Shown here: positions 1 through 38,876 of the stretch, in pieces | How positions within the stretch are numbered: position 1 is the stretch's first letter | Layout: each line of letters begins with the position of its first letter | Assembly: GCA_048938025.1 (NCBI GenBank) | Contig: JBHLMP010000035.1 | Coordinates: 1-38,876, forward strand | Length of the DNA: 38,876 bases | DNA from: Promethearchaeota archaeon | GTDB lineage: Archaea > Asgardarchaeota > Lokiarchaeia > Sigyniarchaeales > SOKP01 | Reading direction: 5' to 3' | Notes under the pieces: generated by a model | Seen by the model: the letters and a program-made list of their open reading frames with translations, nothing else | Told to the model about the DNA's origin: nothing | The model's database searches: none | Position numbers and translations under genes: made by a program

Positions 1-2
1 TT

Positions 3-1073
3 GGAGAACAAGGATATATCACTCGTCAACATTCATTTGATATGGTTGATGTAGTTTATGAAAACTGGGGTTTGGCAGTAGACCTAATGAGGACTCTAGC
101 TATTGACATGTTTGATCCTCAATTTGGAATGGGTGCAGGTGCAACGGTTTTAGCTGTTAATCCGGTGTATGAACACCATGACGGTGTTCCAGAGCGATTG
201 GAAGCATTAAAGGATTTAGTTACTGGAAAATCCCCTGGAGCAATACTGATTACAGAACCAGAAAGAGGTTCAGATGCAGTTCATATGTTAACAACTTGTG
301 ATGAACAACAAGATGGTAGCTTTATCCTTAATGGAACTAAAATATTTAATACCAATGCGCCTAAATCTAAATGGGTGGTTGCATATGCTACTGCCGAAAA
401 AAACAACGGAAATATGATGGCCCAATTTCTCGTTAATACTGAATGGGATGGTTGGTTCTGTGAACGTGTAAACATTCCATGGGTTCCAAAATTATACCTG
501 GGTAAAGAACAATTTAAAAATCTTAGAGTTCCAAAAGAATACATCTTGGGTGGCGTTGGAAAGGGTCGGGAACATCTTTTCGAAGGCTTAGTCCCTGAAA
601 GAATTGCTATTGCTATGATGAGTATAGCAGAGTGTTGGGGAGCATTAGCTTACGCTGTTATTTATGCTAATAATAGAAAGCAATTTGATCAGGAGATTCT
701 AAAATTCCAAGGAGTAGGATTCCTACTAGCTGATCTGTGGGCAAAAACAACCAATCTAACTATTGGACTTCTAAAGTTCTGTGAAGCTTATGATGAGAAA
801 GTGGAGAAATTTAGTGGAAAACTTCCTAAAAACATATCTCAAGCTATGGTTGCGAGTGCTTCTCAATTTAAATACCAAGCAACTGCTCTTTCAAAAGAAG
901 TTTGTTATGAATGTGCAAACAACATGGGAGGAGCAGGCCTTTGTGATAATACTTTAATGTATGAATATTTGAATATTTCCAGAATTCAAGAGATTGTGGG
1001 AGGTTCAAGACAGATTCAACAATATATTATGTCTTTAAGTCTACGAACACTATACAAGATGTCCGTATCATAA
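3..1073 (+). CDS. Acyl-CoA dehydrogenase (5' end outside window)
   Basis: ITEPERGSD, LNGTKIFNTN, RKQFDQEILKFQ and GGAG motifs. The frame is open from position 3 (GEQGYITRQHSFDM) and matches the internal part of paralog 2173..3462, so the true start is upstream of the window. Confidence 0.93.
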   Translation, partial: GEQGYITRQHSFDMVDVVYENWGLAVDLMRTLAIDMFDPQFGMGAGATVLAVNPVYEHHDGVPERLEALKDLVTGKSPGAILITEPERGSDAVHMLTTCDEQQDGSFILNGTKIFNTNAPKSKWVVAYATAEKNNGNMMAQFLVNTEWDGWFCERVNIPWVPKLYLGKEQFKNLRVPKEYILGGVGKGREHLFEGLVPERIAIAMMSIAECWGALAYAVIYANNRKQFDQEILKFQGVGFLLADLWAKTTNLTIGLLKFCEAYDEKVEKFSGKLPKNISQAMVASASQFKYQATALSKEVCYECANNMGGAGLCDNTLMYEYLNISRIQEIVGGSRQIQQYIMSLSLRTLYKMSVS

Positions 1074-1114
1074 ATTGATGTTTTATGTTATCAAAATAAC
1101 TCTTTTTATTTTTT

Positions 1115-1288
1115 TTAAATATTGGGATTTTTTTCTAAAAATAAGTTAACAGTCATATATTTTGAAAGAATCCCTTTTTTGAAGTTTTCTTTTTCTTTTG
1201 CCAAACAATCCTGACATATAGCAATATTAAACTTATTTTTATACTCCTTTTCACATTCTAAACAAACATAATTTGTATCGCATTTCAT
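1115..1288 (-). CDS. Small putative zinc-finger protein, 57 aa (not in ORF track)
   Basis: Hand translation MKCDTNYVCLECEKEYKNKFNIAICQDCLAKEKENFKKGILSKYMTVNLFLEKNPNI*; CxxC-x12-CxxC. Confidence 0.65.
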   Translation of the reverse strand: MKCDTNYVCLECEKEYKNKFNIAICQDCLAKEKENFKKGILSKYMTVNLFLEKNPNI

Positions 1289-1470
1289 TATTTAAACACA
1301 GTCTATTGGAATTGAATCATGAGAATTCAATTAAGATAGAATATAAACCGTTAGACTGAATAAAATTCTAAAACTCTAAAATGAATTAATAATTTGAATG
1401 TCTCTATTTTTTAAATAGTTAAATAGATCCTTTTTTCTATTTAAATACCTCCAAAATATATGGTATTATT

Positions 1471-1638
1471 ATGATTAATGATATAATCTCTAAATCAAAA
1501 TTGCTTTTGTTGAACTGCCCATTCTATGAAAAATGTATTCTACCAAAAATTCAGCTTTTATGTAAAATTCCAGAATGTAAAAATTGTCCAGATTATCAGA
1601 CAAAACTACAAAAAATTAAACCCAGAGTAATCTATTGA
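1471..1638 (+). CDS. Small Cys-rich protein, 55 aa (not in ORF track)
   Basis: Hand translation MINDIISKSKLLLLNCPFYEKCILPKIQLLCKIPECKNCPDYQTKLQKIKPRVIY*; five Cys. Start could be a downstream TTG. Confidence 0.55.
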   Translation: MINDIISKSKLLLLNCPFYEKCILPKIQLLCKIPECKNCPDYQTKLQKIKPRVIY

Positions 1639-1652
1639 TTTTATTATTTAAT

Positions 1653-1871
1653 TCAAAAATATAATCTACACCTAATACTAAAAAGATCATTTTCATGAAT
1701 AGAATAAACATTATTACCTTTTTCTCTCCTAAAATGGAATTCTTGTGAAGGGATTTCTTCTACTACTCTAAAAAATATTCTACTTTCTTTAATCCAAATT
1801 TTATCTACCATAAAATGTAAACCATCTTGAGCACTACGACTATAAACTTGAAAGCACGATACTTTTTCCAT
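1653..1871 (-). CDS. Hypothetical small protein
   Basis: 72-aa ORF with ATG start and protein-like composition; no recognised motif. Confidence 0.6.
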   Translation of the reverse strand: MEKVSCFQVYSRSAQDGLHFMVDKIWIKESRIFFRVVEEIPSQEFHFRREKGNNVYSIHENDLFSIRCRLYF

Positions 1872-2172
1872 TTTTATGTTCTAATTCTCTATCTTAATAA
1901 AACAATTTAAACTTAGTTAATTTATATTGGCAGCAATTTGAACGTACATTCTAAGTTTTTGGTAATAGCAACCCGAGAGAATAAAAATGGAATATATTTT
2001 CCTCGTACCCATAGTGTCATTAAATCGTTATAATGTTTATGAAATGGTTATCCAGACTGCCCTCATGGGATAACAAAGATAGATTTATTCCAATCAGATA
2101 AATCATGAATCTGACGGACGGAAGGCCCAACAATAACTTGATAGATTATAATAATAAAAAAAATAGAAAATT

Positions 2173-3462
2173 TTAAAGCATCTTGAAAAGTTGCCGTAGA
2201 GCCATGCTCATGATATATTGCTGTATTTGTCGAGAACCCCCTACAATTTCCTGGATTCTCGAAATATTCATATAATCATGCATTAAGGTATTATCACATA
2301 AACCTGCTCCACCCATGAGGTTTGCTGCCTCATAGCAGATTTCCTTGGAGAGATTTGTACAATGATACTTGAACTGAGAAGCGCTTGCTACCATAGCTCT
2401 TGAAATGTTTCGGGGGATTTCTCCACCAAACTTTTCCATCTTATCATCATAAGTTTCTGCGAATTTTAGAAGTCCAATGGTTAGATTGGTTGTCCTGGCC
2501 CAAAGATCTGCTAAGAGAAATCCTACGCCTTGGAATTTTAGGATTTCTTGGTCAAATTGCTTTCTCATATTAGCATAAATAGCTGCATGTGAAATAGCAC
2601 CCCAACATTGGGAAATTGCGCCACATGCAATACCAATTCTTTCAGGAACTAAACCTTCGAAAAGATGCTCGCGACCTTTTCCAACTCCCCCAAGAACATA
2701 TTCTTTCGGAACACGTAGATTTACAAACTTCTCATGACCTAAATAGAGTTTTGGGACATAGGGGATCCCAACACGCTCACACTGCCAACCATCCCAATCA
2801 GTATTAATTAAAAATTGAGCCATCATATTTCCGTTGTTTTTTTCGGCAGTAGCATATGCTACAGCCCATTTTGCTTTTGGTGCATTGGTATTGTAAATTT
2901 TTTCTCCATTCAAAATGAAACTACCATCATCTTGTTCCTCGCATACACTTAATTGGTGTACAGCATCAGATCCTCTTTCAGGTTCTGTAATTAAAATACA
3001 TCCTGATGCTTTACCAGTAACTAAATCCTTTATAGCTTCTAACCTCTCAGGAACACCTTCATGGTGTTCATATATCGGATTAATAGCTAATACAGTTGCT
3101 CCACTACCCATAGCGAATTGAGTATCAAACATATCAATCGCGAGGTATCTCAGAAAATCAGCTACTGCCCCATAATTATCATAATTTATATCGATCATAT
3201 CAAAGTTATGAGCTCTAGTTATATACCCTTGTTCTCCAAAAGCGGGGATCCAATCATATACATCTTCATCGGGTCCATGGATGATATTGTTTTTCTTTTC
3301 AAAACGCATGCAGAATTTTTGAACACTCTTTAGAAAATTGAACTGTTCTGGAGATAATATAGGCATTAGGTTATTATTCAAGAAGCTGTATCGATTTTTA
3401 AGGTTTAACATAGCTAAAATTTCATCATTAATAGCTTGGTTCATAAATTTTGAGTTTTCCAT
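2173..3462 (-). CDS. Acyl-CoA dehydrogenase
   Basis: ITEPERGSD, LNGEKIYNTN, RKQFDQ and MGGAG motifs; close paralog of 3..1073. Confidence 0.95.
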   Translation of the reverse strand: MENSKFMNQAINDEILAMLNLKNRYSFLNNNLMPILSPEQFNFLKSVQKFCMRFEKKNNIIHGPDEDVYDWIPAFGEQGYITRAHNFDMIDINYDNYGAVADFLRYLAIDMFDTQFAMGSGATVLAINPIYEHHEGVPERLEAIKDLVTGKASGCILITEPERGSDAVHQLSVCEEQDDGSFILNGEKIYNTNAPKAKWAVAYATAEKNNGNMMAQFLINTDWDGWQCERVGIPYVPKLYLGHEKFVNLRVPKEYVLGGVGKGREHLFEGLVPERIGIACGAISQCWGAISHAAIYANMRKQFDQEILKFQGVGFLLADLWARTTNLTIGLLKFAETYDDKMEKFGGEIPRNISRAMVASASQFKYHCTNLSKEICYEAANLMGGAGLCDNTLMHDYMNISRIQEIVGGSRQIQQYIMSMALRQLFKML

Positions 3463-3690
3463 TATGTTTTATTACCCCTAACACTAAATTTTATAAATTT
3501 AAAGATCAATTAAATCTAATTAAGTAAATATGATCTAACTTTTTAATTTTTGTTAAAACCTCATTTCCAGTTTTGATAAGTTTAATTTAACTTTATAAAA
3601 CAGTTTTAAGAAATCGGTATTTTTTAGTCTTATTCATAACATATTGATTTTTGATCTTTATCTTCAATTGAACAATTTTATTCAAAGTCT

Positions 3691-4443
3691 TTAAGAAATT
3701 AACTTTTGCAAACGATTAGAAAATTTCTTTGATATTATAAGACCTGTCTCAAATGGACAATTAGGTTTAAACTGAACAACAGAAATGAAATGTTCATCTA
3801 TTCCTACTAATGAAAGAATGCCAAAATCCTCTAAAGATATAAGTTCACTTACTTTAAAATTACCTACTAGAAATCTGCCCTCTAAAAGCCTAATGATTTC
3901 AGAAAGAATATTAGGATCTAAATAAGAGATAATTACCCTACCAGTTTGGGTTAGTAAAGCCGAGGAAACGACAAATGAAGAGAATGTATGTAACTCATTA
4001 AAAACTTTGATTAAATCATTTTGAATTTCTTTTGGAACTAATTGTTTGCTATTTTCCATAATGTTAACGATATTTTCATCAAAATTAAAGAATTTAGAAA
4101 TTTCACCATCAAAATTGTCAGTAAGTAAATTTAAATCAAATTTGTTTAAAAATTGAGTTTTTATTTCTCTTAACTGATTTCTAAGTTCAACCAAATTATC
4201 TGTTCGATCACTGAATAAAGCAAACATTAATTCATCATTCTTTAGTTTTTCAATTTCGAATATAAACCTAAAAGGACCAACTTCAATTTCAGATAATTCT
4301 CCAGTTTTTAATGTTTGCTTTACAAATGAGAAAATTGCACTCAAGAAACTACTTGTTAATTTAATGTTAAAAATATCTTCATAAGTTTTATAGAAAATTA
4401 ATTCACCAGTATTACCTTTCATTATGAAGATATTCTTAATCAT
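3691..4443 (-). CDS. Longin-like N-terminal plus roadblock/LC7-like C-terminal domain protein
   Basis: N-term IKNIFIM..GELIFYK..LTSSFLSAIFSF..ELSEIEVG fits the longin pattern; C-term SSALLTQTGRVIIS fits the roadblock pattern. Confidence 0.65.
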   Translation of the reverse strand: MIKNIFIMKGNTGELIFYKTYEDIFNIKLTSSFLSAIFSFVKQTLKTGELSEIEVGPFRFIFEIEKLKNDELMFALFSDRTDNLVELRNQLREIKTQFLNKFDLNLLTDNFDGEISKFFNFDENIVNIMENSKQLVPKEIQNDLIKVFNELHTFSSFVVSSALLTQTGRVIISYLDPNILSEIIRLLEGRFLVGNFKVSELISLEDFGILSLVGIDEHFISVVQFKPNCPFETGLIISKKFSNRLQKLIS

Positions 4444-4660
4444 TTAGGTCAAAACTGATTTAATAAGTTAAATTATTCAATACCTTATTATTTAAAATAA
4501 TATTTAATCTATAAAAATTCTTGTATGATTTAATTACTTAATGTGAACACACATAAAATAAGAATAAATAAATTTTCTATTAACTTAACGAAATAATTTT
4601 CTTCAATAACGAAAAAATAAGAAATATGAAGATGTTTTTTAAATACTTTAATTCTATTAT

Positions 4661-5419
4661 CTAAAAACCTTCAAATTTTGCCCATTCATCATCTTCATCT
4701 ACTTCTTCCTCTTCTTCAGAGTATTCATCAACCTCTACACCTTTAATACTTTCTGGATATTCTTCTTCATATTCTTCAAAATCATCCTCGAAAGTTATCG
4801 CTTTCTCTATATCTGTGATTGATTGCTCTGCAACTTTCACTTCGGGTATTGGTTCTTCTAACGGTTTCTTCTTTTCAACTAATTTTAAATAATCTCCATG
4901 AATTTTAATTGTAATAGGAGTTTCCTCCTGTAATAATCTAACTACGACTTCTTCACTGCTTGATGTATCATGTGGCATCCGCATAACAAAAGCTCTTGCT
5001 CCTTCAAACACTCCACTTATAATTTCAACTGTATCTCCTTCCTCTAAATATTCAGTCACACTTCTTGGTAATAAGACATGCTTAAGTTCACTAAGTTTGA
5101 TATTCTGTACAATCCTTCCTTTTATATGGGGAATTCCTTGAACAGCAATCTGTACGTCACGCTTCTGGGGCGCTTCAAAAAATACGTAGCCAGGTAGTAG
5201 AGGAGATATAAGTATAGCTCTGATATCCGGGATTACATCTAAAATTTTAAATCTATAAAATATTTGTTTCAAAATGTTACTCTCTTGATTTATTGTCGTT
5301 CTAACAGCAAATAGTGTTGTCAAATCTTCTTTTTCTTCAATATCCTCTGTGCTAAAAATATCTTCTTGAACAATTTCTTTAATTTCTTCTTCTTTTGAAT
5401 TTTCTTCTTGGTCTGTCAT
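4661..5419 (-). CDS. spt5: Transcription elongation factor Spt5 (NGN + KOW) with acidic extensions
   Basis: FAVRTT..QE, LPGYVFFEA and GDTVEIISGVFEG (KOW) motifs. Confidence 0.93.
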   Translation of the reverse strand: MTDQEENSKEEEIKEIVQEDIFSTEDIEEKEDLTTLFAVRTTINQESNILKQIFYRFKILDVIPDIRAILISPLLPGYVFFEAPQKRDVQIAVQGIPHIKGRIVQNIKLSELKHVLLPRSVTEYLEEGDTVEIISGVFEGARAFVMRMPHDTSSSEEVVVRLLQEETPITIKIHGDYLKLVEKKKPLEEPIPEVKVAEQSITDIEKAITFEDDFEEYEEEYPESIKGVEVDEYSEEEEEVDEDDEWAKFEGF

Positions 5420-5574
5420 TTTTTTTCACGAATCTTATTTGAATTTAGGATTTTTTAATTATTTAGGAAAAAAAGTCTAAGATAGTAACGAATTACTAAA
5501 TTTTAAAATTTTGCTTTTTAAAGAGAATTAGGAGTAATCATTCCACTACTTAATACTAAATAATACATTAATCA

Positions 5575-5955
5575 TTAAAGAGGAATATTATTTATACTTA
5601 AACTTTCTGGAATTCTATTATTGCGTTCAAGCCAAGCAATCTCATGCCTCAAATATCTCCATGTAATTTCACATTTACCCAACCCATCCTTAGTTTCTGT
5701 TTCCCATTCCCACGGATTTACAATAACAAGATCACCACGTCTAATCCATACCCTCTTTTTTATTTTTCCTCTTATCCTACCAATGCGATGTTTCCCATCT
5801 TCACAAAAAACCTGCATTCGGTCGTTTCCATAGATTTCAACAACTCTCCCGAACATTTCTCCCATTCTCTTACTTGGGAATTTAACTCTGGTGACTACCG
5901 GCTCTTCAGTAGACCCTCTACGTCCTTTTTGCGGTTGTTTTTTCTTTTTTCCCAT
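5575..5955 (-). CDS. eif1a: Translation initiation factor aIF-1A
   Basis: GNDRMQVFCEDGKHRIGRIRGKIKKRVWIRRGDLVIVNPW...WRY signature. Confidence 0.96.
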   Translation of the reverse strand: MGKKKKQPQKGRRGSTEEPVVTRVKFPSKRMGEMFGRVVEIYGNDRMQVFCEDGKHRIGRIRGKIKKRVWIRRGDLVIVNPWEWETETKDGLGKCEITWRYLRHEIAWLERNNRIPESLSINNIPL

Positions 5956-5999
5956 ATAAATTACCTAATTATCTTTAATTAGTGAACTTTTACTGAAAC

Positions 6000-6335
6000 T
6001 TAAATTTTATCATCCGGTTTATAATCTCCCTTGATAAACACAATTTTGATTTGTTTGTCTGAGTCATTTCTTATATTATGCATTTCTTTTGGTTCACATA
6101 AAAATACACTTCCCTGAGGGGCTGGATATTCCTTATCATCTACAATCATTATGCCATTCCCTTCCATGAAGTAAAACGTTTCATCTATTATATTATGACC
6201 ATGAGCCATATCACCCATCATTTCGCCGGGGTTGAGTAGAATTACACCCCAGTCAATCGAAGGACCCCTCATAAGATACTTTACACCAGACTCTCCTCCT
6301 CTGTATTTAAAATCACTTTCATGAACTTTTTTAAT
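6000..6335 (-). CDS. Cupin_2 domain protein, probable ATT start
   Basis: HGHNIIDETFYFMEG and PKEMH cupin motifs. The frame extends upstream of the 6272 ATG as IKKVHESDFKYRGGESGVKYL to an in-frame TGA; GGTGA lies 6 nt before the ATT at 6335. Confidence 0.8.
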   Translation of the reverse strand: MKKVHESDFKYRGGESGVKYLMRGPSIDWGVILLNPGEMMGDMAHGHNIIDETFYFMEGNGIMIVDDKEYPAPQGSVFLCEPKEMHNIRNDSDKQIKIVFIKGDYKPDDKI

Positions 6336-6504
6336 TGCAAATCACCTAAGATTTTAATATATTATAAAACGAATTATTTAAATTAAATTATAAATCTTAT
6401 TATAAAAAAATTAATGGTTTGAAATCTAAATTAATCATAATGCATTTTCATTTATGTGAAGTTAGTATAAATATTATAGATTTTATGAATTTATCGAAAG
6501 GGTA

Positions 6505-7704
6505 GTGATAAACGTTATGATACCATCATTTAATTTTGCGAGAATTCCACATATAATTTTTGGTGCTGGAAGATTAAAAGAACTCTACAACATTATTCCG
6601 AAATTTGGAAATAATATACTTTTTGTATTGGGGGGAAGTTCCCTTAAACAATATGGCAAATGGGATGAGATTATTTCCATATTGGAATATAAATCGATAC
6701 GATTTTCTTCTATCTCAATTTCTAGTGAACCATCTCCAACTCTTATAGATGAATATGTTGAAGAATTTAGAAGTAAAAACATCGATCTAGTTGTTGGAAT
6801 AGGTGGAGGAAGTGTAACTGATGCGGGGAAAGCGATTTCTGCTATGATTCCTAAAATAGATTCAATTAAGAATTATCTTGAAGGTATTGGTAATAAGACT
6901 CATGATGGTAAAAAAATTCCATATATAGCTATTCCAACAACATCTGGAACTGGAAGTGAAGCCACAAAAAATGCGGTAATTAGTGAAGTGGGGCCTAATG
7001 GGTTTAAAAAATCACTTCGTCATGATAATTTAATACCAAACGTAGCTATAATTGATCCTGAACTTATGATCTCTTGTCCAACGTCAATTACAGCAGCCTG
7101 CGGTATGGATGCTTTTACACAATTACTTGAAGCATATGTTTCACCAAAAGGAAATCCAATAACTGACGCACTAGCTTTTAGTGGAATGGAATATATAAGT
7201 AGAAATATCATACCTGCGTGTTCCAGTGGGGCTTCCAATATTGAAGTTCGTAGTTCTATGGCATACGGGTCCCTTATGTCTGGGATAACACTTGCGAATG
7301 CGGGATTAGGTATCATTCACGGATTAGCTTCACCTATAGGTGGTTTTTTCAATATTCCTCATGGCATAGTATGTGGTACTCTCCTCACTGAGGCAACTAA
7401 AATGAATATAAGAGTTTTGCAAGAACAAGATCTTGCTGGAAAGGAAGCATTAAAAAAATATGCCAAGATTGGAGCATTATTAATCAATGATCAACTTAAA
7501 GAAGAAGGAGACATCAATAAATATTGTTCTTTATTAATTGAAACGCTTGATAATTGGACTCACCAATTAAAAATTGATAGATTAGGCGAATTTGGAATTG
7601 CAAAAGAGGATGTTGATAAAATCGTAGAAAATTCGGGGTTAAAAAATAATCCCGTTAACCTAACTAAAGAGAATATCAAGACTATAGTATTAAATAGAAT
7701 ATAA
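6505..7704 (+). CDS. Iron-containing alcohol dehydrogenase
   Basis: GGGSVTDAGK, PTTSGTGSE, GMDAFTQLLEAY, LGIIHGLA and PHG motifs. Start may be the ATG at 6517. Confidence 0.94.
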   Translation: MINVMIPSFNFARIPHIIFGAGRLKELYNIIPKFGNNILFVLGGSSLKQYGKWDEIISILEYKSIRFSSISISSEPSPTLIDEYVEEFRSKNIDLVVGIGGGSVTDAGKAISAMIPKIDSIKNYLEGIGNKTHDGKKIPYIAIPTTSGTGSEATKNAVISEVGPNGFKKSLRHDNLIPNVAIIDPELMISCPTSITAACGMDAFTQLLEAYVSPKGNPITDALAFSGMEYISRNIIPACSSGASNIEVRSSMAYGSLMSGITLANAGLGIIHGLASPIGGFFNIPHGIVCGTLLTEATKMNIRVLQEQDLAGKEALKKYAKIGALLINDQLKEEGDINKYCSLLIETLDNWTHQLKIDRLGEFGIAKEDVDKIVENSGLKNNPVNLTKENIKTIVLNRI

Positions 7705-7723
7705 TTTAAGGAAGGATTATTTA

Positions 7724-8239
7724 TTAAAGACTTTTTATAATCTCTTTTGCCAGCAACTCGAAAGCCAAGTCAACATTTTGGCCTGTTTTAGATGATATTT
7801 TCAAAAATTCAAATAAATTATACATTTCTTTATAAATTAAGGCAAATTCATCTTTAATTGTAATCAAATTAAATAAATCCAATTTAGTCCCTAAAAAGAT
7901 TATAGGCAGTTCTGGATTTTCATCTCTACAAATCTTTACCCATTGCTCTAAATTTTCTAAAGTAACTGTTCGGGTGAGATCAAACATTAAAAGTGCTCCT
8001 TTTGCGCCTCTAGCATAATTTTTAAGCAGAAATCGAAAACGTTCTTGCCCCCCGAAATCCCAGATTTGCAACATCACCTTTTCGCCATCCAATTCTAATT
8101 CTTTGAGAAAAAATTCAACACCAATGGTCATATGTAGCCCTTCTATAAATTTACCCTTAATGTATCTGTGAAGCATCGTAGTTTTCCCAACTCCGCCTTC
8201 CCCAGCTATAATTACCTTCAGGACTCTCGATTTGGTCAT
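7724..8239 (-). CDS. Rab-like small GTPase (Ras superfamily)
   Basis: GEGGVGKTT, TIGVEF, WDFGGQERF, TKLD and SSK motifs. Start taken as the ATG at 8239 by alignment to the paralog. Confidence 0.93.
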   Translation of the reverse strand: MTKSRVLKVIIAGEGGVGKTTMLHRYIKGKFIEGLHMTIGVEFFLKELELDGEKVMLQIWDFGGQERFRFLLKNYARGAKGALLMFDLTRTVTLENLEQWVKICRDENPELPIIFLGTKLDLFNLITIKDEFALIYKEMYNLFEFLKISSKTGQNVDLAFELLAKEIIKSL

Positions 8240-8288
8240 TTTCTTAGTACTTTTAATGAGTGAAAAATAATAAAGTAATAAATTTTTT

Positions 8289-8732
8289 TTAAGTCCTTTC
8301 AAAGGATAAATATTTTTTTTGTCTTAAAAATATAGTATTTAATCCAAATTCTTTCGCTTTTTTTCGTAATATGGAATCGTTTGTCGCTAAAAAGATAACA
8401 TAGCCTTCATTTTTTAACTCTATTCCTCTCCTCAGCAAGAAATTGTCTGTAGTTTCATTATCCTTTTTGATTTCATCTAAAAAGGTAATCTCATATTTAT
8501 TTCTATTCTTTTCCAGATAGGAAATTCCTGATTTAAAATCTCTTTGAAATTTTGTTGCATTTGGTTCTCTAACTTGTTTTGCTCCAAGTTCATCTAGAAT
8601 TTGTTTAAATATTATAAATTCTACCCCTCCTTCTAAATTTAATTTAACCTCATTAAGATAGTCCACTTTAAATTGGAATGGAAGAAGAATGAAATTGGAA
8701 TCTAAAATAATTAAATTATGTTTAGATCTCAA
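8289..8732 (-). CDS. PIN-domain ribonuclease (Fcf1/Utp24-like)
   Basis: IILDSNFILLP, ILDEL, TDNFLL, LATNDSILRKKAK and FLRQK motifs. Confidence 0.85.
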   Translation of the reverse strand: MRSKHNLIILDSNFILLPFQFKVDYLNEVKLNLEGGVEFIIFKQILDELGAKQVREPNATKFQRDFKSGISYLEKNRNKYEITFLDEIKKDNETTDNFLLRRGIELKNEGYVIFLATNDSILRKKAKEFGLNTIFLRQKKYLSFERT

Positions 8733-9250
8733 TAGACTTGCCGCTCTAAGATTTTTCTTGTTAATATTCCGAAAGCATTCTCAACATTTTCACCTGTTTT
8801 AGATGATATCTTAAGATAATCAATCAAATTAAATACTTCTAAAAATTCCTTTGCATACTTATCATCTACTTGGATATCATTTTCTAAATCCAACTTAGTT
8901 CCTAAAAAAAGAATAGGTAAATTTGGGTCACCTTTTCGAACAATATTAACCCATTGTTCAAGATTCTCTAAAGTAATTGGTCTTGTTAGGTCAAACATGA
9001 GGAGTGCTCCTTTTGCACCTAGTACATAGCTTTCAAGAAGAAACCTAAAACGTTCTTGACCTCCAAAATCCCAAAGCTGTAATGTGCATTGCTTGGTATC
9101 GATCATAGTCTCTTTGAGGAAAAATTCAACACCTATCGTCATTTTAGTCTCTGCTGAGAATCTCCCTTCCACATATCTATGAAGTAATGTAGTTTTTCCA
9201 ACTCCTCCTTCTCCAGCTGTGAGGATCTTTAGAATGAACTTTTTTGCCAC
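8729..9250 (-). CDS. Rab-like small GTPase (Ras superfamily)
   Basis: GEGGVGKTT, MTIGVEF, WDFGGQERFRFL, GTKLD and SSKTG motifs; no C-terminal Cys prenylation motif. Confidence 0.95.
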   Translation of the reverse strand: MAKKFILKILTAGEGGVGKTTLLHRYVEGRFSAETKMTIGVEFFLKETMIDTKQCTLQLWDFGGQERFRFLLESYVLGAKGALLMFDLTRPITLENLEQWVNIVRKGDPNLPILFLGTKLDLENDIQVDDKYAKEFLEVFNLIDYLKISSKTGENVENAFGILTRKILERQVY

Positions 9251-9569
9251 GATATTATCACATAATTGGTTGATCTAATTTAAATAACCTTGGTTGATTT
9301 ATAAAATGTCAGGACTGACCCATTAGAAATTTTTATTTCTATAATTTTTTAATAAATTTATATTATTCTTAATTTTGAGATTGCTTTAAGATATTTTTAA
9401 GATAAATTTAATAAAGTAATAATTTTTTATTTTTGATTTTTTTGTTTTTTCAATTATACATCATTAATAAAACAATTTCAAAATAAACTTTTTTAATCTT
9501 CACATAATATTTTCTCTCAGTTCATTATTTGAAAAATAAAATTTAATTTTTAGATTTGGTGCGATAAAA

Positions 9570-9863
9570 ATGAAAATGAAAAAGAAATTACCATCTAAAG
9601 AGCAATTAGAAGAACTTAAAGTTAATTCTTGGGGGACTTGGAGTAAAGAAGTAAGCGAATTTGATTGGTCTTATGGTGATACTGAAACGTGCTATATCCT
9701 CGATGGAGAAGTAGAAGTGACCGACTCTGAGACTGGAGAAAAAATTGAATTTAAGAAAGGAGATCTAGTCCAGTTCGAAAAAGGATTAAAGTGTATATGG
9801 AATGTAAAAAAGCCTGTTAGGAAATATTATAACTTTAATTTAAACTTTGGAGATATTGAATAA
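9570..9863 (+). CDS. Cupin_3 (DUF861/EutQ-like) protein
   Basis: WGTWSKEVSEFDWSY..ETCYILDGEV..GDLVQF.KGLKCIW.V..PVRKYY. Confidence 0.88.
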   Translation: MKMKKKLPSKEQLEELKVNSWGTWSKEVSEFDWSYGDTETCYILDGEVEVTDSETGEKIEFKKGDLVQFEKGLKCIWNVKKPVRKYYNFNLNFGDIE

Positions 9864-9997
9864 TAAAAACAATCTTTTTTTTAATCTTTTTTTTTATCTT
9901 ATAAATTTACGAATAATATTTTGTATCAAACTTATATTGAACATTTAGAATTAATTAAAAGAAAAAGAAGAAAATAAATCTTAGGAAAAGTTTTGAA

Positions 9998-10543
9998 TTA
10001 AGCAAATCTCTGTTTTTCCTTATGTTCTTTCACTGAAATCTCTCTATCACTAAGTCTATTAAGCCTAATTAGACTGTCTGTAATAGATTTAACTTCTGCT
10101 CGAGTTTTTAGTTCAAATTCCAATAGACCTTCAAAAATCTCTTTTTCGGTAAATCCTTTATTGTAAAGTTCCAAAAATTTAGCTATTGTTTGTTCATGAT
10201 AATAAATATACTGTTTGTTTAGAAACGTGATTAACCAATTTTTCTTCTCCTGTTTTTGGGATAAATCAAACATTTTCTCTCTGATTTTATTAACTTTCTT
10301 CTTTAATTTTTTAGCAACTATAATATCTTCAACTCTATAATACTTTTTCATTATCCTTGTTAATCTGGTTTTGAAAAATAAAGCAGGAATATACGATAAA
10401 ATAAAAAAAACAATAAAAATCACAGTTATTACTATAGCAGCTACATATTCTTGATATACGGCTAGAATAATAATTATTAATACAAGAATCCAAAACCAGT
10501 GTCTCAGAATTGTCTTAAAAATAACTATATACTTTTTTGGCAT
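9998..10543 (-). CDS. Hypothetical membrane protein (2 N-terminal TM helices)
   Basis: Two hydrophobic N-terminal segments followed by a charged domain. Confidence 0.75.
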   Translation of the reverse strand: MPKKYIVIFKTILRHWFWILVLIIIILAVYQEYVAAIVITVIFIVFFILSYIPALFFKTRLTRIMKKYYRVEDIIVAKKLKKKVNKIREKMFDLSQKQEKKNWLITFLNKQYIYYHEQTIAKFLELYNKGFTEKEIFEGLLEFELKTRAEVKSITDSLIRLNRLSDREISVKEHKEKQRFA

Positions 10544-10622
10544 GAAAAATATCTAAAAAAGAATAATTCTGTAATATATATTGATATAATAAATGATTTA
10601 AAAAAATTGTTTTTAGTTATTT

Positions 10623-10645
10623 AAAAAAAAGAGATATCTTAAAAA
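10623..10645 (-). terminator. Oligo(U) terminator of the 5S precursor
   Basis: T5 and T8 tracts on the minus strand immediately after the 3' arm of the processing stem. Confidence 0.55.
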
Positions 10646-10661
10646 CCACATAAACAAGCGT

Positions 10662-10812
10662 TTCCGGGTTCCCGAACCACCTCGAAAACAGTTGGTTTTT
10701 CGGATGGGACCGGGTATTTTCCTCGAGTACCATGACCGTGAGCGAACTCACAATTTGCCATTTCCCACTGATCGCAACAGCAGTACTATTGGACAACGTA
10801 AACGAGTTTAAC
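10662..10812 (-). rRNA. rrf: 5S rRNA gene, circularly permuted (3' half 10812-10747, UUCG linker 10746-10743, 5' half 10742-10662 with a 28-nt insert)
   Basis: The reordered sequence folds as 5S: helix I CUCACGGU/AUUGUGAG, helix II GUA..CGAG/CUCG..UAC, helix III CCGG/CCGG with CCCAU..GAA loop C, conserved CCGGAAGUUAA, loop E AGUA/GAA, helix IV CUGCUG/CAGUGG. Length is 119 nt after removing the linker and insert. Confidence 0.88.
10670..10697 (-). other. Candidate 28-nt BHB/BHL intron in 5S loop C
   Basis: Central helix CCGA/UCGG, bulges AAA and GAA, inner helix ACCA/UGGU. Confidence 0.6.
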
Positions 10813-10863
10813 TTCCGGCGCTTAGCTAGCAGCTGATTATGTGGTATTAAAGTATACTAACCA

Positions 10864-10871
10864 TTTTATAA
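10864..10871 (-). promoter_or_regulatory. TATA box for the 5S precursor
   Basis: TTATAAAA on the minus strand, roughly 20-25 nt upstream of the 5' arm of the processing stem (10845). The AT-rich background weakens the call. Confidence 0.5.
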
Positions 10872-10990
10872 GTACGGTTATTTTATTAAAAAATACCTTC
10901 CTATATGGTTATAAGTAAATGAAATAATAAAGACTAGTAATTAAATTTTTTCATAATAAAAGATTAACTTTAAAAGGAATAAATTGAGAG

Positions 10991-11560
10991 GTGTTTGTAA
11001 AGGTGATATTTCAACTGATAATGCAAGATGCACCTTGGTATCAGTATTTAGTAAATATTTTTATTGTAATTATTGGAAGGTTACTTGACATACTTAGTAC
11101 GAGATATGTATCAAAAGAACTTAAACTGGAGACAAATAAATTAGCAAGGCGAATAGGGTGGCGAGGTGTGATAATAATGCAAATTCCTATCATTGTTTTA
11201 GGAGCTCTGGATATTTATCTAGCATTTTTTATCTTTATATGGTCTCTTTTTTTATTTGCTAATAATATTTTGGGAAGCTGGAATACTAAGCAAGTTGGTG
11301 AGGAGCAATATTATGAAGATCTTAAATTACAGTTAAAACAAACTAAGAGATGGCAAATTATTCTAAGCGAAATATCATATCTTTTAACATTTACAGTAAC
11401 AGGGATTTTTATTATCGTGTTCTTATTTGTTTTTAATAATTTCATAGCAATTATCTTCATATCATTAGCGTTAATCTGTCAAGGTCTGCTAACTAGCGTT
11501 AGATCCATGAAATACTTATTTGATTTAAAGAAAGAATCTCAAAAAAATAATGAAAATTAA
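10991..11560 (+). CDS. Hypothetical multi-pass membrane protein
   Basis: Several hydrophobic segments; LDILST...ETN motif. Start may be the ATG at 11021. Confidence 0.75.
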   Translation: MFVKVIFQLIMQDAPWYQYLVNIFIVIIGRLLDILSTRYVSKELKLETNKLARRIGWRGVIIMQIPIIVLGALDIYLAFFIFIWSLFLFANNILGSWNTKQVGEEQYYEDLKLQLKQTKRWQIILSEISYLLTFTVTGIFIIVFLFVFNNFIAIIFISLALICQGLLTSVRSMKYLFDLKKESQKNNEN

Positions 11561-11567
11561 ATTTAGG

Positions 11568-13715
11568 TTAATTTAAACGTTCTATTCGGTCTAAAATACG
11601 TGTATATTTTTTAATCCCATAAACTACAAAAATTACGGAAATTGCTACTATACTTATCATTATAATCAAAGCAATATTTAGCATATAGTTTATTATTGAT
11701 TTAGGAATTTGAAATGTATAAGATTCATTGTAAAAAACATTGGTATTATTAGCATAATCTCGAGCAACGATCATATACGAATAATTACCTGGTTCTAATT
11801 TGTCAATAATAAATTCAAAATTCCTCTCATCTTCTTGAATACTATTCGATAGTCTATAAGATGTAAAATTGTTAAACTGATCCTTAGAAATTAATAAATA
11901 TACACTTTCAATCCCTGATTGATTATCATAAATTTCTATATTGAAACACATCTTATCTGAAACTGAAGGATTTTCTGGAACATACTCTAATCGAGAAAAT
12001 TCAGGTTTATTATCATCTGAAAGCGTAGTAAAGTTAAAGTAAGATGGAATTAAATTGTGCCCTGTAATAGTTACATTGTATGTTTCATTAACTTGTGCCG
12101 GGACACGCAACTTTGCGATACCCTCTTTATTAGCATATGAAGTATAATATTTTCCGTCAGTAGTTCTAAAATGAACTCTCGCATATGGAATTATATTATT
12201 AGAAATGTCTCTAATTTCAATAGAAACTAATTGACCTTCATAAATATTTTGATTAAAGGGATTACCTGCTTTTTTTGGCTTATTAGTGTAGATATCAACC
12301 TCAGGATCCCCTAAAAGACAATAAGTTAATAAATTTTTACGCTCGAAATCATAATAAGTTGCCCCATCTCCTCTTTTATAGTAATCACTATTTATATATG
12401 AAACTTTAGAATCATATAATGCCCTGCCTTGCTGAAACTTTTTTTCTTCAAAAAATTCCTTCCAAAATAACTTGGCATTTCCGCGGTTTAATTTTTCAAA
12501 GTTATAATCATCTTCATAATACCAACTTACTCTAAGTGCTCCAATAAATCCAATTGCACCAGCGCTCAATTGCTTTATTAGAGTTTCTCCAATATTATTA
12601 TCACTATGATCATAACAGGAGGTAGAACAAGCATCTATATAAACTAATGAAGGCATATTAATATTAGAACTTGAACTAGCATCAGCAGACGTATATCCTG
12701 CGGTACTCGGATTACGATAATAAGCTGTTGGGGCTCCATGTCCGGCCATAATGACTGTTGAATAACCATTATTGAACTGATTCCTGAGTTCTATACGTGT
12801 AAGATTTCCTGCTTCTTCTACTAAATGAGTAGAATTCATCTCTAAATTCACATAATTTTGTATAATATAACTTGTTAACCAGCTTTCATATTCTCCATCA
12901 GTTCCATAAACGTGATATTGGGAGATACCTCCTGCTAATAACATTCTATTCATCCAATCATCTAGATAAGGATCCATTTCATATTTTAAAGTCTTATTTA
13001 CCATTATCTCAAGTTCTTCAGCAGTATCAGCAGGAAATCTACCAACATATACCTCTGGAACCCATGAAATTTCATCATACCAATATAAATTATCTTGTGG
13101 AGCTTCCCCCCATCTTGAATCTTCATCACTATTCCAAGTACATAGAAGATCCAAATCACCTGTGAGATCTGCATAATAATAATCTGTAGGTTTGTAATAA
13201 TTATCCATTCCTGAAGCTTCGCTTCCACCATATCTTACAACATCAGGGTTATATACTTCTCTTATAGGAATTAAATCATTTTGAGCATCCCCAGCTAAAA
13301 GAACCCAGCGAATATTTTCTTCATCATAATATGATTTTATCATATTTCGAATCTTTTCGGGGTCATCTCTGCCAGGATAATCCGAAAAATTGCTCAAAAT
13401 TATTGTTTTAACTCCTTTTTCATTTTTCCAATCCGCTAAAGGTTTTAAAGTATCAATAAAATCAGTGTTGTTTGGTGCTATAATTAACATCTCAATTTTT
13501 GGATAATACCAATCATTTTCCAATGATGAATAATCAATTTCAGGTAAAAATGATAAATCAATTTCAGGATTACTGCTATAAAGATTCAGTTCTTCTGAAA
13601 TATAAGAATTATTATAAACAGCAAAGTATTGACTACAACTAAGAAAAATCGATGGAAACAATAAGAATAGAATAATAAATAAATATACAAATTTTTTAGG
13701 AGAAGACCTTAGCAT
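11568..13715 (-). CDS. Peptidase C25 (gingipain family), secreted and C-terminally membrane anchored
   Basis: LADWKNEKG, VLLAGD, PTDYYYADL, VGRFP, catalytic AGHG and DACS, LLGDP; N-terminal signal-like segment and C-terminal TM helix. Confidence 0.9.
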   Translation of the reverse strand: MLRSSPKKFVYLFIILFLLFPSIFLSCSQYFAVYNNSYISEELNLYSSNPEIDLSFLPEIDYSSLENDWYYPKIEMLIIAPNNTDFIDTLKPLADWKNEKGVKTIILSNFSDYPGRDDPEKIRNMIKSYYDEENIRWVLLAGDAQNDLIPIREVYNPDVVRYGGSEASGMDNYYKPTDYYYADLTGDLDLLCTWNSDEDSRWGEAPQDNLYWYDEISWVPEVYVGRFPADTAEELEIMVNKTLKYEMDPYLDDWMNRMLLAGGISQYHVYGTDGEYESWLTSYIIQNYVNLEMNSTHLVEEAGNLTRIELRNQFNNGYSTVIMAGHGAPTAYYRNPSTAGYTSADASSSSNINMPSLVYIDACSTSCYDHSDNNIGETLIKQLSAGAIGFIGALRVSWYYEDDYNFEKLNRGNAKLFWKEFFEEKKFQQGRALYDSKVSYINSDYYKRGDGATYYDFERKNLLTYCLLGDPEVDIYTNKPKKAGNPFNQNIYEGQLVSIEIRDISNNIIPYARVHFRTTDGKYYTSYANKEGIAKLRVPAQVNETYNVTITGHNLIPSYFNFTTLSDDNKPEFSRLEYVPENPSVSDKMCFNIEIYDNQSGIESVYLLISKDQFNNFTSYRLSNSIQEDERNFEFIIDKLEPGNYSYMIVARDYANNTNVFYNESYTFQIPKSIINYMLNIALIIMISIVAISVIFVVYGIKKYTRILDRIERLN

Positions 13716-13817
13716 GTTTTATCAAAACTAAAGAATTAATAATCATTTATTTATTATTAGTAATAGAAATGTATTAATAAGAATATATTGATTTTAAAAA
13801 AAAGAAACGATTAATGA

Positions 13818-14045
13818 ATGCCGATTAGATTTAATTATTGTCCCCATTGTAAAGGAAAAATCATGTTTAAAATAGAGTTAGAAGATATTGATACAAGTCA
13901 ATATCCTGCTCCAGTTTATATTATTCACAAAGATAAATCTTGTGGTAAATTATCAACTTTCTATGTTGATAGTTTACTAAGAATTTCATATAAAGAACTT
14001 GAAAAAAAACCTGGTGGTATTAAAACTATCGGGACAATAATATAG
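13818..14045 (+). CDS. Small putative zinc-binding protein
   Basis: CPHC...H.x4.C pattern in a 75-aa ORF. Confidence 0.7.
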   Translation: MPIRFNYCPHCKGKIMFKIELEDIDTSQYPAPVYIIHKDKSCGKLSTFYVDSLLRISYKELEKKPGGIKTIGTII

Positions 14046-14202
14046 TCCATCTAATAACCAATTATATAATTTATTATTTCAAATTCCTAATCCATTAGAA
14101 GATTTAAAAGAATTTCTCATCAACTTCTTAAAAGGTTTTAATGGTCTATGCTACAATATCTTCCGATTTGGAAACCTAATACTTTTTTTCATTTTTTTAT
14201 TT

Positions 14203-14412
14203 ATGCGACTTAATCTATTAGTTAATGAAAAGTGTATTGAAAATCATGAAAAAATTTATGCTAAAAATATTGAATATGTTAAAACGGAAGGTAAAAAAAG
14301 AAAATGGCAAAACCTATTAAAAGAAAAATCTCTTCCAAAATTAACTAAAGAGTATGGTGTAGGTAGAAATACAATCAAGTGATTATGTGATGAGTGGGAG
14401 GTTGATATCTAA
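14203..14412 (+). pseudogene. Degenerate helix-turn-helix protein fragment with in-frame TGA
   Basis: Hand translation ...KEKSLPKLTKEYGVGRNTIK*LCDEWEVDI*; the HTH-like pattern continues across the TGA at 14380-14382. Confidence 0.45.
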
Positions 14413-14543
14413 TCTAATAAGAAATAGAAAATTAAATTCTATTAGGTTAATTTAATTAGCTTTTTATTTCATCCTAATATGTATTTAAAACATATTATCT
14501 AAAATTCGTAAAAAATATTTATAATTGAGAATGATAAATCATA

Positions 14544-16117
14544 ATGGTTTATAATTTAGAAGATATAAAAGGCATTGGTAATGAAACAGCAGAGAGATTA
14601 AGATCAGCAGGTATTAATTCAATTGAAAAGCTAGCTGAATTATCACCTAAAGAATTATTAGGATTAAAAATAAAAGGTATCGGAAAAGCAACGGCATCTA
14701 AATATATTGAAAATGCTAAAAACTTACTTGAAACCGAAAGTGTAAAAGTAAAAGAAGAACTCCCAAAAGTTGAAATACAAGCTATAGCATCAATTAAAGT
14801 GCCAGCTAAAAAAGGACCTAATCTTAAAGAGCTAATTGCACAACAAGCGGAATGTAATATTGGGCTCGTAGGTCATGTAGATCATGGAATGATTCTGCCA
14901 TTTAGCCAATTCCCATAAAAACTACATTAGTTCAGGCACTTACAGGAGATTGGACAGATAGGCATTCAGAGGAGCAAGAACGTGGTATTTCTATAAAATT
15001 AGGTTATGCGAATGCAACAATTCTTTACTGTCCTACGTGTGACCTATATTTTACAAAATATATGGTTGAACGAGAAAGAGTAAAGGGTCAGCCACGATTC
15101 ACATGTTTAAAATGTAAAGATCAATTAGAGTTTAAAAGAAATATTTCTTTTGTTGATGCACCGGGGCATGAAATATTAATGGCGACTATGTTAAGTGGAG
15201 CTTCTTTGATGAATGGAGCATGTTTATTAATAGCAGCAGATGAAGATTGCCCACAACCCCAAACAAGGGAACACTTAGAGGCCTTAAATATCGCCGGGAT
15301 ACAGAATATTATTATCATTCAAAATAAAATTGACGCTGTTTCAAAAGAACAAGCTTTAGAAAATTATAAACAAATCAAGGAATTTGTTAAAGGAACTATT
15401 GCTGAAAATGCTCCAATCATACCTGTCTCAGCTGTTTTTAACTCTAATATAGATCTTATTGTAAGAGCATTTGAAGAAATAATTCCTTCTCCAGAAACCA
15501 ATGAAAATGAATCATTTCAGTTTTTAATTGCAAGATCATTTGATATTAATCGTCCCGGAAAAGAAATTCAAGATTTAAAAGGAGGAGTAATAGGCGGTTC
15601 TGTATTAAAAGGAAAAGTAAATATTGGGGATCGAATAGAGATACGCCCTGGTATTCACATAAAAAATAATTATATGCCGATACAATCAACTATCGTAAGT
15701 ATAAGTCAAGGGAATAATAATTTTGAGAATGCTAAACCTGGCGGTTTAATAGGATTAGGAACTAAATTGGACCCATCCTTAACTAAAGGAGATCATCTAA
15801 TAGGGCAATTAGTTGGAAAACCAGGAACATTACCGGAAATTCTTACTGAAGTGGAATTGAAAGTTAATCTACTTGAACGTGTAATCGGTACTGAGATGCA
15901 AATCAAAGTTACTGAACTTAAACATAACGAAAAATTGTTATTAGTTATTGGAACCGAAAAAACAGCTGGAACAGTTACTAAAATTTTAAAAAATTCGTTT
16001 ATCCTTAAATTAAATCCTCCTATTTGTATCCCAGAAAATTTTATATTTGTTATATCCAGAATAATAAATAGACGTTATAGATTAATTGGATATGGTGAAA
16101 TCTTTAATCAAAACTAA
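14544..16117 (+). CDS. eif2g: Translation initiation factor aIF2 gamma with N-terminal HhH domain; join(14544..14889,14919..16117), 514 aa
   Basis: NIGLVGHVDHG / KTTLVQALTGDWTDRHSEEQERGISIKLGY, DAPGHE, QPQTREH, NKID, RSFDINRPG and GGLIG motifs; the reading frame is interrupted by a 29-nt insert in the P-loop. Confidence 0.93.
14890..14918 (+). other. Candidate BHB mRNA intron (29 nt) in eif2g
   Basis: Central helix AUGG (14884-87)/CCAU (14913-16), bulges AAU and AAA. Cutting after the second bulge nucleotide gives CAT GGA AAA ACT ACA = H G K T T in frame. Confidence 0.85.
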
Positions 16118-16154
16118 GAGAATATCAATAAATAAAAAAAGATCAACTAATTTA

Positions 16155-16481
16155 TTAAGAATAAGAAAGAAAAATTTCACGGATTTTTCCCTTGATTAAA
16201 GAGATTGATGGATCTACATTTTGAAATACATTTTTCAAAGTATGAATGACTTCCTTATCGCTATCAGAATTTTTGGATTTTGAGATTAATTGTTTAGTTT
16301 CATATAGTATCAGACTATCTTCAACTTTAGCAAGAAAGTGCAGAACAATTTCTATATTAGTTATACTGGATAAATCTGATTGACTTTTAATTTCTTTAAA
16401 TTCATAAAATATCTCATTCATAACTCGTTTTTCTAGAAAACGCACAAAATCTTCAATATTATCACAGAAGATAACTATCAA
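16155..16481 (-). CDS. Hypothetical protein
   Basis: 108-aa ORF directly downstream of 16488..18167. Confidence 0.7.
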   Translation of the reverse strand: MIVIFCDNIEDFVRFLEKRVMNEIFYEFKEIKSQSDLSSITNIEIVLHFLAKVEDSLILYETKQLISKSKNSDSDKEVIHTLKNVFQNVDPSISLIKGKIREIFLSYS

Positions 16482-16487
16482 GTTACT

Positions 16488-18167
16488 TTATCGCGATTTT
16501 TTGTTTTTAACATAGACTATTATTCCTATTATTAAAAAAGATCCATTTATTGAACCAAATATCAATATCCAAATAGGAATGTGCATTATATTAGTATAAA
16601 TATAATTGATTTCATTATAAGTACTAACATTAGTCCTAATTATTAAATTTCCATGTTGGTAAACCTCAACCGTATAATTCCCTTTTGGAACATTATTTAA
16701 TGAAACCGCTCCATTTTCATTGGTTTTCAAAGGTGCAATTGGTTGAGTTCGGTTATTGGATATATAAGTTCCATAATTTAAATCATAGTAGTAAATACGC
16801 AATTTTAAGCCCATAATAGGCATCTTAATATTGTCAGTTACTATTATTCTTAACTTATCTACAGCAACATAATTAACACTAAATGGACATGTTTCCCCCA
16901 CTAGCATATATGGCAATTCTACTTTTACCCTTATACCACCATTATCTGTAATATTTTCATCAAAATATGACATTCCCCTTTCAAATAGAGAATTAATACT
17001 TAAGATATTTTCGGATGATGTAGCGGGTTCATATATAGATACATGGCTTAAATAAATATGTCTAGGTCCAGAGATTGGTGATGGAAAATAAATACTTTCC
17101 CGAATATTTCTTAGAGCTACTAGTCTATCAATAGCCCATGTTTTAGAAACGGGATCAATAAACCTTAAGATATAATTAGCAGTGAAATTTAGAAAAAACT
17201 TACTTTCATTTGCAGAAAAGGAATCTGACAAAGTTATATTTATAGATTTATCAAAATTTAGATGATCCTCTATAGCAACGGTTTCGTTATTTATTAAAAG
17301 GCTATGGTTATCTAATAAATCTCTGTCAGGAAGAAAAACAGTCAAGGCAACATCTACATTTTCGCTAGGTATCTTTTGATTAGTGTCTGCTTGAAACATT
17401 TGTCCAGTTAACGTAAATTCATAATTGAATTTAGCTGTAAAGTTCTGTTCTGCCTTTATCATATTTAAATCATCTGGATATTGATTTAGGTTCCAAGGAT
17501 CTATTGTTAAATCATATTCCCAAATAAGGTACATCGTAAAATTGAAAGTAGGGTCCTCATTTTTAAAATAATCCTTATAATCGAAAACTAAGAAATCACG
17601 TCCATCAATATAATAGTCATCGTCCAGACTCAATTCTAAAATATCTGTGCCATTAAAAACATAAAAATCAGTTAAATAACATGGATACAAACGAGGACGA
17701 TAAATTAAAAATCCTTCATTTGGATTATCATACCATACTTTTAGGGTTTCATTTAACTTTACCTTTATTTCATTTCTATCTGATAGATCACTATTTAAAT
17801 TGTCAATTCTAGCAGATTCATTTGTTTCAATAAATTTAATCTCTTTGGAAGTAATATTCAATGCACCTGAATCATAATCATACCACAGAAGGGGGTAACT
17901 AGCATTATAAATATAGTGTCCAATCTCTAGCCCACTAAAAGTCATATCATAGATCGTTATATTTCCCAGTCCATGTTTTTTTTCTTCAATTATAGGGCTA
18001 TAATCCTCTTTAGAGAAATCATTATTTTTTAGATTATCTTGATTATCATAAATATTAGAATTGGTAAAATTGATTGAAAAGAATGGAACTAAAGTACTAA
18101 AAATTAGTAATACAAATAAGAAGAATATTAAATTTTTAACTTTTTTATTCCCTTTATTATTAACCAT
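16488..18167 (-). CDS. Secreted, membrane-anchored surface protein with C-terminal carboxypeptidase-regulatory-like beta-sandwich
   Basis: N-terminal signal/TM segment, many N-x-S/T sequons, TNENG.V.LNNVPKGNYTVEV motif, C-terminal TM helix with basic tail. Confidence 0.7.
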   Translation of the reverse strand: MVNNKGNKKVKNLIFFLFVLLIFSTLVPFFSINFTNSNIYDNQDNLKNNDFSKEDYSPIIEEKKHGLGNITIYDMTFSGLEIGHYIYNASYPLLWYDYDSGALNITSKEIKFIETNESARIDNLNSDLSDRNEIKVKLNETLKVWYDNPNEGFLIYRPRLYPCYLTDFYVFNGTDILELSLDDDYYIDGRDFLVFDYKDYFKNEDPTFNFTMYLIWEYDLTIDPWNLNQYPDDLNMIKAEQNFTAKFNYEFTLTGQMFQADTNQKIPSENVDVALTVFLPDRDLLDNHSLLINNETVAIEDHLNFDKSINITLSDSFSANESKFFLNFTANYILRFIDPVSKTWAIDRLVALRNIRESIYFPSPISGPRHIYLSHVSIYEPATSSENILSINSLFERGMSYFDENITDNGGIRVKVELPYMLVGETCPFSVNYVAVDKLRIIVTDNIKMPIMGLKLRIYYYDLNYGTYISNNRTQPIAPLKTNENGAVSLNNVPKGNYTVEVYQHGNLIIRTNVSTYNEINYIYTNIMHIPIWILIFGSINGSFLIIGIIVYVKNKKSR

Positions 18168-18417
18168 ATTTAACCATATACTTTCAAACTAATTAGCACA
18201 AAAAATTAAATTAATTTAAATAATTTTTCCTAAGATTTTAATTTTTATCTTAATTTCCCTCTAAATCTAAGTATATATAATCATTAATTTTATTTAGAAG
18301 TAATATAAATTTTCACTAAGGCTTGAGGTATAATAACTAAAATTTTAAATTAATTATTAAATTATATTTCAGTTTAATAATATAGTGGTTTTGAATTTTT
18401 AATGTAAAATGATCTAA

Positions 18418-19797
18418 ATGACTAAGAAACAAGATAAAAATAAGTTTTTAGAAGATCTGGCAACCGCAGTTGATCAATTTATAGATCATTCATATAATAG
18501 AATTATTGCCATTTCTCACAATGATGCTGATGGGATAAGTAGTTTACATATTATTCAAAATCTTTTACATAAATTGAATATGGATTATGATTATTTTATA
18601 TATAATAGATCAGTTTCTTGGGAGAACTACCTAAATGGTATCTTCTCTAAAAGACAAACTGATAAAACAGCTTTTATTTTTACTGACATAGGTTCTAATT
18701 TAAATGATTTAATTCCAATCATTAATAGAAGAAAAGAAAATTTTTTTATACTTGATCATCATGAGGTAGAAGATAATCTTCATCGAGATAAGTATCCTGA
18801 AAACCTATTTTTTGTAAATCCAACTATTCATGGTTATGATGGACTTGATCACATAGCCGGTGCAACTTTAGCTTATATGTTTGCTAAGCAAATTAAGGCA
18901 TCTATCATAAAACAAGGTTGGCTAACTATTATAGGAATAGCTGGAGATTCGTTAAAGTCAATGGATAAACTTAAATCATTTAACAGAGAAATATATGAAG
19001 AGTTGATAGATGAAGAACTTATAGAAGATAAAGAGGGTTTAATACTATTTGGAAGTATGCATGAATCGATAAAAAATGGATTAAAAAATAGCATATTGCC
19101 TTATATTAATGGATTAGGCGGTGAATCCGATCAAAAAATTAAATCATTCTTAAATGAATTAAATATTAGTCCAAAAACTAGAGTTGTCGATTTAAATAAT
19201 TCTGAAATCCAATCTATTCAAAATAAAGCTAATTTTAATAGTCTTGGTCACTATGCTTTATTACCTCAAAAATTTGGTATGTTAAATTTTGCATTTGAAC
19301 ACGCTTTATTATTAAATATTTTATGCTTTAAGAACATTAGTGCTGCGATTTCGATGATCCAACTAAAAACAATAACTCGCTATGCTAAAAATTTATATTT
19401 AGAATATATTAGCAATCTTGCTGGAAATTTGAAAGCACTTTCAAGCGAATTACCACGTTATGAAACAAATAAAGCAATATTTATAGATGTTAAAGGGAAG
19501 ATTGCTCCTAGTAACTGGTCAGATACAGCTAGCTTTAGTACTGTTAATGAAATTCTTGATCCATATAAACTCTTATTTTTAGGCGGACTTGAAAAAAAAT
19601 CGGGAACTATTAAATTAAGTATTAGATGTTCTAGGCAATATTTAGAGAGGAATAAAGGTATTGGGGTAAATGATATTATTACAAAAATAAAGAATGAGCT
19701 GGGAGGGGTTGGAGGCGGTCATAAGTTAGCAGGGGGTCTTAGATTATCAAAACAATCTTTCATGCGGTTGAAATCAAACATAGACAATTATATTTAA
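18418..19797 (+). CDS. DHH family phosphoesterase, RecJ/Cdc45-like
   Basis: SHNDADG, FTDIG, LDHH and GGGHKLAGG (DHHA1) motifs. Confidence 0.9.
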   Translation: MTKKQDKNKFLEDLATAVDQFIDHSYNRIIAISHNDADGISSLHIIQNLLHKLNMDYDYFIYNRSVSWENYLNGIFSKRQTDKTAFIFTDIGSNLNDLIPIINRRKENFFILDHHEVEDNLHRDKYPENLFFVNPTIHGYDGLDHIAGATLAYMFAKQIKASIIKQGWLTIIGIAGDSLKSMDKLKSFNREIYEELIDEELIEDKEGLILFGSMHESIKNGLKNSILPYINGLGGESDQKIKSFLNELNISPKTRVVDLNNSEIQSIQNKANFNSLGHYALLPQKFGMLNFAFEHALLLNILCFKNISAAISMIQLKTITRYAKNLYLEYISNLAGNLKALSSELPRYETNKAIFIDVKGKIAPSNWSDTASFSTVNEILDPYKLLFLGGLEKKSGTIKLSIRCSRQYLERNKGIGVNDIITKIKNELGGVGGGHKLAGGLRLSKQSFMRLKSNIDNYI

Positions 19798-19809
19798 ATC
19801 ATTGAAACT

Positions 19810-20106
19810 ATGTCATTTATCGAGAAAATAAATACTAAAAGCTATTTACTTCATATTTATGCAAAACCGAACTCTAAAAGACAGGATCTTTTAGACGATG
19901 GTAAATATTTAATTATATATCTTCAATCCAAAGCGATTCAAAATAAAGCTAATAAAGAATTATTCTCTTTTTTAAAAAAAAAATTAAATGTCTCAAATAC
20001 TCATATAGAGATTGTTTCTGGAGCAAAAACATCTAATAAATTAATACAAGTTACATTTTCTAAAGAAATTGAAGAAGATGAAGTTATTAGTAAACTATTA
20101 GGTTAA
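19810..20106 (+). CDS. DUF167 / UPF0235 (YggU-like) protein
   Basis: AKPNSK, KANKEL and IEIVSGAKTSNK motifs. Confidence 0.88.
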   Translation: MSFIEKINTKSYLLHIYAKPNSKRQDLLDDGKYLIIYLQSKAIQNKANKELFSFLKKKLNVSNTHIEIVSGAKTSNKLIQVTFSKEIEEDEVISKLLG

Positions 20107-20119
20107 CATTTTCTAAAAA

Positions 20120-20470
20120 TTAACTTCCAATTTTTTTCATACGACCACATTTTAAACATATAATAAAATGAGTCATTCCTTCATCAGCTCTTCTTGTTTG
20201 GCGAGTTTCTAAGTGAGCTTTATCATAACCACAACTAGGGCATTTAAAATTCTTTATAGTGCTCCTTAAATTCTTTTCTTTCCAGTTCATTACTTCAGTA
20301 AGATTTGTAACTTCACTACGGATAGAATGTTCAATCTTTGTAGTTAATTTATAAGCATCTAATTTATCTTCTGAAAAAGGTTTTATTGCTCCACATTTAC
20401 ATTTAAAAACCTTTTTTCCATTCTTGTTCGAAGGAAGCATCATACTTCCACATTCATCACAGAATTCCAT
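20120..20470 (-). CDS. tfs: Transcription factor S (TFS/RpoM family)
   Basis: Two zinc ribbons (CDEC..CKC; CPSC..CLKC) and QTRRADE with the acidic dipeptide. Confidence 0.93.
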   Translation of the reverse strand: MEFCDECGSMMLPSNKNGKKVFKCKCGAIKPFSEDKLDAYKLTTKIEHSIRSEVTNLTEVMNWKEKNLRSTIKNFKCPSCGYDKAHLETRQTRRADEGMTHFIICLKCGRMKKIGS

Positions 20471-20550
20471 TGTTTTCTGATCTATTTTAAGATTGTTAAA
20501 TTTTATTCCTTAAATTTATTTAAAAACTTATATCAAATATTTTTTTGGAT

Positions 20551-21534
20551 TTAAAATCTTAATCCAAAAATTAAAGCACAAAATATTATTCCTGTAATGA
20601 GATCTGCTGTAGTTCCAGGATTCATTTTTCCTCCCTTTTCCTGTAGTTCGTTATCTAAATTAAATGTTAATTTTAATCCTTCATCAGAAGAAATTCCTCC
20701 CATTTGTATAATTTTTGATGCTAAATTAGAGACATATTGTGCTGATTTTAAACCTGATTTTCTGATAATTAATGTATCAGGATGTAGTGAAAGTAATTTT
20801 AAATATGTATTAACTGTGGCAATATTTATATCATTATATTGATTGAATGCTCTAAAAAAATAAGGTAACCCGTCATTTAATATTATATTGAAGCCTGTTG
20901 AATATTCAAGGCTTATTAAGTCATAATCTTTTGAAAATTCAAAAATTTTTTTTAAAGTTATCTTATCTTTTTGAATATCTTTTATTGAATGATAGTCATA
21001 TACATCATACTTTTTAATTTTTCCTAAACCTCCAGGATTGCATATCCTTATAGCTTCATAGAGATTTATTGTATCATTTACAGTAGAATCATCAATAATT
21101 TTATTCAGGTAATAATTAAAATCATTAAAATGGTATTTACTTAATTTTAAACATATTGTGGTAGCTGAAACTAGAGGTGCTAATATTAGAATATGCCCTA
21201 AAAGAACGTTACCCCCCATTTGCCAGGTCATCATTTCTTTGGATGCATCTTTAAAAAGATCACCTAACCTAACGAAACTAAAATTTTGGCTTTTCTTAAT
21301 TGAGGTTGCTAGGATATTTTCACATAATTTTCTGAAATTAGGCTGGATTGCAGCTATTCCTGCTAAAAAATGTTCAAATCTGGTTTTATCAAAATTTTTT
21401 GTTCGATGAATTAACGAAATATTTCCCGGCTTAGGCCAACCAGTGACTTCTAATAAACTAGCTAAATTAATACATCTTAGTAAATCATCTATTGATTTGA
21501 TTGAAAAAATAAAATTAATATCTTTTAAAGACAC
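20551..21534 (-). CDS. citG: CitG family triphosphoribosyl-dephospho-CoA synthase-like protein
   Basis: LEV..PKPGN, NVLLG, DTLIIRK and NPGTTADL motifs. Confidence 0.88.
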   Translation of the reverse strand: MSLKDINFIFSIKSIDDLLRCINLASLLEVTGWPKPGNISLIHRTKNFDKTRFEHFLAGIAAIQPNFRKLCENILATSIKKSQNFSFVRLGDLFKDASKEMMTWQMGGNVLLGHILILAPLVSATTICLKLSKYHFNDFNYYLNKIIDDSTVNDTINLYEAIRICNPGGLGKIKKYDVYDYHSIKDIQKDKITLKKIFEFSKDYDLISLEYSTGFNIILNDGLPYFFRAFNQYNDINIATVNTYLKLLSLHPDTLIIRKSGLKSAQYVSNLASKIIQMGGISSDEGLKLTFNLDNELQEKGGKMNPGTTADLITGIIFCALIFGLRF

Positions 21535-21581
21535 AATTAATGATGTTTTAGTAATTTAATTAATTTTTAAGAAAAGCAGAT

Positions 21582-21893
21582 TTAATAATAACTTAATTCA
21601 ATAATTTTTCTCTCTTTTACAGAATATCCTTCTTTATCCATGGACTTAAATGAGATTGGTCTAAACTCTTGCTTTAAACCGTTCTTATAAAGAAATTTTT
21701 TTATTCTAAGTCTAATTGCTCTCTTGGATAATTTACTAGGCATTTCAATATCAAGATCATTTCCACTACGATTAATATTAATTTGAGGTAGGGCTTCACT
21801 CATAAATCTAATTAGATCAACAACATACTGTTCACTTTTAAAGCTTAAATCTTTAACATTGATCGTAATTTGCTTAGTTATTGCTTCACTCAT
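21582..21893 (-). CDS. rpl22e: Ribosomal protein eL22 (L22e)
   Basis: LSKRAIRLRIKKFLYKNGLKQEFR..KEGY resembles the eL22 SKRYLKYLTKKYLKK..LR..Y motif; size also fits. Confidence 0.8.
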   Translation of the reverse strand: MSEAITKQITINVKDLSFKSEQYVVDLIRFMSEALPQININRSGNDLDIEMPSKLSKRAIRLRIKKFLYKNGLKQEFRPISFKSMDKEGYSVKERKIIELSYY

Positions 21894-22051
21894 AATTTAT
21901 TCAGTTTAGGAATTATTCACTCTATAAGATAATTAAAAATCTTATTAATTTTTTATGATTTTATTTGTATATTATATTATCATTTTAAGTTGTGTTAATA
22001 TTATTTCAAATAAATAATTAAAAATCTAAAAAGTAACAAGTGTGAATAATA

Positions 22052-23329
22052 GTGCATTACGTTGATTTAAATTATGAGCCAAATAAAGACGATCTTATTG
22101 TAATGTATTATGTAGAAAAATCTATAGGTTGTAAAACTATACAGCAAGCCTGCGAGGAAATCGCAAAAGAAAGTTCAATTGGAACATGGACAGATATTGT
22201 AACGATGTCTAAGGATATAGCAAAAAGACTAAGACCTTCTGCTTATTATATTGATGAACCTCGGGGATTAGTAAAAATAGCATATACTAAAGATCTCTTT
22301 GAGGGCGACAATATGTCTCAAATATTAAGTGCTATTGCCGGTAACATTTATGGAATGAAGGCATTAGACAATTTAAGACTATTAGATATCTCTTTTCCAA
22401 AAAGTATGGTAGAGGTATATAAAGGACCAAAATTTGGGATAAAAGGGATAAGAAAATTAACAAAAGTAACGGATCGTCCCCTACTTGGCACGATTGTAAA
22501 ACCGAAAGTAGGATTAAATGAAATAGAACACGCAACAGTGTGTGGTCAGGCATGGTCCGGAGGCTTAGATATTGTAAAAGATGATGAAAATTTAACAAGT
22601 ATGACATTTAATAAATTTGAGAAAAGAATTGAGGAAACTTTAAAAATTCGAGACAAAATAGAGATTGAAACAGGAGAGAAAAAGATCTATATGCCAAATA
22701 TAACAGCTCCATTAAGTATCATGAAAAAGAGAGCTGACCATGTTATTGACCATGGTGGTGAATATATAATGCTCGACTTTCTTACTGTGGGATTCTCTGC
22801 ATTACAAGAAATCAGAGATTATCTCGATGATAAAAATATTGTAATTCATGCCCACAGAGCCATGCACGCTGCTCTAACTCGAAATAAAAAGCATGGAATT
22901 ACGATGTTGGCATTATCTAAAATTGTGAGATTAATAGGAATGGATCAACTTCATACAGGTACAGTTGTGGGAAAAATGGAGGGAGGAAAACGAGAAGTAT
23001 TAGAATGTAATGAAATACTAACCGCACAAAAGAATTTTAATAATAATGAAACAATGCTTGACCAAGATTGGGGAAATATTAAACCAACTTTACCTGTAGC
23101 TTCAGGAGGATTGAGTCCATTACATGTTCCAGAATTGATTGATATATTGGGCAAGGATTTAGTATATCAATTCGGAGGAGGTTGCCATGGGCATCCTAAT
23201 GGAACCGAAGCTGGAGCTAAAGCTATTAGACAAGCTGTAGATGCTACTCTACAAGGATTTGAATTAGATGAATATGCAAAAAACAATTATGAATTAGCGA
23301 AAGCAATTGAAAAATGGGGCATAAAGTAG
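22052..23329 (+). CDS. rbcL: Form III ribulose-bisphosphate carboxylase large subunit
   Basis: ESSIGTW, GTIVKPKVGL, DIVKDDENL, HAHRAMHAA, HTGTVVGKMEG, VASGGL and GGGCHGHP motifs. Confidence 0.96.
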   Translation: MHYVDLNYEPNKDDLIVMYYVEKSIGCKTIQQACEEIAKESSIGTWTDIVTMSKDIAKRLRPSAYYIDEPRGLVKIAYTKDLFEGDNMSQILSAIAGNIYGMKALDNLRLLDISFPKSMVEVYKGPKFGIKGIRKLTKVTDRPLLGTIVKPKVGLNEIEHATVCGQAWSGGLDIVKDDENLTSMTFNKFEKRIEETLKIRDKIEIETGEKKIYMPNITAPLSIMKKRADHVIDHGGEYIMLDFLTVGFSALQEIRDYLDDKNIVIHAHRAMHAALTRNKKHGITMLALSKIVRLIGMDQLHTGTVVGKMEGGKREVLECNEILTAQKNFNNNETMLDQDWGNIKPTLPVASGGLSPLHVPELIDILGKDLVYQFGGGCHGHPNGTEAGAKAIRQAVDATLQGFELDEYAKNNYELAKAIEKWGIK

Positions 23330-23340
23330 TTAAATTATAA

Positions 23341-24273
23341 TTAAACCATTTCAGGGTACAATTTAGCAAAATAGTTTGAAACATGACTCGAAGCAAATAT
23401 ACCCGCTTCTGTAATTAAACCATCAATATACCTTCTACTTACAGTTTCGAATGCTGGATTTAAAATTTCAATTCCTTCTGGAGGATCTTCCCATATTTCG
23501 TGGGGATCTCTCATTTCGATGGTTTCTAAAATTCCAAGATTAGTCTCTGGATTGTATTTTAATAAAGGAGATGCAACATAAAAAGGTACATGTTCTTCAT
23601 GAGCTACTAGTGCTAATAACCTTGAACCAATTTTATTGATAATAGTTCCCTCAGAAGTTATACTATCGGCACCAATTAAAATTAAATCAACTTGATAATG
23701 TCTTACAGCCCATCTCATCGCACTATCAACAACATGAATTACCTCCACACCCGCTTTCAATAATTGTTTTGCCGTTTTGCGACCTTGCAGTCTAGGCTGT
23801 GTTTCGGTATTAATAACTTTAAAATCTTTTCCTTGCTTTTTAGCTTCTAAAAGTATTGCAGTCACCAGACTGGAATGACAATGTGTCATTACAATGAATT
23901 TTTTACCTGCAGTAGGAAAACGTCTTGCACCAATCTCTGCAATTCTTCTCTTTGAACTTTTTAGCAAATCATAATATTGATTCTTATATTTTTCAATGAT
24001 ATCAGAAATATATTCAGCAATGCAGGTATCTTTTTCTTGTTCCAATTTGTTCATAATAAATTTTAAACCATTTCTCATAGCTGGTTCTGTTGGTCTAGTA
24101 TTAATCAAGATATCTTTTGCATTATAGAGATCCTCAAAACATTTCTCAATATTCTCAGATTTTAATCTTTTAGCATAATTACTTAAAAAATCAATAGCAC
24201 TAGTGGCGACATTACTGGCTCCCTGGATCTCCAACGATTTTATTCTTTCAGCATCTTTTAATAATTGATTCAT
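23341..24273 (-). CDS. Ribose-1,5-bisphosphate isomerase (eIF2B-like family)
   Basis: IQGA, TRPTEPAMRN, MTHCHS, GADSI, NKIGS and NPAFE motifs; adjacent to form III RuBisCO. Confidence 0.88.
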   Translation of the reverse strand: MNQLLKDAERIKSLEIQGASNVATSAIDFLSNYAKRLKSENIEKCFEDLYNAKDILINTRPTEPAMRNGLKFIMNKLEQEKDTCIAEYISDIIEKYKNQYYDLLKSSKRRIAEIGARRFPTAGKKFIVMTHCHSSLVTAILLEAKKQGKDFKVINTETQPRLQGRKTAKQLLKAGVEVIHVVDSAMRWAVRHYQVDLILIGADSITSEGTIINKIGSRLLALVAHEEHVPFYVASPLLKYNPETNLGILETIEMRDPHEIWEDPPEGIEILNPAFETVSRRYIDGLITEAGIFASSHVSNYFAKLYPEMV

Positions 24274-24361
24274 AAATAATCACATCCATTTGCATTCTTT
24301 TAAAAAGAATAAAAATTCTAATATATAAAATTTGATGTTATATACTTTATTTTTGATGTTC

Positions 24362-24547
24362 TTAATCTTCTTCTTGATCCAATTTATAGTCTTCTGAATC
24401 GACTTCTATATAAAAGCGACCTGTATAGCCACAATTAGTACATTCAAAGAAATCAGCACCTAACCAACCCGAAACATTCGTAGCACTTTTTAATTTTGGT
24501 TTTCTGCAATTGGGGCAAATTCTGATATTTACCATAACAAGTGTCAA
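24362..24547 (-). CDS. Small zinc-ribbon protein
   Basis: CPNC...SGWL...CTNCGYTG. Confidence 0.75.
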   Translation of the reverse strand: MTLVMVNIRICPNCRKPKLKSATNVSGWLGADFFECTNCGYTGRFYIEVDSEDYKLDQEED

Positions 24548-24754
24548 TTTTCATTTATTGATAGCTTAACTAATTTACTAAGTCCGTTACTAATATATTT
24601 TAATTTCGGTTAAAATGTATGATTATATTCAAAAATAATAAATTAAATTTAATCTCCCTTACTATTAATTATATCATACCCCCTCTATTAATAAAAATAC
24701 AAAGATCAATGGACTAATAAATAATAATTCTAATTTAGGATTTTAATATATTTC

Positions 24755-26581
24755 ATGAAGGAATTAGAACTACAGCGAAAAAGTTTACCAAATGAACCTG
24801 GAGTTTATCTGTTTATCGATAAAAGTGAGAATATTATCTATATCGGTAAAGCTTTGAATCTCAGAAAAAGGGTTAATCAATATTTCTTAAAGACAAGTTA
24901 TAGTGATCCTTACTATGAAGAAAAGATCAATGAACTCGTTAAAAACATTCATTCCATTGATTATATTGTAACCCAAAACGAAAAAGAAGCTTTAATTTTA
25001 GAAAATATTCAAATAAAGAAGCATAAACCCCACTTCAATGTAATAATGAGGGATTCCAAAACATATCCTTGGGTTGCAATTTTCTACTCTGAAGATTTCC
25101 CTAGAATTCGTGTACTTAGAAATCCTCATAAATTTGGAAAGAAGAATCTCTATTTAGGTCCCTATACAGATAAAAAGGAGATTATAAGAATATTAAGAGA
25201 TTTAAGAAAGATTTTTCCCTATTGTTCATGTAAAAAACCTACTAGAAAAAGATCTAGACCTTGTTTATATTATCAATTAAAATTATGTCCTGGGCCTTGC
25301 TTCAGTTCTATTACTAAAGAGGAGTATCAAGAGAATGTTAAAAAAATCGAATTGTTTTTAAAAGGAGAAACAAGTGAACTACAAAAACAACTTAAAGAAA
25401 AAATGAGTAATGCAGCTAATGAGCAGAATTTTGAGCAAGCAGCGTTATGGAGAGATAAATTAGAGGATATAACGCATGCTACTGATAAACAATACGTACT
25501 ATTCGATCAAGTAGCAAATAAAGATGTTATTGGGTATTATATAAAGGCAAATTATATGGCAATGGTTATTATCCATATTCGAGAGGGGAGAATTACAAAG
25601 AAAAGTTCTTTTACCTTTGATTTAAGTGAAAAACTAATTCAAAAGGATGAAACTTTCAATTCTATTCTAGAACAGTACTACCAAGATTTTAAAACACAGC
25701 TTCCTGATTCTATTGTTATTCCTGAATTAAATAAAAGGTTTGAATTATTGAAAGGATATTTAAGGGATATCAAAGAAAACATACAATTAAGAACTCCATT
25801 AGATGATTATGAAATTAGTTTGCTTCGAATTGCCAATAAAAACGCAATAGTTATGGTTGAGCAGCAAATTCAAATGGAAGATATAAAAATGGATGAACAG
25901 GAATATAGAGAACAAGTTCTAAAGGAAACGAAACAGATTCTAAATCTTCCAAAGAAACCTAAGATTATTGAAGGATTTGATATTTCAAATATCGAAGGTA
26001 AAGATGCAACAGGGTCTATGGTTTATTTCTTGGATGCTAAACCCTATAATAAAAATTATCGCCACTATAAAATTAAGTCAAAATCAACTCCGGATGATGT
26101 AGCAATGATGAAAGAAGTTATTAAAAGGAGATATACAATGCTTTTAGAAAGAAATTATGAATTGCCAGACTTAATATTAGTCGATGGTGGAAAAGGACAA
26201 CTGAATGCAGGAGTTTCTATTTTAAATGAATTGGGTCTTGATATTCCAATTATTGGATTAGCTAAAAAATTTGAAGAAATCTATATTCCTGGAGAGAAAG
26301 AACCGATTGTCCTTCCAGAAGATTCCTCAACTTTAAAATTATTCCAAAGAATTCGGGATGAGGCTCATAGATTCGCTGTAAGATTACATAAGAAGCAAAG
26401 AGAAAAACGTATAGTAGGTTCAATTTTAGAAAGTATAAAAGGTATTGGACCAGCAACTAGTAACAAATTGCTTAAACATTTTGGGAGCATTGAAGGTGTT
26501 AAAAATGCTTCTCTTGAAGAATTAACTCAATTAGTAGGTAAAAAAATAGCTGAAAATATTAAGAATAATTTAAATATGTAA
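24755..26581 (+). CDS. uvrC: Excinuclease ABC subunit C
   Basis: GIY-YIG (PGVYLF..IYIGKA), Cys cluster, UVR domain, FDIS, DGGKGQ, RDEAHRFA and HhH. Confidence 0.97.
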   Translation: MKELELQRKSLPNEPGVYLFIDKSENIIYIGKALNLRKRVNQYFLKTSYSDPYYEEKINELVKNIHSIDYIVTQNEKEALILENIQIKKHKPHFNVIMRDSKTYPWVAIFYSEDFPRIRVLRNPHKFGKKNLYLGPYTDKKEIIRILRDLRKIFPYCSCKKPTRKRSRPCLYYQLKLCPGPCFSSITKEEYQENVKKIELFLKGETSELQKQLKEKMSNAANEQNFEQAALWRDKLEDITHATDKQYVLFDQVANKDVIGYYIKANYMAMVIIHIREGRITKKSSFTFDLSEKLIQKDETFNSILEQYYQDFKTQLPDSIVIPELNKRFELLKGYLRDIKENIQLRTPLDDYEISLLRIANKNAIVMVEQQIQMEDIKMDEQEYREQVLKETKQILNLPKKPKIIEGFDISNIEGKDATGSMVYFLDAKPYNKNYRHYKIKSKSTPDDVAMMKEVIKRRYTMLLERNYELPDLILVDGGKGQLNAGVSILNELGLDIPIIGLAKKFEEIYIPGEKEPIVLPEDSSTLKLFQRIRDEAHRFAVRLHKKQREKRIVGSILESIKGIGPATSNKLLKHFGSIEGVKNASLEELTQLVGKKIAENIKNNLNM

Positions 26582-26589
26582 AAAAAAAA

Positions 26590-27852
26590 TTATTTTAAAT
26601 ATTCATCTTTTATCCTTGAAAGTAATGCAACTATTATCATTATACTACCTAATAGTATAAATGTCGCACTAAGATTCCACATTACAAGAAATCCAATTAC
26701 CGGGTAAAGAACTGTTCTTAAAAGACTCCCAATCATATTAATAGTGCTCAACACAGTTGCTCTGTTATTAGTTTCAATTTGTTTGTTTATTCCCTTTATT
26801 AGAAGTAAATCACGAGAAATACCGAAACCAATAACGATTAGAATTAAAGCAATGCTAACTGGAACAAAGTATATTGTGGCCATAAGTATAAAACCTATAC
26901 CAGGTATCATCGTATAAAATTGGAGAAATACCTTCTTATTCTTGTATCTTTTCTCCAATTTTGATACTAGATTTGTAAAGATAATTTCAACGATCGTCAT
27001 AACAGCAGCAACAAGTCCAAATAGAGCCAGTTGAAAACCTAGCTGTTCCAAGTATAACTGATACATCCAAAATATAAAAAATACAACTGAATCTATCATT
27101 ATGAGATCGATTGCTATAATTCTTAAAACGCTATTCCTTGTTAACTCTTTAAAACCGGATCGTACTATTTTGAAATAGTTTTCAGTCTCATCTTTTTCTA
27201 AATCATGGTTTGGTTCTTTGAGTGTCAATGATATAAATGTTGCTAATATAAAAGGAAAAAACATAAAGCTCATTGTTAGTGATAATGAAAGAACTACGCC
27301 AATTATTGAGCCAATTGGTGCTGAAATCCCTACACCTATTAAAAAATAACTTCTATTTCTTGCCATAACCTTTGAAATCTCTTCTTCTTTTCCCATCTTT
27401 CTTAAAGTATCATAGGAAAAAGCCTGATCTGTTCCAGAAGTGAAAGCGTTTCCAAGTGCAAATAGAGTCTCTCCAATCGCAAAAATTACTATGTTAGGAT
27501 AACTCGCATATACCAGTGCCGCTAAGGCTGTCGATAAACCTCCTAAAATTAGAGAAAGTTTTCTACTTATGTAATCTGCTATAGCTCCACACGGAATTTC
27601 GAAGATTAATATCATGATAGTAAAGTAGCTCTGTAAGAACATAACCTCGATAAAAGTTAATTTTCCCCACGTCAAGAAAAATGGTATTAAAACACCTGAA
27701 ATCAAATGGCATCCCATAAAAAAGCGAACTAGATACAACTTATGTATATTTGACTGCCATGCACCTATATCAAGATAGTTATTTTCTAAACCTGGTTGAG
27801 ATTGAACTATTCTATCCCCAGTGCATTCCTTTAATTCTGTCATTTTATACAC
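26590..27852 (-). CDS. MFS transporter
   Basis: FEIPCGAIADYISRK motif A variant, SGTDQA, about 12 TM segments. Confidence 0.9.
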   Translation of the reverse strand: MYKMTELKECTGDRIVQSQPGLENNYLDIGAWQSNIHKLYLVRFFMGCHLISGVLIPFFLTWGKLTFIEVMFLQSYFTIMILIFEIPCGAIADYISRKLSLILGGLSTALAALVYASYPNIVIFAIGETLFALGNAFTSGTDQAFSYDTLRKMGKEEEISKVMARNRSYFLIGVGISAPIGSIIGVVLSLSLTMSFMFFPFILATFISLTLKEPNHDLEKDETENYFKIVRSGFKELTRNSVLRIIAIDLIMIDSVVFFIFWMYQLYLEQLGFQLALFGLVAAVMTIVEIIFTNLVSKLEKRYKNKKVFLQFYTMIPGIGFILMATIYFVPVSIALILIVIGFGISRDLLLIKGINKQIETNNRATVLSTINMIGSLLRTVLYPVIGFLVMWNLSATFILLGSIMIIVALLSRIKDEYLK

Positions 27853-28341
27853 CTTTTTTAATATTTTTTTGAAATTTTTCTTTTAAATAAAAAACATATT
27901 TGGATCTTCAAGTTTACGAGCGAGCAAAATGAGTAAATGGGCTAATTTACGAATCTCTAGACAAAAGAAGAAGATTACAATGCAAAAGCAGATCAGATTA
28001 AAAAGAATCAGAAAGTAGTTGTTAATTATCTCAGAGGAAAAGTATTAGCGTATTGTTGATTTTAATATTTTCACATGATTTTTACTATAAAACCTAAATA
28101 TCTTGAGGTTTTAGCAGCTGAATTACCAATAGATGGATCATGGACTAATATATTTTCTCCATAATTATCAATCCATCTATAATCTAATATTTTCATGGAA
28201 CAATCAACAAATATGTTTAATATAATTTTATATTATACTAATACTTATAAATATACCGTATGGATTTGTAGTCAACATATAGAAAATGGGAAACAAATGG
28301 GAAATCTTCTCTTAGTTTTTTCTGAATCAGGATGAGAAGAT

Positions 28342-29781
28342 TTAGGATTTTGAAATAACTAATTTTACAAGTTCTGCTGTTGTCTGACAATAAATTCTTG
28401 CTAATGATTTCCTTTTAGCCTCACATATAATACGAATAATAGGTTCTGTATTTGAAGGATGGATCAAAACGAACCACTCGTTATTTTTACCAAATCTAAG
28501 GTCCCAACCAACTTGCGAAACAATTTCTCCTTCATCAATCAGTTCTTTCTTGGTCTGATTTATAATAAAATCTACATTATGTTCCAAAACATCAATACTT
28601 TCTCTATGAGCATAATATTTTGGTAGTAAAGAAACTAAACTGGAAATCTTTTCTTTATTGGATATTATAAGATCTACAATTTTAGCGGCTGCAAATATTC
28701 CATCTCTAGTATTATTAAAAGGGGGAAACATAACACCACCACAAGATCCTTCTCCACCAAAAATCAAGCATTTTTCCTTACTTAACTTACACTTTTGTAA
28801 TAGAGAATACATTTCCTCAGATAAAAATCTCTCCCCTATGGGTGTTCGAATAATTTGAGCATTATATCTTTTAGCAAGAACTTCAAACATTAAAGATGAC
28901 GCTAAATTTGTTATAAAGATTATTTTATCATAATTGGCATTATATTTTTTAAGATAATTCTCAGTAATAAGTGCTAAACCAACATCTTCAGGATAACACA
29001 CCCCATTATCTCCAATAATAGCCAATCTATCAGCATCACTGTCATGGGCAAATCCTATATCATAGTCACCTTGCCTAACTTCCATTATTAAGTCATTTAA
29101 ATTCTTTTCAATAGGTTCTATTTCTCGAGGAAATTTGGAATTATCCAATAAATCATTATTGATTACTTTAACTTTACATCCCATTCTTTCAAGTACTTGA
29201 GGAGTAACACACTTTCCTGCTCCCGCTCCAGTATCAATTACAACATTTAAATTATTTTGCTCTCTTAATTGCTTTAAATTTATATATTTAAATAATTTGT
29301 TGACATATTCGGGTATTGGATTCAGATTTACTATTTTTTGGCTTAAATAAGAATTATTAATGTGGTACGAATCCAAATTAATGTCATTTAAGTTAGTAGA
29401 AATTTGATAAAGATCGGAGGGACCTAAATAAGTTCTTTTTGAGAGAAGCTTTATACCATTCCATTCTTGTGGATTATGGGAGCCAGTTATGATAATCCCT
29501 GCTGGAATATCTAAACTATTTCTTGCATGAATAATAATTGGGGTGGGACAGACTCCAACATTGGTGATATTGAAATCAGTTGCGATTAAACCTTCAATAA
29601 ATGCTTTTTCAATTATATCTCCACTTGGTCTAGTATCCTTTCCTATTATTACTCTCTTATCTTTATTATTAAACCATAACCCAAAAGAAATAGCTATTTT
29701 TTTAACAATCTCAAAATTTAAGTTTTTCCCTACAATTCCTCTAATTCCACTAAAAGTAAAAATTAGATTATTAGTTTGCAT
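28342..29781 (-). CDS. Alpha-D-phosphohexomutase (PGM/PMM/GlmM family)
   Basis: SGIRG, TGSHNP, DSDADR, GGEGS and PSNTEP motifs. Confidence 0.93.
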   Translation of the reverse strand: MQTNNLIFTFSGIRGIVGKNLNFEIVKKIAISFGLWFNNKDKRVIIGKDTRPSGDIIEKAFIEGLIATDFNITNVGVCPTPIIIHARNSLDIPAGIIITGSHNPQEWNGIKLLSKRTYLGPSDLYQISTNLNDINLDSYHINNSYLSQKIVNLNPIPEYVNKLFKYINLKQLREQNNLNVVIDTGAGAGKCVTPQVLERMGCKVKVINNDLLDNSKFPREIEPIEKNLNDLIMEVRQGDYDIGFAHDSDADRLAIIGDNGVCYPEDVGLALITENYLKKYNANYDKIIFITNLASSLMFEVLAKRYNAQIIRTPIGERFLSEEMYSLLQKCKLSKEKCLIFGGEGSCGGVMFPPFNNTRDGIFAAAKIVDLIISNKEKISSLVSLLPKYYAHRESIDVLEHNVDFIINQTKKELIDEGEIVSQVGWDLRFGKNNEWFVLIHPSNTEPIIRIICEAKRKSLARIYCQTTAELVKLVISKS

Positions 29782-29796
29782 ATTTATTAAAAGTGT

Positions 29797-30816
29797 TTAA
29801 CTTAAAGGAATAATTTTATTCCCTTCCAGTTTGTATTTAACAAAAGCGAGAGCTCCTCTTAAACCGATTTCATCTATATATTTAGTTACTTTGATTGCAG
29901 GAGGATGATTTATTGTGAATTGAATTGGATTTGTTTTATATTGTTCTCTTATAGGAGGTAAAATTATATCATGATCTTTCATCATTGATCCGCCAAAGTA
30001 TATCGAGGAGCAATCATAGAAATTATTAATCAGACCAATACCAACCATACTATAAAATATACAATTATCGACAATGTGTTTAGAGAATTTATCTCCTCCT
30101 CTTGCAGCTTGTAAGATTTCTTTAGCTGTTATTTTAGATTTATCACCATCCACTAAATGCATTAATATTTTAGCATCTAAACTACTTGTTTCAAGTGCTT
30201 CTAAAGCTCTATCTCTAACTCCAGTACCCGAACTGTATACCTCCCAACATCCATTTGCACCACAATTACATTGATGTATACTTCGGGGTTCAACAATACC
30301 ATGCCCAAATTCTGCCGCATTCCCTTCCTTCCCATATAATAAACGTCCGTTGCAAATTACGCCTCCTCCTATTCCTGTTGACATGGTGATATAGACTAAA
30401 TTATCTTTTTCATCTTCATCTGCTTCAAAATAGTGAACCCCTAAAACTGAAGCATTACCATCATTTATCAAAAATATTGGACATTTAGAATATACTTGTC
30501 CTATAGGTTCTTTCAATGGAATTGTTTTATAACCTAAATTAGCGTTATTAAAAACTATTCCCTTTTCTACATCTAAAGGTCCAGCGGATGCTAAACCAAT
30601 CCCTATTAATCGATCTCTACTTATATTATATTCAGTTAATAGTTCGGAAATCAGCAATATCACAGATTTGCTAATTGAATATTCATTTTCTTTTGAGGTT
30701 TTAGTAACCTTGGTTTTAATGTTTTCTTCTTTTAAATCTTGTGTACAAATACTAACTCGAATCCATGTTCCTCCAATATCCACTCCAACAATATATTTCT
30801 CATCCATTTTTATCAC
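29797..30816 (-). CDS. ROK family sugar kinase (glucokinase-like)
   Basis: GVDIGGT, NDGN, STGIGGG, EFGH and CNCG..GCWE motifs. Confidence 0.93.
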   Translation of the reverse strand: MIKMDEKYIVGVDIGGTWIRVSICTQDLKEENIKTKVTKTSKENEYSISKSVILLISELLTEYNISRDRLIGIGLASAGPLDVEKGIVFNNANLGYKTIPLKEPIGQVYSKCPIFLINDGNASVLGVHYFEADEDEKDNLVYITMSTGIGGGVICNGRLLYGKEGNAAEFGHGIVEPRSIHQCNCGANGCWEVYSSGTGVRDRALEALETSSLDAKILMHLVDGDKSKITAKEILQAARGGDKFSKHIVDNCIFYSMVGIGLINNFYDCSSIYFGGSMMKDHDIILPPIREQYKTNPIQFTINHPPAIKVTKYIDEIGLRGALAFVKYKLEGNKIIPLS

Positions 30817-30885
30817 TGTATTAAATCTTTAGATAATTAGTTTAATATAAAATAAAATAATAATTTAATTCATTTTAATCAATAT

Positions 30886-31686
30886 CTAATAATACTTTAT
30901 TTTAATTTTATCATTTTGTATTATCTCATTGAATATCTTAATTATTTCTCTTTTTCTCTTATCATCTATTGCAAAAACAAAATATTCTGCTGGAATTCTT
31001 GCAGTAGAATAGATTTGTACTAAATCTGGTTTAATTCTTTTGATTGCATAGGCTAATTTCTTAATATTCTCTACATTATTGTTTGATATAAATTCTTCTC
31101 TATATGAACTATAAAATAAACATTGAATTGCTAGTTTATGTTCATTTGGCATTTCTTTTTTCAATTTTACAATAGAATCTATGATTGCTTCAATTTTAGG
31201 TGTTTCAGGATGGGGGCGATTACTTAGTGTGAAATCCACTTTAGTTGCAACATCTAACTTAGCTAATACTAATTCGAATTGCTTCACTCTTTCCCGAATC
31301 TCATCAAAAATTAAGGTACTAGAATTAGTAAATAGCGTTAATTTAGGTTTTTCATATGTCCAATTTAATTCATCTCTCACTTCTAAGGCTATTTTTAGGA
31401 AATCTAATATATTTTCATTTAGAGTTGGTTCTCCATTATAGCCGAATGTAATAGAGTTTAAATGTGGAACAAATTTTAAGATTGATTTTAATTCTTTTCT
31501 AAAATTAGAAGAGGGAGGCAATTTTATTCTAAAATTAGGAGAAACTAACTGGTTTTTGCCAGTAGGTCCAATCTCACAATAAACACAATTAAATGTACAT
31601 AATTTAGATCTTGGTAAAATATCTACCCCTAATGAGAGCCCTAATCTTCTTGACTGAAACGGTCCATAAGTATATTCTCTTGGCAT
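30886..31686 (-). CDS. Radical SAM protein
   Basis: YGPFQSRRLGLSLGVD, CTFNCVYC and GEPTL motifs. Confidence 0.92.
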   Translation of the reverse strand: MPREYTYGPFQSRRLGLSLGVDILPRSKLCTFNCVYCEIGPTGKNQLVSPNFRIKLPPSSNFRKELKSILKFVPHLNSITFGYNGEPTLNENILDFLKIALEVRDELNWTYEKPKLTLFTNSSTLIFDEIRERVKQFELVLAKLDVATKVDFTLSNRPHPETPKIEAIIDSIVKLKKEMPNEHKLAIQCLFYSSYREEFISNNNVENIKKLAYAIKRIKPDLVQIYSTARIPAEYFVFAIDDKRKREIIKIFNEIIQNDKIKIKYY

Positions 31687-31695
31687 TATATATTT

Positions 31696-32460
31696 CTATT
31701 TAAAGTAAGTTTTTATAAAATCCTCTATTGCTTTATTAACTTCAGAAGGTTTCTCTATCATGACCATGTGCCCCGCTTTCTTAACAATTACAAGTTTCGA
31801 ATTTTTAATTTTATCATGAAAATATTGTGAATATTTAACTGGTGTGAGTTCATCAGCTTTGCCACAAATAATTAAACATGGAATATTGATTGAGCTTGTT
31901 TTTTCTAATGCATTAAAAGCATCACAGATTTTAAAATCATTATAGGTTACTTCTGGATCTATTTGAGACGTTTCCAAAATAGCATTATCTATTACTTTTT
32001 TAGATGTTTTTCTATAAAATGAACCAATTCGTAAATAATTTAAATACTCTTGGTATTTAGGTTTTATTGAATTATATATAAATTGACTTACTCGCAATCT
32101 TCCTCCTGTTGCACATAGAATTAATGCTGAAACATCATTTGAATATTTGAAATAATATTCCTGTATAACAGCTCCTCCCAAAGAATGTCCACCTAAAATT
32201 AATCTTTCAGGTTTAAGATAATCTGCGAATTTTTTAACAACATCAACATATAAGTCTAATGAAAGAACTGGAAAAATATTTGATTTATTATGAGAAGGTA
32301 AATCTAATGCAATTATATTATAATCAATATTTAAGTAAAACTGATTATCCCAAATATTTGAATTACCCCCTGATCCATGTATAAAGATAAGAGTTTTTTG
32401 AGAATTATTATCCTTAATTTGGTAAAAAATTTGTTTTCCAGAATATTCAAAATATGGAAT
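31696..32460 (-). CDS. Alpha/beta hydrolase, probable ATT start
   Basis: HGSGG, GHSLG, GKADELTP and AGH motifs. The ORF-track N-terminal extension is low-complexity; GGTG lies 7 nt before ATT-CCA-TAT. Confidence 0.85.
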   Translation of the reverse strand: MPYFEYSGKQIFYQIKDNNSQKTLIFIHGSGGNSNIWDNQFYLNIDYNIIALDLPSHNKSNIFPVLSLDLYVDVVKKFADYLKPERLILGGHSLGGAVIQEYYFKYSNDVSALILCATGGRLRVSQFIYNSIKPKYQEYLNYLRIGSFYRKTSKKVIDNAILETSQIDPEVTYNDFKICDAFNALEKTSSINIPCLIICGKADELTPVKYSQYFHDKIKNSKLVIVKKAGHMVMIEKPSEVNKAIEDFIKTYFK

Positions 32461-32572
32461 TGCTAAACACCAATAAAAGTCTTTATTTATATAATTTAAA
32501 ATTAGATAATAATTTAGGTTTAGTATATTAGTATTCAAAAAATAAATTTATAAAACATACAGAGTATAATTT

Positions 32573-34777
32573 CTAATTATCTACTTCAATTTCACGATGC
32601 TGCATTTCTAAAAGACGTTTATATTTTCCATTCAAGGCAAGTAAACTCTCATGATCTCCTTGCTCAATGATTCCTTTCTTATCAGCACTTAAAACTATTA
32701 TGAGATCTGCATTCTTAATCGTTGAAAGACGATGAGCGATAATAATCGTAGTACGACCCTTACGTGCTTTGTTTAATGCATCTTGAATTAAAGACTCTGT
32801 ATAAGGATCCACCGAAGAAGTTGCTTCATCTAAAATTAAAATTTTGGGATCGGTAATTAAAGCTCGAGCAAAAGCAATCAATTGTCTTTGTCCAATTGAA
32901 ATATTTGAGCCATTTTCCTTCAATACCGTATCATATTTTTTATAAAGAGTTTCAATAAAATTATGTAAACCTAAAAATTTTGAAACTTTAATCATTTTAT
33001 CCTCAATTTCAGGTGTATAATCATCAAAAGCGTATAAGAGATTCTCGCGAATTGTTCCTGTAAAAAGAAACGCATCTTGAGGAACAAGCCCTATAAGATC
33101 TCTCAAATCTTTTTTTGTAACTTCTTGAATATCAATACCATCTATTTGAATTTTCCCTGAGTTTACATCATAAAAACGAGTAATTAATTTAGTTACCGTA
33201 GTTTTTCCTGCTCCCGTTTCTCCAACTATCGCTATTGTAATTCCTGCGGGTATTTTCAAAGAAAAATCTCTTAATACAAAACCAGTTGAATGTTCATATT
33301 GAATAATTGTTTTTTCTTCATTTATAGCATCTTGAACTTTTTTAGGTATTTGTTCAAATATTTCAGATGGAATTGATATTTTAGCAAGAATTCGCAAAAT
33401 AGACTGTGGTGACATATTGCTTATGTCAGTAGTTATCATTCCTCTTCCTTCACTTTCCATCGCCTCACTTTGCTTAAATCTAGATATAGATCGCATACTT
33501 CTCTCCAAAAATTTAATCATCTTAACAATAGTTTCAGAAGGTATATCTCTAAACCTACTCTCTACTTCAGTGTTAATTGTCTTTTTGATCTTTAATTTTG
33601 AATCCCCTTTATTATTAAAAGCATAACCAAAACTAACGTTAGAAACTTCTATACATCCCTCTACTTTATCAAAAAGATTTGGACTAATAGGATCAGGTAT
33701 TTCTGCTTCTTCTTCCAGTAAAGTATAAATTCTATCACTAGCTGCCATTGCGGCTTCAATTATCTGTTGAATTTGCATTAAGGTCATAAAAGGTCGAAAA
33801 AATTGTCCCAGAATTGTAATGTAAGCACTAAGTACTCCTACTGAAATTGTTATTCCAAAAACTGATACCCCTCTTATGGTTACAATACCTCCTGTTAATA
33901 AAATCCCTGCTGTAAGAACAGTAGAAATCAGAGAAATTAATGGAAATATCGTAGCCATGTATCTTCTAATCTTAACCATAACATAATAATTTGCTTTGTT
34001 GGCGTCATCGAATTCTGATGATGCTCTTTCTTCTTGACCATATGCTTTAACTATTTTTGCTCCAGCAATATTTTCTTGAATCGAGGAAGTTACTTTCCCT
34101 ATTGTTTTCCTTGACTCTTTAAAAAGACCTGTCGCTACTTTTTTGAAAAGACTTGTAATAATAAAAAATATTGGAAAAATAATCATGCTGATTAAAGCTA
34201 AAAATGGATTAAGTATAAACATGAATATGATAGTTAGAACAATAGAGACAAAACTAGTTATAATTTGCACAAATTGCCCTCCAACTAATTGGTTAAGAAT
34301 TGTTACATCATTAGTAGCAATAGAAATAATATTTCCTGATGATCTTTTATCAAAATAACTTAGAGACATATTTTGTAATTTAAAAAAAATATTATTTCTA
34401 ATCTCATAAGTAACTTTCTGAGATATTTTGCCCATACCATACTGAGAGAAATAAGTTGATATAGCTAATAAAAAAACGAGGGATATATAAAATGAACTTA
34501 GAAATAAGACAAAATTTGTATCTCCTGATATAATCCCTTTATCAATAATTTTTGCTGAAATTATAGGACTTAATGCAGAGACAAAAGTACCAATCAATAA
34601 TAAAAATAAATATAAAGAAAATTTACCTCGAAAGGATTTTAAGTAAGAAAACATCCATTTCCATAAAATTCTTCTTGGATGTTCTAATTTTGATTTATCA
34701 CCTTCAAAAGTAAATCTTCGACGGGTACTGGCACTAGGTTGGATTATTTCTTTTTTTTCTTCTTCAGAATTACTCAT
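32573..34777 (-). CDS. ABC exporter, fused permease/ATPase, with ~110-aa insertion in the NBD
   Basis: TM domain, GETGAGKT, ISIGQRQ, ILDEATS and IAHRLST motifs. Confidence 0.93.
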   Translation of the reverse strand: MSNSEEEKKEIIQPSASTRRRFTFEGDKSKLEHPRRILWKWMFSYLKSFRGKFSLYLFLLLIGTFVSALSPIISAKIIDKGIISGDTNFVLFLSSFYISLVFLLAISTYFSQYGMGKISQKVTYEIRNNIFFKLQNMSLSYFDKRSSGNIISIATNDVTILNQLVGGQFVQIITSFVSIVLTIIFMFILNPFLALISMIIFPIFFIITSLFKKVATGLFKESRKTIGKVTSSIQENIAGAKIVKAYGQEERASSEFDDANKANYYVMVKIRRYMATIFPLISLISTVLTAGILLTGGIVTIRGVSVFGITISVGVLSAYITILGQFFRPFMTLMQIQQIIEAAMAASDRIYTLLEEEAEIPDPISPNLFDKVEGCIEVSNVSFGYAFNNKGDSKLKIKKTINTEVESRFRDIPSETIVKMIKFLERSMRSISRFKQSEAMESEGRGMITTDISNMSPQSILRILAKISIPSEIFEQIPKKVQDAINEEKTIIQYEHSTGFVLRDFSLKIPAGITIAIVGETGAGKTTVTKLITRFYDVNSGKIQIDGIDIQEVTKKDLRDLIGLVPQDAFLFTGTIRENLLYAFDDYTPEIEDKMIKVSKFLGLHNFIETLYKKYDTVLKENGSNISIGQRQLIAFARALITDPKILILDEATSSVDPYTESLIQDALNKARKGRTTIIIAHRLSTIKNADLIIVLSADKKGIIEQGDHESLLALNGKYKRLLEMQHREIEVDN

Positions 34778-34789
34778 AAATTTTCCCCC

Positions 34790-36565
34790 TTAACTAATTT
34801 TTGATACTTCTTTTTGATACAAAGTCTCATAAATTTGTTTGTATAAAACATTTAATTTAATTAGCTCATCATGAGTTCCAAATCCAACTACACGACCTCT
34901 ATCTAAAATTAATATGTAATTTGCTTTTCTTATTGTCGAAATTCTTTGAGTAATTATGATACTTGTTGAATTTTTCATTATTTTTGATAATGCTTTTTGA
35001 ATCCTAAATTCAGTTTCAACATCAACAGAACTGGTAGAATCATCTAATATTAAGATTTTAGGTTTAATTATTAGAGCACGGGCGATTGATAGTCGTTGTT
35101 TTTGCCCCCCAGATAATCTTGTTCCTCTTTCACCTACCATTGTATCATATCCTTTTGGTAAAGACATGATAAAATCATGTAAATCTGCATTCTTAGCAGC
35201 TTCTATTATTTCATCCAATATTGCTTCTTTTTTCCCATAAGCAATATTGTCTGCGATAGTTTTATCGAAAAGAAAGGTTTCTTGAGAAACAATTCCTACA
35301 TTCTTCCGAAGATCTCTTAATAGGTATTTGCGGATATTTTTCTGATCAATTTTAATTCTTCCATCGCTAACTTCATAGAAACGGGGAATAAGATTAATAA
35401 TTGTAGATTTTCCTGAGCCTGTTGTCCCTAGAATCGCCAATGTTTTTCCTGCCGGCACATTAAACGATACATTTTTCAAAATTCTTTTTTCAGATGTATA
35501 ACCAAATGATACATTATCAAATTCAATATCTCCTTTTAATGAAGTTATTGGAATAGCATCAAGTAAATCTTTAATTTCTGGATTTGATTCTAATATTTCC
35601 CTCACTCGAGTAAGGGCAGCATCTGCTTGAATATAAACTAACATTATTTGCCCCAACATCATCAAAGGAAAGCCTAAAGCTGCAATATAGGCTATTAAAG
35701 TGATTAGAATACCCAATTCCATCATTCCCTGGATTATACTAATTCCCCCTACAATTAAAGTGATAGAAGTCATAAATCCAATAACTAAATAAATAGCAGG
35801 CATGTATAATGAATTATACTTAATAGAATTAACACTTGCATTATAAAATCTCTCATTATTTTTTAAAAACTTTTGATATTCTTTATTTTGAGTACTAAAC
35901 ATACGAACCACTTCTGCACCTACGATGTTTTCTTGAATAGTATTTGTTAACTCACCAAAGCTGTCTCTAGTTTCCAAGAAAATAGGTTTTAACTTTTTAG
36001 CAATATGATATGATAATATTAGAGAAGATCCTATTGTTATTATTAAAAAATACATTAATTCCATGTTAAATAAAAAAAAGCCAATAATTATTCCTCCTAT
36101 TTGAAGTGATGATTGAAGCCCTAAAGTCAAACCCATCCCAAAAATTTGTTGTGTCTCCTCAACATCACTAGTAGTACGAGAAATTAATTGACCTGTTTCA
36201 GTCTTATCAAAGTAAGAAAATGATTGGCGAGAAATAGCGTTATTTATATCTTTTCTAAGGTGATATATAGCTCCAGAAGAAACTTCAGCTCCTTTCAATC
36301 TTGCTGCCCTATTAAAAAAATAAGTGAGTAAAGCAAATAATATGACAAAAGTAAAATTAATCATTAACTTATTTAAATTTTTAATTATTGCTTGAGTAGG
36401 ATCTAATACGCCGACCATCCTACCAATAAATATTGGTGTAAGGATATAGAAGATTGTGGATAATAAAAGAAATATGAATTGTAATAGAAAATATTTCTTT
36501 GATTTCAACCAATACTTAAATATCATTCGAGCAGAATTCATCGAATAGCTCACTTCTATATACAA
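34790..36565 (-). CDS. ABC exporter, fused permease/ATPase (degenerate-site partner)
   Basis: GTTGSGKS, LSGGQKQR, ILDDSTS and ITQR (degenerate Walker B Glu and switch His), typical of heterodimeric exporters. Confidence 0.93.
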   Translation of the reverse strand: MYIEVSYSMNSARMIFKYWLKSKKYFLLQFIFLLLSTIFYILTPIFIGRMVGVLDPTQAIIKNLNKLMINFTFVILFALLTYFFNRAARLKGAEVSSGAIYHLRKDINNAISRQSFSYFDKTETGQLISRTTSDVEETQQIFGMGLTLGLQSSLQIGGIIIGFFLFNMELMYFLIITIGSSLILSYHIAKKLKPIFLETRDSFGELTNTIQENIVGAEVVRMFSTQNKEYQKFLKNNERFYNASVNSIKYNSLYMPAIYLVIGFMTSITLIVGGISIIQGMMELGILITLIAYIAALGFPLMMLGQIMLVYIQADAALTRVREILESNPEIKDLLDAIPITSLKGDIEFDNVSFGYTSEKRILKNVSFNVPAGKTLAILGTTGSGKSTIINLIPRFYEVSDGRIKIDQKNIRKYLLRDLRKNVGIVSQETFLFDKTIADNIAYGKKEAILDEIIEAAKNADLHDFIMSLPKGYDTMVGERGTRLSGGQKQRLSIARALIIKPKILILDDSTSSVDVETEFRIQKALSKIMKNSTSIIITQRISTIRKANYILILDRGRVVGFGTHDELIKLNVLYKQIYETLYQKEVSKIS

Positions 36566-36700
36566 TCTTCATATTATTTAATAAATTTTATTGCCCTAAA
36601 TCTAGAAATGTGGAATTGAAAAGCACCATCGAAAGTCTTTTTCAAAATAAATGAAATAATAAATGAAATAATTTAGATTATTAGTTTTATAGATTATTTA

Positions 36701-37501
36701 TTAACTTACATTCATTTTATTGAATGACCAAGCACCAAGTAATATCATTATTATTCCGAAACAGGACATTACTAACAAATCCATCCAAATAGGGAAAAAT
36801 GATACTCCTAAAAGAATAAATCTAAATAAATCTACAGTATAAGTATAAGGATTCCATTTCATAGCTATTTGCATCCAATTTGGAAAAAAGTTTATGGACA
36901 TTAATGCTCCTGATAGCCAAAACATTGGCATTACTATGAATGTTTGAATTAATCCAAATGACTGAAAATCTCTAATCCTTGTGCTAATAATTAAACTCAA
37001 GCCTACAATCCCAATACCTGCTAATAGAGCAACAGGTATAATTAGAAGAACAGTCCAAATCAAAGTAATATCATAACCAAAAAATCCAAAAATAATGCTC
37101 ACTATAAGAAAGATAATACATTGAATTAATGTTAAGAATGCTACACCTAACGTTTTACCTATCATTAAAGTCCTGCGACTTATAGGAGAAGCCATTAACT
37201 CCTTCATGAATCCAAAGAGATTATCTCTCATTAATCCTAAACCACCAAACATTCCAGTAAATAAAATAGCCATCGCAGTTATACCAGATGCTATGTAAGG
37301 TTTAGGATCAACGAATTTGTCCCCAATTTGTATGTTAAATTGTGAAAATCCTGAACTAAAAACTAAAAGAAAAAATAAACCTTGGGCTATTGAGGTTATT
37401 ATCCGTGCTTTGCTTCTCAAAAATGCTAATATCTCTCTTTTAATTAATACTAAAACTGCGGAATAATTAATCTTGAATTTTATAAAATCTAATTCATACA
37501 T
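36701..37501 (-). CDS. ABC-2 type permease (DrrB-like)
   Basis: FGFMKELMASPISR, PMFWLSGA and NPYTYTVD motifs; six TM segments. Confidence 0.92.
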   Translation of the reverse strand: MYELDFIKFKINYSAVLVLIKREILAFLRSKARIITSIAQGLFFLLVFSSGFSQFNIQIGDKFVDPKPYIASGITAMAILFTGMFGGLGLMRDNLFGFMKELMASPISRRTLMIGKTLGVAFLTLIQCIIFLIVSIIFGFFGYDITLIWTVLLIIPVALLAGIGIVGLSLIISTRIRDFQSFGLIQTFIVMPMFWLSGALMSINFFPNWMQIAMKWNPYTYTVDLFRFILLGVSFFPIWMDLLVMSCFGIIMILLGAWSFNKMNVS

Positions 37502-37508
37502 AATATTT

Positions 37509-38837
37509 TCACTTCCTCAATTGTCTCATTTGAATAAATCTTTTAATGTTCTTAGTCCTATTTGTTGATTCTTCTCTTATTGCTTCTCCAGTAAAGAATA
37601 GAAATACATCTTCTAAGGTCGGTTGGTGCATATTAACATTTTTTATCTTTAATTTTTTTTCATTAAGTTTTTGAATTATCAAAGGTAATTGTTTTCCTCC
37701 TTCTTCGCAAGAAATTGATATTTTTGGCTCAAAATCAATATTTTGCTCAGAGTATTCTTCTTTTTTAATTTTAATAAGTTCTTGTTGTATATTGTCTGGT
37801 ACTTGTTTAATTAAATCTTCGTCAAATAGATTTGCAATTCTTTTTTTTACCTCTAAAGGTGCATTTAGAAACATTTGTGTTGCCATTGGAAATCTTTTCC
37901 AAGCATCTATAAGTTTCTTAGGATTTGACATGATATCTCTCATTCTGGCTCTTACCATTTCAGGATCGATATTAGGCATATTCTTAGGGATATTTATATT
38001 CAATGGTATAAGATCTGGATTAGCTTTAGAATCTCCTAATGAAATATTTTTAATGCCATGAATACTTCTAATTTCATTAATAATTTGGGGTAATTCAATT
38101 CCATTTTCAATCTTATCGAATTGGATATCTATAACATCTCCAGATAACTTTTTCTTAAGATTTTCAGATGTATCAAGTGCTATTATTTTTCCATGATCCA
38201 TAATACAAATTCTATCAGCAAGTTCGTCTGCTTCCTCCATATAATGTGTTGTTAACAGAATTGTTATTTTCATTTGATTTAATTCTTTAATCTTTTCCCA
38301 AATTTTATGTCTTGTTTGTGGATCTAGTCCTAATGTTGGCTCATCCAAAAAAAGTATTGCCGGTTGATGCATTAATCCTCTTGCTATCTCTAAACGTCTT
38401 TTCATTCCTCCAGAGTAATTCTTTACATACATGTGAGCTTTATCTTCAAGATCAACTAATTTTAATACCTCCTTGATCTTGTTACGTCTTTCCTTTTTTG
38501 GCATTCCATAAAGAATTGCATGTAATTCCAAGTTTTCTCTACCTTTCATATCGCTATCAAGACTTGGCTCTTGAAATACAACCCCTATACTTTTTCTTAC
38601 ACTTTTCGAATCTTTTAGAATGTTAAAATTATTAACAGTACCCTCTCCTTCAGTTGGAGTTAATAGTGTTGCTAGTATTGAGATTGTTGTAGTTTTCCCA
38701 GCTCCATTGGGTCCTAATAGAGCAAAAATCTCACCTTTCTTAATCTCAAAGCTAATGTTATCAACTGCTAAAACATGACCCTCATGATAGATTTTTGTGA
38801 GATTTTTTACTTCAATTATATTATTATTCTCTGTCAT
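37509..38837 (-). CDS. ABC ATP-binding protein (DrrA-like) with ~100-aa C-terminal insertion
   Basis: GPNGAGKTT, YSGGMKRR, LDEPTLGLD, TTHYMEEA and PTLEDVF motifs. Confidence 0.95.
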   Translation of the reverse strand: MTENNNIIEVKNLTKIYHEGHVLAVDNISFEIKKGEIFALLGPNGAGKTTTISILATLLTPTEGEGTVNNFNILKDSKSVRKSIGVVFQEPSLDSDMKGRENLELHAILYGMPKKERRNKIKEVLKLVDLEDKAHMYVKNYSGGMKRRLEIARGLMHQPAILFLDEPTLGLDPQTRHKIWEKIKELNQMKITILLTTHYMEEADELADRICIMDHGKIIALDTSENLKKKLSGDVIDIQFDKIENGIELPQIINEIRSIHGIKNISLGDSKANPDLIPLNINIPKNMPNIDPEMVRARMRDIMSNPKKLIDAWKRFPMATQMFLNAPLEVKKRIANLFDEDLIKQVPDNIQQELIKIKKEEYSEQNIDFEPKISISCEEGGKQLPLIIQKLNEKKLKIKNVNMHQPTLEDVFLFFTGEAIREESTNRTKNIKRFIQMRQLRK

Positions 38838-38876
38838 TTTCCTATCAAATTAAATTACTAATTAAAGAAATAATTT

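What the first reader, a model, noticed from the sequence alone, without database searches (positions are those of the whole stretch)
10645..10845. Circularly permuted 5S rRNA gene predicted to mature via BHB cleavage and circularisation
Seen: on the minus strand the 3' half of 5S (GUUAAACUCG...AUUGUGAG) precedes the 5' half (CUCACGGU...GAACCCGGAA), and the native ends are joined by a UUCG loop capping helix I. The flanks pair (ACCACAUAA/UUAUGUGGU; AAGCG/CGCUU) and frame a 4-bp CCGG/CCGG helix followed by AAG and AAA on the two strands, a BHB/BHL. Known: the archaeal splicing endonuclease EndA cuts after the second bulge nucleotide and RtcB circularises the excised piece; permuted tRNA genes and permuted SRP RNA genes are known in Thermoproteales. 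Inference: cuts at 10813/10812 and 10662/10661 release a 151-nt circle whose junction regenerates the conserved GAACCCGGAA|GUUAA exactly. The ribosome would then hold either a covalently closed 5S or one re-opened at UUCG. I know of no described permuted 5S gene, and standard annotators may miss it.
Basis: partly seen in the sequence, partly recalled or inferred. Interest (0 to 1): 0.95.

Follow-up and report, generated by a model that had tools for sequence, protein, structure and literature searches.

The report
Circularly permuted 5S rRNA gene
This Asgard archaeon encodes its only 5S ribosomal RNA back to front, so the RNA has to be cut and rejoined by the tRNA-splicing machinery, which would explain why 5S genes could not be found in closed Asgard genomes.

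Summary
On the minus strand, 10812-10747 is the 3' half of 5S, 10746-10743 a UUCG cap and 10742-10662 the 5' half. [quoted passage not shown] Rfam finds no 5S in the window or its genome. Reordered in silico, the sequence matches a canonical 5S profile end to end.

The arrangement is in 118 of 131 other genomes of the family. None of 135 has an archaeal canonical 5S; the two hits lie beside bacterial 23S. BHB pairs covary, discarded bulge bases vary and retained ones are fixed. A second breakpoint type, in 31 of 118 loci, regenerates the same 5S.

RNA contigs from two metatranscriptome studies carry both the UUCG cap and the ligated junction CCCGGAA|GUU.

Additions: a 30-nt insert in loop C (10698-10669) is a relaxed BHB intron, absent from those contigs, so the product is 121 nt, not 151. 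Across the phylum, 15 sampled families show permuted genes, 7 canonical, none both.

Whether the mature RNA stays circular is open. Ten literature searches found no prior description.

The parts
10861..10900 (-). Putative promoter region with two TATA-like elements (about 10891-10881 and 10871-10864)
   Evidence: Sequence read. The block AAAAUAACCG..CUUAUAUAA is conserved upstream of the leader in genus relatives. The promoter role and the transcription start are inferred, not tested.
10837..10845 (-). Outer leader-trailer helix, 5' strand (ACCACAUAA)
   Evidence: Pairs with 10653-10645 and forms in the minimum-energy fold. Other loci have different but complementary sequences, e.g. L032 AACUCACUUAAAAUG with CAUUUUAAUGUGAGUU.
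10824..10836 (-). Leader spacer with a small hairpin
   Evidence: Relatives have a GUAGC..GCUAC hairpin in the same place.
10819..10823 (-). BHB outer helix h, 5' strand (AAGCG)
   Evidence: Pairs with CGCUU at 10660-10656. Among 61 distinct flank combinations, the pair next to H is GC 44, CG 7, AU 4, UA 3, GU 2, UG 1, with no mismatch.
10815..10818 (-). BHB central 4-bp helix H, 5' strand (CCGG)
   Evidence: Pairs with 10667-10664. H is fully paired in 114 of 118 loci. Its second pair is CG 25, UA 22, UG 14, never mismatched.
10812..10814 (-). Bulge 1 (AAG); predicted cut between 10813 and 10812, with G10812 the first nucleotide of the product
   Evidence: In type a loci the bulge is AAG 78, ACG 6, AUG 2, AGG 1. 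The retained third base is always G, while the discarded second base varies.
10747..10812 (-). 3' half of 5S: end of helix III, helix II 3' strand, helices V and IV with loop E, helix I 3' strand
   Evidence: Matches profile positions 47-115 of the canonical 5S profile. Part of the R1 hit at 10710-10812, 108 bits. Covariation.
10743..10746 (-). UUCG tetraloop joining the native 3' and 5' ends (cap of helix I)
   Evidence: The loop is 4 nt in 115 of 119 loci: UUCG 64, UUAG 19, UUUG 15, UACG 7, and others. The closing pairs of helix I covary (CG 26, GC 19, AU 12). RNA contigs cross this loop.
10699..10742 (-). 5' half of 5S, first part: helix I 5' strand, helix II 5' strand, loop B, helix III 5' strand, loop C up to ..CCCAUCCGAA
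   Evidence: Matches profile positions 3-44. The RNA contigs fit up to 10699 and then continue with CCCGGAAGUU.
10669..10698 (-). 30-nt insert in loop C: putative relaxed BHB intron (UCCG-AA|A .. hairpin .. CGGG-AA|C); predicted cuts 10699|10698 and 10669|10668
   Evidence: Present in 28 of 87 type a loci. 27 of these parse to the same motif, at 30 nt (26) or 31 nt (1), and H is 4/4 paired in 26. The hairpin sequence differs between clades but stays paired. The insert is missing from RNA contigs that differ from the window at only 4-5 of 120 positions. The only loci that close (L050, L057, L059) all carry it, and the nearest insert-less locus differs at 19 positions.
10662..10668 (-). Last 7 nt of the product (CCCGGAA): helix III 3' strand, which also serves as H 3' strand (10667-10664)
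   Evidence: A loose end in the RNA contigs reads CCCGGAAGUU.
10661..10663 (-). Bulge 2 (AAA); predicted cut between 10662 and 10661
   Evidence: In type a loci the bulge is AAA 47, AAU 28, AAG 11, AAC 1. The two retained A are invariant and the discarded third base takes all four values.
10656..10660 (-). BHB outer helix h, 3' strand (CGCUU)
10645..10653 (-). Outer leader-trailer helix, 3' strand (UUAUGUGGU)
10623..10645 (-). T-runs (10645-10641 and 10630-10623): likely transcription terminators
   Evidence: Sequence. Canonical 5S genes of the sister family also end in T-runs. The terminator role is inferred.

Best explanation
Window 10845-10645 (minus strand) is the single, functional 5S rRNA gene of this Asgard (Promethearchaeia/Loki-type) genome, and it is encoded in circularly permuted order.

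Proposed pathway:
1. A transcript of about 200 nt runs from a TATA-type promoter to a T-run.
2. Leader and trailer pair through a 9-bp outer helix, a 5-bp h and a 4-bp H. This presents two 3-nt bulges on opposite strands, a bulge-helix-bulge motif.
3. The two-subunit splicing endonuclease EndA cuts after the second bulge nucleotide on each strand, at 10813|10812 and 10662|10661.
4. RtcB joins the new ends. This recreates the canonical helix III/loop C sequence ..GAACCCGGAA-GUUAAAC.. and gives a circle.
5. A second, relaxed BHB in loop C is cut at 10699|10698 and 10669|10668. The 30-nt insert is removed and the ends are joined.

The end product is 121 nt, with helix I capped by UUCG. It most likely stays a covalently closed circle in the ribosome (my odds about 0.55).

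Status of each step:
- Shown here: the gene order, conservation, covariation, absence of a canonical gene, presence of the enzymes, and RNA carrying the ligated, insert-free junction together with the cap.
- Inferred: which enzymes act, the exact cut positions, the order of the two events, and the topology of the mature RNA.
For: Order and identity
- native order gives two swapped partial hits; reordered and spliced gives 46.3 bits end to end; reordered but unspliced gives 32.5 bits.

Only copy
- RF00001 finds nothing in the window or in the genome, which is 96.7% complete.
- R1 finds one copy.

Conservation
- R1 hits 50 of 54 genomes of the genus.
- It hits 118 of 131 other genomes of the family, in 12 of 13 genera.
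- Two closed genomes (G006, G023) and an independent Logan contig (X3, 1126 nt, colinear) carry it, which excludes mis-assembly.

No canonical gene
- 2 of 135 family genomes exceed the RF00001 cut-off. Both hits sit next to bacterial LSU rRNA.

BHB
- H is 4/4 paired in 114 of 118 loci.
- 61 distinct flank combinations are 90.0% paired, against 72.8% (sd 1.6) when leaders are re-dealt to other trailers (0 of 1000 reach the observed value).
- Wherever the trailer has CCAG the leader has CUGG, not a copy of CCAG. Pairing is therefore conserved, not duplication.
- Discarded bulge bases vary and retained ones are fixed.

Independent breakpoints that give the same 5S
- Type b, 31 of 118 loci: junction ACCCGGUC|CCAUCC.
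- Family f6..ACGGCAG|UUAAGC.
- Family f3: in loop B.
- Other families..CACGGA|AGUUAAGC.

RNA
- Contigs of 137 nt (X1, study P1) and 147 nt (X2, study P2) fit 10699-10818 across the cap.
- They run on as GGUCCCAUCCGAAC- at one end and -CCCGGAAGUU at the other. The 147-nt one wraps a 121-nt circle by 26 nt.
- They lack leader, trailer and insert.
- Their source lies in the window's own cluster, where all close genomes carry the insert.

Enzymes
- Two EndA paralogues, each with PF02778 and PF01974 and 30% identical to each other, plus one RtcB.
- Asgard EndA is reported as the (alpha-beta)2 type with the L1 loop linked to broad specificity (PMC5829648, passages).

Feasibility of a capped helix I
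- E. coli lives with a 5S whose native ends are joined by a 4-nt connector (PMC7283268, passages).
Against: - The RNA evidence is assembled contigs from environmental metatranscriptomes, not raw reads from this organism. It cannot separate a circle from a mixture of linear forms, gives no abundances, and its source is a near relative (4-5 differences in 120).
- No cleavage or ligation was tested. The rule 'cut after the second bulge nucleotide' comes from general knowledge of EndA. Here it is supported only by the fact that it regenerates canonical 5S at every breakpoint.
- The unconstrained minimum-energy fold pairs the leader CCGG with the other CCGG of helix III rather than with the trailer. 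The BHB conformer is 0.9 kcal/mol higher.
- The 3' splice site of the loop C insert has no adjacent outer helix, only helix III across a 5-nt gap, so it is a relaxed motif.
- 13 of 131 family genomes gave no hit. All 13 are in the no-match rows of that call at 68-97% completeness, and three of them (G011, G086, G094) are 95-97% complete.
- Alignments A2 and A3 were fitted to the model, which favours its structure.
Confidence: 0.88

Rival explanations
1. The gene and the BHB cleavage-ligation are as above, but the circle is only an intermediate. It is re-opened at or near the UUCG cap, so the ribosome holds a linear 5S with native-like ends. This is how permuted tRNA precursors, and in the classical view circular pre-16S/23S, are handled.
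For: There is precedent. Permuted tRNA genes are expressed via a circular intermediate (Soma et al. 2007, as cited in PMC4267664). [quoted passage not shown] Contigs cannot exclude it.
Against: The linker is exactly 4 nt in 115 of 119 loci and mostly of UNCG type. That looks like a structural cap rather than a processed spacer. Helix I pairs next to it covary. RNA contigs assemble straight across it in two studies. No nuclease site is evident. A tetraloop-capped helix I is functional in E. coli. Thermoproteus permuted SRP RNA stays circular (PMC4731332, abstract).
Confidence: 0.3
2. The 30-nt loop C insert (10698-10669) is not an intron but a retained expansion hairpin, so this organism's mature 5S is 151 nt.
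For: The hairpin covaries, as an expansion segment also would. Its 3' side lacks a canonical outer helix. Large retained 5S insertions exist in Halococcus (PMC7530397, search listing only).
Against: The flanks form H 4/4 with two 3-nt bulges in 26 of the 27 parsed loci, and cuts after the second bulge nucleotide restore CCCAUCCGAA|CCCGGAA exactly. RNA contigs 4-5 differences from the window lack the insert, while all three genomes that close carry it and the nearest insert-less genome differs at 19 positions. Removing it raises the 5S profile score from 32.5 to 46.3 bits. Loop C contacts the ribosome (my own knowledge).
Confidence: 0.08
3. The permuted RNA is used as transcribed or merely trimmed, without ligation: a linear 5S with ends in helix III, as in brown-algal mitochondria.
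For: Brown-algal mitochondrial 5S is permuted in the final product too (PMC4267664, passages).
Against: RNA contigs in two studies contain the ligated junction. The leader-trailer BHB is under selection for pairing. At least five different breakpoints all regenerate one and the same continuous 5S, which is pointless without ligation.
Confidence: 0.03
4. Pseudogene, rearrangement relic or assembly artefact, with the real 5S lying in unassembled sequence.
For: The genome is a draft of 88 contigs. rRNA genes are often missed in such bins.
Against: The same arrangement is found in 118 of 131 other family genomes, including closed ones. Compensatory changes occur in every helix. It is expressed. 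No archaeal canonical 5S is found in 135 genomes.
Confidence: 0.01

Closest known systems
Permuted SRP RNA gene of Thermoproteus tenax (Plagens et al. 2015, PMC4731332; abstract read)
   Same: A universal structured RNA of the translation/secretion apparatus is encoded in permuted order. [quoted passage not shown] No canonical gene could be found before the permutation was recognised.
   Different: It is a different RNA (7S, not 5S rRNA) in a different phylum and a few species. Here a whole family, and by my sampling 15 of 27 Asgard families, is affected. There are several alternative breakpoints and extra BHB introns inside the gene. Circularity of the final product was shown there and not here.
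Circularly permuted tRNA genes (Cyanidioschyzon merolae; Thermofilum, recalled) - PMC3978253 seen in search listing only; Soma et al. 2007 as cited in PMC4267664
   Same: The 3' half lies upstream of the 5' half. A BHB is formed by leader and trailer. Expression goes through a circular RNA.
   Different: In tRNAs the linker between the native ends is removed to free the acceptor ends (recalled). Here the linker is a constant 4-nt tetraloop, and nothing indicates that it is removed.
Circular pre-16S/pre-23S intermediates, circular or permuted mature 23S in archaea (PMC12918454, PMC7758197, PMC10515664; passages read)
   Same: An rRNA is excised at a BHB in a leader-trailer processing stem by EndA and then circularised. 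In some lineages the circle, or a permuted form, is the form found in ribosomes.
   Different: Those genes are colinear with the rRNA. The 5S is explicitly excluded from this pathway in the 2026 paper's Background ('but not 5S rRNAs'). In M. maripaludis 5S is matured at A/U-rich motifs. Here ligation is needed to build the 5S sequence at all.
Permuted mitochondrial 5S rRNA of brown algae (Valach et al. 2014, PMC4267664; passages read)
   Same: A natural 5S rRNA whose helix I is closed into a hairpin, with the ends moved elsewhere.
   Different: It is organellar. The ends lie at the junction of domains alpha and gamma. It is permuted in the final product, with no BHB and no ligation.
Engineered circularly permuted 5S in E. 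coli (Huang et al. 2020, PMC7283268; passages read)
   Same: The native ends are joined by a 4-nt connector and new ends are opened in loop C or D. The resulting ribosomes are active.
   Different: It is artificial and fused into 23S rRNA. It serves only as a proof that a capped helix I is tolerated.
Low-level circular forms of canonical 5S rRNA in Sulfolobus and Halobacterium (PMC3326292, PMC12558985; passages read)
   Same: Circular 5S molecules exist in archaea.
   Different: Those genes are colinear. The circles are minor, have variable ends, and the authors suggest they may be degradation products. No BHB is involved.

Membership tests
5S rRNA (Rfam RF00001) | Score at or above the Rfam gathering cut-off (38 bits) with the family covariance model | tested here: not met
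   There is no hit in the window or genome in native order. Relatives score 18-33 bits.
5S rRNA (Rfam RF00001) | Sequence homology to 5S over its full length once the order is restored | tested here: met
   nhmmer with a profile of 9 canonical 5S genes of the sister family: 46.3 bits, E 4.7e-16, profile 3-114 against residues 2-115 of 117.
5S rRNA (Rfam RF00001) | Three-way junction with helices I, II-III and IV-V supported by covariation | tested here: met
   Helices I, II, IV and V are 94.4% paired. 13 of 29 pairs and 23 of 29 pairs show compensatory change, and 0 of 500 shuffles reach this. Helix III exists only after ligation, or as H in the precursor.
5S rRNA (Rfam RF00001) | It is the organism's ribosomal 5S: no other copy, and expressed | tested here: met
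   One copy. No canonical gene. RNA contigs in two studies. Presence in ribosomes was not tested.
Permuted non-coding RNA gene matured by BHB cleavage and ligation | 3' part encoded upstream of 5' part, with the native ends linked | tested here: met
Permuted non-coding RNA gene matured by BHB cleavage and ligation | Leader and trailer form helix - 3-nt bulge - 4-bp helix - 3-nt bulge - helix at the ends of the product | tested here: met
   Geometry read. H is 4/4 paired in 114 of 118 loci, and h and H covary. The same pattern with unrelated h sequences appears in 12 of 16 parsed loci of other families. Helix h' on the product side is weak (about 2-3 bp, GUU with AAC).
Permuted non-coding RNA gene matured by BHB cleavage and ligation | Splicing endonuclease and RNA ligase encoded in the genome | tested here: met
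   Two PF01974/PF02778 genes and one PF01139 gene.
Permuted non-coding RNA gene matured by BHB cleavage and ligation | RNA molecules spanning the ligated junction | tested here: met
   Loose ends of contigs in X1 and X2 read ..CCGAA-CCCGGAA-GUU.. and GGUCCCAUCCGAAC-CCGGAAGUUAAAC. These are contigs only, from near relatives.
Permuted non-coding RNA gene matured by BHB cleavage and ligation | Cleavage of the precursor by the host endonuclease at the predicted bonds | not testable with these tools
   This needs recombinant EndA and a transcript.
Archaeal BHB intron (loop C insert, 10698-10669) | 4-bp central helix flanked by two 3-nt bulges on opposite strands | tested here: met
   UCCG with CGGG, bulges AAA and AAC. 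H is 4/4 paired in 26 of the 27 parsed loci.
Archaeal BHB intron (loop C insert, 10698-10669) | Both flanking helices (h and h') present, the strict hBHBh' form | tested here: not met
   h' (the intron hairpin) is present and covaries. The exon-side h is not adjacent, because helix III lies 5 nt away on one strand. It is therefore a relaxed motif, of the kind that broad-specificity EndA types cleave (PMC5829648).
Archaeal BHB intron (loop C insert, 10698-10669) | Absent from the mature RNA | tested here: inconclusive
   RNA contigs from the window's species cluster lack it. They come from an environmental relative, not from this genome.

The most novel reading that the evidence does not exclude
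In roughly half of the sampled Asgard families, the 5S rRNA in the ribosome is a covalently closed circle with no free ends. It is built by EndA and RtcB from a permuted gene, which would make the tRNA-splicing machinery essential for ribosome biogenesis. Because the product is a circle, the gene can be rotated inside a fixed leader/trailer BHB cassette without cost. That would explain the five or more breakpoints seen, including types a and b, which share homologous leaders and trailers but differ by a 16-nt rotation. It may also let 30-nt BHB mini-introns settle in loops C and D and in helices I and II. As far as I know these would be the first introns reported in a 5S rRNA.
Probability: 0.5. 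Interest if true: 0.95.

Novelty: new variant of a known kind. Interest (0 to 1): 0.9.

Why it matters
- **Scope of permuted genes.** 5S rRNA is universal, and the literature I read describes its gene as easily identified in archaea (PMC4267664 abstract). A 5S gene that exists only in permuted form, across a family of more than 130 species and many other Asgard families, extends BHB-dependent 'scrambled' RNA genes from tRNAs and one SRP RNA to a ribosomal RNA.
[quoted passage not shown] It would also explain why such genomes fail the 5S criterion of genome-quality standards (the standard is recalled, not checked).
- **An annotation tool.** The models R1 and R2 show that a permuted-5S covariance model recovers the gene.

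Tried and rejected

- Rfam at a permissive threshold on 10400-11100 gave only two chance-level hits, ODC_IRES and SNORD44. I rejected both.
- ARAGORN found no tRNA in the window.
- Run X4 laid nothing on the stretch. This is not evidence of absence.
- Table 5 listed no formal 'joints', because the joined pieces are only 7-17 nt. The junction is read from the loose ends instead.
- Supplementary files of papers were closed. Supplements of PMC8813620, PMC12918454 and PMC5829648 might bear on 5S annotation or EndA types in Asgard genomes, and I did not see them.

**Readings considered and rejected**
- Mis-assembly and pseudogene: see rivals.
- Canonical 5S hits in two family genomes (G041, G114): rejected as bacterial contaminant contigs, because each lies next to a bacterial LSU rRNA.
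- That the leader CCGGAA is merely a duplicated copy of the product's 3' end: rejected, because leaders keep CUGG where the trailer is CCAG.
- That canonical 5S genes of the sister family f2 might also have BHB flanks and be circularised: rejected. They have a TATA-like box about 25-30 nt upstream and T-runs downstream, with no leader-trailer pairing visible (by eye).

**Left unresolved**
- Family f4 (L146) looks permuted, but I could not place a convincing BHB.

**Rows dropped or handled by hand**
- L075: leader cut by the contig end, so the BHB tally covers 118 of 119 loci.
- The partial hit G004:C4:1-62 and the truncated second copy G014:C211 were not fetched.
- The weak second hit in L087 was left out of the loop tallies.
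- L044 was not parsed in the loop C tally (27 of 28 parsed).
- In one search, 2 of 18 loci were not parsed: G187 is cut by a contig end, and my pattern failed on G268.
- L080 and L066 were given hand-set offsets.
- Of 34 non-f1 genomes with R2 hits, I inspected 18.

**Literature**
None listed an archaeal permuted 5S gene.
- The library lacks most subscription journals, so 'not in print' holds only for those searches.
Full report
**1. What is in the sequence**

Read on the minus strand, the region runs as follows.
- Outer helix strand ACCACAUAA (10845-10837).
- A short leader hairpin.
- AAGCG (10823-10819), CCGG (10818-10815) and AAG (10814-10812).
- The 3' half of a 5S rRNA, GUUAAACUCG..AUUGUGAG (10812-10747).
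- UUCG (10746-10743).
- The 5' half, CUCACGGUCAUGG..ACCCGGUCCCAUCCGAA (10742-10699).
- A 30-nt insert (10698-10669).
- CCCGGAA (10668-10662).
- The third A of the bulge (10661), CGCUU (10660-10656), UUAUGUGGU (10653-10645) and T-runs.

Rfam RF00001 finds nothing at its cut-off in the window. It finds nothing at E up to 10 in 10400-11100 or in the whole genome G000 (3.52 Mb, 88 contigs, 96.7% complete).

A profile of nine canonical 5S genes from the sister family hits the native sequence as two pieces in swapped order. It aligns end to end with the sequence rotated and spliced in silico (46.3 bits, E 4.7e-16). The score is 32.5 bits if the insert is kept.

**2. It is a conserved gene, not an accident**

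The weak sub-threshold RF00001 hits in the genus turned out to be the same permuted arrangement. A covariance model of the permuted core (R1, from alignment A1) gave these counts.

| Group searched | Genomes with a copy |
|---|---|
| Own genus | 50 of 54 |
| Other genomes of the family (12 of 13 genera) | 118 of 131 |
| Three other families of the order | 0 of 19 |

In one search, nine genomes of the order exceed the RF00001 cut-off, and all nine belong to family f2.

The permuted 5S fold is well supported.
- 94.4% of cells are paired.
- 13 of 29 pairs show compensatory change in 11 sequences.
- 23 of 29 do so in 58 distinct sequences from other genera.
- 0 of 500 shuffles reach either value. 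The second alignment was fitted to the model.

RF00001 over 135 genomes of the family gave two hits above cut-off. Both lie beside bacterial LSU rRNA, one of which carries a group I intron, so they are contaminant contigs.

Closed genomes (G006, G023) carry the permuted gene. So does an independently assembled 1126-nt contig of run X3, which is colinear with the window.

The window's genes include Ras-family GTPases, and relatives are titled Promethearchaeota/Promethearchaeia MAGs. The Asgard guess is right.

**3. The BHB**

I extracted leader and trailer for 119 loci. I could analyse 118; L075 is cut by its contig end.

Two breakpoint types occur.

| Type | Loci | Leader | Trailer |
|---|---|---|---|
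| a (includes the window) | 87 | ..h-C(C/U)GG-AN\|G UUAAAC.. | ..C(C/U)C(G/A)G-AA\|N-h |
| b | 31 | ..GCG-CUGG-AA\|C CAUCCGAACCCGGAAGUUAAAC.. | ..AUACCCGG-UC\|A-CGC.. |

Cutting after the second bulge nucleotide gives CCCGGAA|GUUAAAC in type a and ACCCGGUC|CCAUCCGAA in type b. Both yield the same canonical loop C/helix III sequence. Types a and b share homologous leaders and trailers, and the encoded RNA is simply rotated by 16 nt.

The pairing statistics are these.
- The 4-bp helix H is fully paired in 114 of 118 loci.
- Among 61 distinct flank combinations, the second pair of H is C-G 25, U-A 22, U-G 14, with no mismatch.
- The h pair next to H is GC 44, CG 7, AU 4, UA 3, GU 2, UG 1.
- Overall 90.0% of positions pair, against 72.8% (sd 1.6) when leaders are re-dealt to other trailers (0 of 1000).

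Where helix III is CUGG/CCAG the leader has CUGG, not a copy of the product's CCAG. What is kept is complementarity.

The bulges behave as the cut positions predict.
- In bulge 1 of type a, the retained third base is always G, while the discarded second base is A, C, U or G (78, 6, 2, 1).
- In bulge 2, the retained AA is invariant, while the discarded third base is A, U, G or C (47, 28, 11, 1).

The window's BHB conformer costs 0.9 kcal/mol more than the minimum-energy fold. That fold uses the other CCGG strand of helix III.

**4. RNA**

One search for runs and one laying were allowed.

Contigs from two sediment metatranscriptome studies fit 10699-10818 with 5 and 4 differences and no gaps. 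They are X1 record 1 (137 nt) and X2 record 4 (147 nt). Both run straight across the UUCG cap.
- Beyond 10818 they continue, on the RNA strand, with GGUCCCAUCCGAAC and CCCGGUCCCAUCCGAAC respectively.
- Beyond 10699, two X2 contigs continue with CCCGGAAGUU.

The RNA therefore reads ..CCCAUCCGAA-CCCGGAA-GUUAAAC... It lacks leader, trailer and the 30-nt insert. The 147-nt contig wraps a 121-nt circle by 26 nt.

No genomic arrangement seen in any of the 119 loci contains both this junction and the cap.

Over that 120-nt stretch, the only loci within 5 differences of the window are L050, L057 and L059, and all carry the insert. The nearest insert-less locus differs at 19 positions. So the contigs argue for removal of the insert as well as for ligation.

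There are limits. These are assemblies, not reads. They come from a near relative. They cannot distinguish a circle from a mixture of linear forms.

**5. The insert and other mini-introns**

28 of 87 type a loci have the loop C insert. 27 parse as UCCG-AA|N-hairpin-CGGG-AA|C, at 30 nt (26) or 31 nt (1). H is 4/4 paired in 26. The hairpin sequence differs between clades but stays paired.

The exon-side outer helix is not adjacent, so the motif is relaxed.

Similar inserts of about 30 nt sit elsewhere.
- In loop D: 15 of 119 loci.
- At the helix I/cap region: 4 of 119 loci.
- In helix II: L066.

By eye, those in L012/L014, L017 and L079 have BHB-compatible flanks whose predicted splicing restores the consensus. 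I did not tally these.

**6. Enzymes**

G000 encodes two EndA paralogues, 201 and 200 aa, each with PF02778 and PF01974 and 30% identical to each other. It also encodes one RtcB.

Kaneta et al. 2018 report that Asgard archaea have the (alpha-beta)2 EndA with the L1 insert associated with broad substrate range (passages). A 2026 preprint reports heavily interrupted Asgard tRNA genes and two EndA paralogues in 44 of 60 genomes. It contains no mention of rRNA.

**7. Circle or not**

The cap is 4 nt in 115 of 119 loci: UUCG 64, UUAG 19, UUUG 15, UACG 7, UCCG 3, CUCG 3 and four singles. The helix I pairs next to it covary.

A constant stable tetraloop looks like a structural cap, not a spacer to be excised. 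E. coli tolerates a 5S whose native ends are joined by a 4-nt connector. Thermoproteus SRP RNA stays circular.

I put about 0.55 on a circular mature 5S and about 0.3 on re-opening.

**8. Beyond the family**

In family f6 (another order), two loci are permuted with junction ..ACGGCAG|UUAAGC. H is GUCG or GCCG with CGGC, and the h helices are unrelated but complementary.

In f3 (L010) the breakpoint is in loop B. f4 (L146) looks permuted but is unresolved.

A broader model (R2) and RF00001 were run over the same draw of 151 genomes of the phylum.

| State | Families (of 27) | Detail |
|---|---|---|
| Permuted (R2, full-length hits) | 15 | 59 genomes: f1 24/25, f8 4/4, f13 4/5, f24 5/6, f27 7/7, f20 2/4, f26 2/3, f18 2/3, f19 2/4, f9 1/2, f10 1/13, f11 1/1, f22 1/5, f23 1/1, f32 1/1 |
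| Canonical (RF00001 above cut-off) | 7 | 49 genomes: f12 25/26, f17 17/19, f21 3/5, f2 1/2, f15 1/1, f30 1/1, f31 1/1 |
| Both | 0 | |
| Neither | 5 | f14, f16, f25, f28, f29 |

All 18 non-f1 hits that I inspected, out of 34 genomes, have the permuted order. 12 of the 16 that parsed show the pattern H - 3-nt bulge - long h, with duplex z of -3 or lower. Two f10 genomes missed by R2's filters are permuted too.

**9. Literature**

Ten searches found no archaeal permuted 5S gene.
- PMC12918454 (2026, Background passage) says 16S and 23S 'but not 5S rRNAs' are circularised.
- Danan et al. 2012 and a 2025 paper describe minor circles of colinear 5S, possibly degradation products.
- M. maripaludis matures 5S at A/U-rich motifs.
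- Valach et al. 2014 describe permuted mitochondrial 5S without ligation.
- Wu et al. 2022 state in Methods that 5S genes could not be predicted in their circularized Asgard genomes.

The library omits most subscription journals, and supplements were closed.

**10. Verdict**

This is a real, expressed, permuted 5S rRNA gene matured by BHB cleavage and ligation. It carries an extra BHB-type intron. It is typical of a large part of the Asgard phylum. The mechanism is of a known kind; its application to 5S rRNA, its breadth, the rotating breakpoints and the 5S introns appear new.

Noticed in passing
L021-L046 etc. (type b loci), e.g. L011:1446-1622 minus strand: There is a second breakpoint type with the same leader and trailer as type a, but with the encoded RNA rotated by 16 nt (junction in loop C). 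It occurs in 31 of 118 loci, scattered over genera g1, g14, g17 and g18. This suggests repeated rotation of the gene inside a fixed BHB cassette. The mechanism (cDNA of the circle, or unequal recombination at the CCGG repeats) is unknown.
   Followed up: partly
L012, L014, L017, L056, L058, L060-L062, L068 and others (loop D); L079, L123, L127, L130 (helix I/cap); L066 (helix II); L088: Further inserts of about 30 nt occur inside the 5S gene at other sites: loop D in 15 of 119 loci and the cap region in 4 of 119. By eye, several have BHB-compatible flanks whose splicing restores the consensus. The near-constant 30-nt length is unexplained.
   Followed up: partly
L044 (G069:C1:82332-82433 and trailer): This locus has an odd loop C insert of about 31 nt that contains a duplicated fragment of the 5' half (GGAUAAUACCCGGUCCC). 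It did not fit the common intron pattern.
   Followed up: no
L142, L143 (family f6); L010:1390-1600 minus strand (family f3); L146 (family f4): Permuted 5S genes with other breakpoints. In f6 the cut is between G and U of GUUAAG. In f3 it is in loop B. f4 looks permuted, but no convincing BHB was found.
   Followed up: partly
L252-L272 (families f8, f9, f11, f13, f18-f20, f22-f24, f26, f27, f32); L273-L275 (f10): Permuted 5S genes with leader-trailer BHB occur across much of the phylum, including closed genomes: G161 (1.4 Mb), G195 (3.6 Mb), G171 and G181 (2.8 Mb), and G184 (3.1 Mb, two copies). Families with canonical 5S and families with permuted 5S do not overlap in the sample. Five families showed neither form.
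   Followed up: partly
L258 (G171) and L272 (G181), leader: The motif CGUG-AGA occurs twice in the leader, separated by a hairpin. The first copy adjoins the strand that pairs with the trailer. This may be an intron-like element inside the leader.
   Followed up: no
L087:1031-1179 (G129:C109:5234-5382) and G073:C51:21538-21607: Weak second matches to the permuted models (39.9 and 39 bits) appear in genomes that also have a strong copy. They may be degenerate extra copies.
   Followed up: no
window 7724-9250 minus strand: Two Ras-family small GTPase genes flank a PIN-domain gene. An Fe-alcohol dehydrogenase gene lies at 6505-7704 and a C25 peptidase gene at 11568-13715. The ORFs next to the 5S gene (9998-10543 minus, 10991-11560 plus) have no Pfam match.
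   Followed up: no
window 6505-7704 and relatives: The Fe-alcohol dehydrogenase gene lies a few kb from the 5S gene in several relatives too. On the 79214-base contig the ADH is at 2931-5127 and the 5S at 205-307. On the 54186-base contig the ADH is at 27546-29742 and the 5S at 32326-32428. The neighbourhood is conserved.
   Followed up: no
L144 (G041:C68) and L145 (G114:C263): These are bacterial rRNA contigs binned into two Asgard genomes. One bacterial 23S carries a group I intron (RF00028, 65 bits).
   Followed up: yes
L003 (G032:C1:1399892-1400758): The closed genome of the sister family f2 has three tandem canonical 5S genes about 375 bases apart.
   Followed up: no

Follow-up and report, generated by a model that had tools for sequence, protein, structure and literature searches.

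The window analysed here, that is, the whole stretch of 38,876 nt from a Promethearchaeota (Asgard) archaeon, is AT-rich (about 29% G+C), and a G+C-rich island stands out within it at positions 10645-10845. On the minus strand, this island holds all of the conserved blocks of a 5S rRNA, in permuted order. Nearby lie an aIF2-gamma gene, a gene for a Ras-family small GTPase (8729-9250, minus strand; PF00071, E 1e-42), a peptidase C25 homologue (11568-13715, minus strand), and a homologue of the RuBisCO large subunit (22052-23329, plus strand); the open reading frames that directly flank the 5S gene (9998-10543 and 10991-11560) had no Pfam match.

Read in gene order, the permuted gene starts with GUUAAAC, followed by loop E (AGUACUG), helix V with loop D, and GGGAAA; its middle is a short helix I capped by a UUCG tetraloop (10751-10738); and its end reads ...CGGUCAUGG..., followed by ACCCGG-UCCCAUCCGAA...CCCGGAA, which represents helix III and loop C. 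The island is bounded by the complementary arms of an outer processing stem, CCACAUAA (10844-10837, minus strand) and UUAUGUGG (10653-10646, minus strand). The 5' arm is conserved in 30 related loci, and in one genome (G124) both arms have been swapped for another complementary pair. About 20 nt upstream of the stem, a TATA-like box, TTATAAAA (10864-10871, minus strand), is the putative promoter of the 5S gene, and the corresponding position in related loci reads TTATAAAA, TTATTAAA, or TTATATAA. The T-runs that follow the 3' arm (10645-10641 and 10630-10623) may serve as the terminator.

Inside this stem, leader and trailer supply the two halves of an outer bulge-helix-bulge (BHB) motif. The leader half (10812-10823, minus strand) consists of the helix h strand AAGCG (10823-10819), the central helix H strand CCGG (10818-10815), and the bulge AAG (10814-10812), whereas the trailer half (10656-10667, minus strand) consists of H CCGG (10667-10664), the bulge AAA (10663-10661), and h CGCUU (10660-10656); the H strand of the trailer doubles as the 3' strand of helix III. 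By the canonical rule, the leader cut is predicted between 10813 and 10812, giving a body that starts with GUUAAAC, and the second base of the leader bulge is A, C, or U across relatives, as expected of a base that is discarded. The trailer cut would fall after 10662, at a junction that is visible in RNA.

Between these cuts lie two exons. Exon 1 in gene order (114 nt; 10699-10812, minus strand) runs from the 3' part of the 5S rRNA (the 3' strand of helix II, loop E, helices IV and V, and loop D) via helix I (GUGAG, 10751-10747; UUCG, 10746-10743; CUCAC, 10742-10738) to ...CCGAA in loop C, and exon 2 is a 7-nt micro-exon, CCCGGAA (10662-10668, minus strand), that sits between the 3' cut of the intron described below and the outer 3' cut. 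Helix I (10738-10751, minus strand) has only 5-7 bp in related loci, where it is closed by UUCG, UUAG, UUUG, or UACG, and its stem covaries across relatives (GUGAG/CUCAC, GUAAG/CUUAC, GUAAA/UUUAC).

Once rearranged and spliced, the 117-nt sequence can be aligned over its full length with seven canonical 5S genes of the sister family f2, with identities of 50-62% over 113-116 positions; loops A, C, and E and helices I-V are colinear with the canonical molecule, and the sequence folds as a three-way junction. No Rfam family matched the window at its gathering score, and RF00001 had no match at E<=10 either in the region of the gene or in the whole genome (3.5 Mb, 96.7% complete), as expected for a gene that is both permuted and interrupted; the permuted gene at 10645-10845 is thus the sole recognizable 5S gene of this genome. 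The only Rfam match at E<=10 over 10400-11000, ODC_IRES (17.2 bits, E 4.7), was taken as a chance hit. ARAGORN found neither tRNA nor tmRNA in the window, and RF01959 (archaeal 16S) had no match in the genome.

The permutation extends well beyond this locus. A DNA search of 61 related genomes yielded 30 loci of the same genus with the same permuted gene, and the arrangement is genus-wide (L001-L030 and L043-L061). Two break points coexist within the genus, with homologous leaders and trailers: among 38 loci classed, 21 are of type A, broken between CCCGGAA and GUUAAAC within the 3' strand of helix III; 16 are of type B, broken between ACCCGGUC and CCAUCCGAAC within loop C; and one is partial and unclassable. 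Helix III is palindromic (CCGG/CCGG), and the leader sequence C(C/U)GG pairs with either of its strands; types A and B thus differ by 16 nt that have moved between the two ends of the gene. Outside the genus, 15 stretches were taken from family f4 and from further genera of the host's family, and permuted 5S genes were found in nine of them (L145-L150, L153, L155, and L158, from genera g19-g22 and g25 and from f4), one of these in a higher-G+C member of another family; of the other six, two have canonical-order, bacterial-looking 5S genes and four were not shown by the motif filter. RF00001 scores above its cut-off in 12 of 14 genomes of sister family f2, whose 5S genes are canonical, vs. two of 81 genomes sampled in the host's own family. 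Those two family matches (L157, G092:C68, and L154, G108:C263) are the two bacterial-looking, canonical-order genes among the 15 stretches, with the one in G092 following the apparent end of a 23S gene; the two contigs are probably contaminants of their assemblies.

Loop C of the gene in the window is interrupted at its 3' edge by an insert of 30 nt (10669-10698, minus strand). Genes of the same genus that lack the insert have a 12-nt loop C, UCCCAUCCGAAC, in the context CCGG-UCCCAUCCGAAC-CCGG, and in nine insert-free type A genes CCGAA is joined directly to CCCGG at the exact insertion site; these genes read ...CCGAACCCGG..., apart from G019, which reads ...UUCGAACCCGG... with the same loop length. 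Since the insert-free loop is known, the insert measures exactly 30 nt, not 28. In a geometric scan, the A-run at the site permitted three registers of one and the same hairpin, with excision of 30, 28, or 26 nt, and the cuts of the register that is shifted by one base remove exactly 10698-10669 and restore the loop of the congeners. A group I or group II self-splicing intron was rejected, as there was no Rfam ribozyme match around the gene and the insert has only 30 nt, and no C/D box was seen by eye in these 30 nt.

Within the genus, the insert was found in 12 of 54 genomes (G000, G032, G012, G129, G087, G031, G092, G001, G034, G101, G126, and G124), and its length is 30 nt in all 12; among the remaining genomes, eight matched the upstream flank only and 34 had no match at E<=0.001. 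On a tree of exons and flanks, which is weakly resolved (190 columns), presence of the insert needs four or five changes, at least two of which are forced by well-supported branches. G019, for example, lacks the insert, and its identity to the carriers G101 and G126 is 94.7%. Such patchy presence among close relatives points to gain or loss of the intron between them, as for BHB introns of other genes.

The fate of the insert in RNA was assessed with public sequencing runs, aligned to the locus at 90% likeness or more. The run search returned two sediment metatranscriptomes from two studies (X1 and X2), each sharing a small part of the words searched for, and a third run (X3) that is DNA and whose contig of 1126 nt spans the whole stretch of the gene, insert included. 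Another RNA run, X4, gave no match to the locus, a result that carries no weight in either direction. From X1 came a contig of 137 nt (depth 14.3) and from X2 one of 147 nt (depth 2.0), and each covers exactly 10699-10818, thereby spanning exon 1 in full, with the insert, leader, trailer, and intergenic flanks uncovered. The uncovered insert and flanks prove nothing alone; the evidence lies in the loose ends of the two contigs, which are 14, 17, and 10 letters long and match the locus letter for letter. Beyond 10818 on the plus strand, the contigs continue with the letter of 10668 and then with 10699-10712 (X1) or 10699-10714 (X2); before 10699, the X2 contig reads 10810-10812 and then 10662-10668. 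Written in the sense of the RNA, the sequence is ...GGUCCCAUCCGAA|CCCGGAA|GUUAAAC..., with the letters of exon 2 standing between ...CCGAA and GUU. This shows that the 30 nt are absent from the RNA, that exon 2 is ligated on both sides, and that the permuted ends are joined. Several properties of the records delimit what they say: the junction-spanning sides have 10-17 letters, shorter than the 31 letters that define a bridging record, and no record bridged at that length; X1 and X2 are stored as contigs rather than reads, and contigs drop rare forms, so a minor form with the insert retained or with 28 nt removed is possible.

The RNA comes from close relatives in other sediment samples rather than from this strain, and the alternative that survives best builds on this point: the contigs would derive from an insert-free strain with near-identical exons, and in the organism studied here the 30 nt would be kept or the gene not processed as proposed. 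The four to five gains or losses on the tree and the closeness of G019 to insert carriers speak for such a source. The contigs, however, have only one mismatch each to the exons of G012 (119 of 120 positions identical), whose DNA has the insert, and this is closer than any pair of genes that differ in the insert; all five genomes of the G012 clade (support 100/100) are carriers; and relative to the window, the insert-free type A genes show at least 22 differences over 120 ungapped positions, vs. four or five for the contigs. We therefore consider this explanation unlikely, and read the RNA as that of insert-bearing genes.

A second alternative, already raised by the first-pass annotation, is that the insert is retained as an expansion segment of loop C. 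A preprint reports large rRNA expansion segments in Asgard archaea, and the 30 nt fold into a stable hairpin. Against retention stand the RNA contigs of two studies, in which the insert is missing and the ligated junction is seen, the fixed length in all carriers, and the pattern of conservation, in which the BHB elements are kept and the sequence of the hairpin is free to vary. That pattern was quantified with an alignment of the 12 insert sequences, eight of them distinct. Standard pairs fill 98.3% of the 120 pair cells, and the four central pairs are intact in all eight distinct sequences, one of which has U-G in place of C-G. Four pairs have changed on both sides, namely, three of the five pairs of the inner helix (with the variants AACCA/UGGUU, AUCCA/UGGAU, and AGUA/UACU) and one in a two-pair extension of this helix (10691-10690/10682-10681). 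The observed covariation score was reached by one of 500 shuffles, and pairing dropped to 55-61% when the partners were slid by one column. An expansion segment is thus very improbable, and the annotation's principal proposal, an intron nested in a permuted 5S gene, is borne out by RNA in which the exons are ligated.

The motif that defines this intron is a BHB of relaxed, HBh'-like form. Its central helix pairs the exon strand UCCG (10701-10704, minus strand) with the intron strand CGGG (10674-10671). On the 5' side, UCCG is followed by the bulge A10700 A10699, the cut, and A10698; on the 3' side (10668-10674, minus strand), CGGG is followed by A10670 A10669, the cut, and C10668. Two 3-nt bulges (AAA and AAC) on opposite strands thereby flank a 4-bp helix (UCCG/CGGG). 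The inner helix h' is formed by AACCA (10693-10697, minus strand) and UGGUU (10679-10675), and the outer helix is helix III itself (CCGG/CCGG), which comes immediately after the 3' bulge. The relaxation is on the 3' side, where five unpaired bases (UCCCA) lie opposite the 3' bulge, between helix III and the central helix.

Loose BHB geometry is not rare, with roughly 10-25 matches per stretch of about 220 nt at an inner helix of at least 3 bp, and 24 in the window's own stretch of that size. Geometry alone was discarded as evidence because the loose scan is so prolific. The comparison that matters is more specific: in 200,000 shuffles of the 30 nt, a BHB excising exactly the insert arose in 272 cases with an inner helix of at least 3 bp, and in 43 cases with the observed inner helix of at least 5 bp. 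Excision of precisely the insert by a BHB is thus more than chance would give. Neither the minimum-free-energy fold of the precursor nor that of helix III plus the insert contains the BHB, as the A-run pairs with the U-run instead; folding energy was not used as evidence.

The enzymes for such a reaction are encoded in the same genome, on other contigs. Two splicing-endonuclease paralogues, each with PF01974/PF02778 and 30% identical to one another, have 201 aa (L062:1168-1773, plus strand) and 200 aa (L063:1438-2040, minus strand); inspected by eye, the first keeps a Tyr/His/Lys pattern, and in the second the His of this catalytic pattern is missing, a hint at an enzyme of two subunits. The pair may resemble the heterotetrameric endonucleases, built from a catalytic and a structural subunit, that are credited with accepting relaxed motifs. 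There is also one RtcB (566 bits). Cleavage by the splicing endonuclease is what these observations point to. That the insert is instead removed by another pathway, for example by other RNases followed by ligation, would be compatible with the relaxed 3' side of the motif and with an endonuclease step that is deduced from motif and genes. This pathway has little probability, given that the 3-4-3 geometry is conserved with covariation, that the same cutting rule predicts three other junctions in the gene family, and that the endonuclease and ligase genes are present. The outer BHB bears out the rule in particular: cutting after the second base of each bulge reproduces the junction of a normal 5S sequence in both gene types, which validates the rule for this gene family.

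The choice of register within the hairpin was the main point on which the first-pass annotation needed correction. The hairpin that it had described at 10670-10697 is present on the minus strand, with CCGA (10703-10700) paired to UCGG (10675-10672), ACCA (10696-10693) paired to UGGU (10679-10676), and AAA (10699-10697) and GAA (10671-10669) unpaired; the geometric scan recovered its canonical cuts, which remove 28 nt, and the sizes derived from them (151/147 vs. 123/119 nt) are arithmetically right for that register. The boundaries, which insert-free congeners and RNA place at 10669-10698, have to be moved, and with them the size of the body (121 nt, or 117 nt without the helix I tetraloop, rather than 123 or 119 nt) and the spliced loop C, which had been given as 14 nt against a usual 13 and has the genus-typical 12 nt in the corrected register. 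A GAA repeat at both intron borders makes the spliced product compatible with cuts shifted by up to 3 nt; in G087, where the 3' bulge is AU followed by C, only a cut right before C10668 preserves loop C, and this variant favours the canonical 3' cut site. An excision of 28 nt (10670-10697), after which loop C would read UCCCAUCCGAAAAC, is favoured by the two 3-nt bulges of that register and by its four Watson-Crick pairs (CCGA/UCGG); it is nevertheless the least probable of all the alternatives, as the RNA contigs read CCGAA followed by CCCGG and not the expected junction CCGAAA|ACCCGG, as congeners without the insert have the shorter loop, and as a conserved loop base would change in G087. 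We conclude with good confidence that the loop C insert is a spliced BHB mini-intron of 30 nt in a circularly permuted 5S gene.

These elements can be assembled into a pathway with four cuts and two ligations. The 4-bp central helix would arise in the precursor by pairing of the exon's UCCG with the intron's CGGG, and would be flanked by the bulge AAA before the AACCA/UGGUU hairpin and by the bulge AAC before helix III. The splicing endonuclease would then cut each bulge behind its second base, and RtcB would ligate the resulting exon ends, ...CCGAA and CCCGG... A second BHB would follow after seven bases, formed by the leader CCGG (10818-10815) with 10667-10664 and by AAGCG with CGCUU, such that the intron BHB would lie directly upstream of the outer BHB on the 3' strand; cutting at the bulges AAG and AAA would release the body, whose ends would be joined, ...CCCGGAA to GUUAAAC... 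The predicted product, 121 nt long (10812-10699 plus 10668-10662), would have its parts in the order of an ordinary 5S rRNA, and the UUCG loop would close helix I. The absence of the insert from the RNA and the two ligated junctions are observed; the enzymes that act, their exact cut positions within the GAA repeat, the order of the two reactions, and the lasting circularity of the final molecule are what we infer. With 137 and 147 nt, the X1 and X2 contigs exceed the 121-nt unit, repeat the same letters at both ends, and traverse the ligated junction as well as helix I with its UUCG cap. Such an overlap is what a circular 5S RNA would give, and a mix of linear forms would give the same contigs; considering the intramolecular ligation of the ends, the 4-base closure of helix I, and the self-overlapping contigs together, a circular mature 5S rRNA is our preferred reading.

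Loop C is not the only site of insertion in this gene family. A second 30-nt insert, in loop D, occurs in four loci (L045 of G129, L047 of G031, L054 of G023, and L055 of G010) and displays a full hBHBh' motif, with the central helix UUGC/GCAA or GCAG, an outer helix of 3-6 bp, and bulges of GA, cut, U and AA, cut, U. The cutting rule given above fits this intron as well: excised canonically, it leaves behind the sequence found in relatives without the insert. The loop D insert is identical in G031, G010, and G023, with a related variant in G129; G031 has both the loop C and the loop D introns, and its close relatives G092 and G001 are without the latter. Further inserts of about 30 nt are found after GUUAAAC in L056 (G128) and near loop D in L058/L029 (G028), and in neither did the scan return a canonical BHB (for G028, a partial segment was scanned). 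All four insert types of the genus are about 30 nt long. A broader reading of these data, which we offer tentatively and to which we give somewhat less than even weight, is that the ribosome of this Asgard family carries a covalently closed, circular 5S rRNA of 121 nt, made from a permuted gene by two endonuclease/ligase reactions 7 nt apart, and that mini-introns, uniformly 30 nt long, travel from site to site (loop C, loop D, and others) and from lineage to lineage, as the raw material of new permutation break points.

If the intron is as described, 5S rRNA, the last rRNA thought to be intron-free, joins the substrates of archaeal splicing, with support from RNA. From a practical perspective, standard tools miss the 5S gene across an Asgard family, the permutation explains why these genes seem to be missing, and the grading of genome quality, which requires a 5S gene, is affected accordingly. 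A single gene family combines a permuted gene with a nested intron, a 7-nt micro-exon, and probably a circular mature RNA, and thereby offers a natural system for studying how introns and gene permutation interconvert. Asgard archaea are the group closest to eukaryotes, and the tRNA-splicing enzymes of eukaryotes descend from the same endonuclease.

In the literature outside subscription journals and supplements, no 5S rRNA intron and no permuted archaeal 5S gene was found, and the present case appears to be the first 5S rRNA intron backed by RNA data. BHB introns are established in archaeal tRNA, 16S, and 23S genes, for example in the 16S genes of Thermoproteales (PMC4496867). The loop C intron resembles them in its two 3-nt bulges around a 4-bp helix, in the enzymes that would act on it (splicing endonuclease and RtcB), and in its patchy occurrence among close relatives; some 16S introns are also short and non-coding (PMC4496867). 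It is unlike the known archaeal introns in its host, a 5S rRNA, in its length of only 30 nt without an open reading frame, and in the presence of a second, circularizing BHB 7 nt away.

Permuted tRNAs reportedly also occur in Thermofilum. In Cyanidioschyzon merolae, circularly permuted tRNA genes are expressed via a circular intermediate (PMC4267664, citing Soma et al. 2007); there, as here, the 3' half precedes the 5' half in the gene, and leader and trailer form a BHB through which the halves are joined in their proper order. In the present gene, the native ends are linked by only a 4-nt tetraloop instead of a removable spacer, so re-opening is not obviously provided for. The RNA in question also differs, being a 5S rRNA with an additional intron.

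Among the larger rRNAs, Pyrococcus furiosus has a circularly permuted 23S rRNA whose permutation is post-transcriptional (PMC7758197), and circular 23S rRNA is found in archaeal ribosomes, in a report stating that BHB-driven circularization applies to 16S and 23S "but not 5S rRNAs" (PMC12918454). The 23S cases share with the present one a BHB-dependent circularization that alters the topology of a mature rRNA, and they are unlike it in that the order of the 23S gene is normal, whereas the 5S gene is itself permuted (PMC7758197; PMC12918454).

For 5S rRNA, two further precedents can be compared. Low-level circular 5S species in Sulfolobus and Halobacterium, considered by their authors to be possible degradation steps, share with the present case the presence of circular junctions in a 5S rRNA; they come from genes of normal order, are minor, and are without RT-PCR validation (PMC3326292). 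The permuted 5S rRNAs in mitochondria of brown algae and further stramenopiles likewise have helix I closed as a hairpin and their ends elsewhere. Those molecules stay permuted: their ends lie where the alpha and gamma domains meet, and neither a BHB nor ligation nor an intron is involved (PMC4267664). In the present gene, ligation restores continuity. Set against these systems, the loop C insert is a relaxed BHB mini-intron in a host gene that is new for such introns, and it is nested within a permuted gene.

Follow-up and report, generated by a model that had tools for sequence, protein, structure and literature searches.

The window, that is, the whole 38,876-nt stretch of DNA analysed (Promethearchaeota archaeon, contig JBHLMP010000035.1, assembly GCA_048938025.1), harbors a permuted 5S rRNA gene on the minus strand, at about 10844-10646, and on the plus strand an aIF2-gamma gene broken by a 29-nt insert (Table 1; all coordinates are window positions). 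The host genome is a draft in 88 contigs with a completeness of 96.7%, and the genomes compared with it are metagenome bins with a contamination of 3-9%. The sequence anatomy, the exact restoration of products, conservation, covariation, presence or absence in relatives and the enzyme genes were computed directly and are reported below as such.

Table 1. Features of the 5S rRNA unit, the aIF2-gamma gene and the three BHB sites in the window
Feature	Position	Strand	Basis
TATA-like box TTATAAAA, putative promoter of the 5S unit	10864..10871	minus	about 20-27 nt upstream of the leader stem
Outer processing stem, 5' strand CCACATAA, pairing with 10646-10653	10837..10844	minus	paired in MFE and centroid structures
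Small leader hairpin between outer stem and BHB 1	10824..10834	minus	alignments
BHB 1, leader half: AAGCG 10823-10819, CCGG 10818-10815, AAG 10814-10812; predicted cut 10813/10812	10812..10823	minus	
5S piece P1, 114 nt	10699..10812	minus	sister-family profile, covariation, model R1
Loop-C BHB intron (BHB 2), 30 nt, inner hairpin AACCAAC..GGTGGTT	10669..10698	minus	presence/absence in relatives
5S piece P3, CCCGGAA, 7 nt, mature helix III 3' strand	10662..10668	minus	joined sequence equals type-2 contiguous sequence
BHB 1, trailer half and outer stem: AAA 10663-10661, CGCTT 10660-10656, TTATGTGG 10653-10646; predicted cut 10662/10661	10646..10663	minus	
BHB 1: central CCGG 10818-10815 with CCGG 10667-10664; bulges AAG 10814-10812, AAA 10663-10661; outer helix AAGCG/CGCTT		minus	sequence reading
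BHB 2: central TCCG 10704-10701 with CGGG 10674-10671 (one G.U); bulges AAA 10700-10698, AAC 10670-10668		minus	register matching relatives
aIF2-gamma exon 1: N-terminal helix-hairpin-helix extension, P-loop GHVDHG, ending with base 1 of the Lys codon	14544..14889	plus	Pfam HHH_5, E 5.9e-12
aIF2-gamma BHB intron (BHB 3), 29 nt, in-frame TAA	14890..14918	plus	frame, relatives
aIF2-gamma exon 2, (K)TTLVQALTG... to stop codon	14919..16117	plus	Pfam GTP_EFTU (profile 44-188 of 188) and GTP_EFTU_D2
BHB 3: central ATGG 14884-14887 with CCAT 14913-14916; bulges AAT 14888-14890, AAA 14917-14919		plus	sequence reading

The 5S rRNA unit and its relatives

The TATA-like box may be the archaeal promoter of the 5S unit, and a block AAATAACCG.ACTTATAAAATGG is conserved upstream of the unit in type-1 relatives. 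The outer processing stem is conserved within the genus, with other complementary pairs taking its place in other genera and families (read by eye), and the leader hairpin, AGC..GCT in the host, becomes TAGC..GCTA, AAGC..GCTT or GTAGC..GCTAC in relatives (alignments, by eye). Along piece P1 the order runs from the 3' side of helix III through the 3' strand of helix II, helices V/IV, helix I closed by TTCG (10746-10743) and the 5' strand of helix II to the 5' strand of helix III and most of loop C. The initial annotation had read the 5S as a normal gene interrupted by two introns; it is instead a circularly permuted gene, its 3' part standing before its 5' part, its natural ends connected by a short linker and its leader and trailer forming a BHB, so that site 1 is the closing (circularisation) junction. 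A run of T (10645-10641) directly follows the trailer stem, and model R1 scores 116.4 bits at 10710-10818.

The identity of the gene does not emerge from Rfam: a search of the window gave zero matches, RF00001 had none at E<=10 across the 96.7%-complete host genome, and the sequence in genomic order does not reach the RF00001 gathering score. We therefore state colinearity with canonical 5S, after the predicted processing, for our own profile and not for the Rfam model. That profile, derived from 12 canonical 5S genes in the sister family, finds two swapped pieces in the genomic order, 47-115 (21.1 bits) and then 3-44 (9.8 bits), and a single match, positions 3-115 with 50.7 bits, once the pieces are rejoined in silico; the score is 36.2 bits if the loop-C intron is kept. 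Covariation supports helices I-V around the three-way junction. Over 26 distinct sequences, the 33 pairs are 95.7% paired (32-46% with slid partners), and double changes occur at 17 of them; the observed values were reached in none of 500 shuffles. Among relatives, the capped helix I is 100% paired, its 8 bp always closed by a TT.G loop of 4 nt. When the precursor is folded by MFE, the leader CCGG pairs with a helix III strand instead of the trailer; covariation was used in place of MFE folding, which is a poor guide at these loci.

A full-length R1 match marks the permuted 5S in 116 of 130 family genomes, representing 12 of the 13 genera, and the other 14 genomes have no R1 match. Canonical RF00001 passes its cut-off in just 2 of 81 family genomes, both with matches that look bacterial, and in 12 of the 14 genomes of the sister family. 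For two genomes of the genus assembled as single contigs, the sole RF00001 signal stays below the cut-off and is located on the permuted locus, and type-2 relatives score only 25-33 bits with this model. The permuted 5S also reaches other Asgard families.

Splicing substrates and maturation of the 5S rRNA

All three sites display two 3-nt bulges on opposite strands with a 4-bp helix between them, which is the substrate form of EndA, and none has the strict hBHBh' form with helices flanking both sides, i.e., they are relaxed motifs. A weak or missing flank was found at each, just as the initial annotation had noted: the flanking helices are weak, BHB 1 lacks an inner helix, and in BHB 3 the outer helix is interrupted and the fold is not more stable than that of shuffles (z -0.36). 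The three sites which that annotation proposed are all present, with site 2 read one base off. Its register there (CCGA/TCGG, bulges AAA/GAA) exists in the sequence and was rejected, as canonical cutting would leave two extra A compared with insert-free relatives; the register one base upstream is preferred because it reproduces the sequence of those relatives exactly. As a result, five of the six reported bulges stand, one at site 2 being AAC (all six begin A-A or purine-A), and the perfect 4-bp central helix holds at sites 1 and 3, site 2 including one G.U pair.

No enrichment over shuffled controls was seen for the bare motif, taken as a perfect 4-bp helix with purine-A in both bulges and a flank of 3 bp or more on one side: positions 10601-15000 contain 66 such sites on both strands, against 65.2 +/- 9.0 in shuffled sequence, and 47 of 100 block shuffles reached 66. 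It is the restored products and the relatives, rather than motif frequency, that mark the three sites as real. The proposal that they are splicing-endonuclease substrates is sustained in that the predicted removal makes the 5S colinear and the aIF2-gamma frame intact, with presence or absence and compensatory changes in relatives pointing in the same direction.

The cut is predicted after the second base of the bulge, a rule compared here only with the sequences of relatives; for the predicted products, cutting there and joining restores the functional sequence. In 48 of 49 distinct complete 5S loci, two 3-nt bulges flank a 4-bp helix and an outer helix of 3 bp or more is present, all so placed that cut-and-join restores the common loop-C sequence. 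The break point is the first in 20 loci and the second in 28, and these two positions, 16 nt apart, give an identical joined 5S sequence. Since the 48/49 test selects its solutions by the consensus restored, only the register controls are independent: registers with unequal bulges work in at most 3 of the 49 loci, and exact restoration by cutting after bulge base 2 occurs in 16 of 27 type-2 loci, other cut positions giving 0. A diagonal control, in which both cuts were shifted equally, proved uninformative, as the same sequence is restored where the bulges share bases, and was replaced by another register control. The loop-C intron is confined in the locus alignment to L001-L003 and missing from L004, L005, L006, L011 and L013.

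The host genome encodes the enzymes in question, namely two EndA-family proteins (PF01974/PF02778; 201 and 200 aa) and one RtcB, which answers the call of the initial annotation for typing them; Asgard archaea have been described as possessing an (alpha-beta)2 EndA with an L1 insert (PMC5829648). Cleavage, ligation, circularity and use of the product by the ribosome are deduced from the sequence, and the route we propose is as follows. A precursor of about 200 nt would comprise the leader, the 3' two-thirds, helix I capped by UUCG, the 5' third with the loop-C intron, the last 7 nt and the trailer. Leader and trailer would pair to form BHB 1, EndA would cut each bulge behind its second base, and RtcB would join both ends of the excised piece (10662 to 10812), with the 30-nt loop-C intron removed through BHB 2 (10699 joined to 10668). 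The end product would be a 121-nt 5S RNA with loop C and helix III intact and no free ends, most probably closed covalently into a circle and used in this form as the mature 5S. On the whole we are highly confident that the permuted 5S rRNA gene and the aIF2-gamma gene are two obligatory substrates of the archaeal tRNA-splicing machinery, with the circle as the most likely mature form of the 5S.

Could the working 5S nonetheless be linear, its loop-C ends unjoined (permuted or nicked), or the circle an intermediate reopened elsewhere, e.g., in the helix I loop? Precedents exist, in that archaea are described as classically reopening circular 16S/23S intermediates and Pyrococcus has a 23S that is permuted and linear (PMC12918454, PMC7758197), and the brown-algal mitochondrial 5S is permuted in its final RNA (PMC4267664). 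We nevertheless consider a linear form unlikely. Two break points that yield one joined sequence are sensible only if the ends are ligated; otherwise loop C would be interrupted at differing places in sister species. The constant cap and the fully paired helix beneath it would be unexpected for an excised spacer, and the SRP RNA of Thermoproteus is reported to remain circular (PMC4731332). The covalently closed circle thus stays our preferred reading.

P-loop introns in translational GTPases

The intron of aIF2-gamma, of which the host genome has a sole copy, lies at GHVDHG|K, separating the P-loop codons for Gly and Lys. Removal of its 29 nt in silico gives an uninterrupted protein, and splicing (14889 joined to 14919) would restore the P-loop as GHVDHG-K-TTLV. 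The gene thereby shows what is seen in pre-mRNA introns of the cbf5 type: a broken frame, a BHB at the boundaries, a conserved protein restored and insert-free alleles in relatives. The same codon carries an insert in 6 of 22 named relatives and is free of it in 16. In the family as a whole, 29 of 131 genomes have the intron and 102 are without it. The central helix is 96.4% paired, with a compensatory change from ATGG/CCAT to ACGG/CCGT, and the inner-helix sequences of P-loop introns are swapped among relatives for other complementary ones.

That translation components are recurrent targets, as had been suggested, is confirmed in relatives: all 16 further matches of the intron model that were inspected are same-site introns, in EF1-alpha (8), EF2 (5), aIF5B (2) and an EF2-like paralogue (1). 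In these five different genes, aIF2-gamma included, the introns measure 29-33 nt and conserve the BHB geometry, and the relatives G041 and G042 have up to three interrupted translational GTPase genes per genome.

The further suggestion that other apparently frameshifted genes of this lineage contain introns found no backing in the host genome, where the four other P-loop GTPase genes are uninterrupted. A genome-wide ORF-joining scan over 9,327,216 cut pairs showed no excess for the canonical BHB register over registers shifted by 1-3 nt (29,585 canonical against 29,010-29,532 shifted for an inner helix of at least 2 bp), and none in any length class, that of 27-32 nt included (280 against 255-276), although a few true cases would stay hidden because adjacent genes dominate the background. 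Ranking by contiguous helix length was dropped, as it did not recover the true aIF2-gamma solution. A split-gene search narrowed 719 neighbouring open-frame pairs to 93 in which both frames have at least 100 codons, and then to 62 with at least 30 start-free codons and an overlap of at most 110 nt. Two of these were set aside: a pair on contig 10 that duplicated another by overlap, and that of aIF2-gamma, used as reference. None of the 60 pairs tested by Pfam had one domain split across frames, in a search blind to introns near gene ends and to in-frame, stop-free introns, and the aIF2-gamma reference alone showed the split.

In the initial annotation the sites were read as possible regulatory switches through which EndA and a ligase gate the assembly of ribosomes and the initiation of translation. 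The 5S and aIF2-gamma are indeed predicted to rely on the same enzymes, and the several interrupted GTPase genes of G041 and G042 would suit such a scheme; we nevertheless judge it very improbable. There is no regulatory element to be seen, and the aIF2-gamma intron appears dispensable, given the intron-free alleles of close relatives, including one with 95% protein identity, and of most family genomes. Furthermore, the tRNAs of the lineage hold introns at many positions (preprint 10.64898/2026.10.13.758758), and for this reason selfish or neutral spread fits better than control. That the loci are decaying pseudogenes or assembly errors, with functional 5S and aIF2-gamma genes in unassembled DNA or the insert bypassed in translation, might be argued from the 88-contig draft and from the frequent lack of rRNA genes in bins, and is hardly credible in view of a permuted architecture shared across the family, single-contig genomes included, with compensatory changes, of inserts fixed in length and geometry in five genes, and of intact aIF2-gamma exons (115 + 398 codons) with no second copy in the genome.

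Comparison with known systems

Permuted tRNAs end up linear, RNase P and tRNase Z having excised the stretch that connects the natural ends; in the 5S a tight tetraloop stands in for the natural ends, and no processing site is apparent there. In other respects the 5S locus is organized like the permuted tRNA genes of Cyanidioschyzon merolae and Thermofilum (PMC3978253, PMC3218864), with the 3' half first, a leader/trailer BHB and a circular intermediate made by splicing enzymes (predicted here). It likewise resembles the permuted, circularised SRP RNA of Thermoproteus (Plagens et al. 2015, PMC4731332), an essential structured RNA from a permuted gene with new ends beside a functional loop; the differences are that the 5S rRNA, a part of the ribosome, is concerned here, across a whole family (116/130) and in other Asgard families, with a circular form that is predicted from the genes, with at least two break points among relatives and extra BHB introns within the gene. 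The brown-algal mitochondrial 5S also has helix I closed by a hairpin, but it is described as ending at the three-way junction and staying permuted, without cutting and rejoining (PMC4267664), while in the present gene the ends fall within loop C or helix III and would be ligated. Circular pre-16S/23S and the circular 23S of archaeal ribosomes arise through BHB excision in a processing stem followed by ligation, and the circular form may there be the mature rRNA (PMC12918454). Those 16S/23S genes are colinear, in contrast to the permuted 5S, and the same source describes 5S rRNAs as not known to undergo circular BHB processing.

As for the introns, that of aIF2-gamma has its counterparts in the cbf5 pre-mRNA of Crenarchaeota (PMC2738675), a BHB intron in a protein-coding transcript with gain and loss among relatives, and in the 5'-UTR intron of Haloferax HVO_1309 (PMC7714728), which interrupts the transcript of a protein-coding gene; the latter report gave cbf5 as the only other mRNA case by 2020. 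Unlike these two, the present introns belong to an Asgard host and to other genes, and occupy one homologous P-loop G|K position in five paralogous translational GTPases, at 29-33 nt. Our literature search, in a collection without most subscription journals, returned no report of archaeal permuted or circular 5S or of BHB introns in GTPase genes.

The broader reading, for and against which we see about equal grounds, is that throughout one Asgard family, and here and there in other Asgard lineages, the ribosomes hold a covalently closed circular 5S that the tRNA-splicing enzymes make from a permuted gene and that, in addition, a mobile BHB mini-intron of 29-33 nt spreads among protein-coding genes of this family by recognition of the conserved P-loop codons of translational GTPases. 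If so, the archaea most closely related to eukaryotes would have an intron that propagates in mRNAs with neither spliceosome nor ribozyme. The introns described here would extend the known protein-coding BHB introns from one gene (cbf5) to five essential translation GTPases with a common insertion point. Such a shared point is the pattern expected of intron mobility, and it therefore bears on intron spread in the lineage nearest to eukaryotes. For the permuted 5S, the reading predicts an rRNA that is circular by necessity in the ribosome. In a sample of 150 genomes of the phylum, RF00001 lies above its cut-off in only 49 (0 of the 24 sampled from the host family); standard tools would miss the 5S in many Asgard genomes because the gene is permuted, and annotation and genome-quality pipelines would wrongly report that such genomes lack 5S and carry frameshifted aIF2-gamma, EF1-alpha, EF2 and aIF5B genes.

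The permuted 5S rRNA gene

The 5S locus of the window is a circularly permuted gene. The canonical Rfam 5S model (RF00001) gave zero matches in the whole genome at E<=10, and control genomes do match; within the AT-rich window (G+C about 29%), Rfam detected no RNA family and ARAGORN no tRNA. The 5S sequence runs on the minus strand from 10844 to 10646, its parts in swapped order. A profile of 12 canonical sister-family 5S genes finds two matches on the genomic sequence, profile positions 47-115 coming first (21.1 bits) and 3-44 second (9.8 bits), and when the sequence is cut and joined in silico and opened in the helix I loop, a single match covers positions 3-115 at 50.7 bits, with 36.2 bits scored if the loop-C insert is retained. 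An 8-bp helix I capped by TTCG (10746-10743) stands in place of the natural 5' and 3' ends, and the product predicted after excision and splicing has 121 nt.

Table. Order of elements in the 5S unit, read in the RNA sense
Element	Position or sequence	Strand	Remark
TATA-like box	10871-10864	minus	
Outer stem strand, leader side	CCACATAA	minus	after TATA-like box
Small leader hairpin		minus	between outer stem and BHB 1
BHB 1 leader half	AAGCG-CCGG-AAG	minus	
5S piece P1	10812-10699	minus	
Loop-C intron, 30 nt	10698-10669	minus	
5S piece P3	10668-10662	minus	
BHB 1 trailer half	AAA-CGCTT	minus	
Outer stem strand, trailer side	TTATGTGG	minus	followed by T run

The three bulge-helix-bulge (BHB) sites claimed by the initial annotation are all in the sequence, BHB 1 of the 5S locus and BHB 3 of aIF2-gamma exactly as it described them. 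For BHB 2, the helix CCGA/TCGG that it named does exist, but the sequence of relatives that have no insert is reproduced by a register shifted one base upstream, in which helix TCCG/CGGG is flanked by the bulges AAA and AAC. The bare motif has no statistical weight, 66 being counted between 10601 and 15000 versus 65.2 +/- 9.0 in shuffles; the weight comes from what excision restores and from the relatives.

Break points, distribution and the case for a circular 5S

A DNA search located the 5S locus in 23 of the 24 genomes of the genus, and every copy in a 25-locus alignment has the permuted order, with two break points. Type 1, that of the window, retains ..TCCCATCCGAACCCGGAA at the 3' end, and type 2 has CCATCCGAACCCGGAA at the 5' end instead; under one rule, cutting after base 2 of the 3-nt bulges and then joining, both give the same junction sequence. 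Forty-eight of 49 distinct complete loci (20 type 1, 28 type 2) have the 4-bp helix and its 3-nt bulges, together with 3 bp or more of outer helix, exactly where required, and the sole failing locus, from another genus, is beyond the mismatch limit set. Unequal-bulge geometries work in at most 3 of the 49, and restoration of type 2 is exact in 16 of 27 loci with the cut after base 2 and in none with any other cut position. In a set of 26 distinct core sequences, 95.7% pairing was counted for the 5S secondary structure (slid controls, 32-46%), with double changes in 17 of 33 pairs, which no shuffle reached. The loop-C intron occurs in three loci of the 25-locus alignment and is missing from five other type-1 loci. 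Six relatives (loci L006, L011 and L021-L024) carry a distinct BHB intron, also of 30 nt, in the loop of helix IV; by eye, that of L021 has a central helix TTGC/GCGA and a 7-bp inner helix, and its excision joins TTGCGA to TCT...

Searched over 150 genomes of the order, a covariance model of the permuted 5S found a full-length match in 116 of the 130 that belong to the window's family, at scores of 74-127 bits and across 12 of its 13 genera. The one genome of a third family matched at 53.5 bits, with a different break point by eye, and the sister family gave a weak 38-bit match in just 1 of 14 genomes. RF00001 exceeded its cut-off in 12 of those 14 and in 2 of 81 genomes of the window's family; the latter two matches (L111 in genome G076, 80.8 bits; L123 in G093, 51.9 bits) look like bacterial-type 5S by eye, probably from contaminating contigs, and both genomes carry the permuted gene too. 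In a phylum sample, RF00001 passed its cut-off in 49 of 150 genomes, clustered in a few families (25/26, 17/19 and 3/5, with 0/24 in the window's family), and 101 of the 150 had no match at E<=1e-5. Full-length permuted genes were also found in four genomes of four other Asgard families (L260-L263), one of which, by eye, has a clean BHB (central CGTG/CACG, outer CCACGG/CCGTGG) and restores the loop-C sequence. Outside the window's family (L264/L125 in the third family; L260-L263) the capping tetraloop is UACG or UUCG, and one break point lies closer to helix II. The permutation may have arisen by duplication and partial deletion, for which the tandem arrays of canonical 5S in three sister-family genomes (G032, G039 and G055; 2-3 copies, about 360-920 nt spacing) offer a fitting and plausible starting point.

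On this reading EndA would cut the transcript, RtcB would join it, and the 5S would stay circular in the ribosome. Given that processing occurs, we lean towards a circle as the mature form, since both break points lead to a single joined sequence and helix I is always capped by a tetraloop. The nearest precedent is the SRP RNA of Thermoproteus (PMC4731332), both permuted and circular, and excision with circularisation is presented in a 2026 paper (PMC12918454) as known for archaeal 16S and 23S but not 5S rRNAs. Our full-text literature search, whose scope left most subscription journals outside, returned nothing on archaeal permuted or circular 5S or on BHB introns in GTPase genes.

P-loop introns of translational GTPases

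The aIF2-gamma frame at 14544-14889 finishes with GHVDHG plus one base and then reaches TAA, and another frame resumes from 14919 as (K)TTLVQALTG..., 398 residues long. Positions 44-188 of the Pfam GTP_EFTU profile fall within exon 2, and no second aIF2-gamma was found in the genome, the window's gene being the only one. According to PMC7714728 (2020), BHB introns in mRNA had until then been reported only for cbf5, besides the case which that paper describes. A 29-30-nt insert interrupts the same codon in 6 of 22 named Asgard relatives and is absent from 16, one of them at 95% protein identity; all five outgroups have an uninterrupted gene. The inserts vary in sequence and keep the BHB, with central helices ATGG/CCAT, ATGG/CTAT or ACGG/CCGT and inner hairpins of unrelated sequence; among 12 pairs tested, 91.7% are paired and 5 show double changes, values reached by 0 of 500 shuffles. 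With a covariance model of the intron region, for which 87-90 nt and at least 66.9 bits denote presence and 58 nt and at most 54.9 bits absence, 29 of the 131 family genomes scored as carrying the insert, and none of the 12 matching genomes of the sister family did.

Weaker matches of this model on other contigs turned out to be like introns at the same Gly-Lys junction of other translational GTPases. A broader version gave 45 matches in 39 of the 150 genomes of the order, all 87-91 nt long and all in the window's family: 29 in aIF2-gamma, 8 in EF1-alpha, 5 in EF2, 2 in aIF5B and 1 in an EF2-like paralogue. Each of the 16 outside aIF2-gamma was inspected, and the frame is restored in all; one EF2 intron is, by eye, shifted by one base (helix TGGT/GCCA). 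The combined alignment has 97.6% pairing in the central helix and double changes at 4 of 4 inner pairs. Twenty-six other families of the phylum, sampled with 125 genomes, gave no match, and the other four P-loop GTPase genes of the window's genome have no interruption. The exon contributes one of the two central-helix strands (..CAYGG), which the DHG codons hold fixed, so an intron bearing its complement could fit any of these genes, and the intron may have spread in this way.

The aIF2-gamma protein is extended at its N terminus by about 100 residues (14544-14860), in which Pfam places a helix-hairpin-helix domain (PF14520, E 5.9e-12); the outgroup proteins of Thermococci and Methanothermococcus start a little ahead of the P-loop. 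At 14041-14412, in the frame of 13801, an open frame with no listed start reads ..KEYGVGRNTIK, an in-frame TGA and LCDEWEVDI, and may be a gene remnant or contain a recoded stop.

Splicing enzymes and genomic context

Typing of the host EndA and RtcB, as suggested in the initial annotation, revealed two EndA-domain proteins (201 and 200 aa, each with both EndA domains) and one RtcB in the draft genome (3.52 Mb, 96.7% complete, 5.1% contamination; the window is contig 39). The first EndA protein best resembles the B-chain subunits of heterotetrameric enzymes from Crenarchaeota and the second is more distant; by eye, the Tyr/His/Lys positions, which we take to be catalytic, are kept in the first, and the His is missing in the second. 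ARAGORN predicts 14 uninterrupted tRNA genes genome-wide and, with the intron search on, 32, 18 of them interrupted and only 16 amino acids covered; many are probably multiply interrupted and hence missed. These counts agree with the heavy interruption of Asgard tRNA genes described in a 2026 preprint (10.64898/2026.10.13.758758), and PMC5829648 assigns Asgard archaea the broad-specificity (alpha-beta)2 type of EndA.

The proposal that other frameshifted genes contain introns was not borne out in this genome, where a genome-wide ORF-joining scan, whose background is dominated by adjacent genes so that a handful of true cases would be invisible, and a split-gene search, blind to introns near gene ends and to in-frame stop-free introns, yielded none besides aIF2-gamma. 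Nor did we find evidence that EndA gates translation components, and a required regulatory role is disfavoured because close relatives have intron-free alleles. The closeness of the three sites reflects conserved gene order, since 5S and aIF2-gamma adjoin in many family genomes, about 1-4 kb apart on the same contig (e.g., contigs C43 of G089, C66 of G136 and C28 of G024; 10662-14946 in the window). Between them, the window encodes a 715-aa family C25 peptidase (11568-13715, minus strand; PF01364, E 2e-56).

Elsewhere in the window's genome, the conserved domain starts within a few codons of the open-frame start in GatB (contig C27, locus L154), Fer4-ETF-alpha (C88, L193), a DUF6513 protein (C8, L137) and an N6 DNA methylase (C79, L183). 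The first ATG/GTG/TTG lies 43-100 codons deeper in these frames, and the four genes likely use non-canonical start codons.

What the first reader, a model, noticed from the sequence alone, without database searches (positions are those of the whole stretch)
14884..14921. Stop-containing 29-nt BHB intron in the P-loop of aIF2-gamma mRNA
Seen: GHVDHG is separated from KTTLV by 29 nt that shift the frame and introduce TAA. The insert carries CCAU complementary to exonic AUGG; each is followed by a 3-nt bulge (AAU, AAA), with inner GA/UC and outer GUAG/CUAC pairing. Canonical cuts remove 14890..14918 and restore CAT GGA AAA ACT. Known: BHB introns in archaeal mRNA are rare, the classic case being crenarchaeal cbf5. 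Inference: an essential initiation factor of an Asgard archaeon needs tRNA-type pre-mRNA splicing, mechanistically reminiscent of non-spliceosomal HAC1/XBP1 splicing. Automated pipelines would call this a pseudogene.
Basis: partly seen in the sequence, partly recalled or inferred. Interest (0 to 1): 0.92.

Follow-up and report, generated by a model that had tools for sequence, protein, structure and literature searches.

The report
tRNA-type mini-intron splits aIF2-gamma gene
A 29-base insert that breaks the only aIF2-gamma gene of this Asgard archaeon looks like an intron cut out by the tRNA-splicing enzymes, and similar mini-introns sit in several other translation-factor genes of its relatives.

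Summary
Window 14544-16117 (+) is the genome's only aIF2-gamma gene. 29 nt (14890-14918) interrupt it inside the P-loop lysine codon, shift the frame and bring in a TAA.

The reading as a bulge-helix-bulge (BHB) intron is strongly supported by comparison, but no RNA data covered the site.
- 30 of 125 genomes of the same Lokiarchaeial family carry a 29-32 nt insert at exactly this codon position. The sequences differ but the fold is the same: a 4-bp helix AUGG/CCAU, two 3-nt bulges and an inner hairpin with compensatory changes.
- Cutting after the second nucleotide of each bulge always restores GHVDHG-K-TT. In six genomes no other cut can create the lysine codon.
- Both exons are under purifying selection (dN/dS 0.04-0.4).
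- Two EndA paralogues and RtcB are encoded.

A model built from these introns then found the same kind of insert in aEF1-alpha, aIF5B and two aEF2 paralogues of relatives. In total I compiled 64 inserts in 50 genomes. Two control genes, cbf5 and RpoB, showed none.

Intron presence travels with a divergent 5' exon, with a recombination breakpoint at the intron. My literature searches found only crenarchaeal cbf5 as a coding-region precedent.

The parts
14544..14889 (+). Exon 1 of aIF2-gamma: N-terminal helix-hairpin-helix domain, linker, and the G1 motif G-H-V-D-H-G plus the first A of the P-loop Lys codon
   Evidence: ORF 14544..14918; HHH_5 PF14520 at residues 5-59, E 8e-12; orthologues have one continuous ORF of about 520 aa
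14890..14918 (+). 29-nt BHB-type intron. Cuts one or two nt to the left give the same product. It shifts the frame and supplies an in-frame TAA.
   Evidence: The same site is interrupted in 30 of 125 family genomes. Model R1 scores this site 53.2 bits, E 2.3e-7; the next hit in the genome scores 18.9 bits.
14919..16117 (+). Exon 2 of aIF2-gamma: last two nt of the Lys codon, the rest of the GTPase domain, domain 2, the eIF2-gamma C-terminal domain, and the stop codon
   Evidence: GTP_EFTU 43-188/188 (E 2.1e-24) and eIF2_C (E 9.1e-22); 95% aa identity to the uninterrupted orthologue of G012; dN/dS 0.12-0.15
14884..14887 (+). Central helix H, 5' strand (AUGG, from the His and Gly codons); pairs with 14913-14916
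   Evidence: This helix is 94% paired across 29 sequences, with one U-A to C-G double change.
14913..14916 (+). Central helix H, 3' strand (CCAU, inside the intron)
14888..14890 (+). 5' bulge (AAU); predicted cut after its second nt, between 14889 and 14890
   Evidence: Geometry. The cut rule 'between the second and third residues in the bulges' comes from PMC2738675.
14917..14919 (+). 3' bulge (AAA); predicted cut after its second nt, between 14918 and 14919. In this genome it merges into a larger internal loop (14917-14921 opposite 14881-14883).
14891..14912 (+). Inner hairpin h' (22 nt). Weak in this genome: GAUU/AAUU or GA/UC plus GC/GC. It forms up to 9 bp in relatives.
   Evidence: Fold. 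9 of 10 inner pairs show changes on both sides across 29 sequences. The three differences from G043 lie in the 14895-14898 stretch of the hairpin.
14876..14880 (+). Outer helix h, 5' strand (UGUAG); pairs with 14922-14926 (CUACA)
   Evidence: Minimum-energy fold of the 57-nt context
14922..14926 (+). Outer helix h, 3' strand (CUACA, Thr codons of exon 2)
14916..14918 (+). TAA that ends the unspliced reading frame after 124 codons

Best explanation
The 29 nt at 14890-14918 are an archaeal bulge-helix-bulge (BHB) intron inside the coding region of the aIF2-gamma mRNA.

Proposed mechanism. In the transcript, exon nucleotides AUGG (the His-Gly codons) pair with intron nucleotides CCAU. This 4-bp helix is flanked by two 3-nt bulges, an intron hairpin on the inside and a weak exon-exon helix on the outside. 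The splicing endonuclease is probably an (alpha-beta)2 heterotetramer made from the two EndA paralogues in the genome. It cuts after the second nucleotide of each bulge. RtcB then joins the exons, so the first A of the P-loop lysine codon (exon 1) is joined to its last two nucleotides (exon 2). The product is an mRNA for a 514-aa aIF2-gamma with an intact GHVDHGKT motif.

What is shown:
- the insert in DNA;
- the geometry and its agreement with the frame-restoring cuts;
- covariation;
- purifying selection;
- presence of the enzymes;
- the same kind of insert in 4 paralogous GTPase genes of relatives.

What is inferred: cleavage, ligation and translation of the spliced form.
For: 1. Sole copy under selection. 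No second aIF2-gamma in a 96.7%-complete genome. dN/dS between intron-bearing pairs is 0.04-0.15 for the 3' exon and 0.24-0.75 for the short, fast 5' exon. An intronless pair gives 0.12 and 0.41.

2. Same site, different sequence. 29 genomes in 9 genera of the family carry a 29, 30 or 32-nt insert at the same codon phase, plus a second gene copy in G122. That is 30 of 125 family genomes with the gene. No interruption at this site was seen in the rows of the six other families of the class.

3. Structure. On 29 sequences, 82.3% of cells are paired, against 69.9% in shuffles (0 of 500 reach it) and 32-56% when the partner is slid. 10 of 17 pairs change on both sides. The central helix is 94% paired.

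4. Compensatory change between exon and intron. Where the His codon is CAC, the intron has G opposite it: aIF2-gamma of G085, aIF5B of G042, and EF2_a of G093 and G095 compared with G094 and G096.

5. Cut sites. In G062, G054, G085, G115, G151 and G096 the last two intron nt are not AA. There, only the cut predicted by the BHB rule produces a Lys codon, and no contiguous Lys codon exists in the DNA.

6. All 64 inserts compiled. The central helix has 4/4 pairs in 55 and 3/4 in 9. At five shifted registers none of 64 reaches 4/4. 62 of 64 unspliced readings hit a stop.

7. Exon codon bias. His is CAT in 28 of 29 intron-bearing genes against 22 of 50 intronless ones. Lys is AAG in 22 of 29 against 12 of 50.

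8. Enzymes. Two EndA paralogues of about 200 aa with 30% identity, both with both Pfam endonuclease domains, and RtcB. PMC5829648 (passages) reports (alpha-beta)2 EndA with the L1 loop, linked to broad specificity, in Asgard.

9. Not assembly noise. An independent DNA contig carries the insert. The controls cbf5 (134 genomes) and RpoB (131 genomes) show no such inserts.
Against: - No RNA evidence. The single metatranscriptome run held reached only 15787-16140. No uninterrupted protein with this 5' exon type exists in the 5.8-billion-protein collection; the best long hit has 59% identity.
- In this genome the motif is relaxed. The inner helix has only 2-4 pairs with a mismatch or bulge, the first outer pair is C-A, and the 3' bulge lies in a 3x5 loop. 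The fold is not favoured in another sequence window (z 0.17).
- RNAalifold on its own recovers only 3 pairs of the hairpin.
- The codon-bias Fisher tests ignore relatedness. With phylogenetically independent pairs (9 on starred branches) the direction holds (3.3 against 0.0 for His; 3.4 against 0.3 for Lys), but the median p is 0.25.
- The shuffle control also ignores relatedness.
Confidence: 0.88

Rival explanations
1. Pseudogene or decaying gene: a random 29-nt insertion inactivated aIF2-gamma, and the BHB likeness is chance.
For: The frame is broken and a TAA follows. A shuffled insert reaches the minimal motif in 0.54% of trials, so one case alone would not be decisive.
Against: There is no other copy. 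dN/dS is 0.12-0.15 with no further stops or shifts in 1.2 kb. 30 genomes across 9 genera keep an insert at the same phase with covarying pairs. Pairs of intron-bearing genes diverged to dS 0.7-2.6 while keeping both exons open.
Confidence: 0.02
2. Translational recoding: the ribosome bypasses the 29-33 nt (as in phage T4 gene 60 or yeast mitochondrial 'byps', both recalled from memory) or shifts frame, without RNA splicing.
For: The inserts are short, carry a stop soon after the take-off point and hold a hairpin. Bypass elements share these features (recalled).
Against: The codon before the resumption point does not match the take-off codon: GGA against AUA in the window. In six aIF2-gamma genes and many of the others the Lys codon does not exist contiguously in the DNA; it arises only by joining one nt of exon 1 with two of exon 2. 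The pairing between exon AUGG and intron CCAU, with compensatory changes, has no role in bypassing.
Confidence: 0.03
3. The BHB element is cut by EndA but the halves are not rejoined, or only inefficiently. In that case the element down-regulates or splits the mRNA rather than being a constitutive intron, and the functional protein comes from a minority of ligated molecules or from two polypeptides.
For: The motif in this genome is relaxed. The unspliced frame would give a 124-aa HhH protein. EndA also processes non-intron BHB sites in rRNA and in a 5' UTR (PMC7714728 passages).
Against: A P-loop cut between G and K cannot work as two chains by any precedent I know (inference). The gene is single-copy and essential by family knowledge. 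The cut positions are exactly those that restore the codon, and selection would not maintain that if ligation did not matter.
Confidence: 0.04
4. Assembly or binning artefact: the 29 nt are a chimeric join or come from another strain.
For: The genome is a draft of 88 contigs with 5.1% contamination. G122 holds both an interrupted and an uninterrupted copy.
Against: Contigs of two runs from different studies span the site without a gap. The sister genome G043 has the same insert with 3 substitutions. 64 inserts in 50 independently assembled genomes obey one geometry. Two control genes in about 130 genomes show none.
Confidence: 0.01

Closest known systems
BHB intron in cbf5 pre-mRNA of Crenarchaeota (Desulfurococcales, Sulfolobales): PMC2738675, passages read; Watanabe 2002 and Yoshinari 2006 seen only as citations
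   Same: It is an intron in a protein-coding region removed by the tRNA splicing endonuclease. The BHB is mostly 'unconventional' and needs the hetero-oligomeric EndA. The cuts lie between the second and third bulge residues. [quoted passage not shown] Its distribution is patchy, with gain and loss.
   Different: Different gene and different phylum (Asgard/Lokiarchaeia). cbf5 itself is uninterrupted here and in 134 family genomes. Here the same kind of intron occurs in five paralogous translational GTPase genes and at several neighbouring sites. Splicing of cbf5 was shown by cDNA; here it is not yet shown.
Archaeal tRNA BHB introns, including the very intron-rich tRNA genes of Asgard archaea (PMC11291895, passages; bioRxiv 10.64898/2026.10.13.758758, abstract and passages)
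   Same: Same motif (two 3-nt bulges on a 4-bp helix, half of it built from exon sequence), same presumed enzymes (EndA, RtcB), similar small size, and repeated gains at sites that allow the motif.
   Different: The host RNA is an mRNA coding region, so the exon half of the motif is constrained by codons. That preprint's text holds no occurrence of 'mRNA'.
BHB intron in the 5' UTR of HVO_1309 mRNA of Haloferax volcanii (PMC7714728, passages)
   Same: An mRNA is a natural EndA substrate, confirmed in vivo and in vitro.
   Different: It lies in the untranslated leader, not in the reading frame, and the organism is a euryarchaeon with a homodimeric-type enzyme (the enzyme type is recalled).
Unconventional splicing of HAC1/XBP1 mRNA by IRE1 (PMC13149111, passages; details recalled)
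   Same: A works-like analogy: removal of a small frame-changing intron from an mRNA by a protein endonuclease and an RNA ligase, independent of the spliceosome.
   Different: IRE1 is a different nuclease recognising twin stem-loops and acts as a stress switch. No homology is implied, and no evidence of regulation exists here.

Membership tests
Archaeal BHB intron (EndA/RtcB substrate) | [quoted passage not shown] | tested here: met
   Window: AUGG 14884-87 pairs with CCAU 14913-16, with bulges AAU and AAA. Across all 64 inserts the helix has 4/4 pairs in 55 and 3/4 in 9, and none of 64 reaches 4/4 at five shifted registers.
Archaeal BHB intron (EndA/RtcB substrate) | Cuts after the second nt of each bulge give the functional product | tested here: met
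   The predicted cuts restore GHVDHG-K-TT in all 30 aIF2-gamma cases. In 6 of them no other cut can do so. The rule is taken from PMC2738675.
Archaeal BHB intron (EndA/RtcB substrate) | Flanking helices: inner h' (intron) and outer h (exon) | tested here: inconclusive
   The inner helix is well supported in the family: 9 of 10 pairs change on both sides and 78.6% of cells are paired. In this window it has only 2-4 pairs. The outer helix next to the bulge is C-G in 22 of 29 and U-A in 25 of 29 sequences, but C-A in the window, where a 5-bp helix forms further out. The window's motif is therefore a relaxed form.
Archaeal BHB intron (EndA/RtcB substrate) | A splicing endonuclease able to take relaxed motifs, and a ligase, are encoded | tested here: met
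   Two EndA paralogues (201 and 200 aa, 30% identity, both with PF01974 and PF02778) and RtcB (E 4.5e-170). That one paralogue lacks the catalytic His is my reading from a recalled Tyr-His-Lys triad. Substrate range is not testable here; PMC5829648 reports L1-loop (alpha-beta)2 enzymes in Asgard.
Archaeal BHB intron (EndA/RtcB substrate) | Spliced RNA and/or excised (circular) intron observed | tested here: inconclusive
   The one RNA run found covers only 15787-16140. No continuous protein of this allele type is in the protein collection.
Pseudogene | Relaxed selection, further disabling changes, or a functional copy elsewhere | tested here: not met
   dN/dS is 0.12-0.15 for the 3' exon. There are no other stops or shifts. 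There is no second copy.
Programmed translational bypass | Matching take-off and landing codons, and an intact next codon in the DNA | tested here: not met
   GGA against AUA in the window. The Lys codon is absent from the DNA in 6 aIF2-gamma genes unless the exons are joined. The features of bypass elements are recalled, not read.
cbf5-type intron (same locus as in Crenarchaeota) | The intron lies in cbf5 at the catalytic Asp codon | tested here: not met
   cbf5 of this genome is one open frame of 337 aa. There is no insert in 134 family genomes.

The most novel reading that the evidence does not exclude
The window's intron may be one member of a mobile family of roughly 30-nt BHB mini-introns. 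The family has colonised the P-loop and switch-I codons of at least five paralogous translational GTPase genes in one Lokiarchaeial family: aIF2-gamma, aEF1-alpha, aIF5B and two aEF2 paralogues.

On this reading, the introns spread between paralogues because the conserved D-H-G-K codons supply the exon half of the splice motif. The route could be reverse splicing plus reverse transcription, or ectopic conversion. They spread between lineages by homologous recombination that swaps the 5' exon together with the intron.

A bolder layer is that making several translation factors depend on EndA/RtcB couples their synthesis to tRNA-splicing capacity.

The DNA-level pattern is shown here. Mobility between paralogues and any regulatory role are not.
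Probability: 0.3. Interest if true: 0.92.

Novelty: new member of a known kind. Interest (0 to 1): 0.82.

Why it matters
According to PMC7714728 (2020), the only reported BHB intron inside an archaeal protein-coding region was crenarchaeal cbf5. My seven literature searches found no report for Asgard archaea.

If splicing is confirmed, several things follow.
- Essential translation factors of Lokiarchaeia, close relatives of the eukaryotic ancestor, need pre-mRNA splicing by the tRNA machinery.
- Gene callers split or discard these genes, which affects marker-gene sets and completeness estimates for Asgard genomes.
- The 64 inserts give a natural series for asking how protein-spliced introns arise, move between paralogues and are lost. 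That includes a case where intron presence or absence is tied to a recombination breakpoint.
- The inserts give ready-made natural substrates for the still uncharacterised Asgard EndA.

Tried and rejected
- RNA evidence. The look-up of sequencing runs gave one RNA run (X20, share 0.05). Laid, it covered only 15787-16140, so it says nothing about splicing.
- Protein-collection test. I looked for a continuous protein carrying the G000-type 5' exon, which could be a cDNA or an intronless allele. The best long hit had only 59% identity. This is no support either way.
- Motif-only genome scans of G000 for BHB geometry plus ORF fusion. The first gave 2264 hits against 4575 in two decoys. The second (introns of 26-39 nt with a hairpin-energy filter) gave 3107 against 12562 in four decoys, and 30 against 22.2 at -6 kcal/mol or below. 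Neither showed an excess over decoys. Whether G000 has further mRNA introns outside the GTPases therefore stays open. The window's own intron would also have failed the first scan's inner-helix filter.
- Single-sequence folding of 14868-14934 and RNAalifold did not recover the motif. I rely on the named-structure counts instead.
- Flagged rows that did not hold up. Some rows with stops or short starts had an intact P-loop and were not explained: aEF1-alpha of G019, G051 and G004, and aIF5B of G121 (contig end). In EF2_b, 25 rows were flagged. I fetched 12 full genes and located their inserts, and had G094. For 10 others (G052, G050, G051, G017, G062, G001, G117, G016, G013, G055) only an intact P-loop was seen and the insert was not located. 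G149, G042 and G095 showed no P-loop motif in the stretch fetched.
- Rows left out. G101 (32 nt) was left out of alignment A2 and model R1, which use 28 of 29 sequences; it is in A1, where MAFFT misaligns it. G140 and G149 were not scored for aIF2-gamma because contigs end at or near the site. G124 (L170) dropped out of the trees because no protein was extracted.
- Sampling of the trees. They hold all interrupted genes but only a sample of the uninterrupted ones outside genus g1, so the change counts (15 and 10) describe that sample.
- Supplementary files of papers were not opened. Supplements of the Asgard tRNA-intron papers could hold mRNA cases that I could not see.
Full report
**What is in the window.** Positions 14544-16117 (+) hold a gene whose first frame (ORF 14544..14918, 124 codons) encodes a helix-hairpin-helix domain (HHH_5, E 8e-12), a linker and G-H-V-D-H-G, and then runs into TAA at 14916-14918. 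From 14918 a second frame encodes K-T-T-L-V and the rest of an aIF2-gamma: GTP_EFTU profile positions 43-188 (E 2.1e-24), domain 2, and eIF2_C (E 9.1e-22). The two frames are separated by 29 nt. Removing 14890-14918 joins them; removing 14889-14917 or 14888-14916 gives the same product. The result is a 514-codon frame in which the P-loop lysine codon is assembled from one nucleotide of exon 1 and two of exon 2.

**Is it real DNA, and is the gene alive?**
- A contig from a run of another study (X4, 1190 nt, 10 substitutions, no gap) spans 14300-14965, as does the likely source run.
- The genome (96.7% complete, 88 contigs) has no second aIF2-gamma. The next-best matches are other GTPases at 28-30% identity.
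- Between intron-bearing pairs, the 3' exon has dN/dS 0.04-0.15 and the 5' exon 0.24-0.75. An intronless pair gives 0.12 and 0.41.

The gene is therefore under purifying selection on both sides of the insert.

**Comparative evidence at the same site.**
- In the genus, 52 of 54 genomes have the gene and 6 are interrupted at this site: G000 and G043 with 29 nt, and G001, G003, G062 and G054 with 30 nt. The closest relative, G012 (95% aa identity in the 3' exon), is not interrupted.
- In the class, 151 of 161 genomes have the gene. All interrupted ones lie in the window's family, where 29 genomes in 9 genera were verified by sequence, with inserts of 29 nt (23), 30 nt (5) and 32 nt (1).
- A covariance model later added a second, interrupted copy in G122. 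That gives 30 of 125 family genomes with the gene.
- The rows of the six other families showed no interruption at this site.

**The structure.** All of these inserts fit one plan. Exon AUGG (His-Gly codons) pairs with intron CCAU, CUAU or ACAU. A 3-nt bulge follows each strand. An intron hairpin of up to 9 bp lies inside, and two exon-exon pairs (C-G, U-A) lie outside.
- On the 29-sequence alignment A1, 82.3% of cells are paired. Column shuffles give 69.9% (0 of 500 reach the observed value) and slid partners give 32-56%.
- 10 of 17 pairs change on both sides. The central helix is 94% paired and the inner helix has double changes at 9 of 10 pairs. The shuffle control ignores relatedness.
- In 11 of 29 sequences, the window's included, the unconstrained minimum-energy fold of the 57-nt context is the BHB fold. 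Folding another window of G000 did not give it, and RNAalifold recovered only 3 pairs.
- In G000 the motif is relaxed: the inner helix is weak, the first outer pair is C-A, and the 3' bulge lies inside a 3x5 loop.

**Cut sites.** Cutting between the second and third bulge residues, the rule used for cbf5 (PMC2738675), gives exactly the frame-restoring excision in every case. In G062, G054, G085, G115, G151 and G096 the intron ends in AU, AC, AG or UA rather than AA. The DNA then contains no lysine codon at all, and only this one pair of cuts creates it. This excludes ribosomal bypassing or frameshifting and argues for RNA-level joining.

Where the His codon is CAC, the intron carries G opposite it. 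This occurs in aIF2-gamma of G085, aIF5B of G042, and EF2_a of G093 and G095 as against G094 and G096.

**Exon codon bias.**
- His is CAT in 28 of 29 intron-bearing genes and in 22 of 50 intronless family genes (Fisher 1.5e-6).
- Lys is AAG, which gives the outer C-G pair, in 22 of 29 against 12 of 50 (Fisher 1.3e-5).
- Gly is only GGA or GGT in intron-bearing genes.

These tests overstate the case because kin share states. With phylogenetically independent pairs the direction holds (3.3 against 0.0; 3.4 against 0.3) but is not significant (median p 0.25).

**Machinery.** The genome encodes two EndA paralogues (201 and 200 aa, 30% identical, each with both Pfam endonuclease domains) and RtcB. 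One paralogue seems to lack the catalytic His, judged against a recalled Tyr-His-Lys triad. That would fit an alpha-beta heterotetramer. PMC5829648 (passages) reports that Asgard archaea have the (alpha-beta)2 type with the L1 insert associated with broad, relaxed-BHB specificity.

**Beyond the finding: other genes.** Model R1, built from 28 of the aIF2-gamma introns with 8 and 5 nt of exon flank, finds only the known site in G000 (53.2 bits; the next hit scores 18.9 bits, E 5, inside an intact ORF). In the family (135 genomes) it also hit other genes. Follow-up with G000's intact proteins and sequence inspection showed inserts of 29-33 nt with the same geometry:
- At the same lysine-codon phase: aEF1-alpha (10 genomes), aIF5B (3), one aEF2 paralogue here called EF2_b (1), and the other, EF2_a (4, plus one slid by one nt).
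- After G-H: EF2_b in 3 genomes and aEF1-alpha in 1.
- After G-H-I-D: EF2_b in 1 genome and aEF1-alpha in 1.
- In the switch-I region of EF2_b, at two positions 6 nt apart: 7 and 2 genomes.

In all there are 64 inserts in 5 genes and 50 genomes. The central helix has 4/4 pairs in 55 and 3/4 in 9. None of 64 reaches 4/4 at any of five shifted registers. 62 of 64 unspliced readings meet a stop, and 38 of 64 shift the frame.

The controls are clean. cbf5 in 134 genomes and RpoB in 131 genomes show no such insert; a few splits at contig ends or frame overlaps, and one unexamined TAA in G100, remain. In G000 itself the other GTPases and cbf5 are intact.

**Distribution and recombination.**
- On a tree of the 3' exon (86 rows: all interrupted genes plus a sample of the others), intron state needs 15 changes, at least 9 of them forced by well-supported branches.
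- On a tree of the 5' exon it needs 10, with only 1 forced. There the four 30-nt introns of the genus form one clade (98), and G000 plus G043 join the intron-bearing clade of another genus (support 82).
- Close pairs that differ in intron state have 93-97% identical 3' exons but only 57-68% identical 5' exons. Pairs with the same state have about 91%.
- Between G000 and G012, DNA identity jumps from about 50-70% to 92-100% within some 50 nt of the intron.

So the intron travels with a divergent 5' exon allele, and recombination near the conserved P-loop codons explains much of the patchiness. Genus g12 is an exception, where the intron differs without an exon swap.

**Comparison with what is known, and novelty.** The mechanism proposed is the one established for crenarchaeal cbf5. 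The parallel extends to the intron splitting the codon of a catalytic residue after its first letter. PMC7714728 (passages) states that cbf5 was the only BHB intron reported in an archaeal coding region, and adds a 5'-UTR case in Haloferax. Recent papers on Asgard tRNA introns do not treat mRNAs. Seven full-text searches found no report of BHB introns in Asgard protein genes; I could not see supplements or subscription-only papers. I therefore file the window's element as a new member of a known kind. The multi-paralogue, multi-site family is the more novel, partly inferred layer.

**Verdict.** Confidence that this is an EndA/RtcB-spliced intron is 0.88. The missing piece is direct RNA or enzyme evidence.

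Noticed in passing
Relatives: L190 (G096), L191 (G094), L192-L194 (G119, G145, G147), L226-L259, L241-L252: Mini-inserts of 29-33 nt with the same BHB geometry interrupt aEF1-alpha, aIF5B and two aEF2 paralogues in family relatives, at the P-loop Lys codon and at three or four nearby sites. With aIF2-gamma this makes 64 inserts in 50 genomes. G000 itself has only the aIF2-gamma one among its GTPases.
   Followed up: yes
window 14400-14950, compared with L033 (G012) and L051 (G043): There is a recombination breakpoint at the intron. Identity of G000 to G012 is about 50-70% upstream of the intron and 92-100% from 14950 on, whereas G043 is 92-98% identical throughout. Across the family, intron state goes with a divergent 5' exon allele.
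   Followed up: yes
window 14544-14720: aIF2-gamma carries an N-terminal helix-hairpin-helix domain (PF14520). The same HhH + GTP_EFTU + eIF2_C architecture is common among long proteins that their sources name IF-2 subunit gamma from Asgard MAGs. Its role in initiation is unknown to me.
   Followed up: partly
window 14081-14421: About 340 nt upstream of the gene, including a 59-codon ORF (14203-14382), have no counterpart at the same place in G012 or G043. This may be an insertion specific to this genome.
   Followed up: no
G122: C106:3371-4927 and C165:253-294: One genome bin holds both an uninterrupted and an intron-bearing aIF2-gamma. This is either two strains in one bin (contamination given as 8%) or a real polymorphism or duplication.
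   Followed up: partly
G099:C92:23889-25635 (aIF5B), G022:C51:6257-7263 (cbf5), G100:C136 (RpoB, 1 TAA), G134 EF2_a (1 TAG, no extra length): Other interruptions that do not look like 30-nt inserts: overlapping frame switches and single in-frame stops. They were not examined and could be sequencing errors or something else.
   Followed up: no
window 11568-13715 (-) and 16488-18167 (-): Large Asn/Ser/Tyr-rich predicted membrane or secreted proteins flank the locus. They were not analysed.
   Followed up: no
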